A stretch of 64,000 nt of DNA from the NCBI GenBank assembly GCA_964650305.1, contig CAZYST010000001.1, positions 49,953-113,952 of the forward strand, written 5' to 3'. A program made the translations under genes and the position numbers. The stretch is from an uncultured Lachnospiraceae bacterium. Its GTDB lineage: Bacteria; Bacillota; Clostridia; TANB77; CAG-508. Positions 1 to 64,000 of this stretch are shown piece by piece (position 1 is the stretch's first letter; each line of letters starts with the position of its first letter). Below the pieces are notes generated by a model. It saw nothing but the letters and a program-made list of their open reading frames with translations. It made no database searches and was not told the origin of the DNA.

Positions 1-503
1 CTAACTTTTGTTGGTGTACCTGTAACAACAACTCTTTTTGCATCTTTTAAATGTTTTTTTGCATCTTCAAAACCAACCATAATTAAATTAGCTTTTTTAG
101 AAAACATTTTTACAGCTTTTCCTGGATAAGCATTACTTTCATGTAAAACGGTTGGTATTTTTTTATTAATTGCTGCAGAAAAAACTGGACCACATATATA
201 TCCGCCTGTACCTATTACAACATCTGGCTTAAATTCATCAATAAGTTTTTTTACATCTTTTTTACTATTTATAGTTTGAAAAATATGTTTTAAATTTTTA
301 AATGATAATTCTTTTTTTAAGCCATATGCTTCTATTGTTTTTAATTCATATCCTGCCCTAGGTACCAAATCATTTTCTAATCCTCTATTTGTACCTATAA
401 AAATTATTTCTGAATTAGGTTCTTTTTCTTTTATTTTGTTTGCAATAACTATTCCAGGATTTATATGTCCACCTGTTCCAGCAGCAGATATTATAACTTT
501 CAT
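1..503 (-). CDS. murG: MurG glycosyltransferase, N-terminal part (3' end runs off the window)
   Basis: Manual translation from ATG at 503 gives MKVIISAAGTGGHINPGIVIANKI...VIGTGGYICGPV, with MurG-type G-loops. A GGAG RBS lies just upstream. The gene follows ftsW in dcw order. Confidence 0.85.
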   Translation of the reverse strand, partial: MKVIISAAGTGGHINPGIVIANKIKEKEPNSEIIFIGTNRGLENDLVPRAGYELKTIEAYGLKKELSFKNLKHIFQTINSKKDVKKLIDEFKPDVVIGTGGYICGPVFSAAINKKIPTVLHESNAYPGKAVKMFSKKANLIMVGFEDAKKHLKDAKRVVVTGTPTKV

Positions 504-550
504 ACTTCTCCTTGCGTAATTTTATTTAGATTTTTGAGGTATCTATAAAC

Positions 551-1723
551 CTATTTATTTCCACTTCTTGATATATTAAGTAATAATCCAACAGCAGATA
601 AATTTATGATTAATGCTGTACCACCATAACTAAAAAATGGCAATGGCATTCCTGTAACAGGAATTGTACCAGTAACAACCGCTATATTTATAATAGCTTG
701 TAATCCTATCATTGTAACTATTCCTATTGCTATTAATGTTCCAAAATTATCTTGCGCTTTTATAGCAATAATAATTCCTCTCCATATAAATAATGTAAAT
801 AATACAATTACAAGTATACATCCAAAAAATCCTAATTCTTCAGCAATAACAGAAAAAATAAAATCATTATGTGGTTCTGGCAAATATAAATATTTTTGTT
901 TACTTTGCCCTAATCCTAAACCAAATAAACCACCTGATGCAATTGCATAAAAACTTTGAATTATTTGCCAACCTGCTCCTGTTGGATCTGAAAATGGATC
1001 TAACCATGTTTGAATTCTAGTACTTCTAAATCCTGTTGTGCTACTAGATGAATCTACTCCTGAATTTTTATATGCTTTATATAATTCATACCCACCATAC
1101 ATAATTGGAGCCGCAACAGCTACAGTTATTGCCATATGTGATATTCTAGTTCCTGCTATAAACATTTGAACTGATAGTATGGCACCTATTAATAAAGTTA
1201 CACTTAAGTGGTTTTGAATAATATATAAAATACCTGCAATAGGTACGAAAAGTGCAAGTGGAAGCCAACATCCATATCTAATATCTTTTATTTTACCTTT
1301 TTCTTTTATATCAGATAATAAGCTTGCATAAAAAATTATTAAACCAATTTTTGCAAGTTCAGATGGCTGAAAATTAAATCCAAAAATCCTTATCCATCTT
1401 TTAGCACCACCTTCTGAAATACCAAAAGGTACTACAAGTAGCAAAAGTATTATAACAGCTACATATATAATCCATTTTAATTTTCTATATATTCTATAAT
1501 CAATTCTACTAAAAAACATCATTCCTGCCAAACCTATTGCTGCAGCTTGCACTTGTTTTTGTAAATATTTATAACTATTTTCTTCTTCTGCCAAAGATGT
1601 TGGTGCACTAGCAGACAAAACCATAATTATCCCCAATGCTAATAGAAGCATTGTTATTATAAAAAGTGCATAATCTGAAGAACCTTTAGTAAAAATACTA
1701 AATCTTTTTTCTTTTTTTGTCAT
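551..1723 (-). CDS. ftsW: FtsW/SpoVE (SEDS family) peptidoglycan glycosyltransferase
   Basis: 390-aa polytopic membrane protein. C-terminal ...GMPLPFFSYGGTALI... is the SEDS signature. dcw context. Confidence 0.9.
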   Translation of the reverse strand: MTKKEKRFSIFTKGSSDYALFIITMLLLALGIIMVLSASAPTSLAEEENSYKYLQKQVQAAAIGLAGMMFFSRIDYRIYRKLKWIIYVAVIILLLLVVPFGISEGGAKRWIRIFGFNFQPSELAKIGLIIFYASLLSDIKEKGKIKDIRYGCWLPLALFVPIAGILYIIQNHLSVTLLIGAILSVQMFIAGTRISHMAITVAVAAPIMYGGYELYKAYKNSGVDSSSSTTGFRSTRIQTWLDPFSDPTGAGWQIIQSFYAIASGGLFGLGLGQSKQKYLYLPEPHNDFIFSVIAEELGFFGCILVIVLFTLFIWRGIIIAIKAQDNFGTLIAIGIVTMIGLQAIINIAVVTGTIPVTGMPLPFFSYGGTALIINLSAVGLLLNISRSGNK

Positions 1724-1740
1724 TTGATTATCCTTTCAAT

Positions 1741-2712
1741 TTAAATAGCTACTACACTTATAACTGAAGCAATTAACGTTACTAACGAAAACACCCCAAC
1801 AACTTTATTTTCTCTCCAACCAGTAAGTTCAAAATGATGATGAAGTGGTGACATTCTAAATAAACGTTTTCCTGTTTTTCTAAAATATAAAACTTGTAAA
1901 ATTACTGATAAAGTTTCTAATATTGGAACTATTGCTACAATTAAAAGTATTAATGGCAATTTTAAATATATAGCCATACTTGATATAACTCCACCTAATA
2001 AAAGTGATCCTGTGTCTCCCATAATAACTTTTGCTTTATGGAAATTATATATTAAAAATCCAATTATACTACCTACTACTATTGCTCCAAAAATTGAAAC
2101 ACCATCATATCCTAATTTCATTGCAATAACTGAAATAGCAGTTATCATTATTGCAGAAACACTTCCAGCTAGCCCATCTACACCATCTGTTAGATTAACT
2201 GCATTTGTACTACTTAACATTACAAGAATTGTAAATGGTATGTATACCCAAGTAGGTAATACAATGCTTACTTTTATAAATGGAATTATAATTTCAGTAG
2301 ATACTTCTGAATAATTTATCAAAAATAATGTATATAGTGTTGATATAATCAATAATCCTAACATTTTTAATTTAGGATTTAATCCTTCTGTATTTTTTAA
2401 TACTACTTTTTTAAAGTCATCTATAAATCCAACTATTCCAAATCCTATACTAGCTAATGCTATAGCTAATAATGACACACGTGTTTTTTCATCTTTAATA
2501 AATATTAATGATATACCTGTAAAAATTACTATTGATATTATCATCATTATTCCACCCATTGTAGGTGTTCCTTTTTTTCTTAAATGTGATCTTGGTCCAT
2601 CTTCTCTTTCACTTTGACCAACCTTTAATTTTTTTAGAATAGGTATAAAAATTTTTCCTAATATTGCTGTTAATATAAATGCTGAAAGTAAATATATTAC
2701 TTCTATTCTCAT
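1741..2712 (-). CDS. mraY: Phospho-N-acetylmuramoyl-pentapeptide transferase MraY
   Basis: 323 aa. Motifs TPTMGG, NAVNLTDGVDGLA and MGDTGSLLLGG are typical MraY motifs. dcw context. Confidence 0.93.
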   Translation of the reverse strand: MRIEVIYLLSAFILTAILGKIFIPILKKLKVGQSEREDGPRSHLRKKGTPTMGGIMMIISIVIFTGISLIFIKDEKTRVSLLAIALASIGFGIVGFIDDFKKVVLKNTEGLNPKLKMLGLLIISTLYTLFLINYSEVSTEIIIPFIKVSIVLPTWVYIPFTILVMLSSTNAVNLTDGVDGLAGSVSAIMITAISVIAMKLGYDGVSIFGAIVVGSIIGFLIYNFHKAKVIMGDTGSLLLGGVISSMAIYLKLPLILLIVAIVPILETLSVILQVLYFRKTGKRLFRMSPLHHHFELTGWRENKVVGVFSLVTLIASVISVVAI

Positions 2713-2732
2713 TTTATATTTTTCCTTTCGTT

Positions 2733-4205
2733 TTATTTCTTTTCACTTAAATATTTTTTTATTATTTCTCTTTCATCATAATGGTTTTTCTTTCCATTAA
2801 TTTCTTGATATGTTTCATGACCTTTTCCAGCTAATATAACTATATCTTTTTTTGTCATCATACCTATAGCTTTTTGAATAGCTTCTGTTCTATCTACTAT
2901 AGTTTCATATCTTCCTTTTGTTTTTTTCATTCCTTCTTCTATTTGATTTACAATTTCTTGTGGATCTTCTGTTCTTGGATTATCTGAAGTAATAATAGAA
3001 TAATCAGCTATTCTTCCAGCGACTTCTCCCATTTGTGGTCTTTTGGTTTTATCTCTATCTCCACCACATCCAAATACGCATATTACTCTTCCTTTTGTAT
3101 ATGTTTTTACAGCTTGAAGTATATTACTTAAACTTTCTGCTGTATGAGCATAATCTATCATTATAGCTAATTCTTTGTTGTTAGGTACAAGTTCATTTCT
3201 TCCAGGCACTGTAATACTTTCTAGTCCTTCTTTTATTTGTTCTATTTTTATACCTAAACTATCAGCTAAAGAAATTGCTGCTAATGCATTATATACACTA
3301 TATCTTCCTGGTATATTTACTTTTATTCTTTCATTTTTGTTATTAATTTTTACTTTAAAATCAACACTAACATTTGTTATTGTTATATCTTTAGCTAAAT
3401 AATCTGAAGTATTATCTATTGAATATGTTTTAAACATACATTTTGGTGAATTTTCTTTTATTCTTGCACATTTAAAATCATCTGCATTTATATATCCTCT
3501 CATACTCATTGAAAATAATTTTAATTTTGAATTAAAATAATCTTCCATATCTGGATGTTCTTTTACACTTATATGATCTTTATAGAAATTTGTAAAGATT
3601 GCATAATCGAATTTGCAACCATATACTCTATTTAATTTTAAACTTTGTGAAGATACTTCCATTACAACATAATCTACATTTTCTTTTGCCATTTTATAAA
3701 ATAGCTCTTGAAGTTCTAAGCTTTCTGGTGTTGTACGGCTACTTTCACCTAAACAAACATCTCCTATATAATTTGCTATAGTTCCAATTAATCCAACTTT
3801 ATAACTTGCTTTTTCTAAAATAGATTTTATCATATATGTTGTTGTTGTTTTTCCTTTTGTTCCAGTAACACCAATTAATTTAAATTTTCTTGATGGATTA
3901 TCATAAAAATTGGCAGCAACTACGGCTAGTGCAACTCTTGTATTTGCTGTTAATATAACTGTTACTCCTGAAGGTATTTTTATTTTTTTTAGGTCAGCAT
4001 TAATATCTAGCATTACAGCTGTAGCTCCATTATTTACAGCTTCTTCAATATATTCATGTCCATCAAAATCAAAACCTTTTATAGCTACAAATAAGCTATC
4101 TGGCTCAATTTTTTTAGAATTACTTTCTACTTTTTTTATATCAATATCTAAATTTCCTTTAGATTTAAAATTTTCTATTCCTCTTAAAAGATTTTCAAGT
4201 TTCAT
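2733..4205 (-). CDS. murE: UDP-MurNAc-L-Ala-D-Glu--2,6-diaminopimelate ligase MurE
   Basis: 490 aa. Mur ligase P-loop GVTGTKGKTTT. The DNPR motif (TSDNPRTEDP) is typical of meso-DAP-adding MurE. Confidence 0.9.
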   Translation of the reverse strand: MKLENLLRGIENFKSKGNLDIDIKKVESNSKKIEPDSLFVAIKGFDFDGHEYIEEAVNNGATAVMLDINADLKKIKIPSGVTVILTANTRVALAVVAANFYDNPSRKFKLIGVTGTKGKTTTTYMIKSILEKASYKVGLIGTIANYIGDVCLGESSRTTPESLELQELFYKMAKENVDYVVMEVSSQSLKLNRVYGCKFDYAIFTNFYKDHISVKEHPDMEDYFNSKLKLFSMSMRGYINADDFKCARIKENSPKCMFKTYSIDNTSDYLAKDITITNVSVDFKVKINNKNERIKVNIPGRYSVYNALAAISLADSLGIKIEQIKEGLESITVPGRNELVPNNKELAIMIDYAHTAESLSNILQAVKTYTKGRVICVFGCGGDRDKTKRPQMGEVAGRIADYSIITSDNPRTEDPQEIVNQIEEGMKKTKGRYETIVDRTEAIQKAIGMMTKKDIVILAGKGHETYQEINGKKNHYDEREIIKKYLSEKK

Positions 4206-4350
4206 TTTTGCATTCTTCCTTTCGATTTTAGAATTATTAAAATATTAACCTTATAATCAAATTTATTATATAGTAAAAAATAATTTTTGTACAGAATATA
4301 TTTCATTTTTTATATTATAATTCTATTAATTTTAATATTTTTTATGATTA

Positions 4351-4383
4351 AAAATGCAAAAGGAACTCGAATCTCGAGTTCCT
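4351..4383 (-). terminator. Rho-independent terminator downstream of ORF 4409..5134
   Basis: Perfect GC-containing stem aggaactcga/tcgagttcct (4361-4383), 3-nt loop. T-rich on the minus strand after the stem. Confidence 0.6.
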
Positions 4384-4408
4384 CTTGGATTGTGATTTAA
4401 AGATGCAA

Positions 4409-5134
4409 TTACTTGAAATACAAAAATGCTCTTACTTTAGCATCAGGATGATTAAATCCTTTAGAATACATATATCTTTTTCGAGCTGGATAATTTGCTT
4501 CTCCATCGCTAAATGGTACACCATCTCTCGTAATGTTTCTATCAAAGAAATATTCTTTTGTCCATTCAGTAGAGAAAATATCGGTTATCAAATCTTCTAA
4601 TTTCCATCCTCCATGATCTTTGTTCATAATTGTTTTTTGTTCTTCTTCTGAAGTTGGACTCCACAGCCATTCTTCTTCTGTAAGAGTTTTTGTTTGAATA
4701 AGCCATTTACCAATAAGGTCATAAATCAAACCATATGGTACACTGCTTTCCATTTGCGAAATATTAAATTTACGAACAATTTTTTCTGCTCTTGCAAAAG
4801 ACATACCTTCTATCGCCAAATGTTCTTTTGAAACGACTTTTCCTTTCGGATTTATACTTAATGGGTTTCTAGAAATAAAGAATCCTTTATTTTTTTCAAT
4901 AGATTCAATTATTTCATCTGGAATATCATCATGGAAACCTCTATCAAGTACTTCATTGCAATCCCATGCTACTCTTTCCAAACTTAAAAAATCTGTCCGG
5001 AAATACGTAATTTCATTTTCACCGCATTTCAATGCTGCTGCAACAAAACCTTGCTCAGTATAAATTGCTTTCTTAACTACTGCACATGAAGGCACATGCA
5101 ATTCAAACACATTCTTCTCATTTTTCTTTACCAT
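4409..5134 (-). CDS. Hypothetical protein, compositionally atypical (higher GC than neighbours)
   Basis: 241-aa ORF with a GGAGG RBS upstream of the ATG and its own terminator. No family motif recognised. Confidence 0.6.
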   Translation of the reverse strand: MVKKNEKNVFELHVPSCAVVKKAIYTEQGFVAAALKCGENEITYFRTDFLSLERVAWDCNEVLDRGFHDDIPDEIIESIEKNKGFFISRNPLSINPKGKVVSKEHLAIEGMSFARAEKIVRKFNISQMESSVPYGLIYDLIGKWLIQTKTLTEEEWLWSPTSEEEQKTIMNKDHGGWKLEDLITDIFSTEWTKEYFFDRNITRDGVPFSDGEANYPARKRYMYSKGFNHPDAKVRAFLYFK

Positions 5135-5333
5135 AGTTGTTACCTCCGCTTAATGTTATTGTGAGAACAAGTCTGCATCTTATTTATTATATCTTATTTT
5201 TACATATTTTTCAACACTTTACTTTTATTTAAGTATAAATAATAATATAAAAGTTTTTCAGCTATAAAAATTTCTCTTTTATTTTTCTCTTATTTATAAT
5301 ATAATTTAATAAAATTTATTTTAGGTGATACAT

Positions 5334-6299
5334 ATGATAATAATTAATGAATCAATGTCAAATGACATTATAAAACAAATAATTGAAAATGAAAAAAATG
5401 AATTAAATCGAAAATTACAATTGTTTAATTTTCAAAAAAAGATTTTAATTTCTTATACAGAAAATATTACTGAAACATTAGAAAAAGTAGAATATTTTGA
5501 TGATACAAAAAAAATAACATATATATTATCTAGTTTTAAAACTCAATTTGATAAAATACATATTATCGAAAAAAACTTTCCAGATACTATAAATCTTCTT
5601 GAAATTTCATCTACAAATTCTTTAAAATCTTCTTATATTATAATGGCTAACACTTATAACATGCAATTACTTACTTTGCAAAAAAATTTAGATTCTTTTT
5701 CTGAAGAATTATCAAAATTTGTTGATAAAATAAAAGAATTTATTGAATTTAAATTTGTAGATAAAATTACTTATGAAGAAAAAAGCAGCTCTGAATCATT
5801 AGCTAATAATCAAAATATAAAAGATACTAATGAAAATCAATCATCAATTAATAAAGATACAAAAAATTGTGAAAACAATATTCTATCAAATGAAAAAGAC
5901 AATAATTGTTTATTAATTTCTGAAACTCAAAAAAAGGTTTATTTACCATATAAAATAAGTAAATTAAATGACAAATTAACAAATTCCAAATATTCAAGTG
6001 TTTCTGAAATTATTGAAAATGAATATATTTTACCTTTAAAAAATTTTAAAAATCCTATATTATCTAGATTTAATGAAACATATCATTTAATGAGATTTAA
6101 AGAAAAATCATCTTTTTTAGAAGCGCTAGATTTAGCATTAGAATTATCTTTTAATTCTAGCTTAAATCCAGCAGTTATTTCTGCTTGTGAAAATAAAACT
6201 GAATTAGATATTTATTTAGATTGCTTATACGAAAACGAATTAGAAAAATTTACAATTTTTGAAATAAAATATGAAATACCACCAGTTATAAAAAAATAA
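5334..6299 (+). CDS. Hypothetical N/K/E-rich protein
   Basis: Long ORF. ATG at 5334 is preceded by an AGGTGA RBS; the tabulated 5325 start is GTG. No recognised motif. Confidence 0.5.
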   Translation: MIIINESMSNDIIKQIIENEKNELNRKLQLFNFQKKILISYTENITETLEKVEYFDDTKKITYILSSFKTQFDKIHIIEKNFPDTINLLEISSTNSLKSSYIIMANTYNMQLLTLQKNLDSFSEELSKFVDKIKEFIEFKFVDKITYEEKSSSESLANNQNIKDTNENQSSINKDTKNCENNILSNEKDNNCLLISETQKKVYLPYKISKLNDKLTNSKYSSVSEIIENEYILPLKNFKNPILSRFNETYHLMRFKEKSSFLEALDLALELSFNSSLNPAVISACENKTELDIYLDCLYENELEKFTIFEIKYEIPPVIKK

Positions 6300-6313
6300 A
6301 GTGAAAATCCACT

Positions 6314-6913
6314 TTATTTTTTTGCATTATTATTTATTTCTTCATAAATTCTTCTTTTTTCTTTTCTCATCATTATTTTTTCTTCTTTACTTTTACTAAT
6401 AATATAAAATATAATCATATATACTGCTACAATTATAACACCTGTTGTATTTTGCATAAATAATACAAACTTTCCAATCTTAGGAATTTTAAAACTATAT
6501 ACACCTTCTACATTTTCTAAATTTACTGGATTTATATCTTCAGAGCTATTAGCATCACCTTTTGTTATGAATCTTTTTCCAGAATCAATAACATGATCTA
6601 CTCTATGTGTAATAATTGAATTTCCTTCTCTAAAAGAAATTATATCTCCTTTTTTTATTTGATCAGTATTTTGATTTATTACAACAATATCTCCTATATC
6701 AAGTTCTGGACACATACTGCCAGAAACTATTACAAAACTTTTATATCCTAAAAAGCTAGGAATTTTATCAGCATACAAAAAAGACTGAACAATCATTATT
6801 ATATTATAAAATAATATAGGTATTAAAATTATATAAATAATAATCCTAGCAATCTTTTTTTTCTTTTCTGTTTTATTCTTTTTTTTATAAATTTCATCTA
6901 TTGTATATCTCAT
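6314..6913 (-). CDS. sipW: Signal peptidase I, SipW (archaeal/ER S26B) type, copy 2
   Basis: 199 aa with an N-terminal TM. SGSMCPEL catalytic Ser box, ITHRV His box, C-terminal TM. Closes the fibre operon. Confidence 0.8.
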   Translation of the reverse strand: MRYTIDEIYKKKNKTEKKKKIARIIIYIILIPILFYNIIMIVQSFLYADKIPSFLGYKSFVIVSGSMCPELDIGDIVVINQNTDQIKKGDIISFREGNSIITHRVDHVIDSGKRFITKGDANSSEDINPVNLENVEGVYSFKIPKIGKFVLFMQNTTGVIIVAVYMIIFYIISKSKEEKIMMRKEKRRIYEEINNNAKK

Positions 6914-6926
6914 TTTATTCCTTTAT

Positions 6927-7442
6927 TTATAATGCTTGTTCAGCATATACTTCAATATCAAATTTCATTTCTTTATTTGAATAAGAATAATCCTTTTCAT
7001 TTTCTGGCCAAATAAATTTTATTTTATATTTATGATTTTCTATATTTTCGAACCCTAAAGATATTAAATCTGTTTTATTAGAATCAACGTTTATTTCTTT
7101 TTCTGTGCCATTAGTAATATCATATATTTTATATGTAAGTGGAATTTCATTTTCTGGAATAACTACTTTTATATAATAATTTAACATTATTTCATTTACA
7201 TTCACATTATCTGTATTTTTTACATAAAAAATATATTCTGCTTTATCTCCTGGTAACATATTTTCTATTTTTTTATTAGAATTAGATTCTATTTCTATAA
7301 CTGGTTTTGCTATTTCCAAATTATTACTATAATTAGTTTCTGATGCATATCTAGAATTAGTAAGACCAATAGAATAAGCACAAATAAGTATTAAAATAAA
7401 TACTAAAATATATTTAATTCTGATTTTTGAAATATTATTCAT
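6927..7442 (-). CDS. Secreted TasA/BsaA-like accessory subunit candidate
   Basis: 171 aa with an N-terminal signal anchor followed by ..NSRYASE.., resembling SipW-cognate signal peptides. Lies within the sipW-flanked operon. Confidence 0.5.
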   Translation of the reverse strand: MNNISKIRIKYILVFILILICAYSIGLTNSRYASETNYSNNLEIAKPVIEIESNSNKKIENMLPGDKAEYIFYVKNTDNVNVNEIMLNYYIKVVIPENEIPLTYKIYDITNGTEKEINVDSNKTDLISLGFENIENHKYKIKFIWPENEKDYSYSNKEMKFDIEVYAEQAL

Positions 7443-7463
7443 TTTAATACTTATCTCCTTATT

Positions 7464-8102
7464 TTAATCTATCTTTTGAGTAATTGAAACATTTACTCCC
7501 ACACTATATACTCCATTTTCAATTGCAGTATTCGTATGGATTTCATCATTTTGTCTTATATCATTCCATACCCAATAAATTCTAATAGTTTCTATATCTT
7601 CATTTGAAAAAGATGAATTTTCTGACAATTTAAATTCACCTTCAATTTTATTATTGATAATTGTTTTATCTGTTTCAACATTATTAGAATTTTTAATTAT
7701 ATCATATTCTGTTATTGTTATATCTGTTGGTAATTTTGAAATATCTAAGTCTAATGTGTATTCAAAACTTACATCAGTACCTGTAGGGTCAATAGTTATA
7801 TCAAAATAACCACCATATCCTGGTGCTAATTTTCCATCCACAACATTTTCACTTTTTTCTGGAATTAAATTAATTTCTTTATTTGTAGTAGTTCCGCCAT
7901 TTGTAATATCTTCTGTATTTATTTTTATAGACCAATTTGCAATAAAAGCTTTTCCAGAAGGAGAATATGTACTTTGAAATTTTGCCATTGACATACTTGT
8001 TACCATTGAAGTTATAACAAGCAAAAATAATAATTTTTTTGATAAACTATTAGTACTATTTTTTTTAGTATTTGTTTTTGCATGGCTTACTTTTCTTGTC
8101 AT
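7464..8102 (-). CDS. Secreted TasA/BsaA-like protein candidate
   Basis: 212 aa with a signal peptide ending ..SMAKFQSTYS. Shares the A-x-W-x-[IF]-K motif (ANWSIK) with the 192-aa paralogue. Confidence 0.5.
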   Translation of the reverse strand: MTRKVSHAKTNTKKNSTNSLSKKLLFLLVITSMVTSMSMAKFQSTYSPSGKAFIANWSIKINTEDITNGGTTTNKEINLIPEKSENVVDGKLAPGYGGYFDITIDPTGTDVSFEYTLDLDISKLPTDITITEYDIIKNSNNVETDKTIINNKIEGEFKLSENSSFSNEDIETIRIYWVWNDIRQNDEIHTNTAIENGVYSVGVNVSITQKID

Positions 8103-8129
8103 TAGTATTTCTCCTTCTAAAAAATCTTT

Positions 8130-8711
8130 TTATCTTTCGACATATGGTGCAAAATTAATATTTAAACTATAACTTGCACCATCTTTATTTATATTAGTAT
8201 CATTTTCAGTACTTTTCCAGTACCACTCTAATGTATACATAGTTTTTGAATTACTTGTTATTAATATATCTTCTAAATTCATTTCTGATATATCAACCCA
8301 ATTTTCTTCTTTTCCAATAATATATATATTATCTATTTTTAAACGAAATTTCATATTAATATTTTCAGTATTTTCTTCTATAAAAGACATATTATATTTA
8401 ATATTTTCTGATGATTCGTTTTGAACAATAAATTTATATATTCCATTTGTTTCAGGAGCTATAACTCCTTTTTTTAAACTAGAATTATCAAATATTTTTA
8501 GCTTGTCTGATTGTTTCCAATCAACTGAATTAGATGTAATTTTTATTACATCTAATTGTTTAGTTAAGTTAGGTGTTACACCTATCGTTCCTAAACGGTA
8601 TCCAAGTAAATATACTGATAGAATAACACTTATAGAAAATAATATTACAAAAATTATAATTAATATTTTTCTACGTAAATATTCATTTTTTTCTTTATCA
8701 GCGTTATTCAA
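8130..8711 (-). CDS. Membrane-anchored/secreted protein of the fibre operon
   Basis: 193 aa with one N-terminal TM and a beta-rich remainder. Operon context only. Confidence 0.45.
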   Translation of the reverse strand: MNNADKEKNEYLRRKILIIIFVILFSISVILSVYLLGYRLGTIGVTPNLTKQLDVIKITSNSVDWKQSDKLKIFDNSSLKKGVIAPETNGIYKFIVQNESSENIKYNMSFIEENTENINMKFRLKIDNIYIIGKEENWVDISEMNLEDILITSNSKTMYTLEWYWKSTENDTNINKDGASYSLNINFAPYVER

Positions 8712-8734
8712 TTCTTATTTCCTCCTATGTAATT

Positions 8735-9313
8735 TTATACATTAACTTGTGTACCTACTACTTTTAAAGTTACTAATGTCATAGCAGTATCTGTTGCATT
8801 TTTTCCAATAATTGTATCTTCTGCATCTGCATCTACTGATGAATCATATTTCCATTCAAAAGATATTTTTGCAGTAGCTGTATCACCAGCTGCAACTTCA
8901 GTAATTGTATTTCCACCGTCATCTACTAATACAACTTTTCCAAAAGAAAATTGTGATTTTGTAAATTTATCATTTGCTTGACTAACAGCTTGAACATCTA
9001 ATGTAGCAGCTACATCACTGTTTGTATTATCTATGTTAATTGTGATTTCACCTTTTGATCCAGGTTGAATTTTTTTAACTCCATTAACTGTAACAAGTCC
9101 AGATGTTACATAATCGCCTAAATCTATTTCAAAATCTTCTTCAAGTGTTGTTGTACCTGCTGTAGCTTTAAAATCCCATTTTGCAACTATCGCTGTACCT
9201 TTTCCATTTACAGCTGTTGTATATTTAGCATATGTTCCAGAAACACCGATTAATGATAATATAACTAATACTAAAACAACAAGTGTTAAATTAGCAGTTT
9301 TTTTCTTATTCAT
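8735..9313 (-). CDS. TasA/camelysin/BsaA-like major fibre subunit candidate
   Basis: 192 aa. Signal peptide ends GVSGTYAKYT (SipW-cognate GTxAxF/Y-type motif). A/T/V/G-rich beta protein with locally higher GC. Sits directly after sipW copy 1. Confidence 0.6.
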   Translation of the reverse strand: MNKKKTANLTLVVLVLVILSLIGVSGTYAKYTTAVNGKGTAIVAKWDFKATAGTTTLEEDFEIDLGDYVTSGLVTVNGVKKIQPGSKGEITINIDNTNSDVAATLDVQAVSQANDKFTKSQFSFGKVVLVDDGGNTITEVAAGDTATAKISFEWKYDSSVDADAEDTIIGKNATDTAMTLVTLKVVGTQVNV

Positions 9314-9378
9314 ATTTTACACCTCCTCTCAAATATATATTAAGTAATAGAATATATAATATTTAATTACTAACTAAT

Positions 9379-9990
9379 TTAAATTTTTTCTGATAACTTT
9401 TTATTTTCATTTTTTAGTCTTTCTAACTCTTTTTTCATTTCTTCTTGTTCTTGTTCTTTTTCTTTCATTTTTTTATTTTTTTCTTTATTGTCACTTATTT
9501 GTATTAATATAAATAAAGCTATTGGTATAGATAATGCAACAGCTGTTCCTAAAGGTGTTTGAATAAATATTGCAACATTTCCCAATTTACTTATTTTAAA
9601 CATATATTTTCCTTCAATCATATTTGAATATACAGGATAAATATCTCTATTATTATTGTTATCACCTTTTGTTATAAATCTTTTTTCTCCATTTTCTTCA
9701 ACAATTTCTGCTATTCTATGTGTTATTATAATATCATCTTGTCTAAAAGCTATAACATCTCCAACTTTTAAATCTTCTGTATCTATTTCTTTAACTACAC
9801 TTAAATCTCCCGCATATATTTCACTTTGCATTGAGCCTGAAAGTGTTATAAATGGTTTCCAACCAAAAAAACTTGGTACTTCATCTTTATTTACAAAAGA
9901 TGATATTAAAATTACTGAATTTACAAATAATACCATTATTAGTATTATCCATATTATTATTGATAAAAATTTTTTCATTTTTTTCTCCAT
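9379..9990 (-). CDS. sipW: Signal peptidase I, SipW type, copy 1
   Basis: 203 aa. SGSMQSEI Ser box, ITHRI His box, charged coiled C-terminal tail. Confidence 0.8.
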   Translation of the reverse strand: MEKKMKKFLSIIIWIILIMVLFVNSVILISSFVNKDEVPSFFGWKPFITLSGSMQSEIYAGDLSVVKEIDTEDLKVGDVIAFRQDDIIITHRIAEIVEENGEKRFITKGDNNNNRDIYPVYSNMIEGKYMFKISKLGNVAIFIQTPLGTAVALSIPIALFILIQISDNKEKNKKMKEKEQEQEEMKKELERLKNENKKLSEKI

Positions 9991-10122
9991 TTTATATTTT
10001 TAAATATATGTGCTAAAATATATATATACAATTTTATTATACAAAACTCGACTTCTCTTTACAATAAATATTATTTTTTGTAATAAACATTTTATCTGCT
10101 TGAAATACAAATGTAATATTTC

Positions 10123-11895
10123 CTAATTATTACTCTCAATTTCTAAATATGATATTACTTCATTCAAAATTTTTCCTGCTACTGGTGCAGCTACTCCTCC
10201 ACCTTGATGTCCTCCTTCTCCTGTAGGATTATACAATGTAACCAATATTGTAATTTGAGGATCATCTGTAGGAGCAACTCCTATAAATGAAGTTACATAT
10301 TTTCCGGTATTTACTCCATCTTCTGATGTACCAGTTTTTCCACCCACATTATACCCTTCTACTTTAGCATTTTTCCCAGTTCCTTCTGATACAACAGATG
10401 TCATCATGCTTAATACATCTTTTGCTGTTTCTTCTAGAATTACTTGTTTTCCAAATTCAGGTTCAATTTCTTGAATATTACCATTTTCGGAATCAATTAT
10501 TTTCTTTACCAGTCTAGGTTTTACATATTTACCATTATTAGCAATTGCAGATACCATTGTTATCATTTGAATAGGAGTTACTTCAAATCTCTGCCCAAAA
10601 CTTATTGTTGCAAGTTCAACTGGTCCAACTTTTTCTTCTTTCAAAAATATACTTCTAGCTTCACCTGGTAAATCTATTCCTGTTTTATTTAAAAATCCAA
10701 ATTTTTCCAAATATTCATAATACTTTTTTACTCCTATTTTTTGTCCAAGAGATATAAAAACTGGATTGCAAGAATTCATAAGTGCTTCTCTTAAACTTTG
10801 TGATCCATGTGGTCTATAATATCTCCAACATTTTATTCTTCTACCTGCTATTTCTATTCCACCGCTACAATTAAAAGCTCCTTTTGTATCAGGAATAGCT
10901 ATTTTTTCTTCTATTGCAGCTGATGCAGTGACCAATTTAAAAGTTGATCCAGGCTCGTAAGTATCTGCAATTGCTTTATTTCTCCACATTGCTTGAAGTT
11001 TAATGCTTTTTTCAGATAATTCCATCAAATCCCATATTTTTTTAAGTTCTTCTGAATTAATTGTATATGGAGAATTTAAATCATAATTTGGATATGTTGC
11101 CATTGCTAAAATATCCCCATTTTTGGGATTCATCATAATAATATTTCCACCATCAGTGCACACATTGTCTATACATGCTTCTTCTAAATATTTTTCTACA
11201 ATAGATTGAATATTAAAATCAATTGTTAATACTAAATCATTTCCACTAATAGGTTCTTGATAAGTTTCACCATTATTTCCAAATTCGTTTCCTCTAGCAT
11301 CAATGTTTTTACTAATTTTTCCATTTTTGCCTTTTAAAATTTCATCATATTTAGCTTCTATTCCTTCTAATCCCTGATTGTCACTACCACAAAAACCAAT
11401 AATATGTGATGCAAAAGTTGAATTTGGATAAACTCTTTTTGTATCTTCATCTATATTAATTCCTGACAGTATATTATTTTCTTGCATCCATATTCGTAAT
11501 TCATCTGTTTTTTCTTTAGCAACTCTTTTTTTTATTATTTCAATAGAACTATTCTTTTTTACTTTTTTTAAAACTTTCTCATAATCTAATTCAAATAAAT
11601 CTGAAAGTTTTTTTGCTACTTTTTCTTTTTCCTTTATATTTACTGGATTTATAGTTATAGTTTCAACAGTACTACTTATAGCTAATACGTGTTCTTCTGT
11701 TGAATCATATATTTTTCCTCTTTTGGGAGTAATGCTTCTACTCGAGCTTTGTTGAGATATAATTTTCTCTTGTATTTTAGGTGCTAATATAAATTGTAAA
11801 TAAAAAACTCTTATTATTAAAATAGCAGATAAAATTAATATAAAATATAAACAAAATAACATTCTCTTTTTTGCTCTTAAAATATTAAAATGCAT
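10123..11895 (-). CDS. Class B penicillin-binding protein (FtsI/PBP2B/SpoVD-like transpeptidase)
   Basis: 590 aa with an N-terminal TM. Motifs STFK (GSTFKLV), SCN (MNSCNP) and KTGT (GGKTGTSE). dcw context. Confidence 0.9.
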   Translation of the reverse strand: MHFNILRAKKRMLFCLYFILILSAILIIRVFYLQFILAPKIQEKIISQQSSSRSITPKRGKIYDSTEEHVLAISSTVETITINPVNIKEKEKVAKKLSDLFELDYEKVLKKVKKNSSIEIIKKRVAKEKTDELRIWMQENNILSGINIDEDTKRVYPNSTFASHIIGFCGSDNQGLEGIEAKYDEILKGKNGKISKNIDARGNEFGNNGETYQEPISGNDLVLTIDFNIQSIVEKYLEEACIDNVCTDGGNIIMMNPKNGDILAMATYPNYDLNSPYTINSEELKKIWDLMELSEKSIKLQAMWRNKAIADTYEPGSTFKLVTASAAIEEKIAIPDTKGAFNCSGGIEIAGRRIKCWRYYRPHGSQSLREALMNSCNPVFISLGQKIGVKKYYEYLEKFGFLNKTGIDLPGEARSIFLKEEKVGPVELATISFGQRFEVTPIQMITMVSAIANNGKYVKPRLVKKIIDSENGNIQEIEPEFGKQVILEETAKDVLSMMTSVVSEGTGKNAKVEGYNVGGKTGTSEDGVNTGKYVTSFIGVAPTDDPQITILVTLYNPTGEGGHQGGGVAAPVAGKILNEVISYLEIESNN

Positions 11896-11949
11896 AGATT
11901 TCCTCCTAATAATATTTTCTTATAAATATTATTAAAAGAAAAATAAAAA

Positions 11950-11976
11950 AAGACTAAAACTTTTAATTTTAGTCTT
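11950..11976 (-). terminator. Hairpin with U-tract immediately after the ftsL stop
   Basis: aagactaaaa / ttttagtctt 10-bp stem overlapping the ftsL stop codon. On the minus strand it is followed by a run of T (tttttttattt). Confidence 0.5.
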
Positions 11977-12508
11977 AAAATATATTTTTTATTTTATTTA
12001 TTACATTTTCTATAAAACCTGTATCTTCTTCTATAACAATTTCCTCTCCTTTAGGTTCTACGTAATCTGTTTTTGGAAGTGTTATATAAAAAGTTTGCTT
12101 ACTAGATAGTTTTTGCATACCTAATTGTTCTTTTGCAGCTTTTTCTATATTATTTATATTTTCACTATTTTGTATTGCTATTTCTAATTGATCATTTTCT
12201 TTTTGCAAATTTGTTACACTAGCTTTTAATTTTTGAATTTTATTAAAAGATTCATTAATTTGGGAGTTTCTATATATTATGATAAATAACATCGAAAATG
12301 ATATTAAAAGTAATATTAGAACTTGACCTTTAAATGCTACTTCTTCAAGCTTTTTATTTCTTTTTTCTACTTTAGCTTTGGCTTGTACTTTTTTATTTAA
12401 AGCAGTTGATTTTTTCTTTTTTATTTTTTTTCTTGGTCTATCTGTATATTCTGGTCTTATTTTTCTAGGACTAGTTTCAAATTGATAATCATAAGCACGA
12501 TTTACCAT
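11975..12508 (-). CDS. ftsL: Cell division protein FtsL-like (septum formation initiator)
   Basis: 177 aa: basic N-terminus, single TM, then a coiled coil (LKASVTNLQKENDQLEIAIQ). Positioned between rsmH and the PBP gene. Confidence 0.7.
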   Translation of the reverse strand: MVNRAYDYQFETSPRKIRPEYTDRPRKKIKKKKSTALNKKVQAKAKVEKRNKKLEEVAFKGQVLILLLISFSMLFIIIYRNSQINESFNKIQKLKASVTNLQKENDQLEIAIQNSENINNIEKAAKEQLGMQKLSSKQTFYITLPKTDYVEPKGEEIVIEEDTGFIENVINKIKNIF

Positions 12509-12532
12509 AACATTACCTCCCTTCTTTTGTAT

Positions 12533-13459
12533 TTATATTTTTTCAAAAATTCTTAATTTTGCACTTTTGCTTCTACTATTATTTTCCAATTCTTCATATG
12601 TAGGCAAAATTGGTTTTTTGGTAATAATTTTTCCTTGTGATTTTGCCCCACACGCACAATATGGCAATCCTGGTGGACATATGCATTTTCCTGCTGCTTC
12701 TACAAAAGCATTTTTAACTGCTCTATCTTCTAATGAATGAAAAGTTATAATACATAATCTTCCACCACTTTTTAATTTATCTATTGAATTTAAAACCGTA
12801 TTATATAATGGTTTTATTTCATTATTTACTTCTATTCTAATTGCTTGAAATGTTCTTTTTGCTGGATGACCTTCATTTTTTTTGTAAGGAACTACACTTT
12901 CAATAATTTTCACAAGTTCATCTGTAGTATTTATTTCTTTTTGATTTCTACATTCACAAATTTTTTTTGCAATATTTCTTGAAAATCTTTCTTCACCATA
13001 TTCAAAAATAATTTCTGCAAGCTTTGATTCTGAATAATTATTTACTACCTCTTTTGCTGTCAATTTTTGAGTTCTGTCCATTCTCATATCTAATTCATTT
13101 TCGCCTAAATAGCTAAAACCTCTGTTTCTTTCATCTAATTGATATGAAGAAACTCCCAAATCTAGTAATATTCCATCTACATTTTCTATATTTAAAGAAT
13201 TCAATATTTCTTTTATATTGTCATGATTGTCATGAACAAATTTTACATTTTCATATTCTTTTAATCTTTCTTTTGCAACAGAAATAGCTTCTTCATCTCT
13301 ATCTATCCCAATAAGAAGCCCATTTTTTGATATTTTTTTAATAATTTCTTTGCTATGACCAGCTCCACCCATTGTTCCATCAACATAAATGCCGTCAGGT
13401 TTAATATTTAATCCTTCTAAACATTCATTTAGCATTACTGGTATGTGTTTAAATTCCAA
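12533..13459 (-). CDS. rsmH: 16S rRNA (cytosine1402-N4)-methyltransferase RsmH
   Basis: 308 aa. HIPVML...DGTMGGAGHS...ITFHSLEDR motifs. Start codon is TTG, with a GAGG RBS 9 nt upstream. Confidence 0.92.
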   Translation of the reverse strand: MEFKHIPVMLNECLEGLNIKPDGIYVDGTMGGAGHSKEIIKKISKNGLLIGIDRDEEAISVAKERLKEYENVKFVHDNHDNIKEILNSLNIENVDGILLDLGVSSYQLDERNRGFSYLGENELDMRMDRTQKLTAKEVVNNYSESKLAEIIFEYGEERFSRNIAKKICECRNQKEINTTDELVKIIESVVPYKKNEGHPAKRTFQAIRIEVNNEIKPLYNTVLNSIDKLKSGGRLCIITFHSLEDRAVKNAFVEAAGKCICPPGLPYCACGAKSQGKIITKKPILPTYEELENNSRSKSAKLRIFEKI

Positions 13460-13542
13460 TTATAGTTACCTCTTGATAAAATATAATAGCATAGACAGTT
13501 GGCAAAAAAATCTACCAACTGTCATTTGCTTAAAATTGTTAA

Positions 13543-13775
13543 TTTTATCCTTTGTAAATTTAATTTTATCTTTTGTATTTTTACTTTTTTTCTTTCGTAG
13601 TATATAATTTTTTTACATTAGTAAATTATATATCTTTTCTTTTGTATATTTAGAACAATTTCGTTCTAATTTTTCTTTTGAACACCTAATTTAAGGTATT
13701 TATCTTTTGTAATTTTTATCTTTTGTAATTTAAAATTTTATCTTTTGTGTTTTTATATTTTTTCTTTTGTAATTA
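13543..13775 (-). repeat. Array of about 9 phased direct repeats, core TATCTTTTGTA (plus strand), in the mraZ-rsmH spacer
   Basis: TTTGTA-type cores start at 13551, 13572, 13594 (ttcgta), 13641, 13706, 13722, 13744 (tttgtg) and 13766. A weaker copy lies at 13675. Spacings are mostly 21-22 nt. Confidence 0.7.
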
Positions 13776-13791
13776 TATAAACTTTAGCAAG

Positions 13792-14217
13792 TTATATACC
13801 AAGCATTTCCATTTTTTCAGCAATTTCATCAGCTGAAATGTCATCATCACATTTTTGCCATTTTTCCTTACTCCAAATTTCAATCCTTGAATCCATACCA
13901 ACTATTACAACTTCTTTTTGTAAATTAGCAAATTCTCTTAAATTACTTGAAATAAGAAATCTACCTTGTTTATCTATTTCACAATCTATGGCACCAGCGA
14001 AGAAAAATCTAGAAAAAGTTCTTGCATCTTTATTAGAAATTGGTAAACTTCTTAATTTTTGTTCGAAAATTTGCCATTCTTCTAAAGAAAATGCAAATAA
14101 GCACCCATCTAAACCTTTGGTTATTATGAACTTTTCACCTATATCTTCCCTAAACTTTGCTGGCATTATTAATCTGCCTTTAGTGTCTAGAGAATGCTCA
14201 TATTCACCAATTAGCAC
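13792..14217 (-). CDS. mraZ: Transcriptional regulator MraZ
   Basis: 141 aa. [23 protein letters not shown] and a second DxxGR repeat ([10 protein letters not shown]) indicate the duplicated SpoVT-AbrB fold of MraZ. Confidence 0.93.
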
Positions 14218-14232
14218 TTATTTTTCACCTCT

Positions 14233-14305
14233 CCATTTCCGTACCACTTTGTACCACTTCTCTCCACTTCACCTAAATTTTAATATATAACTTTTTATTT
14301 TGCAA
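14233..14305 (-). promoter_or_regulatory. Pmra-like promoter (TTGCAA-17-TAAAAT) followed by four phased MraZ-box-like repeats
   Basis: Minus strand: -35 at 14300-14305, -10 at 14277-14282. Then gAAGTGGagagAAGTGGtacaAAGTGGtacggAAATGG. On the plus strand these are the ccactt/ccattt boxes at 14264, 14254, 14244 and 14233, with 10-11 nt period. Confidence 0.6.
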
Positions 14306-14568
14306 TACTTTTTTTAAATTTTTTTTTACAAAATATTTTATAGACTTTTAAAACTTTTGAATATATAATCTTCGTAAGGATTTTTATGAAAGGAAAAATT
14401 TTTATATGAATAAATTATTTAACATTAATGTATCTTTTAAAAATTTTATTAAAATTTTGCTTATTCTTTTAATTCCTTATATGAATTTAATTTTAGATTT
14501 CAATTTAATTAAAATAAATTATATAGAACTTGGAACATTAAGTTTTTATTTACCTTATTTTTACATTT

Positions 14569-15651
14569 ATGCACGGATTTACTTTTTTCCTAATATTTAT
14601 AACCTATCAAGATAAAAAATTTAAAAATAATATATCTGAATTTTTATTTTGCTTTACACATATTTTTATTGCAACTTTAATTTGCTATATCATAAAAATC
14701 TTTTACCCAATAGATCCTTTAATTTTAGATATATACAATAAACTTTTTCCATTTTTTATTTTAAATTTGATATTATTTAGTACATTTTTCATAACAATAA
14801 ACTTTAAAGCTTTAAAATTAAATCATATTTTTATATATTATTTAATTTTATTCAGTTTAAAGAATATATTTTTAAGTAATTTTGAAAATATTTTTTTACT
14901 AAATTCCATTATTTATTTTTTATTTTTTGTTTTTAATATTATTTTTAATAAAAGTTACCAAAATTTTATCCACAAGGTTGATTTTTCAGGCAAAACTAAT
15001 TTTTTATTATTTTTTTTAAAGGAAATAGACTTAAAATCACATTTTGATTTTTTTGATATTTTTTTTACATACGGAATTCTAATTTTTAAAGGTTTTAAAT
15101 ATTTATTAATTAATTTTCTAATAAATAAATTTGGAATAATTAATAATGTATCTTCATTTTTATTAGTAAATATTATTTTAGATTTATGTTTTATTCCATC
15201 ACTTAGTATTATTTTAAATGAATTTATAATTATAAAAAATTATAACAAAAAAAATCTACTTAATATTTGCTTAATTTGCATAATTATACAAACTATAATC
15301 TCTGCTTTTCTATATTTTAATATAAATTATATTGTTCATTTATTTAATTTTGAAAATGGAATTTTAAATTATTGCATTTATATTTTTAAAATATTAATAA
15401 TTTCTACATCTTTTACACCTATACAATATATTTTTCCAATATATTGTTATACCAAAAATAAAAAAGTGCTTGTTATAAAATTTTTATCAGACATTTTTAT
15501 ATTGTTAATCACAATATTATTTTTAGTTAAATTCAGATTAAATGGAATATTTTTTACTATTCCAATATCTATAATTATTAGTAATCTTATATTATTAATA
15601 TTGTATAAATTTAATAATGCCTATATAAGTACAAATAATAAATTTATATAA
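14569..15651 (+). CDS. Polytopic membrane protein, extremely AT-rich; possibly a frameshifted flippase/MurJ-SpoVB-like gene
   Basis: 360 aa, F/I/L/N-rich, with many predicted TM segments. An upstream 69-aa ORF (14406..14615) overlaps it in another frame. Confidence 0.4.
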   Translation: MHGFTFFLIFITYQDKKFKNNISEFLFCFTHIFIATLICYIIKIFYPIDPLILDIYNKLFPFFILNLILFSTFFITINFKALKLNHIFIYYLILFSLKNIFLSNFENIFLLNSIIYFLFFVFNIIFNKSYQNFIHKVDFSGKTNFLLFFLKEIDLKSHFDFFDIFFTYGILIFKGFKYLLINFLINKFGIINNVSSFLLVNIILDLCFIPSLSIILNEFIIIKNYNKKNLLNICLICIIIQTIISAFLYFNINYIVHLFNFENGILNYCIYIFKILIISTSFTPIQYIFPIYCYTKNKKVLVIKFLSDIFILLITILFLVKFRLNGIFFTIPISIIISNLILLILYKFNNAYISTNNKFI

Positions 15652-15693
15652 AAATAAAGCATAACATTAATATACAAATGTTATGCTTTATTT

Positions 15694-16254
15694 TTAATAA
15701 TTTTCTGCTAATATATCTAAACTTGCAAGTAATGCATCTTCTGAAATGTTACCTTCTTTTTTATTAAGTATTGTATTGTCTTTTTTTACAAATACAAAAG
15801 TTGGAACTTCTGTTATATTATATATAGATGCAGCATCTTTATCTAAATCATAATACATAGGAATTGTTATTTCTGATATTGATAAAAAATTTTCTACCGA
15901 TTCTATACTTTCTGTTTTTCCATCTGTCATACTTACTGGTAAAAACACTATTTTATCTTTATATTCTTCATATTTTGAATTAATACTTTTTAGTAGTTCT
16001 ACTGACTTTGTATTATTTGCTTGCCAGAATAATATTACTATTGGTTTATCTTTATATTCTTCTAATTCAATTAACTTATTTTCTTTATCATATACTTTAA
16101 AATTATTATAATTTGTTTTTTGAGTTGTATTATTATTGCTATATAATGTTTTTGGCTCTTTATTTGTTTTATACACATCATATACGTAATAAATTGCTAA
16201 TACTAAAAAAATAATTGCAACAATTAATAATATTATATTTTTTTTATCTTTCAC
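15694..16254 (-). CDS. Membrane-anchored thioredoxin-fold (TlpA/ResA-like) protein lacking the CxxC motif
   Basis: 186 aa with an N-terminal TM. IVILFWQANNTKS aligns with FWASWCGPC of TlpA-type proteins, but both Cys are replaced (NTKS). Confidence 0.6.
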   Translation of the reverse strand: MKDKKNIILLIVAIIFLVLAIYYVYDVYKTNKEPKTLYSNNNTTQKTNYNNFKVYDKENKLIELEEYKDKPIVILFWQANNTKSVELLKSINSKYEEYKDKIVFLPVSMTDGKTESIESVENFLSISEITIPMYYDLDKDAASIYNITEVPTFVFVKKDNTILNKKEGNISEDALLASLDILAENY

Positions 16255-16380
16255 CTTGACCTCCTTATAATTTTGATATAATTATTTTATCAATAAAAAT
16301 TATTGCTGTAAATCTTTTTTATATTTTATTGAATAATTTATAATAATATTGTAATATATTTCAAAAAGGAGGTGAATATT

Positions 16381-16671
16381 ATGGATTTAAGTATTTCTAA
16401 TAATACTATTTATAATTTTCTAAAAGAACATAATTTATCTACTAATTCCAAGTTTATTGTTGATAGATTTGTAGAAAATTTCGCTATTTGTGAAAACAAA
16501 GAAACAGGAACTTATTTAGATATTCCAAAAAATTATATTTCTTCTCTTGTAAAACCTGGAAATATTATTAAATTAGAAAACGGCTTGTTTGTTCCTGATA
16601 ACGAAACTTATTTAAAAGAAGTAGAAGAAATAAAATCTCTTGCAAATTCTGTTTTTAAAAAGAAAAAATAA
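16381..16671 (+). CDS. DUF3006-like small protein
   Basis: FIVDRFVENFAICENKETGTYLDIPKNYI...PGNIIKLENG pattern. AAAGGAGG RBS 7 nt before ATG 16381. Adjacent to an MBL-fold gene, as is usual for this family. Confidence 0.55.
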   Translation: MDLSISNNTIYNFLKEHNLSTNSKFIVDRFVENFAICENKETGTYLDIPKNYISSLVKPGNIIKLENGLFVPDNETYLKEVEEIKSLANSVFKKKK

Positions 16672-16692
16672 AATTGCCACTTTGCGACAATT

Positions 16693-17685
16693 TTATTTAT
16701 TTCCATCAAAACTTCTTTTTATTGTAATTATTTCATAATCAGTTCCATTACTTGTAATTTGTATAGTTCCATCTTCATCTGTTCTAAATATTTTGCTTCC
16801 TTTGCTTTTTAAAACATCAATAACATTTTGTTTTGGCAAATTATAACTATTATCTTTTCCCACAGAAATAATTGAAACTTCTGGTTTTACTTGTGATACA
16901 AATTCTTCTGATGAACTTGTATTTGAACCATGGTGACCTACTTTTAACACATCTATATCATTCCAATTTCTCTTTTCCTCAACTTTTTTTGTTGCATCTC
17001 CTGTAAATAAAAATTTATTATCTTTATATCGCATTTCAATTACTATTGAAGCATCATTTTGATTTTCTGGATTATTATTATCAACAGCCATTACTTCACA
17101 TTCTACATCATTAATATTTATTATATTTCCAACTTCAATTTCTTCTATTTGCATATTCTTATTTAAAATTTCATTAAGCAAATTTTTATAATATGTATTT
17201 ACAGAAGTATCATTATACGGAAGATATATTTTATCTATTTCAAATTCTTTTATAAAATATTGCATACTTCCTATATGATCTTCATGTATATGAGTACCTA
17301 TTAAATAATCAATTTTAGATATATTTAATTCTTTTAAAAACTCTATTATTTTTTCTCCATCTTCTACATTTCCAGTATCAATTACCATTAATTTGTCTTG
17401 ATAAAAAATAAGTTCAGAATCTGCTTGACCAACATCTAAAAATAATATATTTAGTTTTTCTTTATCTATTTCTAGTTGTGAAGCTTCATTCTCTTTTATT
17501 AATTTAATATTTTCTAAATTGCTATTAATAGTATTTGAATCTATGTTTTCTACTTGTGAAACTTCGTTTACATCTACCAAAGTCTCTATTTTTTCAATAG
17601 TTTGTGGGCTTATTATTCCAATAATTGATATTATTAAAAATATAATTATATATCCAATTTTACTTTTTTTCTTTTTTCTACTCAT
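16693..17685 (-). CDS. Membrane-anchored metallo-beta-lactamase fold hydrolase (ComEC C-terminal-domain-like)
   Basis: 330 aa with an N-terminal TM. HIHEDHIG (HxHxDH) motif, VGHHGS. Confidence 0.75.
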   Translation of the reverse strand: MSRKKKKSKIGYIIIFLIISIIGIISPQTIEKIETLVDVNEVSQVENIDSNTINSNLENIKLIKENEASQLEIDKEKLNILFLDVGQADSELIFYQDKLMVIDTGNVEDGEKIIEFLKELNISKIDYLIGTHIHEDHIGSMQYFIKEFEIDKIYLPYNDTSVNTYYKNLLNEILNKNMQIEEIEVGNIININDVECEVMAVDNNNPENQNDASIVIEMRYKDNKFLFTGDATKKVEEKRNWNDIDVLKVGHHGSNTSSSEEFVSQVKPEVSIISVGKDNSYNLPKQNVIDVLKSKGSKIFRTDEDGTIQITSNGTDYEIITIKRSFDGNK

Positions 17686-17807
17686 TTGTTTTCCTTTTGA
17701 TTTTTTTACATTTTACCAATAAAAAAATCAAATAGCAATATAGCAATATTTATTTACAAAAAAATACCATAATATTAGAAAATCTAACACTATGGTATTT
17801 AAACATA

Positions 17808-18959
17808 TTATATTCTTTCTCTTTTTCTTGTTTTTGTGTCTACTTCTACTGCATCTCTATTATCAAAATCTATTTTAGAAAATTCATATGGTGATATAGC
17901 TCTTTTTCCTACAAAAAAATGTGCAATTTTTTGTGCAGATAATTTATCAAAATTATATAAACTATATCTTTGTTTTTTTACACTATTATCTTCCAATTTT
18001 TCAAAAGCTTTTCTGTCTCTATTTATATCTTTTTGAATTTCTAATACTGGATTTGAATCTTTTCTATGTAAATATCCTAACCAATATGGGTAAACTTTTG
18101 CCATTACTGCATCATTTTCATTTACAGTGTTTATATCTAAATAACTTTCACCCATTATCATATGGTATATTTCTTTATCTGTTAAAAATTTTATAAATGC
18201 ATGAAATTTCTTTTTCTCTTCTTGTGTCATATGCATTTTATATGGTAATAATGTTTCGTGTACTTTTTCATGACATAATGCTGAAACTGTATATGCATTG
18301 CTTTTCTTTCTTTCTTCATCTGATGTTGGTATTGCTTGGCTATAATAAAAAATTGTTCTATTTTTTTCTTCACCATAACTTCTTTGATTCTTATATAATG
18401 GTGCTCTTACAGAAACTACAAGTTCTTTTTCATTGCCTTGTAAATTTTCTTCCCCAACAACTTCTCTTATATAGTCACTTAAACTTTCTGAACATCTTTC
18501 CCAAAGATTAAAAATTGAATTTTTATATTCTACTGTTTGGCTTATAACTTTTTCTCCTGCTTCTGTTTGCAATACACTTTCACAAGTAGGAACTAATTCC
18601 ATTATTTCATCAATTGAATCTTCTGGACAATCATACAAATGCACCGCTTTTGAAAAAATTGATTTTTTCATTTCCTCTGGTTTTTTATAAGAAAGTATTG
18701 AAAGTTCACTATAAATATTTTCACCAGTTAATATTGAAGGATATTTAGAAAAAGTTTGTTTATCTTTTCTAATAGCTTTTACAATTTCTGTATCTAATGG
18801 TGTTCCTATTATATTTTGCCTTTTTAAATGTTCTTTCTTTTCTGGATTACCTTTTATAATCCCTTCTACTTCAAATCTTTTTGCAAATAAATCTGTTATT
18901 ACTCCTGTTGGATTAACAACAAATTTTATTTTTGACATCATATTTCTTTCAAATGACAT
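17808..18959 (-). CDS. Hypothetical protein with an HExxH motif (putative zinc metallopeptidase)
   Basis: AGGAGG RBS 6 nt before ATG 18959 (MSFERNMM...). The longer tabulated start at 19025 lacks an RBS. Contains CHEKVHE. Confidence 0.5.
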   Translation of the reverse strand: MSFERNMMSKIKFVVNPTGVITDLFAKRFEVEGIIKGNPEKKEHLKRQNIIGTPLDTEIVKAIRKDKQTFSKYPSILTGENIYSELSILSYKKPEEMKKSIFSKAVHLYDCPEDSIDEIMELVPTCESVLQTEAGEKVISQTVEYKNSIFNLWERCSESLSDYIREVVGEENLQGNEKELVVSVRAPLYKNQRSYGEEKNRTIFYYSQAIPTSDEERKKSNAYTVSALCHEKVHETLLPYKMHMTQEEKKKFHAFIKFLTDKEIYHMIMGESYLDINTVNENDAVMAKVYPYWLGYLHRKDSNPVLEIQKDINRDRKAFEKLEDNSVKKQRYSLYNFDKLSAQKIAHFFVGKRAISPYEFSKIDFDNRDAVEVDTKTRKRERI

Positions 18960-19150
18960 ATTTTTCCTCCTATAATATGTAATTACATTTATAGATTCTA
19001 TATTTAAAAAAGTGGTTTTCCACATTTCAAAATTTCAAATCTTGAAATCTCTTTTGTATTTAAATATTAAAATATGTTCTTAAATTTTAGTTTTAAGTTC
19101 ACACTCAGCAAATTAATTATATCATATTTTTAAGATAAATAAAATAGTTT

Positions 19151-19690
19151 TTAACTATTTTTTAATTTTTTTCTTATAATTTTATATTCTGGAATATATT
19201 TTTTTACCAAATCCCAAAATTTATTAGAATGGTTCATATATTTTAAATGACACAATTCATGTACAACAACATATTCTATAATATCTTTTTCATATTTTAT
19301 AAGTTCATAATTAATAGTTATATTTTTATTTGATGTACAGCTTCCCCAAGCATATTTTATTGATTTTATTCTTACTTTGTTAAAATTCACATTTAATAAT
19401 TTAGAATATTTTTTTATATATTCTATAATAATATTTTCAAATTCTTTATCAGTATATAATTTTTCTCTTTCTTGTTTTACAGTATTTTCATTTAACTTTT
19501 TTATTATCCAGTTTTTTTTCGTTTTTAAAAGAGTTTCAATATAATAAATTGGAACTCTTTTATTTGCTTTTACCAAAAGCTTATTATCTTTTATATTTAA
19601 ATAAATATTTTTAATTTTCTTTCTTATAAGAATATATTCTATTTTTTGATTTTTTAAATATATACTTTTTATTTCTTGTTTTTCTTCCAT
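19151..19690 (-). CDS. YgjP/DUF45-like (M48-related) metal-dependent hydrolase
   Basis: 179 aa. C-terminal VVHELCHLKYMNHSNKFW is the family signature. Confidence 0.75.
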   Translation of the reverse strand: MEEKQEIKSIYLKNQKIEYILIRKKIKNIYLNIKDNKLLVKANKRVPIYYIETLLKTKKNWIIKKLNENTVKQEREKLYTDKEFENIIIEYIKKYSKLLNVNFNKVRIKSIKYAWGSCTSNKNITINYELIKYEKDIIEYVVVHELCHLKYMNHSNKFWDLVKKYIPEYKIIRKKLKNS

Positions 19691-20599
19691 TTAATTTTCA
19701 ATCCATCTTAAAATAATTTCATATGCAAAATCTTTATTTATATCATTTAAAACTTCATGTCTTGCATTTTTTATTAGCCTTATTGTTACATTTTTGTTGT
19801 TCTTTTCATATTTTTTGAAAACTTTAATTACACCTTTAGCATTTTCTCCTACCGGATCTTTATCTCCTGAAATAAATAAAATTGGAATATTTAAACTTTT
19901 TGAAATATTTTTTCTTTTTGATACATATTTTATTCCATTTAGTAAATCCTCATATGCTTGTAAAGTAAAATTTCTTAAACATTTATTATCATTTATAAAT
20001 TTACTTACTGCTTTTTCATCATTGCTAATCCAATCTGCAACAGTTTTATTTGGTACAAATTCTTTATTGAAATAATTTAATACAAAATATCTTATAAATT
20101 TACTTTTATATCTTTTGCCCAAAAATAATTTCATAAATTTAAGCATTAATATATATAAATTTAATCCATTTATATAATTAATTGTTCCTGAAAAAATAGC
20201 TTTATCAATTTTGTCTTGATATTTAATAATGTAATTTCTTGCTAAAATTGAACCCATACTATGTCCAAATATAATATGCTTTAAATTAGGAAATTTCTCT
20301 TTTGCATATTTTTGGACAATATGTATATCATCTACAAGATTATCCCATCCATTTTCATCTGAAAAATGTCCATATTCTTCTTCTGATTTTGCAGTATTTC
20401 CATGACCTAAATTATCATGACCTATTACTATATAGCCTTTCTTTGCCAAAAATTCTGCAAATTCTGTATATCTTCCTATATATTCTTGCATTCCATGCAC
20501 TAATTGAATTATACCTTTATATTTATTTAAATCTTCTTTCCAAATTCTACATGAAATTTTTATTCCTGCTGAAGATTCTATTTCAAATTTTTCTTCCAT
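19691..20599 (-). CDS. Alpha/beta hydrolase (lysophospholipase/monoacylglycerol-lipase-like)
   Basis: 302 aa. HG oxyanion box (LVHGMQEY) and nucleophile elbow GHSMGS. Confidence 0.8.
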   Translation of the reverse strand: MEEKFEIESSAGIKISCRIWKEDLNKYKGIIQLVHGMQEYIGRYTEFAEFLAKKGYIVIGHDNLGHGNTAKSEEEYGHFSDENGWDNLVDDIHIVQKYAKEKFPNLKHIIFGHSMGSILARNYIIKYQDKIDKAIFSGTINYINGLNLYILMLKFMKLFLGKRYKSKFIRYFVLNYFNKEFVPNKTVADWISNDEKAVSKFINDNKCLRNFTLQAYEDLLNGIKYVSKRKNISKSLNIPILFISGDKDPVGENAKGVIKVFKKYEKNNKNVTIRLIKNARHEVLNDINKDFAYEIILRWIEN

Positions 20600-20777
20600 A
20601 GTACCTCTTATTTTTTTCTTTGATTATACCACGTCTTTTCACATTTTTCTATAATTTTATACATAATTTAATACTTACACAAAATATTAAATTTTATTAA
20701 AAATAATTATTGTCTTATTGACCTTAATTTTATTTGAATATATAATATTATTATATTTTATAGAAAGGAAAATTTTT

Positions 20778-21938
20778 ATGGAAAATTTTGTATTTCATGC
20801 ACCTACTGAAATTTATTTTGGTAAAAATCAAGTAGAAAACTTGCCAGAAATTTTAAGTAGATTTGGAAAAAATATTCTTCTTGCATATGGCGGAGGAAGT
20901 ATAAAGAAAAACAGAATATATGATAAAGTATGTTCTTTATTAAAAGATTTTAATATATTTGAACTTGAAGGAATAGAACCTAACCCACGAATTGGTACTG
21001 TTAGAAAAGGTATTGAAATTTGTAGACAAAACAAAATTGACGTTATCTTAGCAGTTGGTGGTGGAAGTACTATTGATTGTTCAAAAGTAATAGCAGCAGG
21101 TTTTTATTATGAAAATGATGCTTGGGATCTTGTAAAAGACTCTTCAAAAATTAAAAATGCTTTACCAATTGTTAGTATATTAACAATTGCAGCAACAGGT
21201 TCAGAAATGAATAAAGGAGCAGTTATTTCTAATCCAGAAACTAATGAAAAATTAGGAACTTCTGCAAAAGTTATGGCTCCAAAAGTTTCAATTTTAGATC
21301 CTGAATATACATATACTTTACCTAGAATACAAACAGCTGCAGGAACTGCTGACATAATGTCACATGTTATTGAAAATTACTTTCAAATGACCAACGGAAC
21401 TTTTCTTCAAGACAAATTATGTGAAAGCATTTTGCAAACATGTATTAAATATTGCCCTATCGCTCTTCAAGATTCATCAAATTATGAAGCTCGTAGCAAT
21501 TTAATGTGGGCTTCTAGTTTAGCATTAAATGGTTTATGTGGAAGTGGAAAATCAGGTTCTTGGACTTGTCATCCAATTGAACATGAATTAAGTGCATTTT
21601 ATGATATAACTCATGGAATTGGTCTTGCAATAATAACACCAAACTGGATGAGATATATTCTATCTGATAAAACAGTTGATAAATTCGTTGATTATGCTAT
21701 AAACGTTTGGAATATTGAAAAAACAGAAGATAAATTTGATATGGCAAACAAAGGAATAAACGCTACTGAAAAATTCTTTGCAGATTGTGGTATTCCTATG
21801 AATTTAGGAAAACTTGGAATAGATGATTCTTTATTAGAAAAAATGGCACATGCTGTAATTGAACATAAAGATTTACAAAATGCTTACATTCCTTTAGATG
21901 AACATGATGTTTTAAATATTTTGAAAATGTGTTTATAA
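20778..21938 (+). CDS. Iron-containing alcohol dehydrogenase (butanol dehydrogenase/YqhD-like)
   Basis: MENFVFHAPTEIYFGKNQ..., GGGSTIDCSK, and His-rich metal site HPIEHELS...THG. GGAAA RBS before ATG 20778; the tabulated 20718 start is an upstream extension. Confidence 0.88.
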   Translation: MENFVFHAPTEIYFGKNQVENLPEILSRFGKNILLAYGGGSIKKNRIYDKVCSLLKDFNIFELEGIEPNPRIGTVRKGIEICRQNKIDVILAVGGGSTIDCSKVIAAGFYYENDAWDLVKDSSKIKNALPIVSILTIAATGSEMNKGAVISNPETNEKLGTSAKVMAPKVSILDPEYTYTLPRIQTAAGTADIMSHVIENYFQMTNGTFLQDKLCESILQTCIKYCPIALQDSSNYEARSNLMWASSLALNGLCGSGKSGSWTCHPIEHELSAFYDITHGIGLAIITPNWMRYILSDKTVDKFVDYAINVWNIEKTEDKFDMANKGINATEKFFADCGIPMNLGKLGIDDSLLEKMAHAVIEHKDLQNAYIPLDEHDVLNILKMCL

Positions 21939-21942
21939 TATT

Positions 21943-21983
21943 AAAAATCCCACCTTTGTATATAACAAAGATGGGATTTTTTT
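21943..21983. terminator. Bidirectional terminator between convergent genes
   Basis: 13-bp stem atcccacctttgt/acaaagatgggat (one mismatch), flanked by an A-run and a T-run. Confidence 0.65.
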
Positions 21984-22350
21984 AATCTGTTATTTCTATC
22001 AAAAAATTTTCCAAATCTGCAAATTCATCTGGTGAAGCATCTTTTCCTCTTTTTATTATTTTTTTATTATCACCATAATATATAGTAAGTTTCCAAGAAT
22101 ATTCTTCTTCTGATTTTTCATTAAAATCTAAGCTATAATTGTTTTCCCACTTATCTACATTATATTCTAATATTTTATTTGCAAATTTTGTATATTCTTC
22201 ATTTGTAAGTTCTGAAAAAAAACAAAGTTCATTAATTTTTATATCTGTATCTTCTTTAAAAATTTTATATATTGCTGGTAATTGCCATGAATCCGTTACT
22301 TCTAACTCAAAACAATATGAATTTAATATACTTTCTTTTATATTAACCAT
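21982..22350 (-). CDS. Hypothetical acidic protein
   Basis: 122-aa ORF with coding-like composition. No motif recognised. Confidence 0.45.
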   Translation of the reverse strand: MVNIKESILNSYCFELEVTDSWQLPAIYKIFKEDTDIKINELCFFSELTNEEYTKFANKILEYNVDKWENNYSLDFNEKSEEEYSWKLTIYYGDNKKIIKRGKDASPDEFADLENFLIEITD

Positions 22351-22367
22351 AAAAAATCCTTTCTATA

Positions 22368-22910
22368 TTAATATTTATCTGGTTCTGGATATTCTTCACC
22401 AAAAGTATCTACCGTAACTTTTTTCATAACAGGTGGTTCAACAGGTCTATCTTTTCCACCACCATATGGGCTTCTTGTAATTACTCTTGATTTTACAATT
22501 TTATCAACTACATCCATACCTTCTATTACACTACCAAAAGCTGCATATTTTCCATCTAAAAATTCTGAATCATCTGTTACTATAAAAAATTGTGAACCTG
22601 CACTATTAGGCATTGAGCTCCTTGCCATAGAAATTATTCCTCTAACATGAGAAATATTATTTTCTACACCATTTTCTTTAAATTCCCCTAAAATACCATA
22701 TCCTGGTCCACCCATACCAGTTCCTTCTGGATCTCCGCCTTGTGCCATAAATCCTGGTATTGTTCTATGAAATATTAATCCATTATAAAAATTTTTATTT
22801 ATTAATGAAATAAAATTATTTACTGTTTGAGGTGCTTTTGATGGATATAATTCAAGTTTAATTATTCCTCCATCTTCCATTTCTATTGTTACTATTGGTT
22901 TATTTGACAT
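22368..22910 (-). CDS. ppiB: Cyclophilin-type peptidyl-prolyl cis-trans isomerase
   Basis: FHRTIPGFMAQGGDP and SAGSQFFIV motifs. Confidence 0.92.
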   Translation of the reverse strand: MSNKPIVTIEMEDGGIIKLELYPSKAPQTVNNFISLINKNFYNGLIFHRTIPGFMAQGGDPEGTGMGGPGYGILGEFKENGVENNISHVRGIISMARSSMPNSAGSQFFIVTDDSEFLDGKYAAFGSVIEGMDVVDKIVKSRVITRSPYGGGKDRPVEPPVMKKVTVDTFGEEYPEPDKY

Positions 22911-22922
22911 TTTATATCTCCT

Positions 22923-23273
22923 TTATACTATTTTTAATCCTAAACTTTTTCCACCTATTAAATGAAAATGCAAATGTTTTACTTCTTGACCTGCATCTTC
23001 ACCACAATTGCAAATTAATCTATATCCTGAATCATATACTCTAACTTTTTTTGCAATCTCTCCAATTTTTTCATATATATGTGCTATATACTTACTGTTT
23101 TCTGAATTAATTTCATTTGTGTTTTTAATATGACATTTTGGTATAACAAGTACATGTACTGGTGCAACTGGATTTATATCTTTAAAAGCTAAAATTTCAT
23201 CATCTTCATATACTTTTGAAGATGGTATATCTCCATTTATTATTTTACAAAAAATACAATCATTATCTAACAT
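22923..23273 (-). CDS. HIT family (histidine triad) protein
   Basis: 116 aa. CIFCKI... and HLHFHLIGG histidine triad. Confidence 0.9.
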   Translation of the reverse strand: MLDNDCIFCKIINGDIPSSKVYEDDEILAFKDINPVAPVHVLVIPKCHIKNTNEINSENSKYIAHIYEKIGEIAKKVRVYDSGYRLICNCGEDAGQEVKHLHFHLIGGKSLGLKIV

Positions 23274-23306
23274 ATATTTTCCTCCTTTTCAAGTATATTA
23301 TTTATA

Positions 23307-23912
23307 TCATTTTTTACTCACTATATCAATTACTTTTTTTATATTATTTTTCATTTGCTTTTTTAAATTCAACTTTTTTAAATCATATTCTTCAAAAAGT
23401 ATTTTATAGATATCTTCTATTTCTTTTTCAGAAATATTATTTATTTTAGGTTCTAACCATTCTATAAATTTTATCCATTCTAAACAGCTTTTTTTATTTC
23501 TTTTATATATATTATTGTTTCCATTAAGCCACTTATTTATAGAAATTGGCTTTGCATTTTCTAAAACACATTGACCTGAATTGTAAAAATAATCTTTTTC
23601 TATATTTTCTGGAATTAATGGAAACATCACACATGGCATAGGTTTTACTTTGTGTATCCCACATCCTTTTATTTTTTCATTATATAATATACATTCTTTT
23701 AATTTTCCTTTTGTTTTTAATACAATTTCAGGTTTATCTATTTCTAGCCTATCTGTATATTTTTCTAAAAATTCTTTTATGGAAATATTTAAAAATTTAG
23801 CAATTTCACACACATTTATAGGCGTAAGTCTAATATCTCCCCTATATATACAGCATTTATCGCACATTTTACATGATAATTTATCTTTTGATTTTAATGT
23901 TAAAATATCCAT
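23307..23912 (-). CDS. YkgJ-family cysteine-cluster protein
   Basis: CKMCDKCCIYRG (CxxCxxCC) near the N-terminus. Confidence 0.65.
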   Translation of the reverse strand: MDILTLKSKDKLSCKMCDKCCIYRGDIRLTPINVCEIAKFLNISIKEFLEKYTDRLEIDKPEIVLKTKGKLKECILYNEKIKGCGIHKVKPMPCVMFPLIPENIEKDYFYNSGQCVLENAKPISINKWLNGNNNIYKRNKKSCLEWIKFIEWLEPKINNISEKEIEDIYKILFEEYDLKKLNLKKQMKNNIKKVIDIVSKK

Positions 23913-24020
23913 TTTTTTCCTTTCAAATTATCCTCTTTCCACAATTATATCACTAATTGTAATTAATTAAAAAATATTTATTTTGCCTTTTAATATTTAT
24001 TTTGATATACTAAATGTATT

Positions 24021-24944
24021 ATGGAAAATAAATCAAGATATAATCATTTAAATGAATACTTAAAAAACAAATTTGGAGAAAGAACATTAAAAATTTGTGT
24101 TGATGGAAATTTCACTTGTCCAAATAGAGATGGTACCATCTCACATGGAGGATGTATTTTTTGTAGTGAAAAAGGCTCAGGAGAACATATTAATTTTGAA
24201 GAAAATATCTCTAAACAAATTGAAAATTATTTTAAAAGTTATAAATCTGAAAGAGCAAATAAATTTATTGTATATTTTCAAAATTTTACAAATACATATG
24301 ATACTCTAGAAAATTTAAAAAAGAAATATGATTCTGCGTTAATAGATGATAGAATTGTAGGCATAGACATAGCTACAAGACCAGATTGTATAACAGAAGA
24401 AATTGCAAAACTTATACATAGTTATTCTAAAAATTATTATGTATCTGTTGAACTTGGTTTGCAAACATCAAACGATAAAATTGGAGATCTAATAAATAGA
24501 GGTTATTCTTCTAATCAATTTACAAATGCAGTTAAAATATTAAATAAGTATAATATTGATGTTATTGCACATATTATGATAGGCTTGCCTTGTGAAAATT
24601 TTGAAGACATTAAGAATACAGTTAATTTTATAAATAATCATAATATTAAAGGATTAAAAATTCATTCTACATATGTAGTTAAAAACACTGTTTTAGCTGA
24701 TATGTATAGCAAAAAAGAATATCTTCCCATTTCTTTAGAATATTATTTGGATAATTTATCATATATTTTAACACATATAAATCCAGATATTATTATTCAT
24801 AGAGTGTCTGGAGATGCTCCAAAAGACATACTTTTAGCACCTAAATGGAACCTACATAAAAAATGGATTCTTAATGGATTAGATAAATTAATGAAAGAAA
24901 AAAATTTATGGCAAGGAAAATTTTTTACGTCACCATCTACTTAA
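24021..24944 (+). CDS. Radical SAM protein, TIGR01212/YhcC-like
   Basis: CPNRDGTISHGGCIFCS cluster. 307 aa, a size typical of the family. Confidence 0.75.
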   Translation: MENKSRYNHLNEYLKNKFGERTLKICVDGNFTCPNRDGTISHGGCIFCSEKGSGEHINFEENISKQIENYFKSYKSERANKFIVYFQNFTNTYDTLENLKKKYDSALIDDRIVGIDIATRPDCITEEIAKLIHSYSKNYYVSVELGLQTSNDKIGDLINRGYSSNQFTNAVKILNKYNIDVIAHIMIGLPCENFEDIKNTVNFINNHNIKGLKIHSTYVVKNTVLADMYSKKEYLPISLEYYLDNLSYILTHINPDIIIHRVSGDAPKDILLAPKWNLHKKWILNGLDKLMKEKNLWQGKFFTSPST

Positions 24945-24949
24945 ATAAA

Positions 24950-24989
24950 AGAAAAATCCACAAATAAATATTAATTTGTGGATTTTTCT
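24950..24989. terminator. Bidirectional terminator
   Basis: Perfect 10-bp stem atccacaaat/atttgtggat (24956-24983), flanked by A- and T-runs. Lies between convergent genes. Confidence 0.7.
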
Positions 24990-24990
24990 T

Positions 24991-27900
24991 TTATTTAAAA
25001 TTTTTAATTAATTCTTCTTCATCAATTTCTTTATTAACTAATAAATATTCTACAACTTTATCAACTTTTTTCATATTGTTTTTAATTAAGTCTAATGTTT
25101 CATCATAACATTGCTTTAATATTTTATTCATTTCTTCTTGAACTTTTTCTGTTAAATAATTGTCAGGATTTATAATTTGTCCTAATCCTAGGTCTGACAT
25201 ACCATATTTTGTAATCATATTTTTGGCTATATAGCTAGCATGTTCTAAATCAGAAGTATTTCCATTTTCAAATTCACCAAAGTATAATTGTTCAGCTGCC
25301 ATACCACCTAATGATACTTTGATATTATTAAGTAAAGTAGTTTTTGAAGATGTATAACTTGTATTTCCACTATGTCTCACATATCCTAAAGTACCCGTAC
25401 CTTCAGGATTTATTGTTATTTTCTTTATTCCTGGCTCTTTAAATAATAATAATCTTATACAAGCATGACCAATTTCATGTACAGCCGTTTTCTTTAAATC
25501 CTCTTCTGTTATTTTTTCTACATCTATCATTCCTTTTCCAGCAAATATCACAGATGTCATTTCCTTTATAGTTGGAATATCTTCTTTTTGAATATTTCCA
25601 ATCTTTTTGTTTTCATTTTTAGCATGTTTCATTAATATTTCTTGTAATACTTTATCTACAAATCTACCATTTCCAATATTTTCAACATTTGCAAAATATT
25701 TCATAATCTTTTCTACATTTTCTTTTGAATCTTCTGTTATTGACATTCCAGCTTTATAAATTTTTTTATATAAAATTTCTGCAAGCTCTTTATCTGTGTA
25801 GTCTTGAAAATCAAAAGTATATCCTATTCTTGATGCTATTCCAGAATTCATAGCAATAAAATCTTTCATTTCTTTTTTATATCCAGCAAAAATTACTATA
25901 AATTCGCCTTTATGATCTTCCATTGCCTTTATTAATGTAGTTATTGCTTCTGAACCAAAATCATTTTTGTTTCCTGCTAAGGCATATGCTTCATCTATGA
26001 AAAGTACTCCACCCATAGCACGGTTAATAACTTCTGATGTTTTCTTTGCAGTTTGACCAATATATTCTGCAACTAAATCTTTTCTTTCTACTTCTATTAA
26101 TTTATTTTCATGAACAATACCTAAATCTCTTAACATTTTTGCCATAATTCTCGCTATTGTTGTTTTTCCAGTTCCTGGATTTCCAGTAAATATCATATGC
26201 ATATTTTGATTTGGAATGTTTAATTTATGCTTTTCTGCCTCTTTTAAAAATTCCATATATTGTTCAAATTCAATAACTTTTCTTTTTAAATCTTCCATTC
26301 CAACTATATCTTTTAATAATTCTTTTGTATCTTTTATTTCTGCATCATTTCTTGCATTATTTAAATCTTCTATTTCTGGAATGTCTTCTTTTGTTATTAA
26401 TCTTATATTTTCGCTATTTAGTTTTGAATGTTTCATTATTACTTCTTGTATTAATTTATCTACAAATCTACCATTTCCAAAATCTTTTCTTTTTGAAAAA
26501 TATTTGCATATATTATTTAATTTTAAGTCTACTGATTTATCTATTTCAAATCCCATATTATTCATTTTTTTATAGAAAATTTGTATTAATTCATTTGGAG
26601 TATAATCTGGGAAGTCAAAAGTATATCCTATTCTTGATCCTATACCTGGATTGCTATCTATAAATGTTTGCATTTCATTTCTATAACCTGCAAAAATAAC
26701 AACTAAATTATCTTTGTGATCTTCCATAGCTTTTATTAATGTTGCTATCGCTTCTGAACCAAAATCTCTTTCACCTTTTCCAGCAAGTTCATATGCTTCA
26801 TCTATGAACAAAACTCCGCCCATAGCTTTTTCTATTACTTCTGCAGTTTTAGTAGCTGTTTGCCCTATATAATTTGCAATTAAATCTTTTCTTTCTACTT
26901 CTATCAATTTATTTTCTTTTATGATACCTAAATCAAATAGCATCTTAGCCATAATTCTCGCTATTGTTGTTTTACCAGTTCCTGGATTTCCAGTAAATAT
27001 CATATGCATATTTGTACTATTTAAAGTAATTCCTTCTGATTTTGCTTTCATCTGAAATAACATATATTTTTCAAATTCAGCTACTCTCTCTTTTACAATT
27101 TTCATTCCAATAATATTTTTTAAGCTTTCTTCAATAGTTTCTTTTTTATATATATTTTCTGGAAATGTAATCTTTTTCTTAGAATTACTATATATAGCCA
27201 AATAATTTGCAAGTTCTATATCAGAAAGTGGTATAAAATTTTTGTTTAAACTTATATACTCTATAAATTGTTTTTTATATTTTTCATAATCTTTTCTTGC
27301 AATTTCTAATAAATCTGGTTTTAAAGTTTTAATATATGCTTTATATATTTCATCTATAGAAGGATCTGGTAATATTAATCTTGAGTTTTTATAAATAAAT
27401 TGTAATCTAGGTTCTATTTCTAACAAATTTTCAATTTCTTCTTTCGTTCCATTTATAATAATATAATTGTTTTTATTAATTTTAGTTAATAATTCAAAAG
27501 TATGTTCAAATTGTTTTTTTCTAATTTCAACTGTACCACCTAAAACAGTATTGTTTTTGTATTTTTTATAATCTTCATAAAATTCTTCTATACCATCTAC
27601 TACATATAAAACTTTTTCTTCAAGTTCTGTATATTTTACAGCACTTTCTACTTGATAAAGTACATTATTAATATCTGTTACTTTAGAATTACTTTTATTA
27701 GTATAACTATATGCATTCGAAGCAGCTAAATTCAGTAGTGATATTCTTTCATATTCTTCTTTATTTGTTTTTCCAAGTTTATATAATAAACTTGATATTT
27801 CTGATACAAATTTATTCTTTCCAATATTATCATTTCCTTCTATTGTACAATGTAAATTTGTTTGATTTGGATTTAAAAGTATGTCTGTAAAATCTTTAAA

Positions 27901-29346
27901 ATTGATTATTTTTTCATCATATTCTTTTTTTAAATTTTCTAAATAATCATTTTTTTGATTTTCCATTTTTTCAATCTTATCAGATTTTATTTTTTCATTT
28001 TCTAAATCAATTTCTTCTTTATTTTCTAAATAATATTTTCTATCAGCTATAATTAAATCTTCTCTTCCTACTGTTTTTAGATATTGAATATATCCAGCAA
28101 CTAAAATTGGACACGAATTTAATCTACATGAAAAAGTATCACAAAGACCTATTTTACAATTTGTATTTCTTTTAATTGATACCCAATCTGAAAATTTTCT
28201 ATCATATTTAAGAATTTCTTCTGTTTCATATAATGTATATTCTGAACATTTTATTGCAGTTAAAATTTTAACTTTTCCATTATCTGTTAGACAACGATCA
28301 ACATATATACACTCTTTATCAACCAATTTTTCAGCAAATTCAAATATGTTTTGAGGTATTTTTTTTAGCCCATCCTCTACATTCCATACAAATGCATATT
28401 TATCATTTATATTTAATTTATCTTTTCTAAATTTTTCTCTTTCTTGTAATTTTTCTTTTAATTTTCCTGTATTTCTTAAATATAATATATATCCTGCAAT
28501 GTGCTTTGGACATTTTTCATATTCACATTTATAACAAAGTTTTTCTATAGATTTATCTTTATTAGCAGTAAAATCACTTTTTGAATCAGTAAATATCTTA
28601 TTTCCTTTTGATTTTAAAATATCTAATAATTCATTTGTAGTAAAACTTTCATCACACAAGTTTCTTACATTCGTGCTTACACATATTTTTTCTGTTTTTG
28701 CATCTTTTAGTATTTTTAGACTAAAATTACCTTTTTCTAGTAGCTTATATGCCAGTTCTAAACTTTTATCTGATATGTATTTTAATTCATTTGTTTGTTT
28801 CCATTCAAAATCATAATTTTTTTCTTCTGATCCTTTTGGAAAAATATATGGATTAAATTTTTCTGTATATTCATATCCGTAAATAATATTTAATTCTTCT
28901 GTTACTTCATTAATAAGTATATTTTCATATTCGTATATACTATCTGTCAATTTTTCAATATTTTCTTTATATTCAAGTGTATCTAAATCTATTCTTTTAA
29001 AATTTTGTGCAAAATAAAAAATTTTTACAAAAGCTTGTAATACATTTTCAAATTTAGAATCCGTATAATTTACAATTTCAGTATCATTAATTATTATTTT
29101 ATTTTCTTCTGCTATATATTGACTTAGTGTATATTCTTTTAAATCATATTCTCCCCAAGTAGCAAGTTCTAAAATATTATCGTTTTTTTCAAAAATTGGA
29201 AACAATGCTTTTAAATTATCATTATCCGTTAAAAATTTAGGAAAAAAAATACAATATTCTTTATCAGCGCTATTTTTCTTTTTCCAGTTGTTTAATATTG
29301 CCTCTAATAAAGTTATTGCATTTTTAATATCTTTTTCTTTATCCAT
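24991..29346 (-). CDS. 1451-aa soluble multidomain protein: two Cys-cluster (SWIM-like) modules, one degenerate and two intact SpoVK/CbbX-type AAA+ modules, and a C-terminal FtsH-type M41 zinc protease
   Basis: CYKCEYEKCPKHIAGYILYL and CDTFSCRLNSCPILVAGYIQYL. Degenerate P-loop GNDNIGKN. GNPGTGKTT with VLFIDEAY occurs twice. HEIGHA...LGGMAAEQLYFGE...TSDLEHAS. No TM segment is evident. Confidence 0.8.
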   Translation of the reverse strand: MDKEKDIKNAITLLEAILNNWKKKNSADKEYCIFFPKFLTDNDNLKALFPIFEKNDNILELATWGEYDLKEYTLSQYIAEENKIIINDTEIVNYTDSKFENVLQAFVKIFYFAQNFKRIDLDTLEYKENIEKLTDSIYEYENILINEVTEELNIIYGYEYTEKFNPYIFPKGSEEKNYDFEWKQTNELKYISDKSLELAYKLLEKGNFSLKILKDAKTEKICVSTNVRNLCDESFTTNELLDILKSKGNKIFTDSKSDFTANKDKSIEKLCYKCEYEKCPKHIAGYILYLRNTGKLKEKLQEREKFRKDKLNINDKYAFVWNVEDGLKKIPQNIFEFAEKLVDKECIYVDRCLTDNGKVKILTAIKCSEYTLYETEEILKYDRKFSDWVSIKRNTNCKIGLCDTFSCRLNSCPILVAGYIQYLKTVGREDLIIADRKYYLENKEEIDLENEKIKSDKIEKMENQKNDYLENLKKEYDEKIINFKDFTDILLNPNQTNLHCTIEGNDNIGKNKFVSEISSLLYKLGKTNKEEYERISLLNLAASNAYSYTNKSNSKVTDINNVLYQVESAVKYTELEEKVLYVVDGIEEFYEDYKKYKNNTVLGGTVEIRKKQFEHTFELLTKINKNNYIIINGTKEEIENLLEIEPRLQFIYKNSRLILPDPSIDEIYKAYIKTLKPDLLEIARKDYEKYKKQFIEYISLNKNFIPLSDIELANYLAIYSNSKKKITFPENIYKKETIEESLKNIIGMKIVKERVAEFEKYMLFQMKAKSEGITLNSTNMHMIFTGNPGTGKTTIARIMAKMLFDLGIIKENKLIEVERKDLIANYIGQTATKTAEVIEKAMGGVLFIDEAYELAGKGERDFGSEAIATLIKAMEDHKDNLVVIFAGYRNEMQTFIDSNPGIGSRIGYTFDFPDYTPNELIQIFYKKMNNMGFEIDKSVDLKLNNICKYFSKRKDFGNGRFVDKLIQEVIMKHSKLNSENIRLITKEDIPEIEDLNNARNDAEIKDTKELLKDIVGMEDLKRKVIEFEQYMEFLKEAEKHKLNIPNQNMHMIFTGNPGTGKTTIARIMAKMLRDLGIVHENKLIEVERKDLVAEYIGQTAKKTSEVINRAMGGVLFIDEAYALAGNKNDFGSEAITTLIKAMEDHKGEFIVIFAGYKKEMKDFIAMNSGIASRIGYTFDFQDYTDKELAEILYKKIYKAGMSITEDSKENVEKIMKYFANVENIGNGRFVDKVLQEILMKHAKNENKKIGNIQKEDIPTIKEMTSVIFAGKGMIDVEKITEEDLKKTAVHEIGHACIRLLLFKEPGIKKITINPEGTGTLGYVRHSGNTSYTSSKTTLLNNIKVSLGGMAAEQLYFGEFENGNTSDLEHASYIAKNMITKYGMSDLGLGQIINPDNYLTEKVQEEMNKILKQCYDETLDLIKNNMKKVDKVVEYLLVNKEIDEEELIKNFK

Positions 29347-29422
29347 ATTTTATCTCCCACAAATTCTTTTGTATTAATATATAACTTATGTATTTTTATC
29401 TATATATATTTTAACATTACTA

Positions 29423-29471
29423 AATAAAAAAGCAAACTAAATATAAATATATTTTACATATAGTTTGCTTT
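29423..29471 (-). terminator. Terminator after clpB
   Basis: 9-bp stem agcaaacta/tagtttgct with a large loop. T-run follows on the minus strand. Confidence 0.5.
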
Positions 29472-29479
29472 TCATAAAA

Positions 29480-32071
29480 TTATTTAATATATAAATTGTT
29501 GTTTTCAGCATCAATAGTAACAGTAGACATTGGAGAAATCTTTTGATTTAATATACTTTCAGCAATCAAAGTTTCTAATTTTTTCTTAACAAATCTCTTT
29601 AAAGGTCTTGCACCATAAATTTGATCATATCCATTTTCTATTAAATATATTTTAGCATTTTCTGTTAATTCTAATTTAATATGTTTATCATCTAATCTAT
29701 TTTCTAAATCTTTAATTAATAATTCTAATATTTTAGAAATTTCATCTTTCTTAAGTGGTTTATAAAATACAATTTCATCTAAACGATTTAGAAATTCAGG
29801 TCTAAAACTTCTTTTTAATAATTCATTTACTTTTTCTTTAGCTTCTTCTGAAATATCTCCATTGCTATTTATACCATCTAATATAAAATCTGAACCTAAA
29901 TTTGAAGTAAGAATTATAATAGTATTTTTAAAATCTACTGTTCTTCCTTGTGAATCCGTAATATGTCCATCATCTAAAACTTGAAGTAATATATTAAATA
30001 CATCTGGATGTGCTTTTTCTATTTCATCAAATAAAACTACTGAATATGGTTTTCTTCTAACTGCTTCTGTTAATTGACCACCTTCTTCATATCCTACATA
30101 TCCTGGAGGTGCACCAATTAAACGAGAAACTGAATATTTTTCCATATATTCAGACATGTCAATTCTTACCATATTGTGTTCATCATCAAATAAACTTTCC
30201 GCTAAACTTTTAGCAAGTTCTGTTTTACCTACACCTGTTGGACCTAAAAATAGGAATGAACCTATAGGTCTTCTTGGATCACTAATACCAGCTCTTGAAC
30301 GCATAATAGCTTCTGATACATCTTGAACTGCTTCATCTTGCCCAATAACTCTTTTATGAAGAATATCTTTTAAATGCAATATTTTTTCTCTTTCACCTTC
30401 CATAAGTTTAGTAACAGGTATTCCTGTCCATCTAGATATAATTTTAGCTATTTCATCTTCTGTTACTTTGTTTCTTAAAAGTCCATTTTCTTTATTTTTT
30501 TCACTTTCTATTTCTTCTGCTTCTAATTGTTTTTGAAGTTCTGGTAATTTTCCGTATTTTAACTCTGCCGCTTTATTTAGTTCATAATTTCTTTCTGCTT
30601 GCTCTATTTGCGAATTTACTCTTTCAATTTCTTCCCTTAATTTTTGTACTTTTTCTATTGCAGATTTTTCATTTTCCCATTTTGCTTTCATACTATCAAA
30701 TTTAGATTTTAATTCTGATTTTTCTTTTTGTATATCTTCTAGCCTTTGCTTTGATATTTGATCATTTTCTTTACTTAAAGCTCTTTCTTCTATTTCAAGT
30801 TGCATTATTTTTCTTGAAACCTCATCAAGTTCAGTAGGCATTGATTTCATTTCTGTTTTTATCATTGAACAAGCTTCATCTACTAAATCTATAGCTTTAT
30901 CTGGCAAAAATCTATCTGAAATATATCTATGAGATAGTGTTGCTGCAGCTATTAAACTATTGTCTGAAATTTTTACACCATGATAAACTTCATATCTTTC
31001 TTTTATTCCTCTTAAAATTGATATTGTATCCTCAACTGTTGGTTCATCTACCATTACAGGTTGAAAACGTCTTTCTAAAGCTTGATCTTTTTCTATATAT
31101 TGCCTATATTCATTTAATGTAGTTGCACCAATACAATGTAATTCACCACGTGCAAGCATAGGTTTTAATAAATTTCCAGCATCCATTGCACCTTCTGTTT
31201 TTCCAGCACCAACAATTGTATGAATTTCATCAATGAATAATATTATCTTTCCTTCACTTTTCTTTATTTCTTGAAGAACTGCTTTTAATCTTTCTTCAAA
31301 TTCACCTCTATATTTTGCACCTGCTACAAGTGAACCCATATCTAATGAAAATATTGTACAGTCTTGTAAATTTTCTGGAACATCTCCTCTTACAATTCTT
31401 AAAGCTAAACCTTCTGCTATTGCTGTTTTACCAACACCAGGTTCACCAATTAAACATGGATTATTTTTAGTTTTTCTTGATAATATACGTATTACATTTC
31501 TAATTTCTGTATCTCTACCTATTACAGGGTCCAATTTTTGTTTACGAGCCATATCAACTAAATCTTGACCATATTTTTCAAGAACATTATATGTGCTTTC
31601 AGGATTATCTGATGTTACTCTTGTATTTCCTCTTACACTAGATAAAACTTTTAGAAAACTATTTTTTGTTATATTAAAAGTTTTAAACAATTCTTTTAAC
31701 TCTTTGTTTGGATTATCTATCAAAGAAATCATTATATGTTCTACAGAAACATATTCATCATTCATCTTTTTAGCTATTTCTTCTGCATTTGAAAATACTA
31801 TATCAACATCTTGTGATATATACATGCTATCTGCTCTTCTTGCACCACCAGTCATTTTAGGTTTATTTTTAATTTTATTTCTTACCTCAGTTTCAAAGTT
31901 ATTTGATATTCCCATTTTCTTTAGAAGTTCTTTTATTAAACTTTCATCTTGCTCTAATAAACTAAGCAATATGTGTTCTTGATCTAATTGAGCATTTTGA
32001 TTTTCTATTGCTAAATTTTGTGCATTTTGAATTGCCTCTAAGGATTTTTGAGTAAATTTTTGAATATTCAT
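29480..32071 (-). CDS. clpB: Chaperone ClpB (two-AAA disaggregase)
   Basis: Clp N domain, GEPGVGKTA and GPTGVGKTE Walker A motifs, and a long M-domain coiled coil. AGGAAAG RBS before ATG 32071 ([10 protein letters not shown]...). Confidence 0.93.
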
Positions 32072-32256
32072 ATTTCTCACTTTCCTTACATTATATTTAT
32101 AGTGTTTAAAGTCTACTATATAGGACTTATAGCATATTTTTATATGTGCTATTTTATTTTGATAATATTTTGCTTTTTTATACATAGCAATTTATTATGT
32201 TTTAAAAGCACAATCATACGAACTGTAGAATGTGCTTTTCTTTATTTACAAGAATA

Positions 32257-32299
32257 ATTATATTACTTTATTTTAGCAGTGTCAATAACAGAGTGCTAA
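32257..32299 (-). promoter_or_regulatory. CIRCE (HrcA operator) overlapping a TTGACA-17-TATAAT promoter reading toward clpB
   Basis: Minus strand reads TTAGCACTC-tgttattga-CACTGCTAA (32299-32273) against consensus TTAGCACTC-N9-GAGTGCTAA. The -35 TTGACA is at 32285-32280 and the -10 TATAAT at 32262-32257. Confidence 0.7.
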
Positions 32300-32405
32300 T
32301 TTATATTAAAAATTTATCATTTTAATCGCTTTTATTTAAGAAAATTGCTTTATTTTCAAATAAATGGTATAATAAACTTATAGTTTAATTTTAAGGAAGG
32401 TATTT

Positions 32406-32597
32406 ATGGACTTATCTATAAAAAATACAACAAGAGAGCAAAGAAAAGAAATTGTAAAAACAGCACTTGCAATTTCAATATCAGGATCTGAATTTCCTGG
32501 AGAAGAAGTTTTAAAACTTACAAAAGAATATGTAGACGGTATTTCTGAAATCGAAGAAGTACAAAAAAAAATAATAGCTTTGTATAAGGAGGATTAA
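32406..32597 (+). CDS. Small alpha-helical protein preceding Fic (VbhA-like antitoxin candidate)
   Basis: 63 aa. Its stop lies 2 nt before the fic start. The position and size fit class I Fic antitoxins. The [ST]xxxE[GN] motif is not cleanly present. Confidence 0.5.
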   Translation: MDLSIKNTTREQRKEIVKTALAISISGSEFPGEEVLKLTKEYVDGISEIEEVQKKIIALYKED

Positions 32598-32599
32598 AT

Positions 32600-33316
32600 A
32601 TGGTAGATCCTTATGTTTTAAAAAATGGTACATTAAGAAATAAACTAAATATTAGAAATTATGAAAAACTAAATGCAGCACAAAGAGATATTACATTTAC
32701 AAAATTCTTAAACGTTTCTAAACAATTTCGCTCAAAATTTGATATTAATTATTTTAAATCAATTCATAAACATATATTTGAAGATATATTTGATTGGGCT
32801 GGTGAATTTAGATGTGTACCAATTTATAAAGAAGAAGTAGTTATTCCTAAACTAAGTCTTGATTACACCCCTTATCAAGATATTGAAAAAGAATTACAAT
32901 CTACTTTAGATGAAATGAATAGTACAAATTGGGATGCACTTTCACTTGAAGATAAAGCAAGCCTATTTACAAAAGACCTTGCAAAACTTTGGAAAGTTCA
33001 CCCTTTTAGAGATGGAAATACTAGAACAACACTTACATTTGCCAAACAGTTTTCAGAAGAGCATAATTTTCCATTAGATTTAGGATATTTATTAGATAAT
33101 TTATCTAGAAAATATGATGAAAATGGAAAAATTACACAATATAGCATTAGAGATAAATTTGTATTAGCAGCACTTCCAGAAGAATATTATCCAGAACCTG
33201 AACATCTGACTCATCTTATACATGAATCTATGAAATCAGGAATTTCAAAAAATATAAAATCTTTACAAGATACACTTTACGGAAAAGAACCAGATAATGA
33301 TGAAATAGATAGATAA
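32600..33316 (+). CDS. Fic/Fido-domain protein with variant active-site motif
   Basis: HPFRDGNTRTT compared with canonical HPFx[DE]GNGRxxR. Confidence 0.8.
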   Translation: MVDPYVLKNGTLRNKLNIRNYEKLNAAQRDITFTKFLNVSKQFRSKFDINYFKSIHKHIFEDIFDWAGEFRCVPIYKEEVVIPKLSLDYTPYQDIEKELQSTLDEMNSTNWDALSLEDKASLFTKDLAKLWKVHPFRDGNTRTTLTFAKQFSEEHNFPLDLGYLLDNLSRKYDENGKITQYSIRDKFVLAALPEEYYPEPEHLTHLIHESMKSGISKNIKSLQDTLYGKEPDNDEIDR

Positions 33317-33326
33317 AAATAAAATT

Positions 33327-33361
33327 AGCTCCAAATTTATAGTAATTTGGAGCTTTTTTTA
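33327..33361 (+). terminator. Rho-independent terminator after fic
   Basis: Perfect 10-bp stem agctccaaat/atttggagct followed by T7. Confidence 0.8.
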
Positions 33362-33403
33362 TTTAATAGTCAAAATCTGCGATTTTTCCTATTAAACAAG
33401 AAT

Positions 33404-33502
33404 AGCTGTCCGACAGACAGCTCTGCACAGCTTGAAAGCAGAGCTTTCAACGAGTAAGACAAAAGAGCTATTTGTCGGACATATGTCCTACAAACAGCTC
33501 TT
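33404..33502. other. GC-rich multi-hairpin non-coding element
   Basis: Hairpins at 33404-33422 (7 bp), 33420-33444 or alternatively 33432-33450 (7-8 bp), and 33463-33502 (16 bp in three segments). In addition, tgtccgaca (33407) is complementary to tgtcggaca (33473). Confidence 0.5.
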
Positions 33503-33525
33503 CCGATTCTTATTTTTTAATATTT

Positions 33526-34224
33526 CTATTTATTTGATAGTATTTCAAATATTTCTTTTGCTAAAGTACATACTTTTGGTTCTATGCTATTTATTTTGCT
33601 TGTCCTATCAAGTGCTGAATATATTGATATATAACTTATTTTATTAATTATATCTTTTAGATTAGCTACATCTCTATACTTAGCTAACATATATGCTATC
33701 GCATATTTTATCATCTTAATATCATTTAAGTGAAATTGCTTTAAGTTAGTTTTTTCTACTATCTTTCCTACCTCAAAGAATGGAAATTCACCAAATCTTT
33801 CGATTATTACTTTTTTAGCTTCCCTTATATCTAAATTTGTGAATCCTGAATCTTTAAATTTGATATCTGGTAATTCTTCTAATATAGATTTATATTCTTT
33901 TGTATTTTCTAAATCTATTGTTTCGTAATATTTTATATAAGTCCTATATGGTAGATTCAAACCTTGCCATTCTTCTTCGATTAGTTCCGCATCTACTAAT
34001 TCTTTATGAATTTTAGTTGCAGTATTAGCACATATTTTTAATTCATTCATTATGTACTTTCTTGCATTTTCTATATACTTGTATCCCATTTCGTCTTGTT
34101 TTACATTGATATTTCCATTTAGCATATGCACATATATCCCATATGCTACTTTTGCATTTAAGCTTACTCCTTTTAAATATTCTCCATCAAATAAATAGTT
34201 ATAAATTTTGTATTGTTGTTGCAT
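33526..34224 (-). CDS. RepA_N-type replication initiator-like protein
   Basis: N-terminal pattern YKIYNYLFDGEYLKGVSLNAKVAYGIYVHML...LKICANTATKIHKELVDAELI fits RepA_N wHTH proteins of Firmicutes plasmids/ICEs. AGGAGG RBS 7 nt before ATG 34224. Confidence 0.55.
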   Translation of the reverse strand: MQQQYKIYNYLFDGEYLKGVSLNAKVAYGIYVHMLNGNINVKQDEMGYKYIENARKYIMNELKICANTATKIHKELVDAELIEEEWQGLNLPYRTYIKYYETIDLENTKEYKSILEELPDIKFKDSGFTNLDIREAKKVIIERFGEFPFFEVGKIVEKTNLKQFHLNDIKMIKYAIAYMLAKYRDVANLKDIINKISYISIYSALDRTSKINSIEPKVCTLAKEIFEILSNK

Positions 34225-34346
34225 AAACATTCCTCCTTTTTTCTATTCTTAAATTTTAATATCTTTTGTATCTCAAAATCTTGGATACTATCTCTCCCAC
34301 ACATCTTATTTTTTAATATCCAAGATTCTTATCTTTTGTGATTTGT

Positions 34347-34550
34347 TTATTCATTTGTTATAGAAGCTTTTTCTTTTTCATTTAAGTATTTATCTAGTGC
34401 TTCTTTTCTAAATAATACTTTTCCTCCAACTCGTGAGCATGGTATTTGTTTTCTCCTTACCAGTTGTGTAACTAACCAATATGATACTCCTAAATACTCT
34501 GCTGTCTCTTTCATTGTTAGAGTTGTTCGTGTTACTTTCTCAAGTTCCAT
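34347..34550 (-). CDS. Excisionase-family/MerR-like HTH DNA-binding protein
   Basis: LTMKETAEYLGVSYWLVTQLVRRKQIPCSRVGGKVLFRKEALDKYL. AGGTGAG RBS before ATG 34550. Confidence 0.7.
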   Translation of the reverse strand: MELEKVTRTTLTMKETAEYLGVSYWLVTQLVRRKQIPCSRVGGKVLFRKEALDKYLNEKEKASITNE

Positions 34551-34720
34551 ATTACTCACCTGCCTTTCTTGTAATTGTATTGACATTTGATGTTATTGCT
34601 AATATAATATTGTTATACAATTACTAATTATATTTTAATTGTAGGCGTACTGTTTAGTAAAGCAGACAATGAAAGATTATATAAAATAATTTTAAATTGT
34701 AGGAGCATTTAGGAGGTTTT

Positions 34721-35713
34721 ATGTTTTATTATAATATTGCATTTGATTATGAAAAAATGAATGAATTTCTTTGCTATTATACGACAAAAAATAGAAATAA
34801 TAATATTTATTCATTTACTCAAGCAACCACAAAGCAAGAACTTGGTAGCTTTTTAATAGAATTTTTAAATACTGATTTTAGAAAAAGGAAAAATTTTGAC
34901 AGCTTTGTAACAAAATATTCTTTTATTGATTTATATGCTAAATTGCTATCTAAGAAGTTTAATGAAAAATCTATTTTCTCTTTTAAGTTTACGAATGAGG
35001 AACTGCAAAATCTGTTAGATAATATGTATGAAAAATATTCTGAAGATTTTATTGTATTTGGAGAAATTTTTAGAGATATAGCAAATACCAAGAGCAGATA
35101 TAAGTTATTAAGTAATTTATCTAGAAGTGAAAATTCTAAAGTGGCTGAAACATTTGATATTAAAGCATACAACCTATCTACTAAAGATTATAGGCAACAA
35201 TTAGAAGAATACTCAGATTTATTTGATGATATATGTGTAGATTTCCGTATGATAGATTTTATAGGACTATATGAACAAAATAATATTACAAATGAAATTC
35301 CTTATTCTTTTAGAAGTAAAGACCTTTTAAATATTATATATTTATCATTTAAGCATATTGAATGTTATAAGCATCCCATTTTACAATGTGAAAATTGTAA
35401 AAAGTTATTCATACCAGACTCTGCACACGATATTAAATATTGTAATAATATATTTAAAAATAATAAGACTTGCAAGCAACTTGCACCTGAACTTAAATAT
35501 CAAAAAACTTTAAAAGCTGATCCAGTACTACAAAAATATCGTTCTAGATATCAAGCTATTCAAAGATTAGCAAGAGAAAATCCAGAAAAGCACCAAGCAT
35601 TATATGAATATTATAAAGTTGAAGGCAAAAAAATGAAAAACGAATATTTAAGTAAGGTTATAACAGCTAAAGAATTTGAAGATTGGATTGATACTACAAA
35701 AATAAGGAAGTAG
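34721..35713 (+). CDS. Hypothetical protein with a C-terminal Cys cluster (zinc-ribbon-like), element cargo
   Basis: 330 aa. CENCKKLF...YCNNIFKNNKTC. AGGAGG RBS before the ATG. A diverged remnant copy lies at 36779-36982. Confidence 0.55.
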   Translation: MFYYNIAFDYEKMNEFLCYYTTKNRNNNIYSFTQATTKQELGSFLIEFLNTDFRKRKNFDSFVTKYSFIDLYAKLLSKKFNEKSIFSFKFTNEELQNLLDNMYEKYSEDFIVFGEIFRDIANTKSRYKLLSNLSRSENSKVAETFDIKAYNLSTKDYRQQLEEYSDLFDDICVDFRMIDFIGLYEQNNITNEIPYSFRSKDLLNIIYLSFKHIECYKHPILQCENCKKLFIPDSAHDIKYCNNIFKNNKTCKQLAPELKYQKTLKADPVLQKYRSRYQAIQRLARENPEKHQALYEYYKVEGKKMKNEYLSKVITAKEFEDWIDTTKIRK

Positions 35714-35742
35714 ACTTTTAAAGTTTACTTCCTTATAACTTT

Positions 35743-36672
35743 TTATTTTAAATAATACTCTATCATATTTGCATATTGATCTTGTGCATTTAGGCAAGTA
35801 TCAATTAAAAATCCTTTCTCATTTTTATATTCTTTTAACCCTCTATAATAAAACAATTTATCTTTATCTAAAATAATAAATGGAACTATATTATTTTTTA
35901 AACATTCCTTAAATGCTATAATTCTTCCTACTCTTCCATTACCATCTTGGAATGGATGTATTCTTTCAAATTTAAAATGAAATTCTATTATTTCTTTTAT
36001 AGTTATTTTTTCTAATGTATTATACCATTCCATTAGTTTAGCCATATCTCTAGCTACATTTTTAGGAAGAGAGGTTTGTATATTTCCTGCTTCATTAGCT
36101 AATTTTTTATATTCTCCAACATTAAACCATTCTTTTCTGCTATCAGATGTTCCTTCTTTTAAAATTTTATGAAATTCTTTTATCATTTCTTCTGTTAATT
36201 TTTCTTCAGCTACATCTAGCATATAATCAACTAATTTAAAATGATTTGCTGTTTCTAATATGTCATCTACACTAGCTACTGTTTGACCTTCAAATAAAAT
36301 TGTATTAGTTTCAAAAATATATCTTGTTTGATCTTCAGTTAGTTTACTTCCCTCAATATGATTTGTGTTGTATGCAAATATAACTTGTGTATTATGATAT
36401 AAGTTTCCTTTTAGTCCCATTTCTTTTTGCTCTTTTAAGCATTCTAAAATATCTAATTTAGAAATATCAAATTTCTCATCTTCATTTTTTAATAACTCAT
36501 CTATTGTTATTCCAAATGTTTCTGCTAATCTTTTTATTGATTCTATATTCGGTTCTATCATTCCAGATTCATATTTTGATATTGTTCCTGGCTCTACTCC
36601 AAGAATTTCTGCAATATCTTTTTGAGTCATTTTTTTACTTTCTCTATATGCTTTTATTCTTTCTCCTAACAT
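35743..36672 (-). CDS. XRE-family HTH fused to a class II Fic domain
   Basis: N-terminal MTQKDIAEILGVEPGTISKYESG. Internal inhibitory motif TNHIEG ([ST]xxxE[GN]). Canonical HPFQDGNGRVGR. Confidence 0.85.
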   Translation of the reverse strand: MLGERIKAYRESKKMTQKDIAEILGVEPGTISKYESGMIEPNIESIKRLAETFGITIDELLKNEDEKFDISKLDILECLKEQKEMGLKGNLYHNTQVIFAYNTNHIEGSKLTEDQTRYIFETNTILFEGQTVASVDDILETANHFKLVDYMLDVAEEKLTEEMIKEFHKILKEGTSDSRKEWFNVGEYKKLANEAGNIQTSLPKNVARDMAKLMEWYNTLEKITIKEIIEFHFKFERIHPFQDGNGRVGRIIAFKECLKNNIVPFIILDKDKLFYYRGLKEYKNEKGFLIDTCLNAQDQYANMIEYYLK

Positions 36673-36778
36673 AATAAAATCACTCCTTTTTCGTATATTA
36701 ATATTATATCATATTATTTCCAAAAAAGAAAGTGATTATTCGCTTTTTGTTTTGTTGTTTCCATGTGAGATATTTTGA

Positions 36779-36982
36779 TATTATACCATATTCCCAAAGA
36801 ATTATTTTAATGCAATTACATCAAAATGCCCGCCCATTTTGAAATCTCATACTTGTCTAACCTCTAAATCTAACCATATATACAAGTATTATAAAAAGGA
36901 AGGTCCTGTAATACAATACAAATATAAAAACGTATTAATTTCAGTCGAACAATTTAAGATTGGATTAATAGTACAAAAATAA
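36779..36982 (+). pseudogene. Start-less, internally deleted remnant of a paralogue of ORF 34721..35713
   Basis: The open frame reads ...KCPPILKSHTCLTSKSNHIYKYYKKEGPVIQYKYKNVLISVEQFKIGLIVQK*. The intact gene reads CNNIFKNNKTCKQ...DPVLQKY...ITAKEFEDWIDTTK. The tail DNA matches about 24 of 28 nt. Confidence 0.5.
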
Positions 36983-37000
36983 AGGAACTTTACGGTTCCT

Positions 37001-37606
37001 TTATACTCCCTCATTTCTTGTTTGAAACCACTCATGATTTTCTATTCTCATATAATATACCGTTAATTTTGTATACAACATATAACATGCAAATTGTGTC
37101 AACGATGCTACTCGTTTTACAATCTCTCTATCTAAAGCTGTTTTTATAACATTACGATTAAATGCTTCACTTTGTGAAAAATCCACAAAATAATTGTCTA
37201 AAAAAGAGTTTTTAAAGCACATCTTAGCCGAATAAACATTATCCTTTAAATCTCTTTTTTCATCATCATTAAACGTACCTAAACTTATATCAAAAAGAGG
37301 CGCTATTATTATACTTTTATCACGTTGTAAATCACATGTATTACTTAATATTATGCCTTTCGTCATATATGTAGTTGTGGTTCCATCTTCATTTTTTATT
37401 GAAAATGGTATTTTATCAACAATATCTCCTTGACTCAATTCATTTAAAAGACTAGAACAAAACCAACTATGTTGAGTCATATCAATTTGTTTAACAGCAT
37501 CGCGTACTGCATTTTTAATTTCTGTATCAATTGATGGAAATAAACGATTACAATATTCACTAAAATATCTAAGCATAGTAATCAAAGAAATTATTTTTTG
37601 GTTCAA
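37001..37606 (-). CDS. Hypothetical protein, gene 3 of an unknown three-gene cassette
   Basis: 201-aa ORF that overlaps gene 2 by 38 nt, or by 8 nt if it starts at M11 (37576). No motif recognised. Confidence 0.5.
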   Translation of the reverse strand: MNQKIISLITMLRYFSEYCNRLFPSIDTEIKNAVRDAVKQIDMTQHSWFCSSLLNELSQGDIVDKIPFSIKNEDGTTTTYMTKGIILSNTCDLQRDKSIIIAPLFDISLGTFNDDEKRDLKDNVYSAKMCFKNSFLDNYFVDFSQSEAFNRNVIKTALDREIVKRVASLTQFACYMLYTKLTVYYMRIENHEWFQTRNEGV

Positions 37607-37886
37607 CAGCTAATTTTTTTATAATAACTTCTTGAGAATCTTTCTCAGATTTACCAAAAAACTTTTCATCTTTATACATTTGCATTATTAATTCTTTTTC
37701 AGACATATTACAAACATTTGCAGAAATGTAATATTTTCCATCATCTGAAAAAGTAGCATTATATATATTTTTTAATTTAAAATCATCCAAATTAATACAC
37801 CTAACATAAGCATATTCAGGCTGTGAATATTTATGAATATCTTTAGGTATATCTGCTGAACAAGAACTAAAAAACATATTGTTCAT
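37569..37886 (-). CDS. Hypothetical small protein, gene 2 of the cassette
   Basis: 105-aa ORF lying 8 nt after the gene 1 stop. The likely start is M4 (37877), given GAAAGGA RBS spacing. Confidence 0.45.
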   Translation of the reverse strand: MNNMFFSSCSADIPKDIHKYSQPEYAYVRCINLDDFKLKNIYNATFSDDGKYYISANVCNMSEKELIMQMYKDEKFFGKSEKDSQEVIIKKLAVEPKNNFFDYYA

Positions 37887-37894
37887 CCTTTCTA

Positions 37895-38647
37895 TTAATT
37901 AATCTTTCCCGTATCTACAAAAACCTCGATTTTATTTTGCAAATCATCTCTAACTGTTAAAAACATATTCTTTATGATTTCTGTATTATTAGTATAATTT
38001 TCATTACTATCAAAGCTATATTTATCATTCAACTCATAGCTTATTGAAATATACTCTTTTGTGATTGTTGCATCATTCAAAGAAATCAACGGAAATATTA
38101 TTGTATTCTGACCTGGTGTAATTTGTTTTTGCATAGTAAAATCTTTAGAATTATTAATGGTCAAAATTCTATAATATTTATTATCAATTACCATAGATGC
38201 TCTCATACCAACTTCACTAAAAGTATTTTCATTAACAGACGAATTTAAAAGATTTTGTTGTATTGTTTGAATCGGATTTTCAACTTCTTTTTCTAAATTT
38301 ACAAACACAGCAGAATATAATACTTTTACTTCTTTTGATATTAATAGATTATATATTTTACTTGCTCTCTCTTCCATATAATCTATACATTTAGAAAAAT
38401 CTTCATTAAAATTCCCATCATAATTTGTTGTTATTTGCACATTAATTGTTGACATATTAAATATAGTATGTCCTGATTTAGATTGCGAATTAATTCTAGG
38501 AACTATTGGATCTACATTGGCTGGTAATCCCATATAATTAAATGCTGGAAAGTATTCTATTAATTTAGAATTTAGCTCTTCAAAGATTCCTTTAGTATTA
38601 TCATATTTTTCAAACCAAAATGTAACAACAATATTTTTTATTTTCAT
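37895..38647 (-). CDS. Hypothetical protein, gene 1 of the cassette
   Basis: 250-aa ORF with a GGAGAATGAATAATG RBS/start. Appears to be a two-lobed beta-rich protein. No catalytic motif recognised. Confidence 0.5.
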   Translation of the reverse strand: MKIKNIVVTFWFEKYDNTKGIFEELNSKLIEYFPAFNYMGLPANVDPIVPRINSQSKSGHTIFNMSTINVQITTNYDGNFNEDFSKCIDYMEERASKIYNLLISKEVKVLYSAVFVNLEKEVENPIQTIQQNLLNSSVNENTFSEVGMRASMVIDNKYYRILTINNSKDFTMQKQITPGQNTIIFPLISLNDATITKEYISISYELNDKYSFDSNENYTNNTEIIKNMFLTVRDDLQNKIEVFVDTGKIN

Positions 38648-38895
38648 TATTCATTCTCCTTTAAATATATATCCGAAATAATTATATCATTTATTAAATA
38701 TTTTTTCCACTTTTTTTAAAAAATATTGCATTTTATACATCTTTACCATACACTTTCATATTATTTTTCCAAAACATCCGTTGTCGGTTAGACTTTTACA
38801 TATTTCACATTGTATAATTAATGTATACAATCTTTAACTTGTAATTTCATTGTAGATTACAAAAATACTCTCTCCCACACAGGAAGGAGGATAAT

Positions 38896-40096
38896 ATGGC
38901 AGGGAGTATAGAAAAAAGAGGCGAAAATACATATAGGTTAGTATATGCATGTGGGTACAACCTAGATGGTTCTATCGCCAAGTACACTAAAACAGTGCAT
39001 TGTAGTAAAAAGGAAGCAGAAATCGAACTTGCTCAGTTTGTTACTAAAATACAAAATGGTATGGTTGCTGAACCTAAGTCTATAACTTTCAAAGACTTTG
39101 TTGAAATCTGGAAACGAGATTATGGTACAAAAGATTTAGCACCTGGTACTTATGCAAGATATGTTAGAATTTTAGAAACTAGAATTCTTCCCTACTTTGG
39201 TAAGTTCAAGTTAGATAAGATTAAACCAACAGACATTATGAAATTTTATGACATGTTAGAAAATGATACACAGATCAAAAGACTTAAAAATAACAGAGGT
39301 GAAAGATTATCTAAACCACTATCTAAGAAAACTATTTTAGAACATCACAGGTTACTTAGAGCAATGCTTCACAAAGCTGTTTACTGGCAACTAATTGCAA
39401 ATAACCCAGCAGAAAGAGTTCAACTACCAAAAGCTAAGAAACCTAAAAGAAGATATTACGATGATGAACAATGCAAACTTCTATTAGAAAATCTTGAAAA
39501 TCAAGAATTAAAATACAAAGTAGCTATTACAATAACAATATTTACTGGAATGAGACTTCGGTGAACTTCTAGGACTAGAATGGTCTGATATTGATTTTAA
39601 CAATGGAATAATTAGTATTAACAAATCTAGTCAATATTTATGTGATAAAGGAATATTTACCAAGACACCTAAAACTGATAGTTCAATTAGAGATGTTGCA
39701 GTGCCTACATTTGTTATTTCTCTACTTAGTGAGTATAAGTTATGGTATGATGAACAAAAAGCTTTGTATGGCGAATTATGGATTAATTCAGATAGGTTAT
39801 TTGTACAAAACGATGGCAAACCAATGCACCCATCTACAATTAGTAAATGGTTTGTAAAATTTGTTAAAGAATGTGGTCTTCCTGAAATTAGCTTTCATGG
39901 ATTAAGACACACAAATGCTACACTACTAATATCTCAAAATATAGATGTTGCAGCTGTAGCAGCACGACTAGGACATGCACAAATTTCAACTACATTTAAT
40001 TTTTATGTGCATCCTGTTATTTCACACAATAAAGTTGCAGGAAATGTTTTAGAAAATTTATTAATACCAGGAAAAAATATAGAAAATCTAAATTGA
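38896..40096 (+). pseudogene. int: Tyrosine recombinase (phage-integrase family) disrupted by a +1 frameshift near 39556-39560
   Basis: N-terminal MAGSIEKRGENTYRLVY... The frame ends at ..FTGMRLR* (39564). It continues in the next frame as GELLGLEWSDIDFNNG...HGLRHTNATLL...LGHAQISTTFNFYVH, which supplies the R, HxxR and Y catalytic residues. Confidence 0.8.
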
Positions 40097-40574
40097 GATT
40101 TTTATTGATATATCAACTACTTTACGGATTATTTAAGTTCGTTATTTCCCCAAGATTTCCCCAAAAGGCATTTTTAGGGTAATTTTGGAAGAAATTTAAT
40201 GGTAAGAAAAAAGTCTCAATTACTTGAGACTCTAATATTATATCAATTTATTCTTTAAAGGAATACGAGCTTAATTCCATAAAGTTATGAGCAATTTAAA
40301 ATATCAAAATAATTTCTAACACTATAAAAAATTCTAATTTTATACTTTTCGAAATGCTCTGATTATATTCACAGTACGATTATATCTATCTGTAAATTAT
40401 CCTAAATACAATTCAGTTACTTTTGGAATTACTTTATCTAAGAATCCGATCTTGTTATTATCACTTAAATCCCCTAAATAATTTTAACCATTATAAATTT
40501 ACCATTTTATCCTTGTATCTTATCTAAAATTTTTATATAATTGCTTCAAGGAAATTTTTAGAAAGAGAGAAAAA

Positions 40575-41966
40575 ATGATTGAAATAATATGTGGAGAATT
40601 AATTTACAGAAGAAAAAAATATCATTTTTCATTTCAAGATAACATCTTAACAATGATACCATTAAAACTCAAAAAATATTCTTTCGCTGATTTTTTGATT
40701 GACGAAGATGATACAACTAATAAAAATATCAATATTAACGGAATAACAGAAAAGAACTTTCACATATGTTTTTTAAATGTAAAGCCAAAAAAATTTGGAT
40801 CTGGTACATTTAGATGTTTTGTTCCCGCATATATTTTAAATAAAAATAATGGATTATATCCTGTTCCTAAAATTGACAATATAGAAAGTATAATTTTTAA
40901 AGGAGCGCCAATAGATAACTTTTACCATCCAAAGCAAATCGTAAATTATAATAATAACAATAAAGATATCACTATCAATGTCAACTTAAATGAGTACACA
41001 CCAGAAAAATTTGAATTAAATAAAGAAACTATCATAATATCTTCTGAATATGTCGTACCATATTCTAGAAATATAAACGAAGTTTTAAATGTATCATCTT
41101 CTTTTGAAATACAATTCAAAAATCCTCAAAAGATTTGTAACATATTAAAAACATATTTCAAAATTCAAAAATTTTTTGGATTTCTAAATAATAGAAAAAT
41201 AATTAAATGGGATACAATAATTTTAAGAAAAAAAGTTTATTTAGAAGATCAAAAGAAATATTTACCTATAGATTTATTTTTATATATTGCGCATGATCCA
41301 AACACAAAAACTGACATTGAAAATTATATGAATTCAATAACATTTAAAGATATTAAAAATAATTTTTTAGAAATTTATAAAAATGTTACAAAAAAAGATT
41401 ATAATGTTTACTATATGCCTTTAAATAAAAAGGAGAATTTACTTGTTGACAATAACAAATTTTTAAAAATAGCATATACTTTTGAATCACAAATGAGACT
41501 AAGTTATCCTGACTTTAAATCTTCCATTAACGAAAATTTTTATTATTCTAAAAATTATATCTTAAAAAATATAAATGCAGAAATAAAAAATCTTTCTACC
41601 ATTAATGGAACCAAGAAAAAAATAAAATACTTAAATCAATTTAAAGATATAATAGAAAAATCTGATGGAAATTTAGAAGAAAAAATATTATATTGTTTTA
41701 AAAAATTTGATAATATTATTTCTTCTAAAAAAGAGGCTTTATTATCCAACTATCACTTAAAGAATTTATCTTATGAAGTTTTATCTAAAGCTTTTGTTAA
41801 AAGACGAAATAAAATTGCACACGGAGAATTCACTGGAAATTTTGAAGATATTGACATTATTTCATATATTTTACTACAAATATGTATTTATTGTTTAATT
41901 TTAGAGCGTTCATCTGTTTCACCAGAATCCATTCAAAATATATGTGACAAACTTTTTAATATTTAA
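40575..41966 (+). CDS. HEPN-domain protein, ApeA-like abortive-infection candidate
   Basis: 463 aa. C-terminal KRRNKIAHGEF contains the R-x4-H HEPN motif (RNxxxH type). Large uncharacterised N-terminal domain. Single gene with its own RBS. Confidence 0.55.
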   Translation: MIEIICGELIYRRKKYHFSFQDNILTMIPLKLKKYSFADFLIDEDDTTNKNININGITEKNFHICFLNVKPKKFGSGTFRCFVPAYILNKNNGLYPVPKIDNIESIIFKGAPIDNFYHPKQIVNYNNNNKDITINVNLNEYTPEKFELNKETIIISSEYVVPYSRNINEVLNVSSSFEIQFKNPQKICNILKTYFKIQKFFGFLNNRKIIKWDTIILRKKVYLEDQKKYLPIDLFLYIAHDPNTKTDIENYMNSITFKDIKNNFLEIYKNVTKKDYNVYYMPLNKKENLLVDNNKFLKIAYTFESQMRLSYPDFKSSINENFYYSKNYILKNINAEIKNLSTINGTKKKIKYLNQFKDIIEKSDGNLEEKILYCFKKFDNIISSKKEALLSNYHLKNLSYEVLSKAFVKRRNKIAHGEFTGNFEDIDIISYILLQICIYCLILERSSVSPESIQNICDKLFNI

Positions 41967-41987
41967 AATTATTTTATAGGAGGTTTT

Positions 41988-42749
41988 ATGAAAAATACAA
42001 ATTTTTTAAATCAAACCATATATGTAAAAATTGATAGACCAATAGGCAGTAGTCATCCAAAATATCCTGATCATATCTACTTAGTTAATTATGGTTATGT
42101 TCCCAATACAATAAGCGGTGACGGTGAAGAATTAGACTGTTATATCTTAGGCGAATATAAACCACTAACAGAATACACAGGAAAATGTATTGCCATTATT
42201 CATAGATTAAATGATAATGATGATAAATTAGTTATTGCACCAGAAAATAAAAATTATTCAGATGATGAAATAAAATTATTAACCGATTTTCAAGAAAAAT
42301 TTTACCAAATTGAAATTATACGTGACCAAAATTATCTAGAATTCAGTAAAAACATTCCCGAATTATCCGTTACTAATTTAGAAAACAGCTTAAATTTCTA
42401 TAAAACCATAGGATTTAAAGTTGAATATGATAGACCAGAAAATAAATTTGCTTTTATAAGCTTAGGAAAAATTCAATTTATGTTACAAGAAATTTCTGAA
42501 AATGATAAATGGGATATTGCACCACTTGTTTATCCTTTTGGAAACGGTATAAATTTTCAATTAGAAGTAGAAAATTTATATAATATATATTCAAATTTAA
42601 AAAATTCTACTTATAAAATTACTTTTGAAATAGAAGAAAATTGGTATAGACAAGAAAATAAATTACTTGGAAATAAAGAATTCTTAGTTCAAGATCCAGA
42701 CGGATATTTATTAAGATTTTCAGAAGATTTAGGAGAAAAAGAAGTATAG
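41988..42749 (+). CDS. Fusion of a short inorganic-pyrophosphatase-like domain with a glyoxalase/bleomycin-resistance (VOC) domain
   Basis: The N-terminal ...NYGYVPNTISGDGEELDCYILG resembles the PPase D-G-D-P-L-D-V box. The C-terminal LSVTNLENSLNFYKTIGFKV...LVQDPDGYLLRFSE is VOC-like. Confidence 0.55.
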   Translation: MKNTNFLNQTIYVKIDRPIGSSHPKYPDHIYLVNYGYVPNTISGDGEELDCYILGEYKPLTEYTGKCIAIIHRLNDNDDKLVIAPENKNYSDDEIKLLTDFQEKFYQIEIIRDQNYLEFSKNIPELSVTNLENSLNFYKTIGFKVEYDRPENKFAFISLGKIQFMLQEISENDKWDIAPLVYPFGNGINFQLEVENLYNIYSNLKNSTYKITFEIEENWYRQENKLLGNKEFLVQDPDGYLLRFSEDLGEKEV

Positions 42750-42806
42750 AAAAAACTCAAATTGTTTAATTACGCAAACAATTTGAGTTTTCTTATTTTT
42801 CAAAAT

Positions 42807-43152
42807 CTATTTTATCCCTACAATTCCATATAGTACTCTTTTTAATAAAATACCATTATCTGTTTTATTTTTTTCTATATACTTTTCAAATAATTCTTTT
42901 TCAATTTTTCTTTTTTCTTGTGAATTATCTTCCAAAAAATCAGTAGCATATATTTTTTTCACTTTAGGATAATATTTTAAAACTTTTTCTCCTCCACCTG
43001 TTCCCAAATCTAAACAAATAGATTTTTCATTCACATTTTCTTTTATTTTTTCATAAAAATCCCAATCACTTATTTTTTTGGTTTTATATTTAATCTGATC
43101 AAAATTCTAATTTCCAATATTATTATAATAATTTAATTCATTTTCTTGCATA
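42807..43152 (-). pseudogene. Class I SAM-methyltransferase remnant (in-frame TAG and truncation)
   Basis: Minus strand reads MQENELNYYNNIGN*NFDQIKY...SICLDLGTGGGEKV (motif I). The post-motif region is short and aberrant. Confidence 0.55.
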
Positions 43153-43203
43153 ACATTTTATTCCTATCTTTCAAATTATATAAATATTATACCATATAGT
43201 TAT

Positions 43204-44691
43204 TTTATTTTTCTACTAATACCATTTATATGCTATAATGTTTTTTGTCTGATTAGTAGATTAGGAAAGGTTATAATTCCCTATTATATTTTGATATGAT
43301 ATAATTAAGCTATCTGGATGTACATACCTAGGCTGGTTATAATTCCCTATTATATTTTGATATGATATAATCTATTTGACTTACCTGATTTAGTAGCAGA
43401 AGTTATAATTCCCTATTATATTTTGATATGATATAATTAATAAAAATAAAATAATAACTAATATCCAGTTATAATTCCCTATTATATTTTGATATGATAT
43501 AATTTTACGCTCTGGATAATGTGTGTCGTGTCGGTTATAATTCCCTATTATATTTTGATATGATATAATTAGAGAATTCTTTTTCAGTTCTGTTAACTTG
43601 TTATAATTCCCTATTATATTTTGATATGATATAATGAAGGAATAGCACCTGTTGAAGTTCCAACAGTTATAATTCCCTATTATATTTTGATATGATATAA
43701 TTTGCTAGCTACCAATAAAGCAGCAATACAAGTTATAATTCCCTATTATATTTTGATATGATATAATCTTTCCTAATCTACTAATCAGGCATCAGACGTT
43801 ATAATTCCCTATTATATTTTGATATGATATAATACTATTCATTACAACAATTAGTACAAGAAAGTTATAATTCCCTATTATATTTTGATATGATATAATA
43901 ATTTAAGTCCAAATACAACATATTCAATAGTTATAATTCCCTATTATATTTTGATATGATATAATTTTGAAACTAAAATGTTATATTATTAATATGTTAT
44001 AATTCCCTATTATATTTTGATATGATATAATACTTATATGGTGTTTCTGCATCGTGGCTAGGTTATAATTCCCTATTATATTTTGATATGATATAATTAT
44101 GAAAACTATAGAAGATACATACAATGGGTTATAATTCCCTATTATATTTTGATATGATATAATTTGTACCATTCTCTTATTGCACTTCCTAAAGTTATAA
44201 TTCCCTATTATATTTTGATATGATATAATAAACATTAGAAATTATGGCAGAAAGTGAGGGTTATAATTCCCTATTATATTTTGATATGATATAATTAGAA
44301 AAGCTATATCTAGGTTGAAATAGTTGTTATAATTCCCTATTATATTTTGATATGATATAATTTAAAATAAGTCAATCAAATAAAATAACTTGTTATAATT
44401 CCCTATTATATTTTGATATGATATAATATCCAAATCATAATTAAAATAATATTTGACGTTATAATTCCCTATTATATTTTGATATGATATAATAAAAGCA
44501 CAATTTGAAGAAATAATGATAAGGTTATAATTCCCTATTATATTTTGATATGATATAATTTTACAAAATGGAGATTACATAACTGCTTAGTTATAATTCC
44601 CTATTATATTTTGATATGATATAATTATTAGATTGTTGTGTTAATAAACAACAAAGTTATAATTCCCTATTATATTTTGATATGATATAAT
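43204..44691 (+). CRISPR. Type II-C CRISPR array: 22 identical 36-nt repeats (43270-44691), 21 spacers of 30 nt, plus one degenerate repeat (43204-43239) and one relic 30-nt spacer
   Basis: Repeat is GTTATAATTCCCTATTATATTTTGATATGATATAAT with an exact 66-nt period. The strand is assigned from the TGATATAAT extended -10 box at the 3' end of each repeat and from the predicted tracrRNA polarity. Confidence 0.97.
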
Positions 44692-44698
44692 ATTCCCA

Positions 44699-44745
44699 CA
44701 AAAAAGCTAGTAATATCAATGATTTACTAGCTTTTTACTTTTTTA
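44699..44745. terminator. Bidirectional terminator between cas2 and the array
   Basis: 9-bp stem agctagtaa/ttactagct (44705-44732), flanked by A6 and T-runs. Confidence 0.7.
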
Positions 44746-44788
44746 AAAAAAGATTATCTTTTCAATTTTTTTAATCATTTTTTCTTTT

Positions 44789-45109
44789 TTAAAAAAACGA
44801 TAAAGTTTCATAATCTACTGGTTTATCATAAATAGATTTTCTTCCTAATAAAATTTCAACACTCTCATACTGTCTTTCAGTTATTACCAATACTCTTATT
44901 GCACCTTCATCAGGAATATTCATTTTCAATCTTTGTTTATGTAATTCTACCATATCATTTCCATTGCAAACTCTTGCATATACAGAAAATTGTATCATAT
45001 AGTATCCATCTTTTAATAAAAAATTTCTAAATTGAGTAGCTTTCCTTCTTTCTTGTTTAGTTTTAACTGGTAAATCAAAAAATACTAATATTCTCATAAA
45101 TTTATGCAT
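44789..45109 (-). CDS. cas2: CRISPR-associated endoribonuclease Cas2
   Basis: MRILVFFDLPVKTKQERR...FSVYARVC ferredoxin-like Cas2 pattern. Overlaps the cas1 stop. Confidence 0.9.
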   Translation of the reverse strand: MHKFMRILVFFDLPVKTKQERRKATQFRNFLLKDGYYMIQFSVYARVCNGNDMVELHKQRLKMNIPDEGAIRVLVITERQYESVEILLGRKSIYDKPVDYETLSFF

Positions 45110-46007
45110 ACCTATACTCTTCTATTGGAGTTATAATATATGGTAATTTTATAAAATTTTTTCCTTTATTTATACTTGTTGAATAACTTTTTATCATATA
45201 TTCAATAGCTCCCTGAACATTAAATTTTTTACCATCTATTAAAACCAAACAATTAATTAAATTATATAAAATCTTTTTATCTTCTGGCATTAAAAATTTT
45301 TTACTAAAATCTATATTTGAAACAACATATAAATCTACAAGTGGTCTAAAACACTCGATAAAATCATCTGCAAGATTAAAATTATTTAATTGATTATGAT
45401 GAAATATTCCTAATGCTGGCTCAAATCCATACATTATCAAAGTTCTAGCAATCATTCCTCTAATAATTGCATAACCATAATTTAATGAAGCATTTTCTAT
45501 GCATTCAATATTTCTATTAAAAGTCCTTCCAAATAATTCTCTAAAATAAAATGACGCTGCTTTTGCTTCAACATTTTTCGTATCACCTGATGTAATTCCT
45601 TTTTTCATTTCTTCAAGAATATTATAATGTTTTCTTCCTAGATATTTTAAAACATCTGCTTGATTTTGAATTTTTACATTTATAATATCTTGCCATATAC
45701 GTTTATTTAAAGGCTTTGGAATTCCAAATTGTAATTTAATGTTTTTTAATTGCCTTGAATAATTATTTGTGCCTATCAATATCCCAGTTGGTAAATGTTT
45801 TTCATCACAAATATAAACTACTATATCATGTTCTATAAATTTTCTTAAAGCATATGTGCTTACATTTGTTCTTTGAGATTCAATGCAAATACTATTAATA
45901 TCTTCTAATGGTATTTTATATTCTGCATTTTCTTTTTGTACTATTAATTGTTCATTTTTTATTTTTATATGAACATCATTTTGTACATAAACATTTCTAA
46001 AAGCCAT
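45102..46007 (-). CDS. cas1: CRISPR-associated endonuclease Cas1 (type II)
   Basis: 301 aa. ...NASLNYGYAIIRG...GIFHHNQLNNFNLADDFIECFRP contains the Cas1 active-site region. Confidence 0.92.
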   Translation of the reverse strand: MAFRNVYVQNDVHIKIKNEQLIVQKENAEYKIPLEDINSICIESQRTNVSTYALRKFIEHDIVVYICDEKHLPTGILIGTNNYSRQLKNIKLQFGIPKPLNKRIWQDIINVKIQNQADVLKYLGRKHYNILEEMKKGITSGDTKNVEAKAASFYFRELFGRTFNRNIECIENASLNYGYAIIRGMIARTLIMYGFEPALGIFHHNQLNNFNLADDFIECFRPLVDLYVVSNIDFSKKFLMPEDKKILYNLINCLVLIDGKKFNVQGAIEYMIKSYSTSINKGKNFIKLPYIITPIEEYRYA

Positions 46008-46084
46008 ATTTTCGCTTAAAACATTTATCTATATTTTGATATACAATAGATGCTTTAAGATAAATATGAAAGCTTCCCTCCCTT

Positions 46085-49000
46085 CTATTTTTTAATATTG
46101 AAAGGTAATCTTTTTTCTGGTAGTTTTACTTTACTATAATTTCCTAAAATATCAACTGTATATTTTTCTAATATTTTTAACTCTTTTATTCCAATTTTCT
46201 TTACATATTTATTATCATGTGTTTGAATATTTATCACTGCATTAGAAATATCCGCTTTAACATAATATGCAAAAACTTCATCTACTTCAATTGTTTTATT
46301 TTCTTTATTATTTGGATTTAACTTTATTTTATTTTTTCCTACTATATGTATCAAATCTTTTGGATATATAGAAAATATAAAGTTTTCATCGTTCATTTCT
46401 TTCCATTGAGCATATGGTTTTCCACCTACACAAGTTTTATTTGGCAACACATCTTTTACAACATCTGATACATATATTGGTATAAAATAATATCCTTCAT
46501 TTTCTACATAAAAAATGTCTAATCTTACACAATCTCCATTTCCAGCAATTGATTTTCCTTCATTAAATTCTACTCCTAAAGTCATTTTTTCTTCTATTTT
46601 TACTTTTTTTACCAAAGGTCCTTTAGTGCCATCTGCTTTAGGTTTATAAAAATCTTCCTTAAAAGCTTGTTCTGCATTTCCATTAAATTTTATTAATTGT
46701 TCTTTTAATGCATTATATAATAATTTATCATCTTGTTTACATTTTTCTGGATATCCTTCTATTTCTCCGTTTTTTAATTTCAATTTTTTTAGTTCTGTTT
46801 TAGTAACAGATTTTATAGAATCCTCTTCTTTTTTCACTCCTCTAACAGTATCTAAGTGTGCAACACCTGTTACTTTTCTTCTTGGCATTTTTGAAACAAA
46901 TATTGGTTCCAATTCATCTATTTTTTCTTCTGTATCATATGTATAAATTTTTTCTGCTGCTAAGCATTCTATCATTCTTTCTTTTGTTTGACAGTTTGTT
47001 CTTATATCTAATTCTTTTCTAAATTTATCCCATGGCTCTGGAAAAGTTTTTTTGTTTTTTTCTTCATATTCTTTTGCTGTCAATACTTCTCCTGTTAATA
47101 TATCTACATATTCTCCATTATTTTGCATATATCTTCCGTCTCTGTATTGATAATAATTAGTAATTTCATTTATCATTTTTTGAGTAGTAATGGCAATTAT
47201 TGTAGCATCTATCGCATGATGTATATCTCCATCTTCTCTTATTTTTTCAATACCTAATCTTTTTCTTATATGAGATGTAATTTGTCCATTTACAGTCCAA
47301 ACTTTTCTTTCAAAATTATCATTATTTGAAAATTCTAAATGGTTTCTTATTAGGTTATACATAATTTTACATATATATTGAGTGTCCTTTAAGTTTCTTT
47401 CTTTCCATCCTTCTATATCTTCTTTATCTACTTGTTGTTTTAGTAGTTTTCGTTTCTTGGCTGGATTTTTTACAATATTGTTTATTCTTATTTCATATTC
47501 ATCTAAATTTCTTCCTGCTTCTTTTTCATATTGATATGGAACTCTATTTCCTTTTTGTCTGTTTTCACTAGCTAAAACTAAAACTTTATTACTATATGAA
47601 TCATCAAAACACATACTATATGGAATAATATGATCTACATCAACTGCTTCTGTAAATAAATCATTAATTGATATAGTTTTTCCTGAATATAAACAAATAT
47701 TTTGTTGTTCTTTCCATAATTTGAATTTTACTATATCTTGACCTGTAGGATTTTTCTTATATTCCATTATTGTTTTCAAAGCATTTTCATTTTTTTTCAT
47801 ATTTTCTTCTTGCGATTTTTGTATTTTATTTCTGTCTTGGAAATTTTTTCCTATTTCTCTTGCTAATTCTATTACTACTACATCTGGTTTTCCATATATA
47901 CTGTTATATTTTAATGTTATTGCATTTAATACTTTTATTGATTGAGATACTGCTCTTCTTACAACTGGATTAGATATTTCTTGTTCTAAATCTTTTAACT
48001 TTAATTTAGATTTTTTTACAGTATTTACAGTTCCTCTAAAATCTTCATAAACATTATCTACTGCTTTATCGTATGTATATCCTTTTTCTAGTTCTGGAAT
48101 TATTTTTTTCATTGCTTTTATTGATAAACTTCCTACTTTTGAAAAAGATAATGGTAACACTTCATTTATAGCTTCATCTGACAAATTTGTATTTTCTTTT
48201 AAATAATTTATTCTTTTCTCATCATTTTTATATATTGTTAATGCATATCCTAAAAAATCTAAATCTTCTTTTGATATTTTTTCAATATAATTTTTTTCTA
48301 TATGATTTAATGCAGTTTTTAATTTATTATAGCTTTCAAATTCCTTTAGTTTTCTTTCTTTTTCAACTTCTTTATTGCTTTCTTCTGAAAAATCTATTGA
48401 ACTTTTGTATGTTATTAAATTAAATCTTTCATAATTAGATAAATTTAATTCTTTTCTAATATTATCAAAAGTTACTGTGCTTTTTGATAATATTAAATTT
48501 TTTATTTTTTCCTTTTCTTCTTTTGTTAATTCTCTTTTTTCAACCTTTTTTTCTTTGCAATCATTTATTATTGTTTTTTCTATTTTTATATGATTTAACA
48601 TTTGTAATAATTTAAAATATTCAAAAGTATATGTTGCTTTTGCCGCTCTTTTTTCTTCCTTTTCAAATGTACAGTTTCCTAACATTTTTTCTATTTGGTT
48701 TCCACCATATGGACTTTCTTCTCCTGGTCCATCGTCAAAATTTCTTTGTCCTTCGAAAATTTCCAAATATTCTTTTATAAATTCATCAGTTACAAATGAA
48801 TTTAATTCTTTTTGTTTATTTAATATTAAAATTATTTCATCTACTAACAATTTTCTTAATGTTGTATTTTTATAGTCATCTACTGAATTTTTAATTTTTA
48901 TTTGTGTATTTCCTTTTGAATCTAAAATATATTCTCCATTTTTATTTTTGAATTTGAATTTATCATCTTTTAAATACATTTCTGCAACAGTTCTATAATT

Positions 49001-49486
49001 TTTATTTTTCATTAAATCAGCATTTTCTTTAGTTGCTGTTAATAGTTGTCCTGCTTCTTTATTTGATTCTTCAGATTTACTATTAGATTTATAACCTCTT
49101 TTTTTCACAAAACTTATTAAAACTCTTGCTAATTCTTTATTAGTTAATTTCTCATCTAATCCTTGCACTCTTAATTCGTATACATTATATTGAAATTTAT
49201 AATTTTCATACATATCTTCTATTTCTTTTTTAGAAATAATATTATATCTTTCTAAAAGACGTTTGGTTCTTTCTATTCTATGTTTTTTTCTTCGTAATCT
49301 ACGACGTAATCCTCTTTTATCTCTTCTATCTTTAGCTAATGGTGAACCGTCTTTAGGTTTTTCAGCAGCATCAAATATTCTACTTCCTAAATCAATGATT
49401 CTTATTGGATTTCCTTTCATATCATCTTCTATTACTGCCCACCCTACTGATGTAATTCCAATATCTAATCCTATTCTATATCCCAT
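46085..49486 (-). CDS. cas9: Cas9, compact type II-C-like (about 1133 aa)
   Basis: RuvC-I YRIGLDIGITSVGWAV. Arg-rich bridge helix RRDKRGLRRRLRRKKHR. HNH DVDHIIPYS...N. RuvC-III HHAIDA. GGGAGG RBS 4 nt before ATG 49486. No csn2 or cas4 is present in the locus. Confidence 0.95.
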   Translation of the reverse strand: MGYRIGLDIGITSVGWAVIEDDMKGNPIRIIDLGSRIFDAAEKPKDGSPLAKDRRDKRGLRRRLRRKKHRIERTKRLLERYNIISKKEIEDMYENYKFQYNVYELRVQGLDEKLTNKELARVLISFVKKRGYKSNSKSEESNKEAGQLLTATKENADLMKNKNYRTVAEMYLKDDKFKFKNKNGEYILDSKGNTQIKIKNSVDDYKNTTLRKLLVDEIILILNKQKELNSFVTDEFIKEYLEIFEGQRNFDDGPGEESPYGGNQIEKMLGNCTFEKEEKRAAKATYTFEYFKLLQMLNHIKIEKTIINDCKEKKVEKRELTKEEKEKIKNLILSKSTVTFDNIRKELNLSNYERFNLITYKSSIDFSEESNKEVEKERKLKEFESYNKLKTALNHIEKNYIEKISKEDLDFLGYALTIYKNDEKRINYLKENTNLSDEAINEVLPLSFSKVGSLSIKAMKKIIPELEKGYTYDKAVDNVYEDFRGTVNTVKKSKLKLKDLEQEISNPVVRRAVSQSIKVLNAITLKYNSIYGKPDVVVIELAREIGKNFQDRNKIQKSQEENMKKNENALKTIMEYKKNPTGQDIVKFKLWKEQQNICLYSGKTISINDLFTEAVDVDHIIPYSMCFDDSYSNKVLVLASENRQKGNRVPYQYEKEAGRNLDEYEIRINNIVKNPAKKRKLLKQQVDKEDIEGWKERNLKDTQYICKIMYNLIRNHLEFSNNDNFERKVWTVNGQITSHIRKRLGIEKIREDGDIHHAIDATIIAITTQKMINEITNYYQYRDGRYMQNNGEYVDILTGEVLTAKEYEEKNKKTFPEPWDKFRKELDIRTNCQTKERMIECLAAEKIYTYDTEEKIDELEPIFVSKMPRRKVTGVAHLDTVRGVKKEEDSIKSVTKTELKKLKLKNGEIEGYPEKCKQDDKLLYNALKEQLIKFNGNAEQAFKEDFYKPKADGTKGPLVKKVKIEEKMTLGVEFNEGKSIAGNGDCVRLDIFYVENEGYYFIPIYVSDVVKDVLPNKTCVGGKPYAQWKEMNDENFIFSIYPKDLIHIVGKNKIKLNPNNKENKTIEVDEVFAYYVKADISNAVINIQTHDNKYVKKIGIKELKILEKYTVDILGNYSKVKLPEKRLPFNIKK

Positions 49487-49499
49487 AAAACCTCCCATA

Positions 49500-49630
49500 T
49501 ATGAAGATAGCTGCCCATTTTTGGACAGCTAGAGCTTTACGACTCATAAGTTTTATAATAAAACTTAGGTCTTATTATAATAACCTATTCTACTTTGATA
49601 TGATATACAATGTGCTATTCCCAAAGCACG
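49500..49630 (-). ncRNA. tracrRNA: Predicted tracrRNA (anti-repeat plus two hairpins) immediately upstream of cas9
   Basis: Plus strand 49573-49612 (attataataacctattctactttgatatgatatacaat) mirrors about 30 of 36 repeat positions, so the minus transcript is complementary to plus-strand crRNA. Hairpins lie at 49547-49567 (8 bp) and 49508-49531 (10 bp with one G-U on the minus RNA). There is no strong U-tract. Confidence 0.6.
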
Positions 49631-49635
49631 TTTAT

Positions 49636-49664
49636 ATAATATCTTATTTTCATCAATTTGTCAA
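49636..49664 (-). promoter_or_regulatory. SigA-type promoter TTGACA-17-TATTAT for tracrRNA/cas9
   Basis: Minus strand -35 at 49664-49659 and -10 at 49641-49636. The predicted start is about 7 nt downstream, just before the anti-repeat region. Confidence 0.6.
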
Positions 49665-49746
49665 TAACTCTCCATATTTAAATTATACCACACTTTTATT
49701 TTTCTTAGGAAAAATATTACTTTTTACGTTCAATTTGTACTATTTT

Positions 49747-49775
49747 TTGACTAATTTACATAATTATGGTATAAT
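49747..49775 (+). promoter_or_regulatory. Near-consensus promoter TTGACT-17-TATAAT with TG extension, driving ORF 49809
   Basis: -35 at 49747-49752, tgg-TATAAT at 49767-49775, AAAGGAG RBS at 49793-49799. Confidence 0.7.
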
Positions 49776-49808
49776 ATTATTATCAAATACATAAAGGAGT
49801 ACAACACT

Positions 49809-50447
49809 ATGAAAAACAAGACTTTTACAACCAGAGACATCATTGACCTCGCAAAAGGACGGATCACACCTTGTATAAAGGTGGAAACTCAGAACATCGT
49901 GTTCCCTCATTGGTCTGATTTGGGCCTTCTCGGACTTATGTTCCGCCAGTGCATTGTTACAAAAGAACAGCCTGATGGACATATTTACGACGAGTCTTCT
50001 TTCCAGCCTGTTCTCCGCATTTTGGACGGAAAAGTTCTTATGAACAACAAAACCGATTCTTATGCGTGGAAGTTTTCCAAGCTTGGAAGTGCCAAAAATA
50101 TTGGCGTCATTGGAACCGCTACTGCTGAAGGGCTTATTAGCTTAGCTACTGTCTTAAGCAGTATTTCCGATGATCAAGAAAAAGCCCTCGTTGCTGGCAT
50201 GTTTGCCAATTTCAACAAGAATTTGCAACTTGTCACAACTCCTGCCGAAAAGCGTGTTTGCATTGAAGTTACCAAAGATCTTTATGATGCTGGATTGACT
50301 TTCTGTGTAGACGAATGGGCAGAAACCGATGAGAATGGTTATGCTGAGGAAACTATCCTCAACATTGGCGACTTTTTGATTGTCACTTCTTATGGCGTAT
50401 ATTGCATTCGCCGTGAAGAATTTTTGACAACTCATAAATTCGCTTAA
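49809..50447 (+). CDS. Hypothetical 212-aa protein encoded by a GC-rich (about 40-45% by hand count) foreign segment
   Basis: Clean ORF with a strong promoter, RBS and terminator. Composition contrasts sharply with the flanks. No motif recognised. Confidence 0.75.
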   Translation: MKNKTFTTRDIIDLAKGRITPCIKVETQNIVFPHWSDLGLLGLMFRQCIVTKEQPDGHIYDESSFQPVLRILDGKVLMNNKTDSYAWKFSKLGSAKNIGVIGTATAEGLISLATVLSSISDDQEKALVAGMFANFNKNLQLVTTPAEKRVCIEVTKDLYDAGLTFCVDEWAETDENGYAEETILNIGDFLIVTSYGVYCIRREEFLTTHKFA

Positions 50448-50478
50448 AGCTCCTCCAGAAGTCATTAATTGAGTTCTA

Positions 50479-50513
50479 CAAATCCCTACTCTTCGAGTAG
50501 GGATTTGTTTTTA
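50479..50513 (+). terminator. Rho-independent terminator of ORF 49809
   Basis: 13-bp stem caaatccctactc/gagtagggatttg followed by TTTTT. Confidence 0.85.
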
Positions 50514-50521
50514 TATTTACT

Positions 50522-51124
50522 TTAATCTTTATTATTTAATCTTTTAATAAATTCGATTATCTTATTAAAAAAATTTATATTTTTCTTCTTGCTTTTAAAT
50601 TCATATTTTTTACTTTCTTTTTCTTCTATTTCATTTAAAATTTCATTATCATGATTACTTCTTGTTTTATCGTTATCTTTTTTCAATTTTTCTTTCAATT
50701 CTTTTTCTTTACAATTTGAATTCATAAAATTTCGTTCTTTTTTATAGCTTATTCCATTTTCTATAAAAGGATTTTTCTCATTCAAATTTGCATATGTACT
50801 ATAAAGTTTATTAATATTTTCTTTTCTTCTTTTTTCTTCTTCAGCTTTTTCCTTTTCAATTTTTTCTTTTCTTAATATATTTTCTCTTTCACTTGGAGTA
50901 GCCCAATAATCTCTATACATTTCTCTTAAGATTTTTCTAGTTTCATTTAAATAATTTTGATTTTTTAATGATTTTTTTGTATCAATTTTAAATTGATGTT
51001 CTGTATCCATTTTTAATTCAAATGTATATATCATTTCTTTTGGCAATTTTTGAACATATTCTTTTGGTATGTATTTTAATAATTCTAATATTTCTTTATA
51101 TGCTTTATGAAAATTATTTTCCAT
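50522..51124 (-). CDS. Hypothetical K/E-rich protein
   Basis: 200-aa ORF. Low-complexity charged C-terminal half. No motif recognised. Confidence 0.4.
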   Translation of the reverse strand: MENNFHKAYKEILELLKYIPKEYVQKLPKEMIYTFELKMDTEHQFKIDTKKSLKNQNYLNETRKILREMYRDYWATPSERENILRKEKIEKEKAEEEKRRKENINKLYSTYANLNEKNPFIENGISYKKERNFMNSNCKEKELKEKLKKDNDKTRSNHDNEILNEIEEKESKKYEFKSKKKNINFFNKIIEFIKRLNNKD

Positions 51125-51230
51125 ACATTCACCTTCCTATTTATGCAATATATTTTTATTCTCGTAACCTTTTTTCCACTTTTTCTGTACTTTTTGTGAA
51201 AAATATGTATATTTTATTACTACTCTTGCT

Positions 51231-51701
51231 TTATGCTTTTATTTCTAATTCTGATGTACAATGTGGACATCTAGTTGCTTTTACATTTATTTCACTATAG
51301 CAAAAAGGACATATTTTAACAGTAGGCTCTGGAATATTTTGTTCCTTTTGCTTTTTTCCTTTATTCAATTTAGTAGCAAGTTCTTCTATTTTTCCAAATT
51401 TAATATTTTCCATTTTTTTGTTCAATTTATTAACATATTTTACAGCAATAAAAATTGAGAATGCTATAATCAAAAAATTCACTATCGCTGTTATAAAATT
51501 TCCATATTTAATTGATGCATCACCTATTGTAATCATTCTGTCTGAAAAGTCCACTTTTCCTGTAAGTATAGATACACATGGCATTATTATATCTTCTACT
51601 AAAGACGTTACTATTTTTTGAAATGCACCTCCTATAACAACACCAACAGCCATGTCCATAATATTTCCACGAGTGGCAAATTCTTTAAATTCTTTAAACA
51701 T
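51231..51701 (-). CDS. mscL: Large-conductance mechanosensitive channel MscL with a C-terminal zinc-ribbon extension
   Basis: [27 protein letters not shown]...[14 protein letters not shown] is the MscL core. The extra tail reads [18 protein letters not shown]. Confidence 0.85.
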
Positions 51702-51788
51702 ATATTCCTCCTAAAATTAGTATTTAAAAAGTATTATAATACGATTACTTTCGTTTTACCATTCTTTTATTTTATATTTTTAAATATG

Positions 51789-52811
51789 CTATTTTTCATC
51801 ATTTTCGTCTTGTATTTCTCCTACCAATCTTTCTATTATATCTTCTAATGTAATTATTCCACAAAATTCATTTTTATCATTATATACTATTGCCATCATT
51901 TGTTTTTGGCTTTGCATTTTTCTAAATGTACTTGACAAATTATCTTTTTTATTAACTTTTATTGCTTCTCTTAAATAATCTTTTATTTGAATATCATTAC
52001 AAAATCCGTTTTCTGTAATAACATCTTTCATATTAAAAATTCCTATAATATTATTTTCGTTTCCACTATATACTGGCATTCTTGAAAATTTATATTTTTT
52101 AATCATTTTAATAATATCGCTATGTTTTGCTTTTAAATCTATAGCTTTAATATCCTTTTTGGGTATCATTTCATCTTTTACAAGTACTGCATCAAATTTT
52201 ATTGTATTTAATATTATTGCTTTTTCTTCTTTTCCTATTATTCCATCTGACATGCTTTCACGAATTAACATTTTTAATTCTTTTTCTGTTAATTTGTATT
52301 CTGTTGTTTCTGGTATATTAAATATTTTTGAAAATATCTTTGTTGTGATTCTAACAAATTCTTCAAAAGGTTTATTTAACTTTGCCAAAATCCATAATAG
52401 ATTTATTGTTATATATGCTGTTTTTTCTGGATTATTTCTAGCTAATTGTTTTGGTAAAATATATCCAAAAACTAAAAATACATATGTTAACAATAATGCA
52501 ACTATTATAACTGATAGTGTATTTGCTGTAGAATATGCTATATATCTTGCTAATAATAATTTTAATGGATCTACAAATACTTCTGCAGCATAAGCTGTTG
52601 CTAGTAATTCTATTGCTGTTGTTAAAAGTTCTATTTCTCCCCAAAATCCTATTCTATTTTCTTTTAGTGCTTTTATTCTTTGTGCTCTTTTATCTTTTTT
52701 TATTTTTGAATTTAATCTTTCTCTATCAATGTAAGTTATAGCTGTATCTCCTGCAGAAAATAATGCTTTTAATAATAACATTATAAAAACAATTATAAAA
52801 CTAATTACCAT
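51789..52811 (-). CDS. CNNM/DUF21 transmembrane domain plus CBS-pair protein (hemolysin/CorC-TlyC family), without a CorC_HlyC tail
   Basis: 340 aa. Four N-terminal TM segments, then CBS-like repeats (...MIPKKDIKAIDL..., ...GIITLEDIIERLVGEIQDE). Confidence 0.7.
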   Translation of the reverse strand: MVISFIIVFIMLLLKALFSAGDTAITYIDRERLNSKIKKDKRAQRIKALKENRIGFWGEIELLTTAIELLATAYAAEVFVDPLKLLLARYIAYSTANTLSVIIVALLLTYVFLVFGYILPKQLARNNPEKTAYITINLLWILAKLNKPFEEFVRITTKIFSKIFNIPETTEYKLTEKELKMLIRESMSDGIIGKEEKAIILNTIKFDAVLVKDEMIPKKDIKAIDLKAKHSDIIKMIKKYKFSRMPVYSGNENNIIGIFNMKDVITENGFCNDIQIKDYLREAIKVNKKDNLSSTFRKMQSQKQMMAIVYNDKNEFCGIITLEDIIERLVGEIQDENDEK

Positions 52812-52883
52812 TTTTCACTCCACTACTTTTTTCTTTATAATACTACTAATTATTTTTTTCTTCAAGTAAATTACTATTATTTA

Positions 52884-52936
52884 GAAAAAAACTCAAGCCC
52901 CTTAAACCAATGGTTTAACTAAGGGCTTGAGCTTTT
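52884..52936 (-). terminator. Terminator after mtgA
   Basis: Long GC-containing hairpin ctcaagcccctta...taagggcttgag (52892-52931). T-run follows on the minus strand. Confidence 0.75.
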
Positions 52937-53038
52937 CAGAAATATGTATTGTTTTATTAATTATTTTCATTTTGTTGCATTTTATAATTTATATTTTCTT
53001 CTGGAAAATTTCCAAATTTTTCATAATATTCTTCATAT

Positions 53039-53770
53039 CTATTTTCCATTTCTCTCATTATTCTGTCCATTATAATCCTCCTTCATAATCTTATCAGCTT
53101 GTTCCTGTGTAAGATATTTATATTTTACCATTTTATTTACTACTTGACCTTGCCTTTGTTTTGCAAGTTCTGGATTTTTTGTTGGAGCATACACAGATGG
53201 TGCATTTGGTATACCTGCAAGTAACGTACATTCATATAAATTCATTTCACTAGCGTTTTTATCAAAATATCCTTCTGCTGCATCTCCTACACAATAATAT
53301 CCATCTCCAAAATAACTAGTATTCACATATAATTCTAATATTTGATCTTTGCTACAAACTTTTTCTATTTCGAAAGCCATAAATACTTCTGCAATTTTTC
53401 GTGTTATTTCTTTCTTTTGTGTAAAATATATGTTTTTAGCTAATTGTTGTGTTATTGTACTTCCACCTTCTACTAATTTCATTTCTTTTGCATTTTTTAA
53501 TATAGCCCTTCCTATTGATATCATATCAACTCCAGAATGGGTATAAAATCTTCTATCCTCTACTGCAATAACTGCATTCAAATAATCTTTTGGCAATTCA
53601 CTTATGTTTGTATAATTATCTTTTTCTTCTTTTATTTCTTCTATTTTCTCTTGTATAGATATCTCTTGAAGTGCATTTTTATACATATCATACCCTTTAT
53701 AAGTATAAAAACCAGCAACAGATATTACCACAATAATAATAACTGCCAAGATCCTTTTTAAAATTTTCAT
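53039..53770 (-). CDS. mtgA: Monofunctional peptidoglycan glycosyltransferase (GT51)
   Basis: 243 aa with an N-terminal TM. EDRRFYTHSGVD and GGSTITQQLAKN motifs. Confidence 0.88.
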   Translation of the reverse strand: MKILKRILAVIIIVVISVAGFYTYKGYDMYKNALQEISIQEKIEEIKEEKDNYTNISELPKDYLNAVIAVEDRRFYTHSGVDMISIGRAILKNAKEMKLVEGGSTITQQLAKNIYFTQKKEITRKIAEVFMAFEIEKVCSKDQILELYVNTSYFGDGYYCVGDAAEGYFDKNASEMNLYECTLLAGIPNAPSVYAPTKNPELAKQRQGQVVNKMVKYKYLTQEQADKIMKEDYNGQNNERNGK

Positions 53771-53961
53771 ATAATCACCCTTTTTTTCATGCCTACATTA
53801 TATACCAAAAATTATGTCTTTTTTATGAAAATTTTATTAAATTTATCTTAATTTTTGTGAAGAAAAAAAGTTTTTTCTGTAACATTATATTTTGATTTTA
53901 AAAAAGTACCCAGAAAATAGCACATTTAAAGCTAAATTTCTAAGTACTTTTATTTTTACAT

Positions 53962-55683
53962 TTATTCTTTTTCTAATATTTTTTTAATTTCTACATATCT
54001 TTTAATTTTTTGTGTAGTTGTTTTTACAAAATCTTCTTTTGTTAAAATCATATGTTTAATATATTTATATGTTGGCATTTCTTTATTTATTTCTTTTATT
54101 TTTTCCCAAACCACTTTTTCTAATTCTTCATCTGTTATATTTGGATATTTTTCTTTAACATATTCTTCATCATATTGTACTTTTACACTTAAAAGTAAAT
54201 CATTATTTTTAGGTAATCCAAATACCATACATTCTTTTACTATATCTAATTTATTTATTAATGTTTCTACTTCATCTGGATATATATTTTTTCCATTTTT
54301 TAGTACTATAACATCTTTTTTTCTTCCTGTTACAAATAAAAATCCTTCTTCATCAATATATCCTAAATCTCCTGTATAGAACCATCCATCTTTTAATACT
54401 GCATTTGTAGCTTCTTCATTTTCAAAATATCCAAGCATTACATTTGGGCCTTTTGCTATAATTTCTCCAATTCCTTCTTCGTTTTTATCTACAATTTTTA
54501 TTTCAACATTTGGCATTGGAAAACCACATGATCCATATTTTATATATTTATAGTTTTCTGCTGAAAGTACTGGTGATGTTTCTGTTAATCCATATCCTTG
54601 TACGGTTTTTATTCCCATTTCATTTAGCCCTTTAGATACTTCTTTATCTAAACTTGCAGCTCCACTTATTATTGTTCTTAATGAACCACCTAATTGGTCT
54701 ATTATTTGTTTAAAAACTTTTCTTCTTACATCTATTCCTACTTTGCTTAATACATTACAAGTTACTCTTCCAAATTTTATTGCTTTTGTTTTGCCTTGTT
54801 TTTCAACTTCTTTCATTATTTTTTTATAAATAGATTCTATAAGTAATGGAACTCCTACAAAAAATGTAGCTTTATATTCTTTTAAATTTTGAGCAACATA
54901 TCTTAATCCATCAGGGAAACATGTTGATGCTCCACAACTTAAAAATACTATCATTCCAGTTGAACCAAATGTATGATGTAAAGGTAAAAATGCTAAATTT
55001 ACATCTGTATTTCTAAAGTCTTCTACTAAATGCATTGAATGTACATTTGAAGCAATATTTCTTTGTGAAAGCATTACTATTTTAGAAGCAGATGTTGTTC
55101 CTGATGTAAATAATAATACACTCATTTTATCTGGATCTATTTCTACATTATCATATTCTGTATTTCCAGCATCTAAAATTTCTTTTCCTTTTTTCATAAT
55201 ACTTGCAATAGATTTAAATTCTTCATTTTCATCCATACAAATATATTCTCTTAAATTTGATTCTCCTTTTGCACGTACTTTTTCTACAATATCTATAAAT
55301 TCTTTTTCAAATATTATAGCATCTGCTTTTGATCTTAAAATAGAATTTTCAATTTCTTTTTCTGTAAGTGATTTGTCAAGAGGCACTGCAATCATTCCGC
55401 CTAGCAAAATTGTTATATAGCTTAAGCCCCATTCGTATCTGTTTTTAGAAATTATAATTATTCTTTTATTTTTTAATCCTAAATTATATAATCCTGTACC
55501 AAAATTTCTGTATTCTTGATTAAATTCTTTATAACTAACATTTCTATAAGTTATATTCTTTGGGTTTTCCTTATTTTTAATCACAAATGCAGTATTATCT
55601 GGATATCTGCTTTCAGTATATCTTATAATCTCTCTTATATCTTTAACTTCTGGATATTCAAAAAAAACTTCGTCTTTCTTCAT
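53962..55683 (-). CDS. Long-chain-fatty-acid--CoA ligase (AMP-binding superfamily)
   Basis: FTSGTTSASK AMP-binding box, GYGLTETS, YTGDLG...GRKKD. Confidence 0.88.
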   Translation of the reverse strand: MKKDEVFFEYPEVKDIREIIRYTESRYPDNTAFVIKNKENPKNITYRNVSYKEFNQEYRNFGTGLYNLGLKNKRIIIISKNRYEWGLSYITILLGGMIAVPLDKSLTEKEIENSILRSKADAIIFEKEFIDIVEKVRAKGESNLREYICMDENEEFKSIASIMKKGKEILDAGNTEYDNVEIDPDKMSVLLFTSGTTSASKIVMLSQRNIASNVHSMHLVEDFRNTDVNLAFLPLHHTFGSTGMIVFLSCGASTCFPDGLRYVAQNLKEYKATFFVGVPLLIESIYKKIMKEVEKQGKTKAIKFGRVTCNVLSKVGIDVRRKVFKQIIDQLGGSLRTIISGAASLDKEVSKGLNEMGIKTVQGYGLTETSPVLSAENYKYIKYGSCGFPMPNVEIKIVDKNEEGIGEIIAKGPNVMLGYFENEEATNAVLKDGWFYTGDLGYIDEEGFLFVTGRKKDVIVLKNGKNIYPDEVETLINKLDIVKECMVFGLPKNNDLLLSVKVQYDEEYVKEKYPNITDEELEKVVWEKIKEINKEMPTYKYIKHMILTKEDFVKTTTQKIKRYVEIKKILEKE

Positions 55684-55852
55684 AAATTTTCCCCTTCATC
55701 TAGTTTTCAAAACTATTATATACGACTTCTAAAACAAAGTCAAATTCGTATTGTATATTTTCTCATCTTGTGTTATTATCATAGTATATCACTAGTGTTG
55801 AGAGATTTTAATTTTTCTGAACAGTCAGTCAGTTTTAGAAAGAGGTTTGAAA

Positions 55853-56371
55853 ATGGAAGAAAAAAAATTAGTTGATTGCTTAAAACCAATCAAACACAAA
55901 TTACCATATTGGAATGAATTACCAGAAATTGAATTATATATGGATCAAGTAATAGTTCTTATGGAAAAATATTTATCACTTCATATTTCTAATGGAGATA
56001 AAATAATAACTCCTTCTATGATTAATAATTACGTAAAATTAGGAATTATGCCTGCACCTATAAAGAAAAGATATTCAAGAATACATATTGCTTACCTTAT
56101 TATAATATGTTCTTTAAAACAAATTATACCTATTCCTGAAATAAAAAGGCTTATCGAAATGAGAGTCGCTAAATCATCCATAGAAGAAACTTTAAACTTT
56201 TTTAGCGATTTATATGATTCTACTTTTAACACAGTTGTTGCAATTGGAACAAAATTTAATTCTAAAAATGAAACTGATAATGATATCTGGGAAGACACAG
56301 CATTATATATGGCAATTGGCTCAAATGCAGCAAAGTATGTAGCTGAAACAATTTTAAAACAATCAAAATAA
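55853..56371 (+). CDS. DUF1836-like protein
   Basis: ...YMDQVIVLMEKYL...ITPSMINNYVKLGIMPAPIKKRYSRIHIAYLIIICSLKQ pattern. AAGAGG RBS 7 nt before ATG 55853. Confidence 0.55.
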   Translation: MEEKKLVDCLKPIKHKLPYWNELPEIELYMDQVIVLMEKYLSLHISNGDKIITPSMINNYVKLGIMPAPIKKRYSRIHIAYLIIICSLKQIIPIPEIKRLIEMRVAKSSIEETLNFFSDLYDSTFNTVVAIGTKFNSKNETDNDIWEDTALYMAIGSNAAKYVAETILKQSK

Positions 56372-56382
56372 TTTAATAAAAT

Positions 56383-56443
56383 AAAAAACTTGTTTAATTT
56401 TAAAATAAATTGCATTTATTTTATTTATAAACAAGTCTTTTTT
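56383..56443. terminator. Bidirectional terminator (nested hairpin) between convergent genes
   Basis: Outer stem acttgttta/taaacaagt and inner stem aaaataaat/atttatttt, flanked by A- and T-runs. Confidence 0.6.
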
Positions 56444-56457
56444 ATTTGTTTTATTTT

Positions 56458-57348
56458 TTATTTATTTTCTTTTTTTTGCATTACTTCTTTTAATTTTTGA
56501 AGTCCAAATATTACAGCTCCACCTATTATAAAGAATATTATACTAAATGTTGCAAAAGTCATTGCAGGTTGTGCAACTTCTAATGTTGTTGGACCTAATA
56601 CTATAGGACAAATTGAACCAATCATAAGACCTAAAATTGTATACATTGTTTGGCTTTTAAATTTCTCTAAACATTTTCTAATTAATTTTATTACTGTAGC
56701 AATTCCAGCTAAACATCCAAAAGAAAATAATATTAAAACTGGTAAATATGAAAAATTAAAATGTAAAACATCTTTAATAGCTGAAACTATTGGCATATAT
56801 AAACCAAATACTAATAATAATGTTGAACCTGAAATTCCTGGTAATATCATTGCAGATATTGCAACCATTGCTACTAAAAATATATATATACACATTCCAA
56901 GATTTAAGTGTTCTACACTAAGATTTACACCTTCACCTGTTGCTGGATTTAAAAATGATATTACGACAACAAGTGCTATTCCTAAAACTGTAAATATTAA
57001 ATTTTTATATTTTCCTTTGAATTCATCTTTTTCTTCTAATATAATTATTGGTATAGAGAAAACTATAAATCCCAAAAATAAAGAACTTACTTGATAAATA
57101 TGACTTTCAAAAACGCTAGCTAATATTAGCATTGATAATATCATACCTATTACCCAACCAACTCCTATTTTACATAAGAATTTAATTGCTTCAATTCTTT
57201 CTTCTTTTTTTCCTGTAATTAAATGATCAAGTGAAACAATAAATTTTTCATAAAATCCTAATAAAAATGCTATAGTTCCACCAGATACACCTGGTACACT
57301 GTCAGCAAGTGCCATACAAAAACCTCTTATTAAGTTTAATATAAACAT
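56458..57348 (-). CDS. DUF368 family membrane protein (family reported as undecaprenyl-phosphate translocase)
   Basis: ALADSVPGVSGGTIAFLLGFYE and a second ILPGISGSTLLLV repeat. Polytopic. Confidence 0.8.
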   Translation of the reverse strand: MFILNLIRGFCMALADSVPGVSGGTIAFLLGFYEKFIVSLDHLITGKKEERIEAIKFLCKIGVGWVIGMILSMLILASVFESHIYQVSSLFLGFIVFSIPIIILEEKDEFKGKYKNLIFTVLGIALVVVISFLNPATGEGVNLSVEHLNLGMCIYIFLVAMVAISAMILPGISGSTLLLVFGLYMPIVSAIKDVLHFNFSYLPVLILFSFGCLAGIATVIKLIRKCLEKFKSQTMYTILGLMIGSICPIVLGPTTLEVAQPAMTFATFSIIFFIIGGAVIFGLQKLKEVMQKKENK

Positions 57349-57535
57349 GCTTTTTCTTCCTTTTTAGTAAATTTAGATTTTTTATTTTCAAGAAATCCAT
57401 AAAACTCTTTTGTATTATACTTTAATTTATATTTTTTTGTCAATAACTGTCAAATCTTATAAAAGTTTCTATTTTCCTATATTTTTCATAGCCTTTAGCT
57501 CTATCTGTTTAAAGCTTTTTATATCTATTTTTTAC

Positions 57536-58234
57536 CTATTTTTGTGTTTTAAAATTATAATTATTTTTCTTTGCATAAAAAAATGCTATACTACCTGAAA
57601 TAATATATGTAACCGAATATACTATTATAATAGTTTTTATATCTCCATTTAAAATTCTACTTCCAACTATTGTTGATGATATTACAGCTGGAAATCTTGC
57701 ACACAATGATATACCTAAAAACTTTTTAGTTGATATTGGCAATAAACTTCCTATGTATGTTAAAAAATCTTTTGGCAATATTGGTAAAAAATATAAAATA
57801 AATAGTGTCATTTCTACTTTTTTAGGATTATTATTTAAAATTTCTTCTACTTTGCTAAGCTTTTCTTCTGGCACTATATCTTTAACTAATTCTATTCCTT
57901 GTTTTTTTACAATATGTGATATAAAAAATGTACTTATTGCAATTCCTATATATATAACTACTATTCCTCCTATTGGACCATAACACATACCTGCTAAAAG
58001 TTCTATTGGTTCACCAGGAAGCATTACTACGAAAACTTTTAAAATTTCTAATGATATTATACATATCATACCTACAAATCCTAAATTTTCTAAAACTTTT
58101 TTAGCAAGTACTCTTCCTTCATCTGTAGAAATATTTTTAAATAATGGAAATAAAAAAATGCTAACAACTACAAATATAGTCACAGCCACAATAAAGGCTA
58201 TTTTTCTTATAGTTTTTATATTTTCTTTTTTCAT
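57536..58234 (-). CDS. TVP38/TMEM64 (DedA-superfamily) membrane protein
   Basis: ...MLPGEPIELLAGMCYGPIGG... and ..FILYFLPILPKDFLTYIGS.. motifs. Confidence 0.7.
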   Translation of the reverse strand: MKKENIKTIRKIAFIVAVTIFVVVSIFLFPLFKNISTDEGRVLAKKVLENLGFVGMICIISLEILKVFVVMLPGEPIELLAGMCYGPIGGIVVIYIGIAISTFFISHIVKKQGIELVKDIVPEEKLSKVEEILNNNPKKVEMTLFILYFLPILPKDFLTYIGSLLPISTKKFLGISLCARFPAVISSTIVGSRILNGDIKTIIIVYSVTYIISGSIAFFYAKKNNYNFKTQK

Positions 58235-58435
58235 ATTTCACACCTTCTTTTATTAAAAATATTTTTTATGATAATATCATATTTTTCTTTATTATTAAAG
58301 CTCAAATATCAAGTCTTAATATTTTTTTAATAATTAAGACTATACAAATTATTATAAAGTGTGCTAAAATTATAAAATAAACAAAGAAAATCTTTTTTAT
58401 ATATTTGTAAAAATATATTTTTTGGGGAGAATAAA

Positions 58436-58939
58436 ATGATAAAAAAAGATGAACAATCAGAAAATCAAATTGAAGAAGATATAAAAAAATTTGCAAATAT
58501 CGTATACACTATCGCATATGCAAACACTTCTTCAGTTTCAGATGCAGAAGACGTATTTCAAGATGTTTTTGTAAAATACTGTAAATATTTTAATAGATTA
58601 ACAGATGATATTCACAAAGAAAGATGGCTTAAAAAAGCAACAAAACATTCTGCTATTAATTTTAATAAGCACAAAAAATTAACTCAATGTTTAGAACTTG
58701 ACGAAAATATTTTAATAGATACTATGCAAGAAGTTGAAGAACCAAAAGTATCTCAACTAATAGATTATCTAAAAGATACTTATAAAGTCGTTCTTAAACT
58801 TTACTATTTAAATAATATGCATATTAAAGAAATTGGAAAAGAATTAGATATAACAGAAAGTGCTGTTAAAACAAGATTAAAAAGAGGCAGAAGAGAATTA
58901 AAAGAAATTTTAAATAAGGTTGGATTTTATTATGAATAA
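58436..58939 (+). CDS. ECF-type RNA polymerase sigma-70 factor
   Basis: 167 aa. Region 2 (AEDVFQDVFVKY...RWLKKATKHSAINF) and region 4 HTH (MHIKEIGKELDITESAVKTRLKRGR). Confidence 0.85.
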   Translation: MIKKDEQSENQIEEDIKKFANIVYTIAYANTSSVSDAEDVFQDVFVKYCKYFNRLTDDIHKERWLKKATKHSAINFNKHKKLTQCLELDENILIDTMQEVEEPKVSQLIDYLKDTYKVVLKLYYLNNMHIKEIGKELDITESAVKTRLKRGRRELKEILNKVGFYYE

Positions 58940-59963
58940 TAATTCAGATAACTTAATTAAAAATGAATGTAACCAAATAAAAAGTCAAATTAAACCTTCT
59001 GATGAACTTATTGATAAAACTATTTTAAAAGTGCGAAAAGTGCAAGAAGAACGTACATACAAAAAGCAAAAAACAAAAAAACTTTTAACAAAAGTTTTAG
59101 GTACTTTTACAACTGTAGTTATTTTAGCAGAAGGTGCTACTTTTGCATTTAAAAAGCAAACTTCTTTAGACATGCTTTTTTCAACTATTGATAAAGGTAT
59201 AGAAACTGCTCTTGAATATGGCAATATAAAAAACGTAGATATGGACTATATTGAAATTGAAAGCGGATTAAAGGTAAAAGCAGAATTTGCTTTAATAAAC
59301 GAATATAATTTTGATTTAGTTTTAAGATTTAGTGGAATTGAAGAATATTGTTCAAACACAAATATTAATAATATTAATCAAATTTTATTAAAAGACCTTG
59401 AAGTTACTGACAATTTTGAAAATTATTATACATTCTATACCATATCGCCAAATTATATATCATCATATTTAAGTGCATCTTCAGTAAAATTAGAAAATGA
59501 TGTTTATTATATATTGCATTGCTATAATGAAAATAATTCCTTTCCAGCAACTAATATTGAAAATATAAATATTTCTTTTTCAGAAATATCAATAGATAAT
59601 TATTATTTAAAACATGATATTAATTTTAATATTGAATTTAACAATTTAAATTTAGATAATAATTCAACAAATTTCGAAATTACAAATAAACCAGATTATA
59701 TAGAAAATTATAATATTGTTCTTTCAAGTACAAATCTTAAAGTAGAATTATTTTTTAATACATCTAGTTCGATCAACAAAGATTCTGTTTACTTAAAAGA
59801 TAATAATAGAAATATTTATTATCCTAATAATGATTTTAGATTTAGAGATGATTATATTTTATTTGTATTTCCTGTTAGTAATTATCAAGAAATAGAAAAA
59901 TTAAAATTAAATTTTGAAATAAATAATAATAAAGAAAAATTAAAACTTACAAAACAAAGCTAG
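58932..59963 (+). CDS. Putative anti-sigma factor (single-pass membrane protein)
   Basis: Overlaps the end of the sigma gene. Short cytoplasmic N-terminus, one TM (LGTFTTVVILAEGATFAF), and an N/Y-rich extracytoplasmic domain. Confidence 0.55.
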   Translation: MNNNSDNLIKNECNQIKSQIKPSDELIDKTILKVRKVQEERTYKKQKTKKLLTKVLGTFTTVVILAEGATFAFKKQTSLDMLFSTIDKGIETALEYGNIKNVDMDYIEIESGLKVKAEFALINEYNFDLVLRFSGIEEYCSNTNINNINQILLKDLEVTDNFENYYTFYTISPNYISSYLSASSVKLENDVYYILHCYNENNSFPATNIENINISFSEISIDNYYLKHDINFNIEFNNLNLDNNSTNFEITNKPDYIENYNIVLSSTNLKVELFFNTSSSINKDSVYLKDNNRNIYYPNNDFRFRDDYILFVFPVSNYQEIEKLKLNFEINNNKEKLKLTKQS

Positions 59964-59990
59964 GATAAAATCCTAGCTTTGCTATTATAG

Positions 59991-60009
59991 TGAGAAACAG
60001 CAAAAATAT
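59991..60009. repeat. Left arm of a perfect 19-bp inverted repeat bracketing ORF 60047..60529
   Basis: tgagaaacagcaaaaatat is the exact reverse complement of 60555-60573. Confidence 0.95.
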
Positions 60010-60046
60010 TATTACTAACTATTTTTTATTGTTTCAATTTTTAAAT

Positions 60047-60529
60047 TTACTGCCAAGTATAATATGTTACAGTTGCTTTAATTGTGGCACCTGTAAAATT
60101 AAATACTCTTATAATGTAGGTGCTTTCTGCATTTAAGGAAATCCAATCTTCTTTTTGGGTTGTTCCATCTGGATTGATATACACCGATCTAATGATTTCA
60201 CCATCATCATAAAAATTGGTAAGGAATTTTCCTGTTGCCACACCACTTGTAACTACAGCTTTTGTTTCAAATGCTGCATAATTATACATCGTAGCAAAGC
60301 ACGCAGCCATAATTTCTGCACCATTTTCCATTTCTTTTTCTCTCTGATCCCATAATTGTGGAGATACTCCATCATCTTCTTCAATAGGGGGAATTTCAAT
60401 TTCAACTACATGAACTTCCGCATTTTCTGGGATACCTTCTGGCCAATCGCTTTCTGATGCAAAAGCAGTACACGGCATAATCATTGTAACAATCATCAGA
60501 ATAGCTAAAAATACACTCATTTTTTTCAT
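60047..60529 (-). CDS. Small secreted protein (signal peptide ...CTAFA|SES), GC-elevated
   Basis: 160 aa. AGGAGG RBS 8 nt before the ATG. Beta-rich C-terminal half. Confidence 0.7.
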   Translation of the reverse strand: MKKMSVFLAILMIVTMIMPCTAFASESDWPEGIPENAEVHVVEIEIPPIEEDDGVSPQLWDQREKEMENGAEIMAACFATMYNYAAFETKAVVTSGVATGKFLTNFYDDGEIIRSVYINPDGTTQKEDWISLNAESTYIIRVFNFTGATIKATVTYYTWQ

Positions 60530-60554
60530 ACTGCATACCTCCTAAAATGTTTAT

Positions 60555-60573
60555 ATATTTTTGCTGTTTCTCA
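60555..60573. repeat. Right arm of the 19-bp inverted repeat (11 nt upstream of the RBS)
   Basis: atatttttgctgtttctca. Confidence 0.95.
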
Positions 60574-60713
60574 AACTACTCTTTGTTCACTCTTAAACAT
60601 AATTATGAGTATTAATGAACTTAGAGTAAAATTAATTAGTTACACAATAATATTATCAAAATTCAAATTAATTTTGGAAAAATATTACTTTTTTTCAGTA
60701 AAATATTTTTAAT

Positions 60714-60760
60714 TTAAAAAAGTGATAAGTCATTCAAAAAATAATTTATCACTTTTTTCG
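60714..60760 (-). terminator. Terminator-like hairpin after ORF 60782..61372
   Basis: 9-bp stem aagtgataa/ttatcactt (60720-60754) with a 17-nt loop, flanked by A- and T-runs. Confidence 0.5.
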
Positions 60761-60781
60761 TTATTTTATAATCAAAAAATT

Positions 60782-61372
60782 TTATAAATTAGGTTTTTCA
60801 ACATCTTCATCTTTTACAATACCTTCTAACATATAAGATGAGTATTGATAAATTTGTAATTCTTTTAACATACTTACTGTATGTACTACAAATCCTGTAT
60901 CTTTATTTACTATTTTTCTATCTCTTCGAAGATTTATCACATAACAATCATTAATAGTGTTTATGTATCTAAAAATATTTGATTTTATTGCCTCTTCGAA
61001 AGTTGCTTCTTCAAATAATAATTTAAAATCACCATCTTCTAAATTAGGATTTTCACTAAATACTGGTTCCCTTTTCTGGTATGTTCCATCATCTGCAAGT
61101 TCATATTCAATAAATTCTTGTGTATTTAAATTTCCCCACATCAATGTAAGCATTTTTCCATTTTGAGAAAATTTATAATTGTATTTACCATCTTTATATA
61201 AAATTTCATATTCTTGAATATAATTGTCACCTATTTTATGAATTACTTTTGTATATAAATTAGTTGCATTTTCTAGGAATCCGTCTGTTTCGTTATAAAT
61301 TTCTTTTAAAATTTTATAATTTCTAAAAAAATTTAATCCAAATAAAATTAATAGCACCACTAAAATTATCAA
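60782..61372 (-). CDS. Membrane-anchored hypothetical protein
   Basis: 196 aa from a TTG start. The GGGAGGG RBS lies 34 nt upstream and only ATA/ATT codons are at RBS distance, so the start is uncertain. Confidence 0.5.
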   Translation of the reverse strand: MIILVVLLILFGLNFFRNYKILKEIYNETDGFLENATNLYTKVIHKIGDNYIQEYEILYKDGKYNYKFSQNGKMLTLMWGNLNTQEFIEYELADDGTYQKREPVFSENPNLEDGDFKLLFEEATFEEAIKSNIFRYINTINDCYVINLRRDRKIVNKDTGFVVHTVSMLKELQIYQYSSYMLEGIVKDEDVEKPNL

Positions 61373-61487
61373 ACTAGTTTTTAAAATCTTATTTTTTATT
61401 TTATTCCCTCCCTTTTATATTATACATCTAAATTATATAGATTACTATATACTTTTATAAAGGAGAATGAAAAAACTCATCCCCCGC

Positions 61488-61503
61488 AAATTAAATGCAC
61501 ACA
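61488..61503. repeat. Left arm of a perfect 16-bp inverted repeat bracketing ORF 61531..61968
   Basis: aaattaaatgcacaca is the exact reverse complement of 61990-62005. Confidence 0.95.
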
Positions 61504-61530
61504 ATAAAATAATTGCTATGTTTTCAATTC

Positions 61531-61968
61531 TTAATTTACAAAATTACATGTAAGTTGAGATAAGGTACAATTAGATGGAGACACTCTTAATGTAACAGTA
61601 TAAGTACCACTTGGAAGGGTTACTCCCATTTTTTCATTATAAGTACCTCCATCACAAACAAAAGAAAGTGAATACACTGTATTGGTGGAATTGTTTTTGA
61701 AGTTAAAAACATATACTCCAGAATTTCCTTTTGAGAGAACACCTGTATAACTCTTAGTAGTTGAATTTATTTTTGCATCTTTACTAAGTGTTACTGTAAG
61801 TGATGAAGTATTTGTTTTCCAAACAAATCCATTTGTAGACCTTGCTTGCTCATACGTTGATTGCATTTCTTTTGTTTCATTTTCCATTGCAAATGCAACA
61901 TTCGAAAACGTGCAAATGCACATAATTGATACTAAACACATACAAATTGTTTTTCTTAAAATTGTCAT
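61531..61968 (-). CDS. Small secreted protein (signal peptide ...NVAFA|MEN), GC-elevated
   Basis: AGGAGG RBS 6 nt before ATG 61968 (MTILRKTICM...). T/S/N-rich beta protein. Confidence 0.7.
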   Translation of the reverse strand: MTILRKTICMCLVSIMCICTFSNVAFAMENETKEMQSTYEQARSTNGFVWKTNTSSLTVTLSKDAKINSTTKSYTGVLSKGNSGVYVFNFKNNSTNTVYSLSFVCDGGTYNEKMGVTLPSGTYTVTLRVSPSNCTLSQLTCNFVN

Positions 61969-61989
61969 AATATTCCTCCTGTTCATGTA

Positions 61990-62005
61990 TGTGTGCATTT
62001 AATTT
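61990..62005. repeat. Right arm of the 16-bp inverted repeat (10 nt upstream of the RBS)
   Basis: tgtgtgcatttaattt. Confidence 0.95.
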
Positions 62006-62273
62006 TCTTCTTTGTACATCATAAATATTCTTTTATGATAACAAAAGAAGTTTGTTCATAAAACTTATACCATATGAACACTTATATTATACACCTATAT
62101 TTTTTTGATGCACAAAATATTACTTTTTTCAACAAAGTATTTTAAATTTTTAAAAACAATAAATTATTTTTTGAATAATTTGTCACTTTTTTCGTTATTA
62201 TGTAATTATAATATGAAAATAATAAAAAAGATGCATTAATTAATTTAATACATCTTTTTAACAAAGGAGGCTT

Positions 62274-63227
62274 TTACATTCCAGGCATTGATGGCATTTG
62301 CATTCCTTCTGGTTTCATACCACCACCCATATTTTCTTTAAAATCTCTATTTCCTTTTTCAAAATTCATTCCACCACTAAAGTTATTTGTTGATGTTTTC
62401 TCTGTTTCTATCATTTGTACACTTTCATTTCCAGTTAATCCAGATTTTATTTCTGTGTATGCATCATTTGATATTCCTGTTTCAACATTTACGTTTTCTG
62501 TTTTTCCATCTTTTACAACAACTACGTAGCTTTGATCATTTGCAGTTTGAATTGCTTCATTTGGTACAGCTATTACATTTTCTGCCTTTTCTACAATTAT
62601 TTCACAAGTAGCAGACATTCCTATTTTTAAATTTCCATTATTTTCAAATGTAACTGTAGCTGTAAAATATGAACCACTTGAACTATATGTTCCTATTTCA
62701 GATATTTTGGTTATATATCCAGTTATTTTTTCATTATTTGCTGAAAGTGTTATATCTACTTCATCACCAATTTCTACTTTATTAATATCAGTTTCGCTAA
62801 TACTTAAACTCATACATAAAGTATCTATTGATTGAATTTCTATATAATGTTCTGATGTACATATTTCATCTTCATTAGGTAAATTACTAGATATTAATAC
62901 ACAATCATATGGTGCTGTTAGATATGTTCCATTTGTATATTCTATAATATTTGTTCCCTCTTCTATAAACAAATTTTCTTCAATTAATAATTCTTCAAAA
63001 TAATATGAAGCATGTAATTTTACTTTTTCATCTAATTCTGAAGATATTTGCCCAGAATTTGATAATGTATTTTCAATAGTTGTTGTTATTGCATTTACTG
63101 TTTTTATATTTGTATTATCTGCCTCTTCTTGATTAGTTGTTGGTTTAAAATATAAAAATAACATTATACATAAAATTAATATTAAAACTATAATTACAAA
63201 AACAATTGGATTTTTTTTCTTATTCAT
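62274..63227 (-). CDS. Efflux-pump periplasmic adaptor (HlyD/MacA-like membrane fusion protein)
   Basis: 317 aa with an N-terminal TM. Beta-barrel region ...IIVEKAENVIAVPNEAIQT...SYVVVVKDGKTENVNVETGISNDAYTEIKSGL. Gly/Met-rich tail. Confidence 0.7.
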   Translation of the reverse strand: MNKKKNPIVFVIIVLILILCIMLFLYFKPTTNQEEADNTNIKTVNAITTTIENTLSNSGQISSELDEKVKLHASYYFEELLIEENLFIEEGTNIIEYTNGTYLTAPYDCVLISSNLPNEDEICTSEHYIEIQSIDTLCMSLSISETDINKVEIGDEVDITLSANNEKITGYITKISEIGTYSSSGSYFTATVTFENNGNLKIGMSATCEIIVEKAENVIAVPNEAIQTANDQSYVVVVKDGKTENVNVETGISNDAYTEIKSGLTGNESVQMIETEKTSTNNFSGGMNFEKGNRDFKENMGGGMKPEGMQMPSMPGM

Positions 63228-63279
63228 AATAATTCCTTTTTATATTTATTTAGATTTTTGGGATATATCTATAAACCTC

Positions 63280-63996
63280 TTATTTTTTTGTTACATAAAT
63301 TCTATAAACTCTTTCACTACCATCATCTGCTGTAACTGTTATTATAATTTTATTTTTACCTGTCTTTATTGATGTATTTCCATATATTGTTACAACAGCA
63401 CTTGTATCTTCTGGTTTTGCTGTTATGCTTACACTTTCTACGTTACTTTCTACATCTGCAAAATATGTTGTTGTTGTCTTTTTAAATGTATTTTTAAAAT
63501 CATATCCTACTATTTTTAATTCTTTTAAATAATTATTTTGTGAACCTTGGTATTTTACTGTATTTTGAAGTGATGATATTTTTGTATTTGCTTCTGTTAA
63601 ATCATCTTCCATTTTTTTCATCATTTCTTTCATACTAGCAAATTCTTTTTCTTGTTTCATCATTCCATCTTTATCTTTTATAGCACCTAATATGTCTTTA
63701 TCTTCAAAGCCTTCTTTATCACCAAAAAAATCTTTTTTATCCTCATTTTCATTCACATTATTATCTATTACATTTCCTATCAAATTTCCTATTACATTAT
63801 TTGTAGGAGAAAATTCTATATTATTTTTTGATACATTAATAATTATTTCCTCTTCTACATAATCTGTTTCGATTGTTTCTGTTCCTATTATTTCATTAAC
63901 AATTTCATTATCTATAACATTTTGAGATATTATTGGCTTATCCTCTAATTTTATTATTTTTATAACAAACTTCACATTAGTTTCTTGGTCAGGCAT
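63280..63996 (-). CDS. Protein with a C-terminal cadherin-like beta-sandwich domain (5' end probably beyond the window)
   Basis: ...NYLKELKIVGYDFKNTFKKTTTTYFADV...VTADDGSERVYRIYVTKK pattern. The ORF is open to the window edge. Confidence 0.5.
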   Translation of the reverse strand: MPDQETNVKFVIKIIKLEDKPIISQNVIDNEIVNEIIGTETIETDYVEEEIIINVSKNNIEFSPTNNVIGNLIGNVIDNNVNENEDKKDFFGDKEGFEDKDILGAIKDKDGMMKQEKEFASMKEMMKKMEDDLTEANTKISSLQNTVKYQGSQNNYLKELKIVGYDFKNTFKKTTTTYFADVESNVESVSITAKPEDTSAVVTIYGNTSIKTGKNKIIITVTADDGSERVYRIYVTKK

Positions 63997-64000
63997 TGTA

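Follow-up and report, generated by a model that had tools for sequence, protein, structure and literature searches.

What kind of machine is encoded by a 1451-aa open reading frame in which an FtsH-type protease domain is joined to ATPase modules of the SpoVK/CbbX type, and what could such a machine be for? The ORF lies in a 64,000-nucleotide stretch of DNA (the window, to which all coordinates refer) from an uncultured gut Clostridia bacterium, and the initial annotation had described its product as a giant soluble fusion of two Cys-cluster modules, three AAA-like modules and an M41 protease. The ORF exists at the length given there, with the correction that it is encoded on the minus strand. 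The gene, its product and its flanks comprise the following features, in the direction of transcription:

29427..29473, minus strand: hairpin and U-run between clpB and the protease gene (-18.7 kcal/mol, z -4.8)
29354..29358, minus strand: GGGAG ribosome-binding site, 7 nt 5' of the ATG, read from sequence
24991..29346, minus strand: whole ORF, 1451 aa plus stop codon, ATG start
28879..29346, minus strand: optional N-terminal domain, aa 1-156 (AlphaFold model, alignment, domain HMM mapping)
28417..28821, minus strand: Cys4 module 1, aa 176-310 (alignment, model, hhalign)
28012..28416, minus strand: Cys4 module 2, aa 311-445 (alignment, model, hhalign)
27919..28020, minus strand: long single helix leading from the Cys modules to the ATPase stack, aa 443-476 (AlphaFold secondary structure)
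27142..27909, minus strand: degenerate (pseudo) AAA module D0 with lid, aa 480-735 (Foldseek, hhalign, alignment)
26347..27141, minus strand: active AAA module D1, CbbX/SpoVK type, aa 736-1000 (Pfam, NCBIfam, alignment)
25597..26334, minus strand: active AAA module D2, CbbX/SpoVK type, adjoining the protease, aa 1005-1250 (Pfam, alignment)
25562..27013, no strand assigned: DNA-level tandem duplication corresponding to modules D2 and D1 (spacing 804-807 nt, 72-83% identity)
25009..25512, minus strand: Peptidase_M41 domain, aa 1279-1446 (Pfam PF01434, E 3.5e-30; T. maritima FtsH)
25465..25479, minus strand: HEIGH zinc-binding and catalytic motif, aa 1290-1294 (invariance and FtsH alignment)
24944..24995, minus strand: perfect 22-bp hairpin with U-runs, overlapping the stop codon of the protease gene (-25.2 kcal/mol, z -9.4)

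The gene is real and intact: its reading frame runs without interruption, a protein in an NCBI-derived collection (P0001) is 100% identical to its product, and every motif quoted in the initial annotation is present in the translation. It lies directly downstream of clpB (29480..32185) on the same strand, as had been stated, and its description as a terminator-separated unit of its own agrees with the hairpins and U-runs found on both sides. The upstream hairpin is a probable clpB terminator, while the one overlapping the stop codon is probably a bidirectional terminator common to the protease gene and a convergent radical-SAM gene. A simple terminator scanner reported no terminator at either flanking hairpin, probably because both are AU-rich and the clpB one is also broken by internal bulges. 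A functional link to clpB was not supported by comparison, as no neighbour is conserved among the other loci examined and the clpB adjacency is not shared; in each species the gene occupies a different neighbourhood. It is a stand-alone accessory gene, outside any operon. Its product contains no hydrophobic segment that could serve as a membrane anchor (maximal Kyte-Doolittle mean of 1.1 in a 19-residue window, versus 1.9-3.0 for canonical plasmid FtsH controls), in agreement with its original description as soluble.

The C-terminal protease domain is the feature most readily recognized, and its assignment to FtsH-like M41 enzymes with intact catalytic residues holds. The Pfam match covers profile positions 3-188 of 191, and the domain matches T. 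maritima FtsH (3kds/2ce7) along its whole length (E about 2e-21), with HEIGH (HEIGHA, aa 1290-1295) in register with FtsH HEAGH and SDLE with NDIE; the segments LGGMAAEQLYFGE and TSDLEHAS were likewise found in the translation. Residues H1290, E1291, H1294 and D1366 (a candidate third ligand, in TSDLE) are invariant in 15 aligned sequences, as is E1352, and no intact family member examined departs from HExxH, the Asp or the conserved Glu. The unit formed by the last AAA module and the M41 domain spans 447 aa, of which 97-98% aligns colinearly with canonical FtsH (26-28% identity), and in a rough NJ tree the M41 domains of the family form a clade separate from six canonical FtsH sequences. The FtsH_fam model (TIGR01241) matches the C-terminus only (profile positions 396-598, 114 bits versus a cut-off of 600), whereas control FtsH proteins align from position 4 to 598 with 510-550 bits.

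The two tandem AAA modules were originally assigned to the SpoVK/CbbX type, with which NCBIfam, the nearest solved structures and the signatures of this clade all agree. The Pfam scan finds two AAA domains and AAA_lid_6 besides Peptidase_M41, the best NCBIfam ATPase models are SpoVK, CbbX and EccA, and the solved structures nearest to the AAA pair are those of CbbX (E 1.5e-54) and EccA1 (E 2.6e-45). GNPGTGKTT and VLFIDEAY each occur twice, forming Walker A (786-794 in D1, 1055-1063 in D2) and Walker B (845-852 and 1114-1121); the pore-loop tyrosines are Y826 and Y1095, followed by FAGY (885-888 and 1153-1156), R905 and R1173, and GNGR (957-960 and 1225-1228). Y826 aligns with CbbX residue 114 (3syk numbering), which we take to be the pore-loop Tyr114 reportedly found by Mueller-Cajar et al. 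in 2011 to be functionally required. The sensor-1 GY signature (G887/Y888 and G1155/Y1156), the arginine-finger motif (N899...R905 in NPGIGSR, N1167...R1173 in NSGIASR) and the sensor-2 Arg (R960 and R1228) are invariant. The spacing from Asn to Arg is 6, versus "4 residues upstream" in the text of a 2024 survey of the clade (PMC11513918), the motif being the same as in CbbX (snpgfrsr). The SpoVK equivalog model (TIGR02881) yields 491 bits for the whole protein, a value summed from two stretches; taken singly, the AAA modules reach about 245 bits each (245.5 for the one scored exactly), where the cut-off is 422.95, and every one of them scores below the SpoVK and CbbX equivalog cut-offs. The protein is thus not a SpoVK orthologue, and its N-terminus is unrelated to the short N-terminal domain of SpoVK.

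The degenerate module proposed alongside these two is genuine and stands first in the order. It carries GNDNIGKN (aa 504-511) and VLYVVDG, CbbX structures (3zuh/3syk) are the top Foldseek matches of the AlphaFold model computed for aa 1-735, over about 285 columns (E 6e-6), and a profile-profile comparison with an active module by hhalign gives a probability of 93.9%. The same model has weak Foldseek matches to Clp ATPases as well. Between species, first AAA modules are orthologous to first ones and last to last, and each tier would therefore have a conserved role.

The N-terminal third opens with a domain that combines a beta-sheet with long helices in the AlphaFold model and is missing from family members of about 1300 aa. 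It is followed by the two repeats with Cys clusters noted at the outset, which are homologous (hhalign probability 99%, E 9e-18) and have four invariant cysteines apiece: C231, C271, C274 and C279 in the first, followed by P280, K281 and the helix AGYILYL, and C367, C402, C407 and C412 in the second, followed by the helix AGYIQYL. The cluster segments are CYKCEYEKCPKHIAGYILYL (aa 271-290) and CPILVAGYIQYL (aa 412-423), and the pattern across the family is C-x(34-39)-C-x2/4-C-x4-C. The modules presumably bind zinc. The label "SWIM-like" given to the first of them was not sustained, as neither the query nor any of 13 family members has a SWIM (PF04434) match in Pfam at E<=1 and homologues have I, P, Y, A or L in place of the His after CPK; the CxCxnCxH signature of the SWIM zinc finger is absent as well. 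Residues 1-445 match no Pfam family at E<=10, and a confident model of the Cys modules (pLDDT 87.8) retrieved PDB and BFVD matches no better than E 0.02 from libraries that may hold few or no SWIM structures. The Cys4 modules are new, without a detectable relative.

The architecture is not confined to a single genome. Among characterised proteins, none was found to share it. The family is rare, 1.84 billion proteins having yielded about 163 representative clusters, its hosts are gut Clostridia, and its members are annotated solely as "AAA family ATPase". All share a core of a pseudo-AAA module, one to four AAA modules and M41, preceded by variable N-termini with 0-3 Cys modules; in the present protein the order is optional N-domain, two Cys4, pseudo-AAA, two active AAA and M41. 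At least 19 species-level MAG loci and many metagenome contigs show the same domain junctions. Frameshifts occur in three family lineages. In one of these (L025/L026, 12 contigs), a 1-nt insertion falls within the HExxH codons and the long ATPase ORF is kept, which may mean that the ATPase part is useful in its own right, with no protein cleavage, or that the gene is in decay. Sequenced phages and plasmids yielded no family member, the matches there being ordinary FtsH.

Taken together with the mechanisms of FtsH and CbbX, these features make it probable that the product is a soluble, self-compartmentalising, ATP-dependent zinc metalloprotease of hexameric stacked rings, in which the N-terminal modules choose the substrates. 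By analogy to the FtsH and CbbX hexamers, six protomers would join via their M41 domains and AAA modules into a stack of rings. The inactive CbbX-like ring D0 would act as a structural collar, and the active rings D1 and D2 would grip a polypeptide by the pore-loop tyrosines and thread it, driven by ATP, into the terminal M41 chamber, to be cut at the HExxH/Asp zinc site. The N-terminal part atop the stack, comprising the optional domain and the two tandem, presumably zinc-binding Cys4 modules, is the portion that varies across the family, and may select a narrow set of substrates or adaptors.

The resemblance to FtsH lies in a C-terminal M41 zinc peptidase (HExxH plus Asp) fused directly after an AAA module and its lid, and a hexameric thread-and-cut mechanism would be expected here likewise. 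However, FtsH has two TM helices flanking an extracytoplasmic (periplasmic) domain, both absent from the present protein, and a single AAA module of its own type in place of three tandem AAA-like modules of SpoVK/CbbX type and about 480 aa of N-terminal modules. Several ATPase tiers on one polypeptide are found in the type II stacked-ring machines ClpA, ClpC, ClpB and p97, and a protease on the same chain in Lon, which is soluble, and in FtsH; the type II machines and Lon belong to other AAA clades and work with other proteases (ClpP Ser, Lon Ser-Lys). To our knowledge, none of them combines CbbX-type tiers with M41.

Within the SpoVK-EccA-like AAA+ clade of CbbX (the red-type Rubisco activase), SpoVK and EccA, which all three ATPase modules match best in both sequence and structure, the common signatures are the GY sensor-1, the NPGxxSR arginine-finger, the GNGR sensor-2 and the pore-loop Tyr, and recruitment is presumed to fall to a variable N-terminus, as here. 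Its known members have a single ATPase module (with added TPRs in EccA) and no protease, in contrast to the tandem ending in M41. The 2024 survey (PMC11513918) describes them as specialised in remodelling, with substrates recruited by variable N-termini, and found no peptidase fusion or association among them. The "FtsH ternary" MoxR-vWA conflict systems (Kaur et al. 2020, PMC7159879) resemble the present protein in having a dead N-terminal AAA copy followed by an active one, sometimes with a family-specific N-terminal domain. They are set in biological conflict and occur in delta-proteobacteria, actinobacteria and planctomycetes, where conserved operons unite their FtsH-type ATPases with MoxR and vWA proteins; no M41 fusion is described in the passages considered. 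Unlike them, the present gene has CbbX/SpoVK-type ATPases, gut Clostridia hosts and no MoxR/vWA neighbours, MoxR AAA+/vWA being absent from the top 25 Pfam families of 85 neighbour proteins from 19 loci and from the gene's neighbours in the window.

These 85 neighbour proteins are mostly housekeeping and are not enriched for known defence families. PADLOC 2.0 gave no specific defence match, with generic AAA similarity only (IetA and TRIP13, E 1e-17 to 1e-20). Mobile or conflict-type contexts appear as scattered hints around some relatives only. One member (P0024) adjoins a DUF2357 protein and an ATPase-like protein of 1234 aa; short relatives occur within elements carrying DUF6076 and serine recombinases, and one of these relatives shares its gene row with a TPR protein and an ADP-ribosyl-toxin-like protein. 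About 3 kb from the window gene lies an island with Fic, RepA_N, DUF6076, a split integrase, an ApeA-like protein and CRISPR-Cas9, its DUF6076 being 32% identical to that of another locus (L033). The L033 copy sits among the spoIIID, yabG and sipL genes, adjoining a recombinase and DUF6076 element and not inside a sporulation operon.

Could the fusion be an assembly chimera, the refuting condition named in the initial annotation, or a mis-called fusion of adjacent genes? The gene is very long and its internal DNA repeats could in principle mislead assemblers. On the other hand, its frame is open throughout, the repeats have diverged, the modules keep their positional orthology from one species to another, and the full architecture recurs in independent metagenome assemblies, which therefore leaves an artefact with a negligible chance. 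It is also quite improbable that the protein is a non-proteolytic remodeller, in which the CbbX-type modules would be the chaperone and M41 would serve hexamerisation only, in the manner of the plant FtsHi pseudo-proteases. Pseudo-proteases typically lose the very HExxH, Asp and conserved Glu that are retained in all intact members examined, although the L025 lineage keeps its ATPase ORF despite the frameshift in HExxH. A further argument against the proteolytic reading is that the CbbX-clade ATPases characterised so far are chaperones (PMC11513918), which remodel their targets and do not degrade them.

The biological role is a separate matter. A single-gene defence or conflict effector, whose N-terminal modules would sense a phage or mobile-element protein and whose AAA-M41 stack would degrade it or host proteins (abortive infection), is compatible with the proposed protease mechanism, and we consider it possible but doubtful. 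It accords with the rare and patchy distribution, the different neighbourhood in each species, the fast diversification of N-termini and AAA copy number, the recurring frameshifts, and the settings of P0024, the short relatives and the window gene itself; the generic nature of the PADLOC similarity, the mostly housekeeping neighbours and the absence from sequenced phages and plasmids speak against it. Of a similarly tentative standing is a dedicated housekeeping or regulatory protease with an endogenous cytosolic substrate, acting for example in stress quality control with ClpB or as a SpoVK-like sporulation factor. The immediately upstream clpB, the SpoVK model as the best ATPase match, the many housekeeping neighbours in other loci and the sporulation genes around the L033 copy all point this way. 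Yet clpB is separated by a terminator hairpin and neighbours the gene in no other locus examined, the single modules fall well short of the SpoVK cut-off, the L033 copy adjoins a mobile-type element, and both rarity and frameshifts in several lineages would be unusual for a core function.

A bolder and rather unlikely proposal takes the probable ATP-dependent protease further, as an immune protease of a new class that works alone, as a single polypeptide, in which rapidly diversifying N-terminal modules (Cys4 or others) would recognise a protein of a phage or mobile element and the stacked CbbX-type motor would feed that protein or host targets to M41; or, in a second reading, the AAA-M41 unit might be a surviving intermediate. 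If true, the latter would show that the SpoVK/CbbX/EccA chaperones descended from a soluble FtsH-like protease.

Weak structure matches were also obtained to entries 8xku and 8xqw of the Ycf2-FtsHi chloroplast motor, which shares with the present protein FtsH-related AAA modules, degenerate partners and M41-derived domains. That motor is a hetero-oligomer embedded in the membrane of a eukaryotic organelle, with inactivated M41 domains, whereas here the catalytic residues are intact.

A minus-strand ORF (24991..29346) with an ATG start, preceded by a ribosome-binding site (GGGAG), encodes a protein of 1451 aa in which all the sequence motifs quoted in the initial annotation were found. An identical protein (P0001) occurs in an NCBI-derived protein collection, on a 146-kb contig; the G+C content is 23.7% for the gene and 24.6% for the window. 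The finding is real, and the product is best called a putative soluble, multi-tier M41 protease with CbbX/SpoVK-type motors and novel Cys4 N-terminal modules. Conserved residues and domain matches show a single protein combining two catalytically complete CbbX/SpoVK-type motors, a dead third copy, an intact M41 active site and variable N-terminal modules, with no anchor.

The HMM scan suggested in the initial annotation returned, in Pfam, two AAA domains with AAA_lid_6 and a nearly full-profile match to Peptidase_M41 (aa 1279-1446, E 3.5e-30). For the ATPase part, SpoVK, CbbX and EccA ranked first among NCBIfam models, while FtsH_fam matched the C-terminal peptidase part only (profile positions 396-598). 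Among solved structures, CbbX (E 1.5e-54) and EccA1 (E 2.6e-45) were the nearest matches to the ATPase pair, which had no FtsH ATPase among its matches at E<=1e-10; for the peptidase the nearest was FtsH of T. maritima (E about 2e-21), whose HEAGH and NDIE align with HEIGH and SDLE, respectively. A 15-sequence family alignment revealed invariant Walker A lysine, Walker B Asp-Glu, FAGY sensor-1 motif, NPGxxSR arginine and GNGR sensor-2 arginine in both active modules (D1, aa 736-1000, and D2, aa 1005-1250), as well as invariant H1290, E1291, H1294, E1352 and D1366 in the peptidase. The pore-loop tyrosine is invariant in D2 (Y1095) and nearly so in D1, where at least 90% of the sequences keep Y826; this residue aligns with position 114 of CbbX (3syk numbering), the essential pore-loop tyrosine of that protein. 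Two active SpoVK/CbbX-type AAA modules and an FtsH-type M41 domain, as originally proposed, are thus supported by Pfam, NCBIfam and the invariant motifs.

For the N-terminal half, whose structure prediction had likewise been recommended, aa 1-735 were modelled with AlphaFold (mean pLDDT 81.8), and the model contained the following elements:

aa 1-156: alpha/beta N-domain, followed by a disordered linker
aa 176-445: two similar modules
aa 443-476: long helix
aa 480-735: AAA-like domain

The best PDB matches of the AAA-like domain (D0) were CbbX structures (Foldseek E 6e-6 to 4e-5 over about 285 columns), and a profile-profile comparison related it to an active module with 93.9% probability. Given this CbbX-like fold and profile, together with Walker A and B positions that are not kept across the family, D0 is a pseudo-ATPase tier, in agreement with the degenerate third module described initially. 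The two preceding repeats with Cys clusters proved homologous to each other (hhalign 99%, E 9e-18). Each has four invariant cysteines, the last three of which directly precede a conserved helix (CPK-x-AGYILYL). A dedicated model of aa 176-445 was confident (pLDDT 87.8, pTM 0.85). Its best matches, at E 0.14 in the PDB (a dsRBD-like topology) and at E 0.02 in BFVD, were not significant, and Pfam had no match to aa 1-445 even at E<=10. The "SWIM-like" label attached to the first repeat is not supported: the histidine of "CPKH" is unconserved, no Pfam SWIM match was obtained in 13 family members, and no fold match was found in the PDB or BFVD, which may include few or no SWIM structures. The Cys4 modules have no relative in Pfam or among the structures searched; they represent a domain not described before, presumably zinc-binding.

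The claim that the protein lacks a membrane anchor was confirmed by a Kyte-Doolittle scan, in which no 19-residue mean exceeded 1.1, as compared with 1.9-3.0 for canonical FtsH controls. Folding analysis also agreed with the proposed terminator-separated unit downstream of clpB: a hairpin with a U-run follows the upstream same-strand clpB (-18.7 kcal/mol, z -4.8), and another lies at the 3' end (-25.2 kcal/mol, z -9.4), common to the gene and a convergent radical-SAM gene. With strong hairpins on both sides the gene looks monocistronic. A consensus terminator scanner reported no terminator despite these hairpins, which we attribute to its stem and loop criteria. The listed clpB ORF (29480-32185, 901 aa) is itself probably over-extended at its 5' end: Clp_N begins only at aa 55, and the protein collection, which includes neighbouring window proteins, lacks this exact 901-aa sequence.

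A word-indexed search of 5.8 billion proteins yielded only 24 relatives (1019-1948 aa), named, if at all, only "AAA family ATPase"; when only the M41 domain served as query, a word-based search retrieved nothing beyond fragments of this family. The survey of distribution and gene neighbourhoods envisaged in the initial annotation was based on a one-genome-per-species scan (19 loci, all in gut MAGs of uncultured Clostridia, with human, rabbit, sheep and roe deer as hosts and titles such as "Clostridia bacterium" and "Clostridium sp. CAG:567") and on a profile of aa 176-735 run with HMMER exhaustively against 1.84 billion representatives, which gave 163 proteins with E<=1e-3. Mapping of our own domain HMMs onto the 163 proteins delineated a constant core (pseudo-AAA, one to four CbbX-type AAA modules and M41) behind N-termini that comprise zero to three Cys modules and may have or lack the N-domain, or that are unrelated in sequence. 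A profile of the last AAA module and M41 detected further proteins of 520-790 aa (AAA, lid_6 and M41), some labelled Oscillospiraceae or Eggerthellaceae, whose ATPase scores as SpoVK/CbbX type and whose FtsH match is confined to the peptidase. An assembly chimera, which the initial annotation had named as fatal to its reading, is excluded, as each domain junction is found again in assemblies made independently; we assign an artefact a negligible probability.

The number of active AAA modules per family member is 1, 2, 3 or 4. First modules group together across species, as do the protease-proximal ones, and the additional modules in between are derived from the first type. Within the window, the DNA of the active modules (25562-27013) is 72-83% identical over ~600 nt at a spacing of 804-807 nt; this repeat is a likely substrate for unequal recombination, which would explain the variants with one to four modules. 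In three lineages the homologues are interrupted by +1 frameshifts, beyond which homology continues in the new frame:

L025/L026: about 10900-10910
L007/L008: about 12030-12090
L030/L031: about 7001-7040

At the first of these homologue loci 12 contigs have a single C inserted in the HEVGH codons (CAT GAA GTA C GGT CAT), within HExxH. In the L007 type, the piece downstream of the frameshift is 577 aa long and is present on 50 contigs. The frameshifts may reflect decay, functional split or programmed frameshifting.

FtsH is an AAA ring over an M41 ring that threads substrates by pore loops, and CbbX is a hexamer that draws a substrate tail into its pore. By analogy with both, six protomers would form stacked D0, D1, D2 and M41 rings, the N-terminal modules would choose substrates, and unfolding and processive cutting would follow; the hexamer stability that the membrane anchor provides in FtsH would here come from the M41 ring and the additional tiers. 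We consider such a soluble stacked-ring ATP-dependent M41 protease the probable molecular picture. That the protein is instead a non-proteolytic remodeller appears quite improbable.

The biological role is a separate matter. A role in conflict or with mobile elements is possible, if doubtful, and a dedicated role on an endogenous substrate is put forward just as tentatively. The family's restriction to uncultured gut Clostridia, together with its varied architecture, suggests a function specific to the niche and perhaps related to conflict, and some family contexts have a mobile or conflict flavour: short relatives adjoin DUF6076 proteins and serine recombinases (the two lying side by side at L030 and L033), one short relative is preceded by a TPR protein and an ADP-ribosyl-toxin-like protein, and other loci have a HEPN-type pEK499_p136 protein or proteins with DUF4116 or Sel1 as neighbours. 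On the other hand, the flanking proteins of the 19 loci are mostly housekeeping; Pfam and PADLOC analysis of these 85 proteins disclosed no recurrent neighbour family, and in all-against-all clustering of ORFs from the window and 24 loci the gene itself was the sole shared member. For the protein PADLOC gave only generic AAA matches, so a known defence system was rejected, and tblastn against sequenced plasmids and phages returned no relatives, only canonical TM-anchored FtsH or lone SpoVK-like ATPases. For the distant representatives P0107 and P0183 the contigs are too short to read gene context. Functional coupling to clpB as a conserved feature was also rejected, as clpB adjoins the gene in the window only, beyond a terminator hairpin, and no ClpB lies near any homologue.

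Several individual loci share this mobile or conflict flavour. At L027 (1619-7508), P0024, a distant relative with another N-terminus and an unchanged AAA-AAA-M41 layout, is preceded by an ATPase-like protein of 1234 aa and a DUF2357 protein of 723 aa, which may constitute a restriction-like system. SpoVG fused to SUFU, SseB or DUF4272 lies directly upstream of three- and four-module members (L004 5126-7267, L025 2413-5157). DUF6076 occurs near three members of the AAA-M41 superfamily (window 34721-35713; L030 9071-10150; L033 3100-4113), and the window protein is 32% identical over its full length to that of L033, which lies beside a short relative.

In its predicted working mode the protein resembles FtsH, and 97-98% of the unit formed by the last AAA module and M41 aligns colinearly with FtsH; nevertheless, of four features by which FtsH is defined, the 1451-aa protein lacks three: the TM anchor, the FtsH-type ATPase and a score above the model cut-off. 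A rough neighbour-joining tree placed the family M41 domains in one clade apart from six diverse FtsH sequences, which fits a single origin and would be compatible with ancient retention and old re-fusion alike. The family ATPases display all three SpoVK-EccA-like clade signatures (PMC11513918), although they are not orthologues of SpoVK or CbbX. That clade has been described as chaperones and as the sister group of FtsH ATPases; in contrast to other classical AAA+ groups, the authors state for it that "we found no evidence" of fusion to, or association with, peptidases (PMC11513918). The AAA-M41 family is a counter-example to this statement. Tandem inactive and active FtsH-type ATPases are reported from MoxR-vWA conflict operons by Kaur et al. 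2020 (PMC7159879); the layout is analogous but clade, partners and hosts differ from those of our family. In line with the initial impression that no characterised protein has this architecture, searches of the searchable literature found no description of SpoVK/M41 fusions or soluble FtsH-like proteases of this kind.

Energy-dependent bacterial proteolysis is usually taught as ClpXP/ClpAP/ClpCP, HslUV, Lon, FtsH and the proteasome. The family would extend this list by a soluble M41 protease with a motor from another clade and two to five stacked tiers, a result of purely computational basis that would surprise AAA+ specialists. It also opens a testable evolutionary question: since the SpoVK/CbbX/EccA clade is described as sister to FtsH ATPases, its origin becomes directly testable through the AAA-M41 family, namely whether the clade lost an ancestral protease or the family re-acquired one. 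For mechanistic work, FtsH and YME1L have to be truncated or given engineered hexamerisation, and a naturally soluble FtsH-type protease could make such work simpler.

The window itself also has a context of mobile or conflict flavour: just past clpB it carries a remnant integrative element or defence island (32600-40096), with no convincing flanking att repeats and a uniform base composition in the region:

32600-33316: Fic
33526-34230: RepA_N
34721-35713: DUF6076
35743-36672: HTH-Fic
38896-39564 and 39701-40096: tyrosine integrase, split into two ORFs

Rfam at gathering thresholds assigned no RNA family (no tRNA, rRNA, riboswitch or T-box) in the whole 64 kb. Further along lies a type II CRISPR-Cas locus (43269-49498):

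43269-44691: CRISPR array, about 21.6 units with a period of 66 nt
44789-45109: cas2
45102-46007: cas1
46085-49498, minus strand: cas9

Between the integrase remnant and the array, a 463-aa protein (40575-41966) contains an ApeA_NTD1 domain.

Follow-up and report, generated by a model that had tools for sequence, protein, structure and literature searches.

The window, i.e. the whole 64-kb stretch of DNA that was analysed (GC 24.6%), carries on its minus strand a gene for a 160-aa secreted protein, which is convergent with an anti-sigma gene and is bracketed by an inverted repeat. The sequence TGAGAAACAGCAAAAATAT occupies 59991-60009, and 60555-60573 carries its exact reverse complement, with 545 nt between the two arms. 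This perfect 19-bp repeat encloses the complete coding sequence (CDS) together with its ribosome-binding site, as the preliminary description of this DNA had reported. The spacing given there, 11 nt upstream of the ribosome-binding site and about 38 nt after the stop, was borne out on the minus strand, where 11 nt separate the end of the 5' arm from the Shine-Dalgarno (SD) sequence AGGAGG and the 3' arm begins 38 nt past the stop codon. The gene had also been described as richer in GC than its flanks, and this was confirmed: its GC content is 0.354, compared with 0.15-0.21 in the flanks, and it ranks second of 60 against an average gene GC of 0.254. No Pfam family was found for the 160-aa protein. 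Its AlphaFold model showed a beta jelly-roll with a pLDDT of 76, and the fold matches of this model in the PDB were weak, generic (Ena, PirA, CBMs) and uninformative. The positions of all features, together with the arms of the repeat in related lineages, are listed in Table 1.

Table 1 Features of the 160-aa gene and the neighbouring 145-aa gene in the window, and arms of the repeat in the lineages that carry it
Feature	Position	Strand	Details
Predicted sigma-A-type promoter	60650..60693	minus	Upstream motif AAAAAGTAATATTTT 60679-60693; -35 TTTCCA 60675-60680; -10 GATAAT/TGATAATAT 60650-60658; promoter scan
Leader hairpin	60577..60628	minus	Ends 3 nt before 5' arm; palindrome, MFE and centroid folds
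5' arm of predicted long-range helix	60555..60573	minus	UGAGAAACAGCAAAAAUAU in mRNA; 11 nt upstream of SD
Shine-Dalgarno AGGAGG	60538..60543	minus	8 nt before ATG; outside helix
CDS, 160-aa secreted protein	60047..60529	minus	Signal peptide plus beta jelly-roll or sandwich; fast-evolving (24-61% identity among orthologues)
3' arm of predicted long-range helix	59991..60009	minus	AUAUUUUUGCUGUUUCUCA in mRNA; 38-56 nt after stop; 9 nt before terminator hairpin
Intrinsic terminator hairpin	59944..59981	minus	CAAAGCUAGGAU-UUU-AUCCUAGCUUUG then UUUUGU; -21 kcal/mol in folds; conserved among relatives
Second instance, 5' arm	61990..62005	minus	AAAUUAAAUGCACACA; directly after leader hairpin, 8 nt before SD
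Second instance, CDS of 145-aa orphan secreted protein	61531-61968	minus	
Second instance, 3' arm	61488..61503	minus	UGUGUGCAUUUAAUUU; 28-43 nt after stop, 2 nt before own terminator hairpin
Second instance, terminator hairpin of 145-aa gene	61462-61487	minus	
Arms, WIN (window copy)/L009			5' the 19-bp perfect arm UGAGAAACAGCAAAAAUAU; 3' its exact complement
Arms, L002 group			5' UUGGAGGGAAACAGC; 3' GCUGUUUUCCUCUAA
Arms, L003 group			5' UUUGAGGGGAACAGC; 3' GCUGUUUCCCUUAAA
Arms, L018			5' UUAAGAGGAGAACAGC; 3' GCUGUUCUCUUCUUGA
Arms, L026			5' AGGAAGGAAAAUGGGAACAGA; 3' UCUGUUCCCAUUUUUCUUUUU
Arms, L021/L024			5' GAAUAGUGAGAAUAUGAG; 3' CUUCAUAUUUCUCACUAUUC

The promoter-like region had been placed outside the bracket, and the predicted sigma-A-type promoter was indeed found upstream of the 5' arm, with a predicted transcription start site (TSS) near 60645, about 72 nt upstream of the arm. 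The motif AAAAAGTAATATTTT and the extended -10 were kept in all lineages, those lacking the repeat included, and the same motif recurred at 62114-62128 upstream of the neighbouring 145-aa gene. The leader hairpin that precedes the 5' arm has in its loop a conserved core of about 30 nt, which is CAWTAGTATTCATAATTAGGTYT-like and is matched by 60595-60614. This hairpin occupied the same place in 6/6 repeat-carrying lineages, and RNAalifold showed compensatory changes in 6 of the 8 pairs of its stem. On the other side of the gene, the 3' arm formed a conserved island within an otherwise poorly conserved 3'UTR. The terminator hairpin behind it was called from the folds, a simple terminator scan having missed it; it overlaps the stop codon (59961-59963) of the convergent anti-sigma gene, and its plus strand is without a good U tract. 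It was the sole terminator-like hairpin and it sits beyond the 3' arm, with the predicted promoter upstream of the 5' arm, so that the predicted transcript should hold both arms. The preliminary description had pointed out that no RNA duplex could form if transcripts ended before the distal arm; the ends predicted here place the terminator past it. Rfam gave no match at the gathering threshold in the window, and at E<=1 only a spurious tmRNA match was seen in 59900-60720.

First-order Markov simulations were used to evaluate the repeat statistically. The expectation per 64 kb was about 0.009 perfect inverted repeats with arms of 19 bp or more and a gap of 100-700 nt, which scales to about 0.3 per 2-Mb genome of the window's composition. 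The earlier statement that such a repeat is far beyond chance therefore holds for the 64-kb window and is overstated for a genome-wide scan. No third copy of an arm was present in the 64-kb window when up to 3 mismatches were allowed. The complementarity between the 5' and 3' flanks of genes was compared as well, and none of 2000 cross-gene pairings reached 16 nt (maximum 15 nt), against 19 nt for the 160-aa gene and 16 nt for its neighbour. These two adjacent genes were the only ones among 59 window genes whose flank complementarity lay above all 2000 cross-gene controls, the neighbour standing out once its start codon had been corrected. RNAduplex analysis of 64 genes showed no general shift such as would be expected if UTR pairing were habitual throughout the genome; the mean was -18.0 for own pairs and -18.2 for cross pairs. 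Taken alone, the 19-bp repeat was suggestive and not decisive against chance; the decisive evidence came from the comparison of related loci.

The neighbouring 145-aa gene represents a second instance of this arrangement. Its 16-bp arms are unrelated in sequence to the arms of the 160-aa gene, and the order of the elements is identical, namely leader hairpin, arm, SD, CDS, arm and terminator. When the full-length predicted RNA of this gene was folded, the long-range helix appeared in both the MFE and the centroid structure. No relationship could be detected between the 145-aa and the 160-aa protein, and no homologues of the 145-aa protein were found, leaving it an orphan.

The exact 160-aa protein was also found on Logan contig L001, which is identical to the window. 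Using homologues of the secreted protein and of its convergent anti-sigma-like neighbour, 26 further contigs (L002-L027) were collected, and nine lineages were distinguished. Across the contigs, the identity of the 160-aa protein to the window copy ranged from 96% down to 24%. The same kind of search, with the secreted protein and an anti-sigma profile as queries, brought up nothing related to this locus among GTDB representative genomes or in JGI metagenomes. The 160-aa gene was syntenic beside the anti-sigma-like gene in all lineages. With its GC of 24.6%, the genome has a Bacillota-like character; more distant relatives were observed to carry cotJ and spore genes, and the distant repeat-carrying lineages had no adjacent sigma gene.

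Six lineages (WIN/L009, the L002 group, the L003 group, L018, L021/L024 and L026) have retained the inverted repeat at both of its positions, and it persisted in lineages whose protein is only 24-29% identical. In all six, the 5' arm lies downstream of the conserved promoter and directly after the leader hairpin, and 0-9 nt separate the 3' arm from the terminator hairpin that follows it, while the distance from the stop codon to the 3' arm varies between 6 and 52 nt. The anatomy of the unit is thus constant. Two orthologous lineages, L008 and L020, had neither the repeat nor the long leader with its hairpin, which indicated that the repeat is dispensable.

The arms of five deep lineages were aligned without gaps (alignment A5), giving a 15-pair helix; the alignment was anchored on the invariant ACAG/CUGU core and thereby leans towards structure. 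As a result, 96% of cells were paired and changes had occurred on both sides in 10 of the 15 pairs. None of 500 shuffles matched the observed values, and sliding the partner by 1-3 columns reduced pairing to 45-57%. The compensatory changes, as seen in five lineages with a self-anchored alignment, indicated that pairing rather than sequence is under selection. Such conservation with covariation in orthologous loci, in addition to the 0/2000 cross-gene pairings at 16 nt, ruled out chance as the origin of the repeat.

The full-length predicted mRNAs of three lineages were then folded, and the long-range helix was present in the MFE and centroid structures of all three (3/3). Its ensemble pair probability was 0.86-0.98 in eight sequences, with a mean of 0.98 for the 5' arm of the window. 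The helix dominates these predicted folds, long-range pairs in 700-nt thermodynamic folds being unreliable on their own. In the six lineages the SD always lies outside the helix, whose end is 11-45 nt upstream of it. When the 3'UTR was added, the predicted accessibility of the SD dropped from 0.85 to 0.48 in WIN and from 0.75 to 0.47 in L003, and the other six sequences changed by at most 0.08. This shift was inconsistent, so no direct effect on translation can be inferred from it.

In a repeat that acts at the DNA level, G·U-type and A·C-type mismatches are expected to be equally frequent. The transition mismatches inside the helices, read in the sense RNA, amounted to about 11 G·U or U·G versus one A·C (L024), a small count that is partly prone to ascertainment, since an A·C at the end of a helix is scored as outside the helix, and that becomes about 7-9 versus 1 when internal mismatches only are taken. 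L002, L003 and L018 each had two of the G·U or U·G pairs, L026 had three and L021 had one, and a further one was found in a distal helix common to L002 and L003. In every imperfect lineage the sense duplex was more stable than the antisense duplex, for example -49.8 vs -32.6 and -29.3 vs -23.9 kcal/mol. The wobbles fit the sense strand only. This strand asymmetry, the constant anatomy at variable distances and the folding results point to an RNA on the sense strand and not to a DNA repeat.

We consider it probable that the two arms are the halves of one intramolecular RNA helix, an hbs-type long-range pairing of the 5'UTR with the 3'UTR, which would govern RNase access and mRNA stability. A duplex of the 5' and 3' UTRs in the mRNA had been offered in the preliminary description as the alternative to a gene switch, and the comparative and folding evidence came down in its favour. 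According to this clamp model, transcription would begin at the conserved sigma-A-type promoter about 72 nt upstream of the 5' arm, and RNA polymerase would then pass the leader hairpin, followed by the 5' arm, the SD and the CDS, before it transcribes the 3' arm, shortly ahead of the intrinsic terminator. The 3' arm would pair with the waiting 5' arm and close the whole coding region into a loop, and the long-range helix of 15-21 bp would meet the leader hairpin and the terminator hairpin at a junction of three helices. By analogy with hbs, the helix might gate the access of ribonucleases, with RNase Y and J1 acting on the 5' side and 3' exonucleases or RNase III on the duplex, and this gating might set the lifetime of the mRNA and the amount of secreted protein. 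The transcript ends, the pairing in vivo and the effect on decay are what we infer for this mRNA. Because the SD lies outside the helix and its accessibility did not change consistently, a clamp for stability or processing is favoured. In L018 and L026 the 3' arm begins only 6-8 nt after the stop codon, so that a terminating ribosome should transiently melt the arm, and in these two lineages the clamp could be coupled to translation.

The closest known case is the hbs mRNA of B. subtilis, in which a 14-nt segment just past the leader hairpin pairs with a segment just before the terminator, and compensatory mutations showed that cleavage by RNase Y is restrained by this pairing, which also influences decay from both ends (PMC5737220). 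The element described here is like hbs (Braun, Durand & Condon 2017, PMC5737220) in occurring in Firmicutes, in its predicted pairing of 5'UTR and 3'UTR within one molecule, in the similar length of the helix and in leaving the SD outside the helix; in six lineages it also has the 5' segment directly after the leader hairpin and the 3' segment directly before the terminator. It differs in that the helix has 15-21 bp instead of 14 bp, in that the gene is unrelated, and in that the clamp here is a prediction from sequence. Furthermore, lineages that diverged deeply have conserved the present helix, with covariation, whereas for hbs the 3'UTR element was reported to be non-conserved among close relatives (PMC7821165), and functional 3'UTR elements of such kind are generally not conserved between related species (reviewed in PMC7821165).

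A bolder version of the clamp, which we put forward tentatively and hold to be rather doubtful, is that the leader hairpin with its conserved loop of about 30 nt, the long-range helix and the terminator together make up a previously undescribed split cis-regulatory RNA, which would loop small secreted-protein mRNAs and would be reused at two adjacent genes with unrelated arms. A factor dedicated to this RNA, which could be RNase Y, RNase III, an RNA-binding protein or an sRNA at the conserved loop, would recognise it and couple expression of the fast-evolving secreted protein to the convergent sigma/anti-sigma module, and the RNA would be the first covariation-supported bacterial mRNA end-to-end clamp.

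The main functional rival to a clamp for stability or processing is cleavage by RNase III. The inverted repeats that flank 16S and 23S rRNA form stalks which are cut by this enzyme, and the same helix could serve here as a processing stalk, cleavage of the 15-21-bp duplex detaching the leader and the terminator hairpin in the course of maturation or decay. Consistent with this, the duplex is perfect over 19 bp in the window and 21 bp in L026, and the whole functional unit is bracketed; as in rRNA stalks, the complementary flanks would pair and close the whole gene product into a loop, although the product here is a protein-coding mRNA and the stem is much shorter. A UTR duplex is known to be an RNase III substrate in icaR (PMC3868564; PMC7821165). 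However, the duplex of several lineages is down to 11-16 bp and contains wobbles or a bulge, a short substrate for RNase III, and the hbs-type helix, of similar length, works through RNase Y. We therefore regard a role as an RNase III stalk as unlikely.

In icaR, the 3'UTR masks the SD through a UCCCC anti-SD motif and creates an RNase III site (PMC3868564; PMC7821165). The present element is like icaR (2013, PMC3868564) in that the 3'UTR would pair with the 5'UTR of the same mRNA, in being a potential RNase III substrate and in coming from a low-GC Gram-positive. Translational control of this type, with the 3'UTR folding back to mask or unmask the ribosome-binding site, would be in line with the CCUC/CUCU in the 3' arms of L002, L003 and L018, the resemblance of the 5' arms to a pseudo-SD (GGAGG), and the drop in predicted SD accessibility in WIN and L003. 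It is made very unlikely by the position of the helix, which ends upstream of the SD by the 11-45 nt given above, whereas UCCCC masks the ribosome-binding site in icaR, and by the near-constant accessibility in the six other sequences; pairing of the 3'UTR with the SD region was not found. An antiterminator was considered too, the 3' arm region being able to pair with the 5' half of the terminator in L002/L003, and was rejected, as this pairing is not conserved in the window.

The preliminary description had put first an invertible whole-gene switch. In this reading, the arms would be the sites of a trans-encoded invertase, and a flip of 60010-60554 would uncouple the gene from its promoter and put it behind the ECF sigma/anti-sigma operon. 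After such an inversion, the junctions CTATTATAG+arm+ATAAACATTTTAGGAGG and AGTTAGTAATA+arm'+AACTACTC would be expected. The locus resembles invertons (PMC11892184, PMC11602134, bioRxiv 10.1101/2023.03.11.532203) in its short inverted repeats around a segment of a few hundred bp with a surface- or secreted-protein gene, and the perfect repeat around the ribosome-binding site and CDS, with the promoter outside, speaks for a switch. Moreover, the plus-strand side of the shared terminator is without a U tract, so that read-through from the anti-sigma gene is conceivable. A neighbouring 196-aa gene did invert between lineages: its orientation in the L002, L015 and L003 lineages is opposite to that in WIN/L009, and in L009 a palindromic terminator flanks it on both sides as two copies inverted to each other (41 nt, 88%). 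This is a fixed difference between lineages in which the 160-aa gene is not involved.

For the 160-aa gene, in contrast, a single orientation, convergent with the anti-sigma-like gene, was seen in more than 50 assembled contigs from nine lineages, similar places included in the count; a rare minority orientation may escape such contigs. Had two orientations coexisted, the k=31 assembly graph would branch at the outer edge of an arm, but contig L012 starts 9 nt inside the 5' arm. A Pfam sweep of the 64-kb window revealed no invertase. The preliminary description was right that no recombinase is encoded nearby: the only candidate was a split phage-type integrase (38896-39564 + 39701-40096) 20 kb away, which sits in an integrated island with Fic, RepA_N and HTH genes. 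The arm sequences are free to covary, with no recombinase motif kept constant, their mismatches can form wobble pairs on just one of the strands, a bias that DNA recombination leaves unexplained, and both arms always fall within the predicted transcript, beside RNA hairpins. The invertible whole-gene switch is thus unsupported by this evidence, and we give it hardly any probability.

The remaining reading, which takes the arms for a chance repeat, the ends of a MITE or IS remnant, or paired DNA operator sites, has in its favour the roughly 0.3 such repeats expected per 2-Mb genome and the unusually high GC of the 160-aa gene, and is the least probable of all, given that complementarity was kept with compensatory changes in six lineages at a locus that is syntenic everywhere, that the arms are limited to two copies in 64 kb with no match in plasmids, phages and viral contigs (which also answers the earlier concern that they might be termini of a multi-copy MITE or IS), that their edges show no target-site duplication or direct repeat, and that sequence inspection revealed no ECF-type -10 at a consistent distance from the GAAC-like core. 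A mobile cassette was likewise rejected, since neither the divergent tract between L021 and L024 nor the 540-bp indel between the window and L009 is bounded by the arms. The core of the arms, GAAAC/GGAAC, is similar to an ECF -35, but an ECF promoter was rejected because no CGT-type -10 occurs at consistent spacing in either direction, the SD would be too close, and a sigma gene is not adjacent in the distant repeat-carrying lineages.

Only a handful of bacterial mRNAs are, to our knowledge, known to pair their own 5' and 3' UTRs (hbs, icaR and RNAIII/hld). The probable mRNA clamp described here is a new and unusually well-conserved member of these rare bacterial 5'UTR-3'UTR interactions, and its design is repeated at the next gene. 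The pairing has been retained with compensatory changes although identity of the protein encoded between the arms has fallen to about 24%, and the gene next door has the same design with different sequences. Inverton predictors that work without reads and look for inverted repeats around genes would report RNA clamps of this kind as false positives. If confirmed, the element would provide a covariation-supported and experimentally tractable case of end-to-end pairing in a bacterial mRNA.

A 15-mer, AAAAAGTAATATTTT, was found exactly three times in the window, always on the minus strand, with one copy upstream of the 160-aa secreted-protein gene. The motif adjoins the -35 region and was kept in all orthologous loci; the related contig L002 carries it twice in divergent orientation. 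It may act as an UP element or as an activator site common to these genes. Downstream of it, the loop of the leader hairpin (60577-60628, match at 60595-60614) holds a ~30-nt core that is CAWTAGTATTCATAATTAGGTYT-like and partly palindromic (CATAATTATG). The core sequence was kept across lineages in which the proteins share only ~28% identity, and no Rfam family matched it. The core may serve as an operator or as a site of RNA binding.

The same anatomy recurs next to the 160-aa gene. An orphan gene for a 145-aa secreted protein has its own 16-bp repeat between 5'UTR and 3'UTR, with an arrangement matching that around the 160-aa gene. It lies within a 540-bp indel (window 61457-61996) relative to strain L009, which is 98-99% identical. 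The junction of this deletion or insertion falls within the 5' arm of the 145-aa gene.

The neighbouring 196-aa gene, together with its promoter, showed an orientation flipped between lineages, being co-directional in the window's own lineage and L009 and divergent in the related contigs L002, L015 and L003. In L009, two inverted copies of a palindromic terminator (41 nt, 88%) were observed, one on each side of the 196-aa gene segment, with their loops flipped relative to one another. The start codon of this 196/205-aa gene is ATG in L009 and ATA in the window (61397-61399), so that the window ORF could start only at a downstream TTG. The gene may therefore be impaired in the window strain.

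Locations of the features compared (window positions unless a contig is named)
Feature	Location	Strand	Remark
AAAAAGTAATATTTT copy	60679-60693	minus	upstream of 160-aa secreted-protein gene
AAAAAGTAATATTTT copy	62114-62128	minus	upstream of gene pair neighbouring the 160-aa gene
AAAAAGTAATATTTT copy	49711-49725	minus	~215 nt upstream of cas9
Orphan 145-aa secreted-protein gene	61531-61968		arms 61990-62005 / 61488-61503
196-aa gene segment compared	60782-61475		vs L015:2029-2724 and L003:3378-3673
Repeats flanking 196-aa gene segment	60732-60749 / 62159-62176		L009:1894-1934 / 2779-2819
CRISPR array	43271-44690		
cas2, cas1, cas9	44789-49498	minus	
212-aa ORF	49809-50447		just upstream of cas9

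Also in the window is a CRISPR locus of type II whose repeat is 36 nt long. Directly beyond the far end of its array, a 21-nt stretch matches the first part of an internal spacer exactly, in reverse complement (43249-43269 / 43768-43788), indicating two spacer-like units from one protospacer on opposite strands. The adjacent 212-aa ORF ranks first in the window for GC content (0.418; GC3 0.408; gene mean 0.254), had no Pfam match and is probably foreign DNA. A probable integrated mobile island (32600-40096) contains two Fic-domain genes, a RepA_N-like gene, an HTH regulator, DUF6076 and a phage-type tyrosine integrase; the integrase is divided between two ORFs (38896-39564 and 39701-40096) and is apparently a pseudogene.

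On the side of the convergent operon, the shared terminator hairpin (window 59955-59981, plus strand) includes the anti-sigma stop codon. Because it has no plus-strand U tract, transcripts that start from the ECF sigma/anti-sigma operon may run on into the antisense of the 160-aa secreted-protein gene. Two related contigs were also compared. L021:3904-4620 showed 42-82% identity to the homologous L024 region over ~720 bp, between flanks that were ~100% identical, and this tract spans the secreted-protein CDS, its 3'UTR, the terminator and, in the convergent anti-sigma-like gene, the final ~130 nt. It appears that the secreted protein was swapped jointly with its neighbour's C-terminus, which suggests that the secreted protein and the anti-sigma-like protein are co-evolving partners.

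Follow-up and report, generated by a model that had tools for sequence, protein, structure and literature searches.

Organization of the locus

We analyzed a window of 64,000 nucleotides (24.6% GC) from an uncultured gut Clostridia lineage. On its minus strand, ABC/MacB-type transporter and HlyD-like genes are followed by a gene for a cadherin-like-domain protein, an HlyD-like gene (62274-63227), a small secreted-protein gene bracketed by an inverted repeat (cassette 2), a gene for a 196-aa membrane-anchored protein (60782-61372), and a second bracketed secreted-protein gene (cassette 1). The cassette side of this array converges with an ECF sigma/putative anti-sigma pair on the plus strand (58436-59963). 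The nearest relatives of the flanking gene in genome collections come from rabbit, human, and ruminant gut MAGs, classified as Clostridia or Clostridium sp. CAG. The features to which we refer are as follows.

62085-62215, minus strand: promoter/leader module with a palindromic AAAAGTGAYAA, the motif TGAAAAAAGTAATATTTT, and a −10-like GTATAAT
About 62053-62080, minus strand: further leader hairpin, P0
62007-62050, minus strand: leader hairpin P1, CUUCUUUUGUUAUCAUAAA...UUUAUGAUGUACAAAGAAG, ending 1 nt before the 5′ arm
61990-62005, minus strand: 5′ arm of the cassette 2 repeat, AAAUUAAAUGCACACA in mRNA sense, 10 nt upstream of the Shine-Dalgarno (SD) sequence
61975-61979, minus strand: SD sequence GGAGG, predicted to be unpaired and to lie inside the loop together with the open reading frame (ORF)
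61531-61968, minus strand: coding sequence of a 145-aa secreted protein, signal peptide ...NVAFA
61488-61503, minus strand: 3′ arm of the cassette 2 repeat, UGUGUGCAUUUAAUUU in mRNA sense, 27 nt past the stop codon
61462-61485, minus strand: terminator-like hairpin P3, GGGGGAUGAG UUUU UUCAUUCUCC, then UUUAU, in inserted DNA
61449-61998, minus strand: insertion of 550 bp, 30% GC versus 24.6% for the window
59991-60573, minus strand: cassette 1, a 19-bp stem (dG −24.7) enclosing an SD sequence and the gene at 60047-60529

The promoter/leader module, of about 130 nt, is present twice. One copy follows the HlyD-like gene and precedes cassette 2; the other (60655-60775) follows the 196-aa gene and lies upstream of cassette 1. 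The motif AAAAAGTRATAW occurs six times in the window, against 1.25 occurrences expected. A scan for promoter and terminator consensus sequences returned 18 sites versus 20.8 expected and is uninformative in DNA this rich in A and T. Rfam assigned no family to positions 59800-62400, where the sole match was a spurious, sub-threshold miRNA.

Cassette 2 is defined by a perfect inverted repeat, with AAATTAAATGCACACA as one arm (61488-61503) and the exact reverse complement of this sequence as the other (61990-62005). The match extends over 16 of 16 positions and stops there, with no further base pairs on either side. An initial annotation had described this repeat as bracketing the ribosome-binding site and coding sequence of a 155-aa secreted protein, with one arm 10 nt before the SD sequence and the other about 28 nt after the stop codon. 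The repeat and its geometry are as described, the latter distance being 27 nt. The length of 155 aa holds for the longest ORF, whose ATG (61996-61998) falls within the repeat arm; the public gene call (P0001) is 145 aa, with its ATG at 61966-61968 and its stop codon at 61531-61533 on the minus strand. The arms sit between the promoter-like module and the terminator-like hairpin, one upstream of the SD sequence and one downstream of the stop codon. P3 begins 2 nt past the 3′ arm and is only terminator-like, and another gene comes after it.

The neighboring gene is bracketed in the same manner, as had also been proposed. A perfect 19-nt repeat (59991-60009 and 60555-60573) surrounds a minus-strand gene (60047-60529) for a 160-aa secreted protein with a signal peptide. 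Here, 2 nt separate a leader hairpin from the 5′ arm, and 1 nt separates the 3′ arm from a bidirectional terminator. The arms of the two cassettes share no sequence, in agreement with the initial annotation.

We observed three perfect inverted repeats of at least 16 nt with a spacing of 300 to 700 nt in the window. Markov shuffles of the window yielded 0.05 to 0.2 repeats of at least 16 nt, and 0 to 0.02 of at least 19 nt, per 64 kb at the same spacing. Given this expectation, one such repeat could be chance, but two of the same geometry could not. The third repeat of the window is a match between a CRISPR spacer and flanking sequence.

The product of cassette 2 carries a Sec-type signal peptide and was modeled by AlphaFold as a nine-strand beta-sandwich (pLDDT 90). 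Foldseek matches to this model were weak (TM about 0.33) and comprised the claudin-binding C-terminal domain of Clostridium perfringens enterotoxin, Cry toxin domains, and carbohydrate-binding modules. Neither Pfam nor NCBIfam contains a family that matches the protein. The fold has no bearing on the repeat.

Recurrence, covariation, and predicted fold of the bracketing arms

An exhaustive HMMER search with the cassette 2 protein recovered about 35 cluster representatives, mostly secreted proteins of 130 to 166 aa with 27 to 50% identity, while a word-based homologue search matched nothing but the protein itself. The domain is also present as repeats in giant proteins. Scans of JGI metagenomes with both cassette families found no match, nor did a viral contig scan or tblastn against plasmids and phages.

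All four cassette 2 family loci that we examined, out of about 35 clusters, are bracketed: that of the window and three from other organisms (L095, L096, and L099), whose proteins are 34 to 50% identical to that of cassette 2. The arms of these three homologues are unrelated both among themselves and to those of the window.

L095: 5′ GAAACGAAAGU...UUUGUCAAA with 3′ UUUGGCAAA...ACUUUCGUUUC; 11 bp, a 3 × 4 internal loop, and 9 bp
L096: 5′ UCUAAGCGAAAUAUG with 3′ CAUAUUUUGCUUAGA; 15 nt, extendable to 22 with G-U pairs
L099: 5′ AAAAACCGCUCUAUGU with 3′ ACAUAGGGCGGUUUUU; 16 nt

A further small secreted-protein gene, at 17560-17964 of locus L046, has the same bracket. To place these helices among those of other genes, we scored 1169 ORFs of the window and of related loci by the best ungapped helix between their 5′ and 3′ flanks. 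The family genes and both window cassettes took ranks 3 to 11; the 99th percentile of the score was 34, and it was exceeded by both window cassettes and by three of the four cassette 2 family loci. RNAduplex on long untranslated region (UTR) windows was not discriminating, as shuffled controls averaged −29 to −33 kcal/mol with minima down to −55. The ungapped helix score was adopted because gene-wide RNAduplex energies are confounded by GC content and low-complexity A/U runs. As a null set, we used 74 loci obtained by an alignment query of GTDB genomes with the HlyD-like neighbor, where the downstream context differs; these contained no cassettes and no bracket repeats. A single-protein query of GTDB genomes with the same HlyD-like protein found no match. 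The bracketed gene of L096 is likewise followed by a gene for a membrane-anchored protein (184 aa), but homology to the 196-aa protein of the window is not established (E = 0.097).

Cassette 1 provides the evidence of compensatory change. Its protein family is confined to four lineages among 5.8 billion proteins, and the stem is present in three of the four despite 40 to 45% protein divergence. The arms are unchanged in a strain that is 98% identical. In the two lineages with 55 to 60% protein identity (L084 and L089), a 29-nt imperfect stem occupies the same place, with its CAGC/GCUG core kept and its flanks changed. In an ungapped alignment, 81% of cells were paired, compared with 43 to 48% when the partner columns were slid. 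In six pairs, both partners are altered (A-U to G-C and U-A to A-U among them), and a covariation score as high as the observed one did not occur in any of 500 shuffles. In the fourth lineage (L094), the leader is short, a terminator comes directly past the stop codon, and the stem is missing; thus, the stem is not obligatory.

Cassette 2 itself is known only in identical copies (the window, L001, and L002), so its own arms show no covariation, and its case rests on its homologues and on the neighboring cassette because those arms are invariant. In both families, it is complementarity rather than sequence that has been kept in evolution, through covariation in cassette 1 and through the unrelated arms of the cassette 2 homologues. 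Compensatory changes that preserve complementarity had been named in the initial annotation as the comparative signature to seek, and the cassette 1 lineages display them. The same annotation had taken homologous loci without complementary arms as evidence against its proposal: all three cassette 2 homologues have such arms, and the one locus without them is the fourth cassette 1 lineage. Its argument that a repeated architecture indicates function rather than accident is borne out by the recurrence of the bracket around distant homologues with different arms.

Folding predictions place the arms in a common structural context. The cassette 2 duplex of 16 bp has a predicted energy of −19.1 kcal/mol and a pair probability of 0.97 in the full-transcript fold. 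Across all eight loci folded as full transcripts, stem pair probabilities were 0.75 to 0.99, and the stem was part of the minimum-energy fold in seven; the L046 transcript folded in a shifted register. Fold z-scores were −5.1 for cassette 2 and −3.5 for cassette 1. The helices span 16 to 29 bp, with energies of −17 to −29 kcal/mol. In each of the seven loci with a readable flanking fold, the gap from the end of a leader hairpin to the 5′ arm is 0 to 4 nt, and that from the 3′ arm to the start of a terminator or terminator-like hairpin is 0 to 3 nt. The leader hairpin, the stem, and the 3′ hairpin are thus predicted to meet in a three-way junction that is nearly free of linkers. An SD sequence (GGAGG or AAGGAG) lies 3 to 14 nt downstream of the 5′ arm, outside the stem, in every locus.

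The imperfections of the helices also differ between the strands. Read in mRNA sense, there were 11 G-U against 1 A-C appositions (binomial P = 0.006), a count that partly depends on helix limits tolerant of G-U pairs; with strand-symmetric limits, there were 7 against 1 (P = 0.07). L096 (core), L099, and L046 each have a single mismatch, which in mRNA sense is a G-U pair, and the sense duplex was more stable than the antisense duplex in all six imperfect helices. The G-U bias could also reflect a C-to-T bias on the non-template strand.

Recent insertion of cassette 2 and DNA-level explanations

Cassette 2 is a recent, strain-specific arrival, a point that the initial annotation had not noted. 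The gene, its 3′ arm, and its 3′ hairpin were inserted into the leader of the next gene as a 550-bp segment that is missing from three contigs of other samples (L003-L005), which share about 98% identity with the window. Their empty site has the sequence ...GAAGAAAATTAA[AT]AGTAAT... (AAATTAA[AT]AGTAAT), with a 2-bp AT ambiguity, and the same leader leads there straight into the membrane-anchored protein gene (205 aa in these strains). A more distant syntenic relative (L084), with an HlyD-like protein 83% identical by BLASTP, also lacks cassette 2, so that acquisition by the lineage of the window is the more parsimonious interpretation. The insert comprises the inner part of the 5′ arm, the SD sequence, the coding sequence, the 3′ arm, P3, and 13 nt more. 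P1 belongs to the resident leader and is identical in L003, which is without cassette 2.

The 5′ arm is therefore composite. Its outer 7 nt (AAATTAA, 61999-62005) are resident leader sequence, also found in the strains without the cassette; positions 61997-61998 (AT) are ambiguous, and the inner 7 to 9 nt (GCACACA) were inserted. The incoming gene may already have had a full 5′ arm, with the left crossover probably falling within AAATTAAAT, 9 nt over which that arm and the resident leader match. Such a crossover would explain why the 5′ arm spans the insertion junction.

We considered whether the repeats are the ends of an insertion sequence or MITE. They do not lie at the indel termini: one arm straddles the border, and the other is 39 nt inside. 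The 5′ border within an arm and the 3′ border 13 nt past a terminator-like hairpin indicate that the repeats are not mobile-element termini. Furthermore, the indel junctions share just the 2-bp AT, in place of a target-site duplication. The extent of the insert, from inside the 5′ arm to 13 nt past the hairpin, resembles a processed mRNA, and this is what raises the idea that the unit from arm to 3′ hairpin is a portable, transcript-shaped module spread through its own mRNA copies (retro-insertion) or by arm-guided recombination. We regard this idea as extremely improbable. If it held, then the stem would have a role in mobility in addition to one in expression.

The composite 5′ arm also bears on whether the cassette 2 repeat has any function. 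It might have arisen by chance, or as a by-product of insertion if microhomology or template switching acted at the junction. In favor of this reading, the insertion boundary runs through one arm, 7 nt of which were already present in the empty site, the arms lack sequence variation by which selection could be tested, and a single 16-nt repeat at such a spacing is expected 0.05 to 0.2 times per 64 kb. However, the arms occupy the same position as in the other stem-bearing loci, a few nucleotides before the SD sequence and directly before the 3′ hairpin. All three homologues examined have arms of their own, and the score of the repeat exceeds the 99th percentile of 1169 ORFs. Moreover, brackets also surround orthologues with no signs of insertion, which a scar of template switching would leave unexplained. 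We therefore consider a functionless repeat quite unlikely.

The initial annotation had raised inversion of the DNA by a RecV-type recombinase as one function of the repeats. The arms would then be sites at which a recombinase flips the ribosome-binding site and coding sequence relative to an outside promoter, switching a secreted protein ON and OFF. Perfect repeats do flank a promoterless ribosome-binding site and coding sequence, with a promoter-like module outside. The neighboring 196/205-aa gene is, in addition, in opposite orientations in the window and L003 versus L084 and L089, from which it follows that the locus has been rearranged by inversion during evolution. Several observations speak against the cassettes as switches. 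No inverted junctions were found for cassette 2 (CTCATCCCCCGCAAATTAAATGCACACATACATGAACAGG, 3 contigs) or cassette 1 (TTGCTATTATAGTGAGAAACAGCAAAAATATATAAACATTTTA, 17 contigs) in contigs from at least 15 samples, although consensus assemblies hide minority orientations. The arms of the cassettes and of all homologues have no common motif for a recombinase to recognize, and a G-U bias in the sense strand would be meaningless for DNA. Pfam scans of the 64-kb window revealed no serine invertase, and its only tyrosine recombinase is a split integrase (38896-40096) that lies 21 kb away in a mobile island with Fic, HTH, and ApeA genes; a recombinase gene could lie elsewhere in the genome. Repeats of 16 to 19 bp are also too short for efficient RecA-dependent inversion.

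Characterized invertible switches, such as those of RecV in Clostridioides difficile, Hin/Gin, and the Bacteroides invertons, resemble the cassettes in having repeats of 15 to 30 bp around a segment of a few hundred base pairs. In contrast, their segments carry promoters or regulatory leaders, they need a recombinase, and they show both orientations, none of which was seen here. The segment that would be flipped at cassette 2 consists of a complete ribosome-binding site and coding sequence, with the promoter-like module outside, rather than of a promoter or alternative gene ends. The known RecV switches are found upstream of operons, in regulatory regions, and do not surround whole genes; the flagellar switch of C. 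difficile, for instance, is upstream of flgB (PMC7446863). With no inverted junction in about 20 contigs, no shared arm sequence, and no invertase in the window, DNA inversion appears very improbable. The repeat itself is real and non-random, and it most likely functions as an RNA element, not as a DNA switch.

A predicted 5′-3′ clamp on the mRNA

An RNA-level mechanism in which only complementarity matters had been the other option of the initial annotation, and it is the one favored by the compensatory changes, the sense-strand G-U pairs, and the conserved three-way junction. [quoted passage not shown] Single and compensatory mutations demonstrated that this interaction forms in vivo and restricts RNase Y cleavage in the leader, and it also affects the 3′ decay pathway (PMC5737220). 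We think it fairly likely that the arms act similarly, with the 5′ leader pairing with the 3′ trailer of the same mRNA and closing the transcript into an RNase-shielded loop.

Both arms would be carried on one mRNA, the 5′ arm just before the SD sequence and the 3′ arm just before the terminator-type hairpin. Pairing of the arms in vivo, as the folds predict, would then form a 16-bp stem around a loop of about 490 nt that contains the ribosome-binding site and the entire ORF. This stem and the hairpins next to it, in the leader and on the 3′ side, would make a tight three-way junction in which hardly any nucleotides are left single-stranded between the helices. By analogy with hbs, the stem would most likely act as a post-transcriptional clamp that makes the UTRs less accessible to RNase Y, RNase J1, and 3′ exonucleases. 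Single-stranded sites at which RNase Y and RNase J1 could enter would be hidden, and the 3′ end would be tied into the compact junction. Such a change in mRNA stability and in exposure to RNases would tune how long the secreted-protein mRNA lasts and how it is processed. Note that an A/U-rich stem of 16 bp closing over 490 nt must compete in vivo with local structure and with ribosomes.

The likeness to hbs extends to several features. The predicted energy of the cassette 2 duplex equals that of hbs (about −19 kcal/mol), a strong, unsequestered SD sequence follows the 5′ segment, the loop takes in the entire ORF, and the host is a Firmicute. The stem is also placed in the same way relative to the leader hairpin, the SD sequence, and the 3′ hairpin, with 1 nt between leader hairpin and 5′ arm and 2 nt between 3′ arm and 3′ hairpin at cassette 2. 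There are differences as well. The stems here span 16 to 29 bp compared with 14 in hbs, their arm sequences are unrelated to those of hbs, and the genes encode small secreted beta-sandwich proteins rather than a nucleoid protein. Unlike hbs, the architecture recurs over several genes, shows natural compensatory change, and has apparently moved with its gene. Lastly, the hbs interaction was proven by mutation, whereas the cassettes are known from sequence and predicted folds. [quoted passage not shown]

A duplex between UTRs could also invite cleavage instead of preventing it. The stem would then be a substrate of RNase III, which would excise a monocistronic mRNA or trigger decay, with no shielding. 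This would suit the long and nearly perfect helices (16 to 29 bp, −17 to −29 kcal/mol), all the more if coaxial stacking with the adjoining hairpins extended the double-stranded region. Excision would also make sense for cassette 2, which lies in a probable polycistron upstream of the 196-aa gene. However, RNase III prefers roughly two helical turns, and the 16 A/U-rich base pairs of cassette 2 fall short of this length. In addition, the SD sequence is not sequestered as it is in icaR of Staphylococcus aureus, and the geometry matches that of hbs, in which the interaction restricts cleavage. We judge cleavage by RNase III to be unlikely, and shielding remains the reading that we prefer.

The icaR mRNA is an example of the cleavage type. 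As in the structure predicted here, and likewise in a Firmicute, a segment of its 3′ UTR pairs with its own 5′ UTR, and the resulting double-stranded RNA affects RNase action (PMC3868564; PMC7821165). This pairing was described by Ruiz de los Mozos 2013 (PMC3868564); the UCCCC motif of the 3′ segment pairs with the SD sequence, blocks translation, and creates an RNase III site (PMC7821165). At cassette 2, in contrast, the SD sequence (61975-61979) lies 10 nt outside the stem, and across the loci this distance is 3 to 14 nt. A duplex of the icaR type was thus rejected, given that the 3′ arm does not pair with the SD sequence.

Two further systems share the topology of a closing helix. The mRNAs of type I toxins of the hok/Sok kind are closed by a fold-back between their 5′ and 3′ ends (fbi-tac) that renders them compact and stable; their products are small membrane toxins, an antisense RNA is their partner, and trimming at the 3′ end activates them. 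The cassettes are likewise predicted to have a long-range 5′-3′ helix that would close the whole mRNA, but they encode Sec-type secreted proteins of 134 to 164 aa, and no antisense partner is evident. In the processing stalks of rRNA operons, flanking inverted repeats pair, and RNase III or Mini-III cuts them as the rRNA matures. There, as here, inverted repeats flank and enclose an entire functional RNA, although the RNA enclosed in the cassettes is an mRNA.

Few intramolecular interactions between 5′ and 3′ UTRs are documented in bacteria, namely hbs, icaR, and RNAIII/hld. A 2021 review stated that the applicability of the mechanism to other genes "requires further investigations" (PMC7821165). 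The cassettes add natural examples that have the exact geometry of hbs together with natural compensatory evolution. The genes inside them encode small secreted proteins of uncultured gut Clostridia, and several of these genes are unrelated or related only very distantly. Such genes can be found computationally, as a simple scan for 5′/3′ complementarity placed them in the top 1% of ORFs. They also carry a warning: inverton finders based on inverted repeats will flag genes of this kind as candidate phase-variable cassettes. The hbs-type interaction is a prediction in an uncultured organism. Our findings suggest that ORF-enclosing stems are a reusable and evolvable way to set the fate of an mRNA, and that the stem module can move along with its gene.

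Rearrangements and relationships around the two cassettes

The membrane-anchored gene next to cassette 2, which encodes 196 or 205 aa, differs between the window strain and its relatives. At 61397-61399 (minus strand), the window strain has ATA, whereas the closely related strain contig L003, which has no cassette 2, has the ATG start codon of a 205-aa protein (around 5657). Because of this change, the window ORF is confined to a downstream TTG or GTG start, giving a protein of 196 or 192 aa. The loss of the 205-aa gene's start codon thus coincides with the insertion of cassette 2 into that gene's leader.

Two more distant syntenic relatives, L084 and L089, carry the homologue of this gene (3616-4242 and 4039-4668, respectively), together with its promoter module, inverted relative to window positions 60782-61372. 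In both, the 196/205-aa homologue and the cassette-1 homologue are divergent, reading out from a pair of AAAAAGTAATATTTT motif copies in inverted orientation (4305-4342 and 4395-4432 in L084). The flipped gene is an evolutionary inversion adjoining the cassettes.

The small secreted proteins of cassette 1 (60047-60529) and cassette 2 (61531-61968) may be very distant relatives. The cassette-2 family HMM matched the cassette-1 proteins weakly (E about 0.005-0.008, 13 bits), although BLASTP gave no match.

Bracketed genes at other loci

Another Clostridia MAG (locus L046) has a 134-aa secreted-protein gene at 17560-17964 with the same 5' and 3' bracket as the cassettes. Its arms, ATGGGAAGAAAAATAT and ATATTTTTCTTCTCAT, pair with one G-U and lie 4 nt before the SD and 11 nt after the stop codon; TATGAC direct repeats are found upstream of the gene. 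At two other loci, a monofunctional transglycosylase-like gene lies between 58-nt inverted repeats with the core TTGGGGACGTTTCC (L026, 6460-7325), and a 129-aa gene lies between 20-nt inverted repeats with the core TTTGGGGACGTTCC (L051, about 2600-3130). These much longer repeats are built on a related G-rich core and belong to a repeat family distinct from the cassette brackets.

Other gene clusters in the window

Tandem genes, a probable mobile island and a CRISPR locus
6314-9990, minus strand: six-gene tandem cluster, 171-212 aa each
32600-42749: probable mobile island, containing:
two Fic-domain proteins, one with an HTH fusion
a DUF6076 protein
an ApeA-like protein
a tyrosine integrase split into an N-terminal SAM-like domain (38896-39564) and a catalytic fragment (39701-40096)
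about 43271-44690, minus strand: type II CRISPR array
44789-45109, minus strand: cas2
45102-46007, minus strand: cas1
46085-49498, minus strand: large cas9-like ORF

Pfam gave no matches for the six tandem genes. By eye, 6314-6913 and 9379-9990 resemble type I signal peptidases (SGSM...GD motifs) and the remaining genes resemble TasA/camelysin-type secreted proteins, a combination that suggests a SipW/TasA-like fibre operon.

Most of the spacer at about 43769-43798 reappears as its reverse complement in the sequence directly adjoining the cas-distal end of the CRISPR array; 43249-43269 and 43768-43788 form a perfect 21-nt inverted repeat.

A motif of the promoter modules

The motif AAAAAGTRATAW occurs six times in the window, against 1.25 copies expected.

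Copies of AAAAAGTRATAW
33804-33815
49714-49725
60682-60693
60717-60728
60746-60757
62117-62128

Four of the six lie inside the promoter modules of cassettes 1 and 2, and a fifth precedes the cas9-like ORF by about 215 nt. Similar motifs, AAAAAGTGATA, precede homologous genes in L094, a cassette-1-family lineage lacking the stem, and L095, the locus of a distant cassette-2 homologue. AAAAAGTRATAW may serve as a site for a regulator or a sigma factor, perhaps the adjacent ECF sigma.
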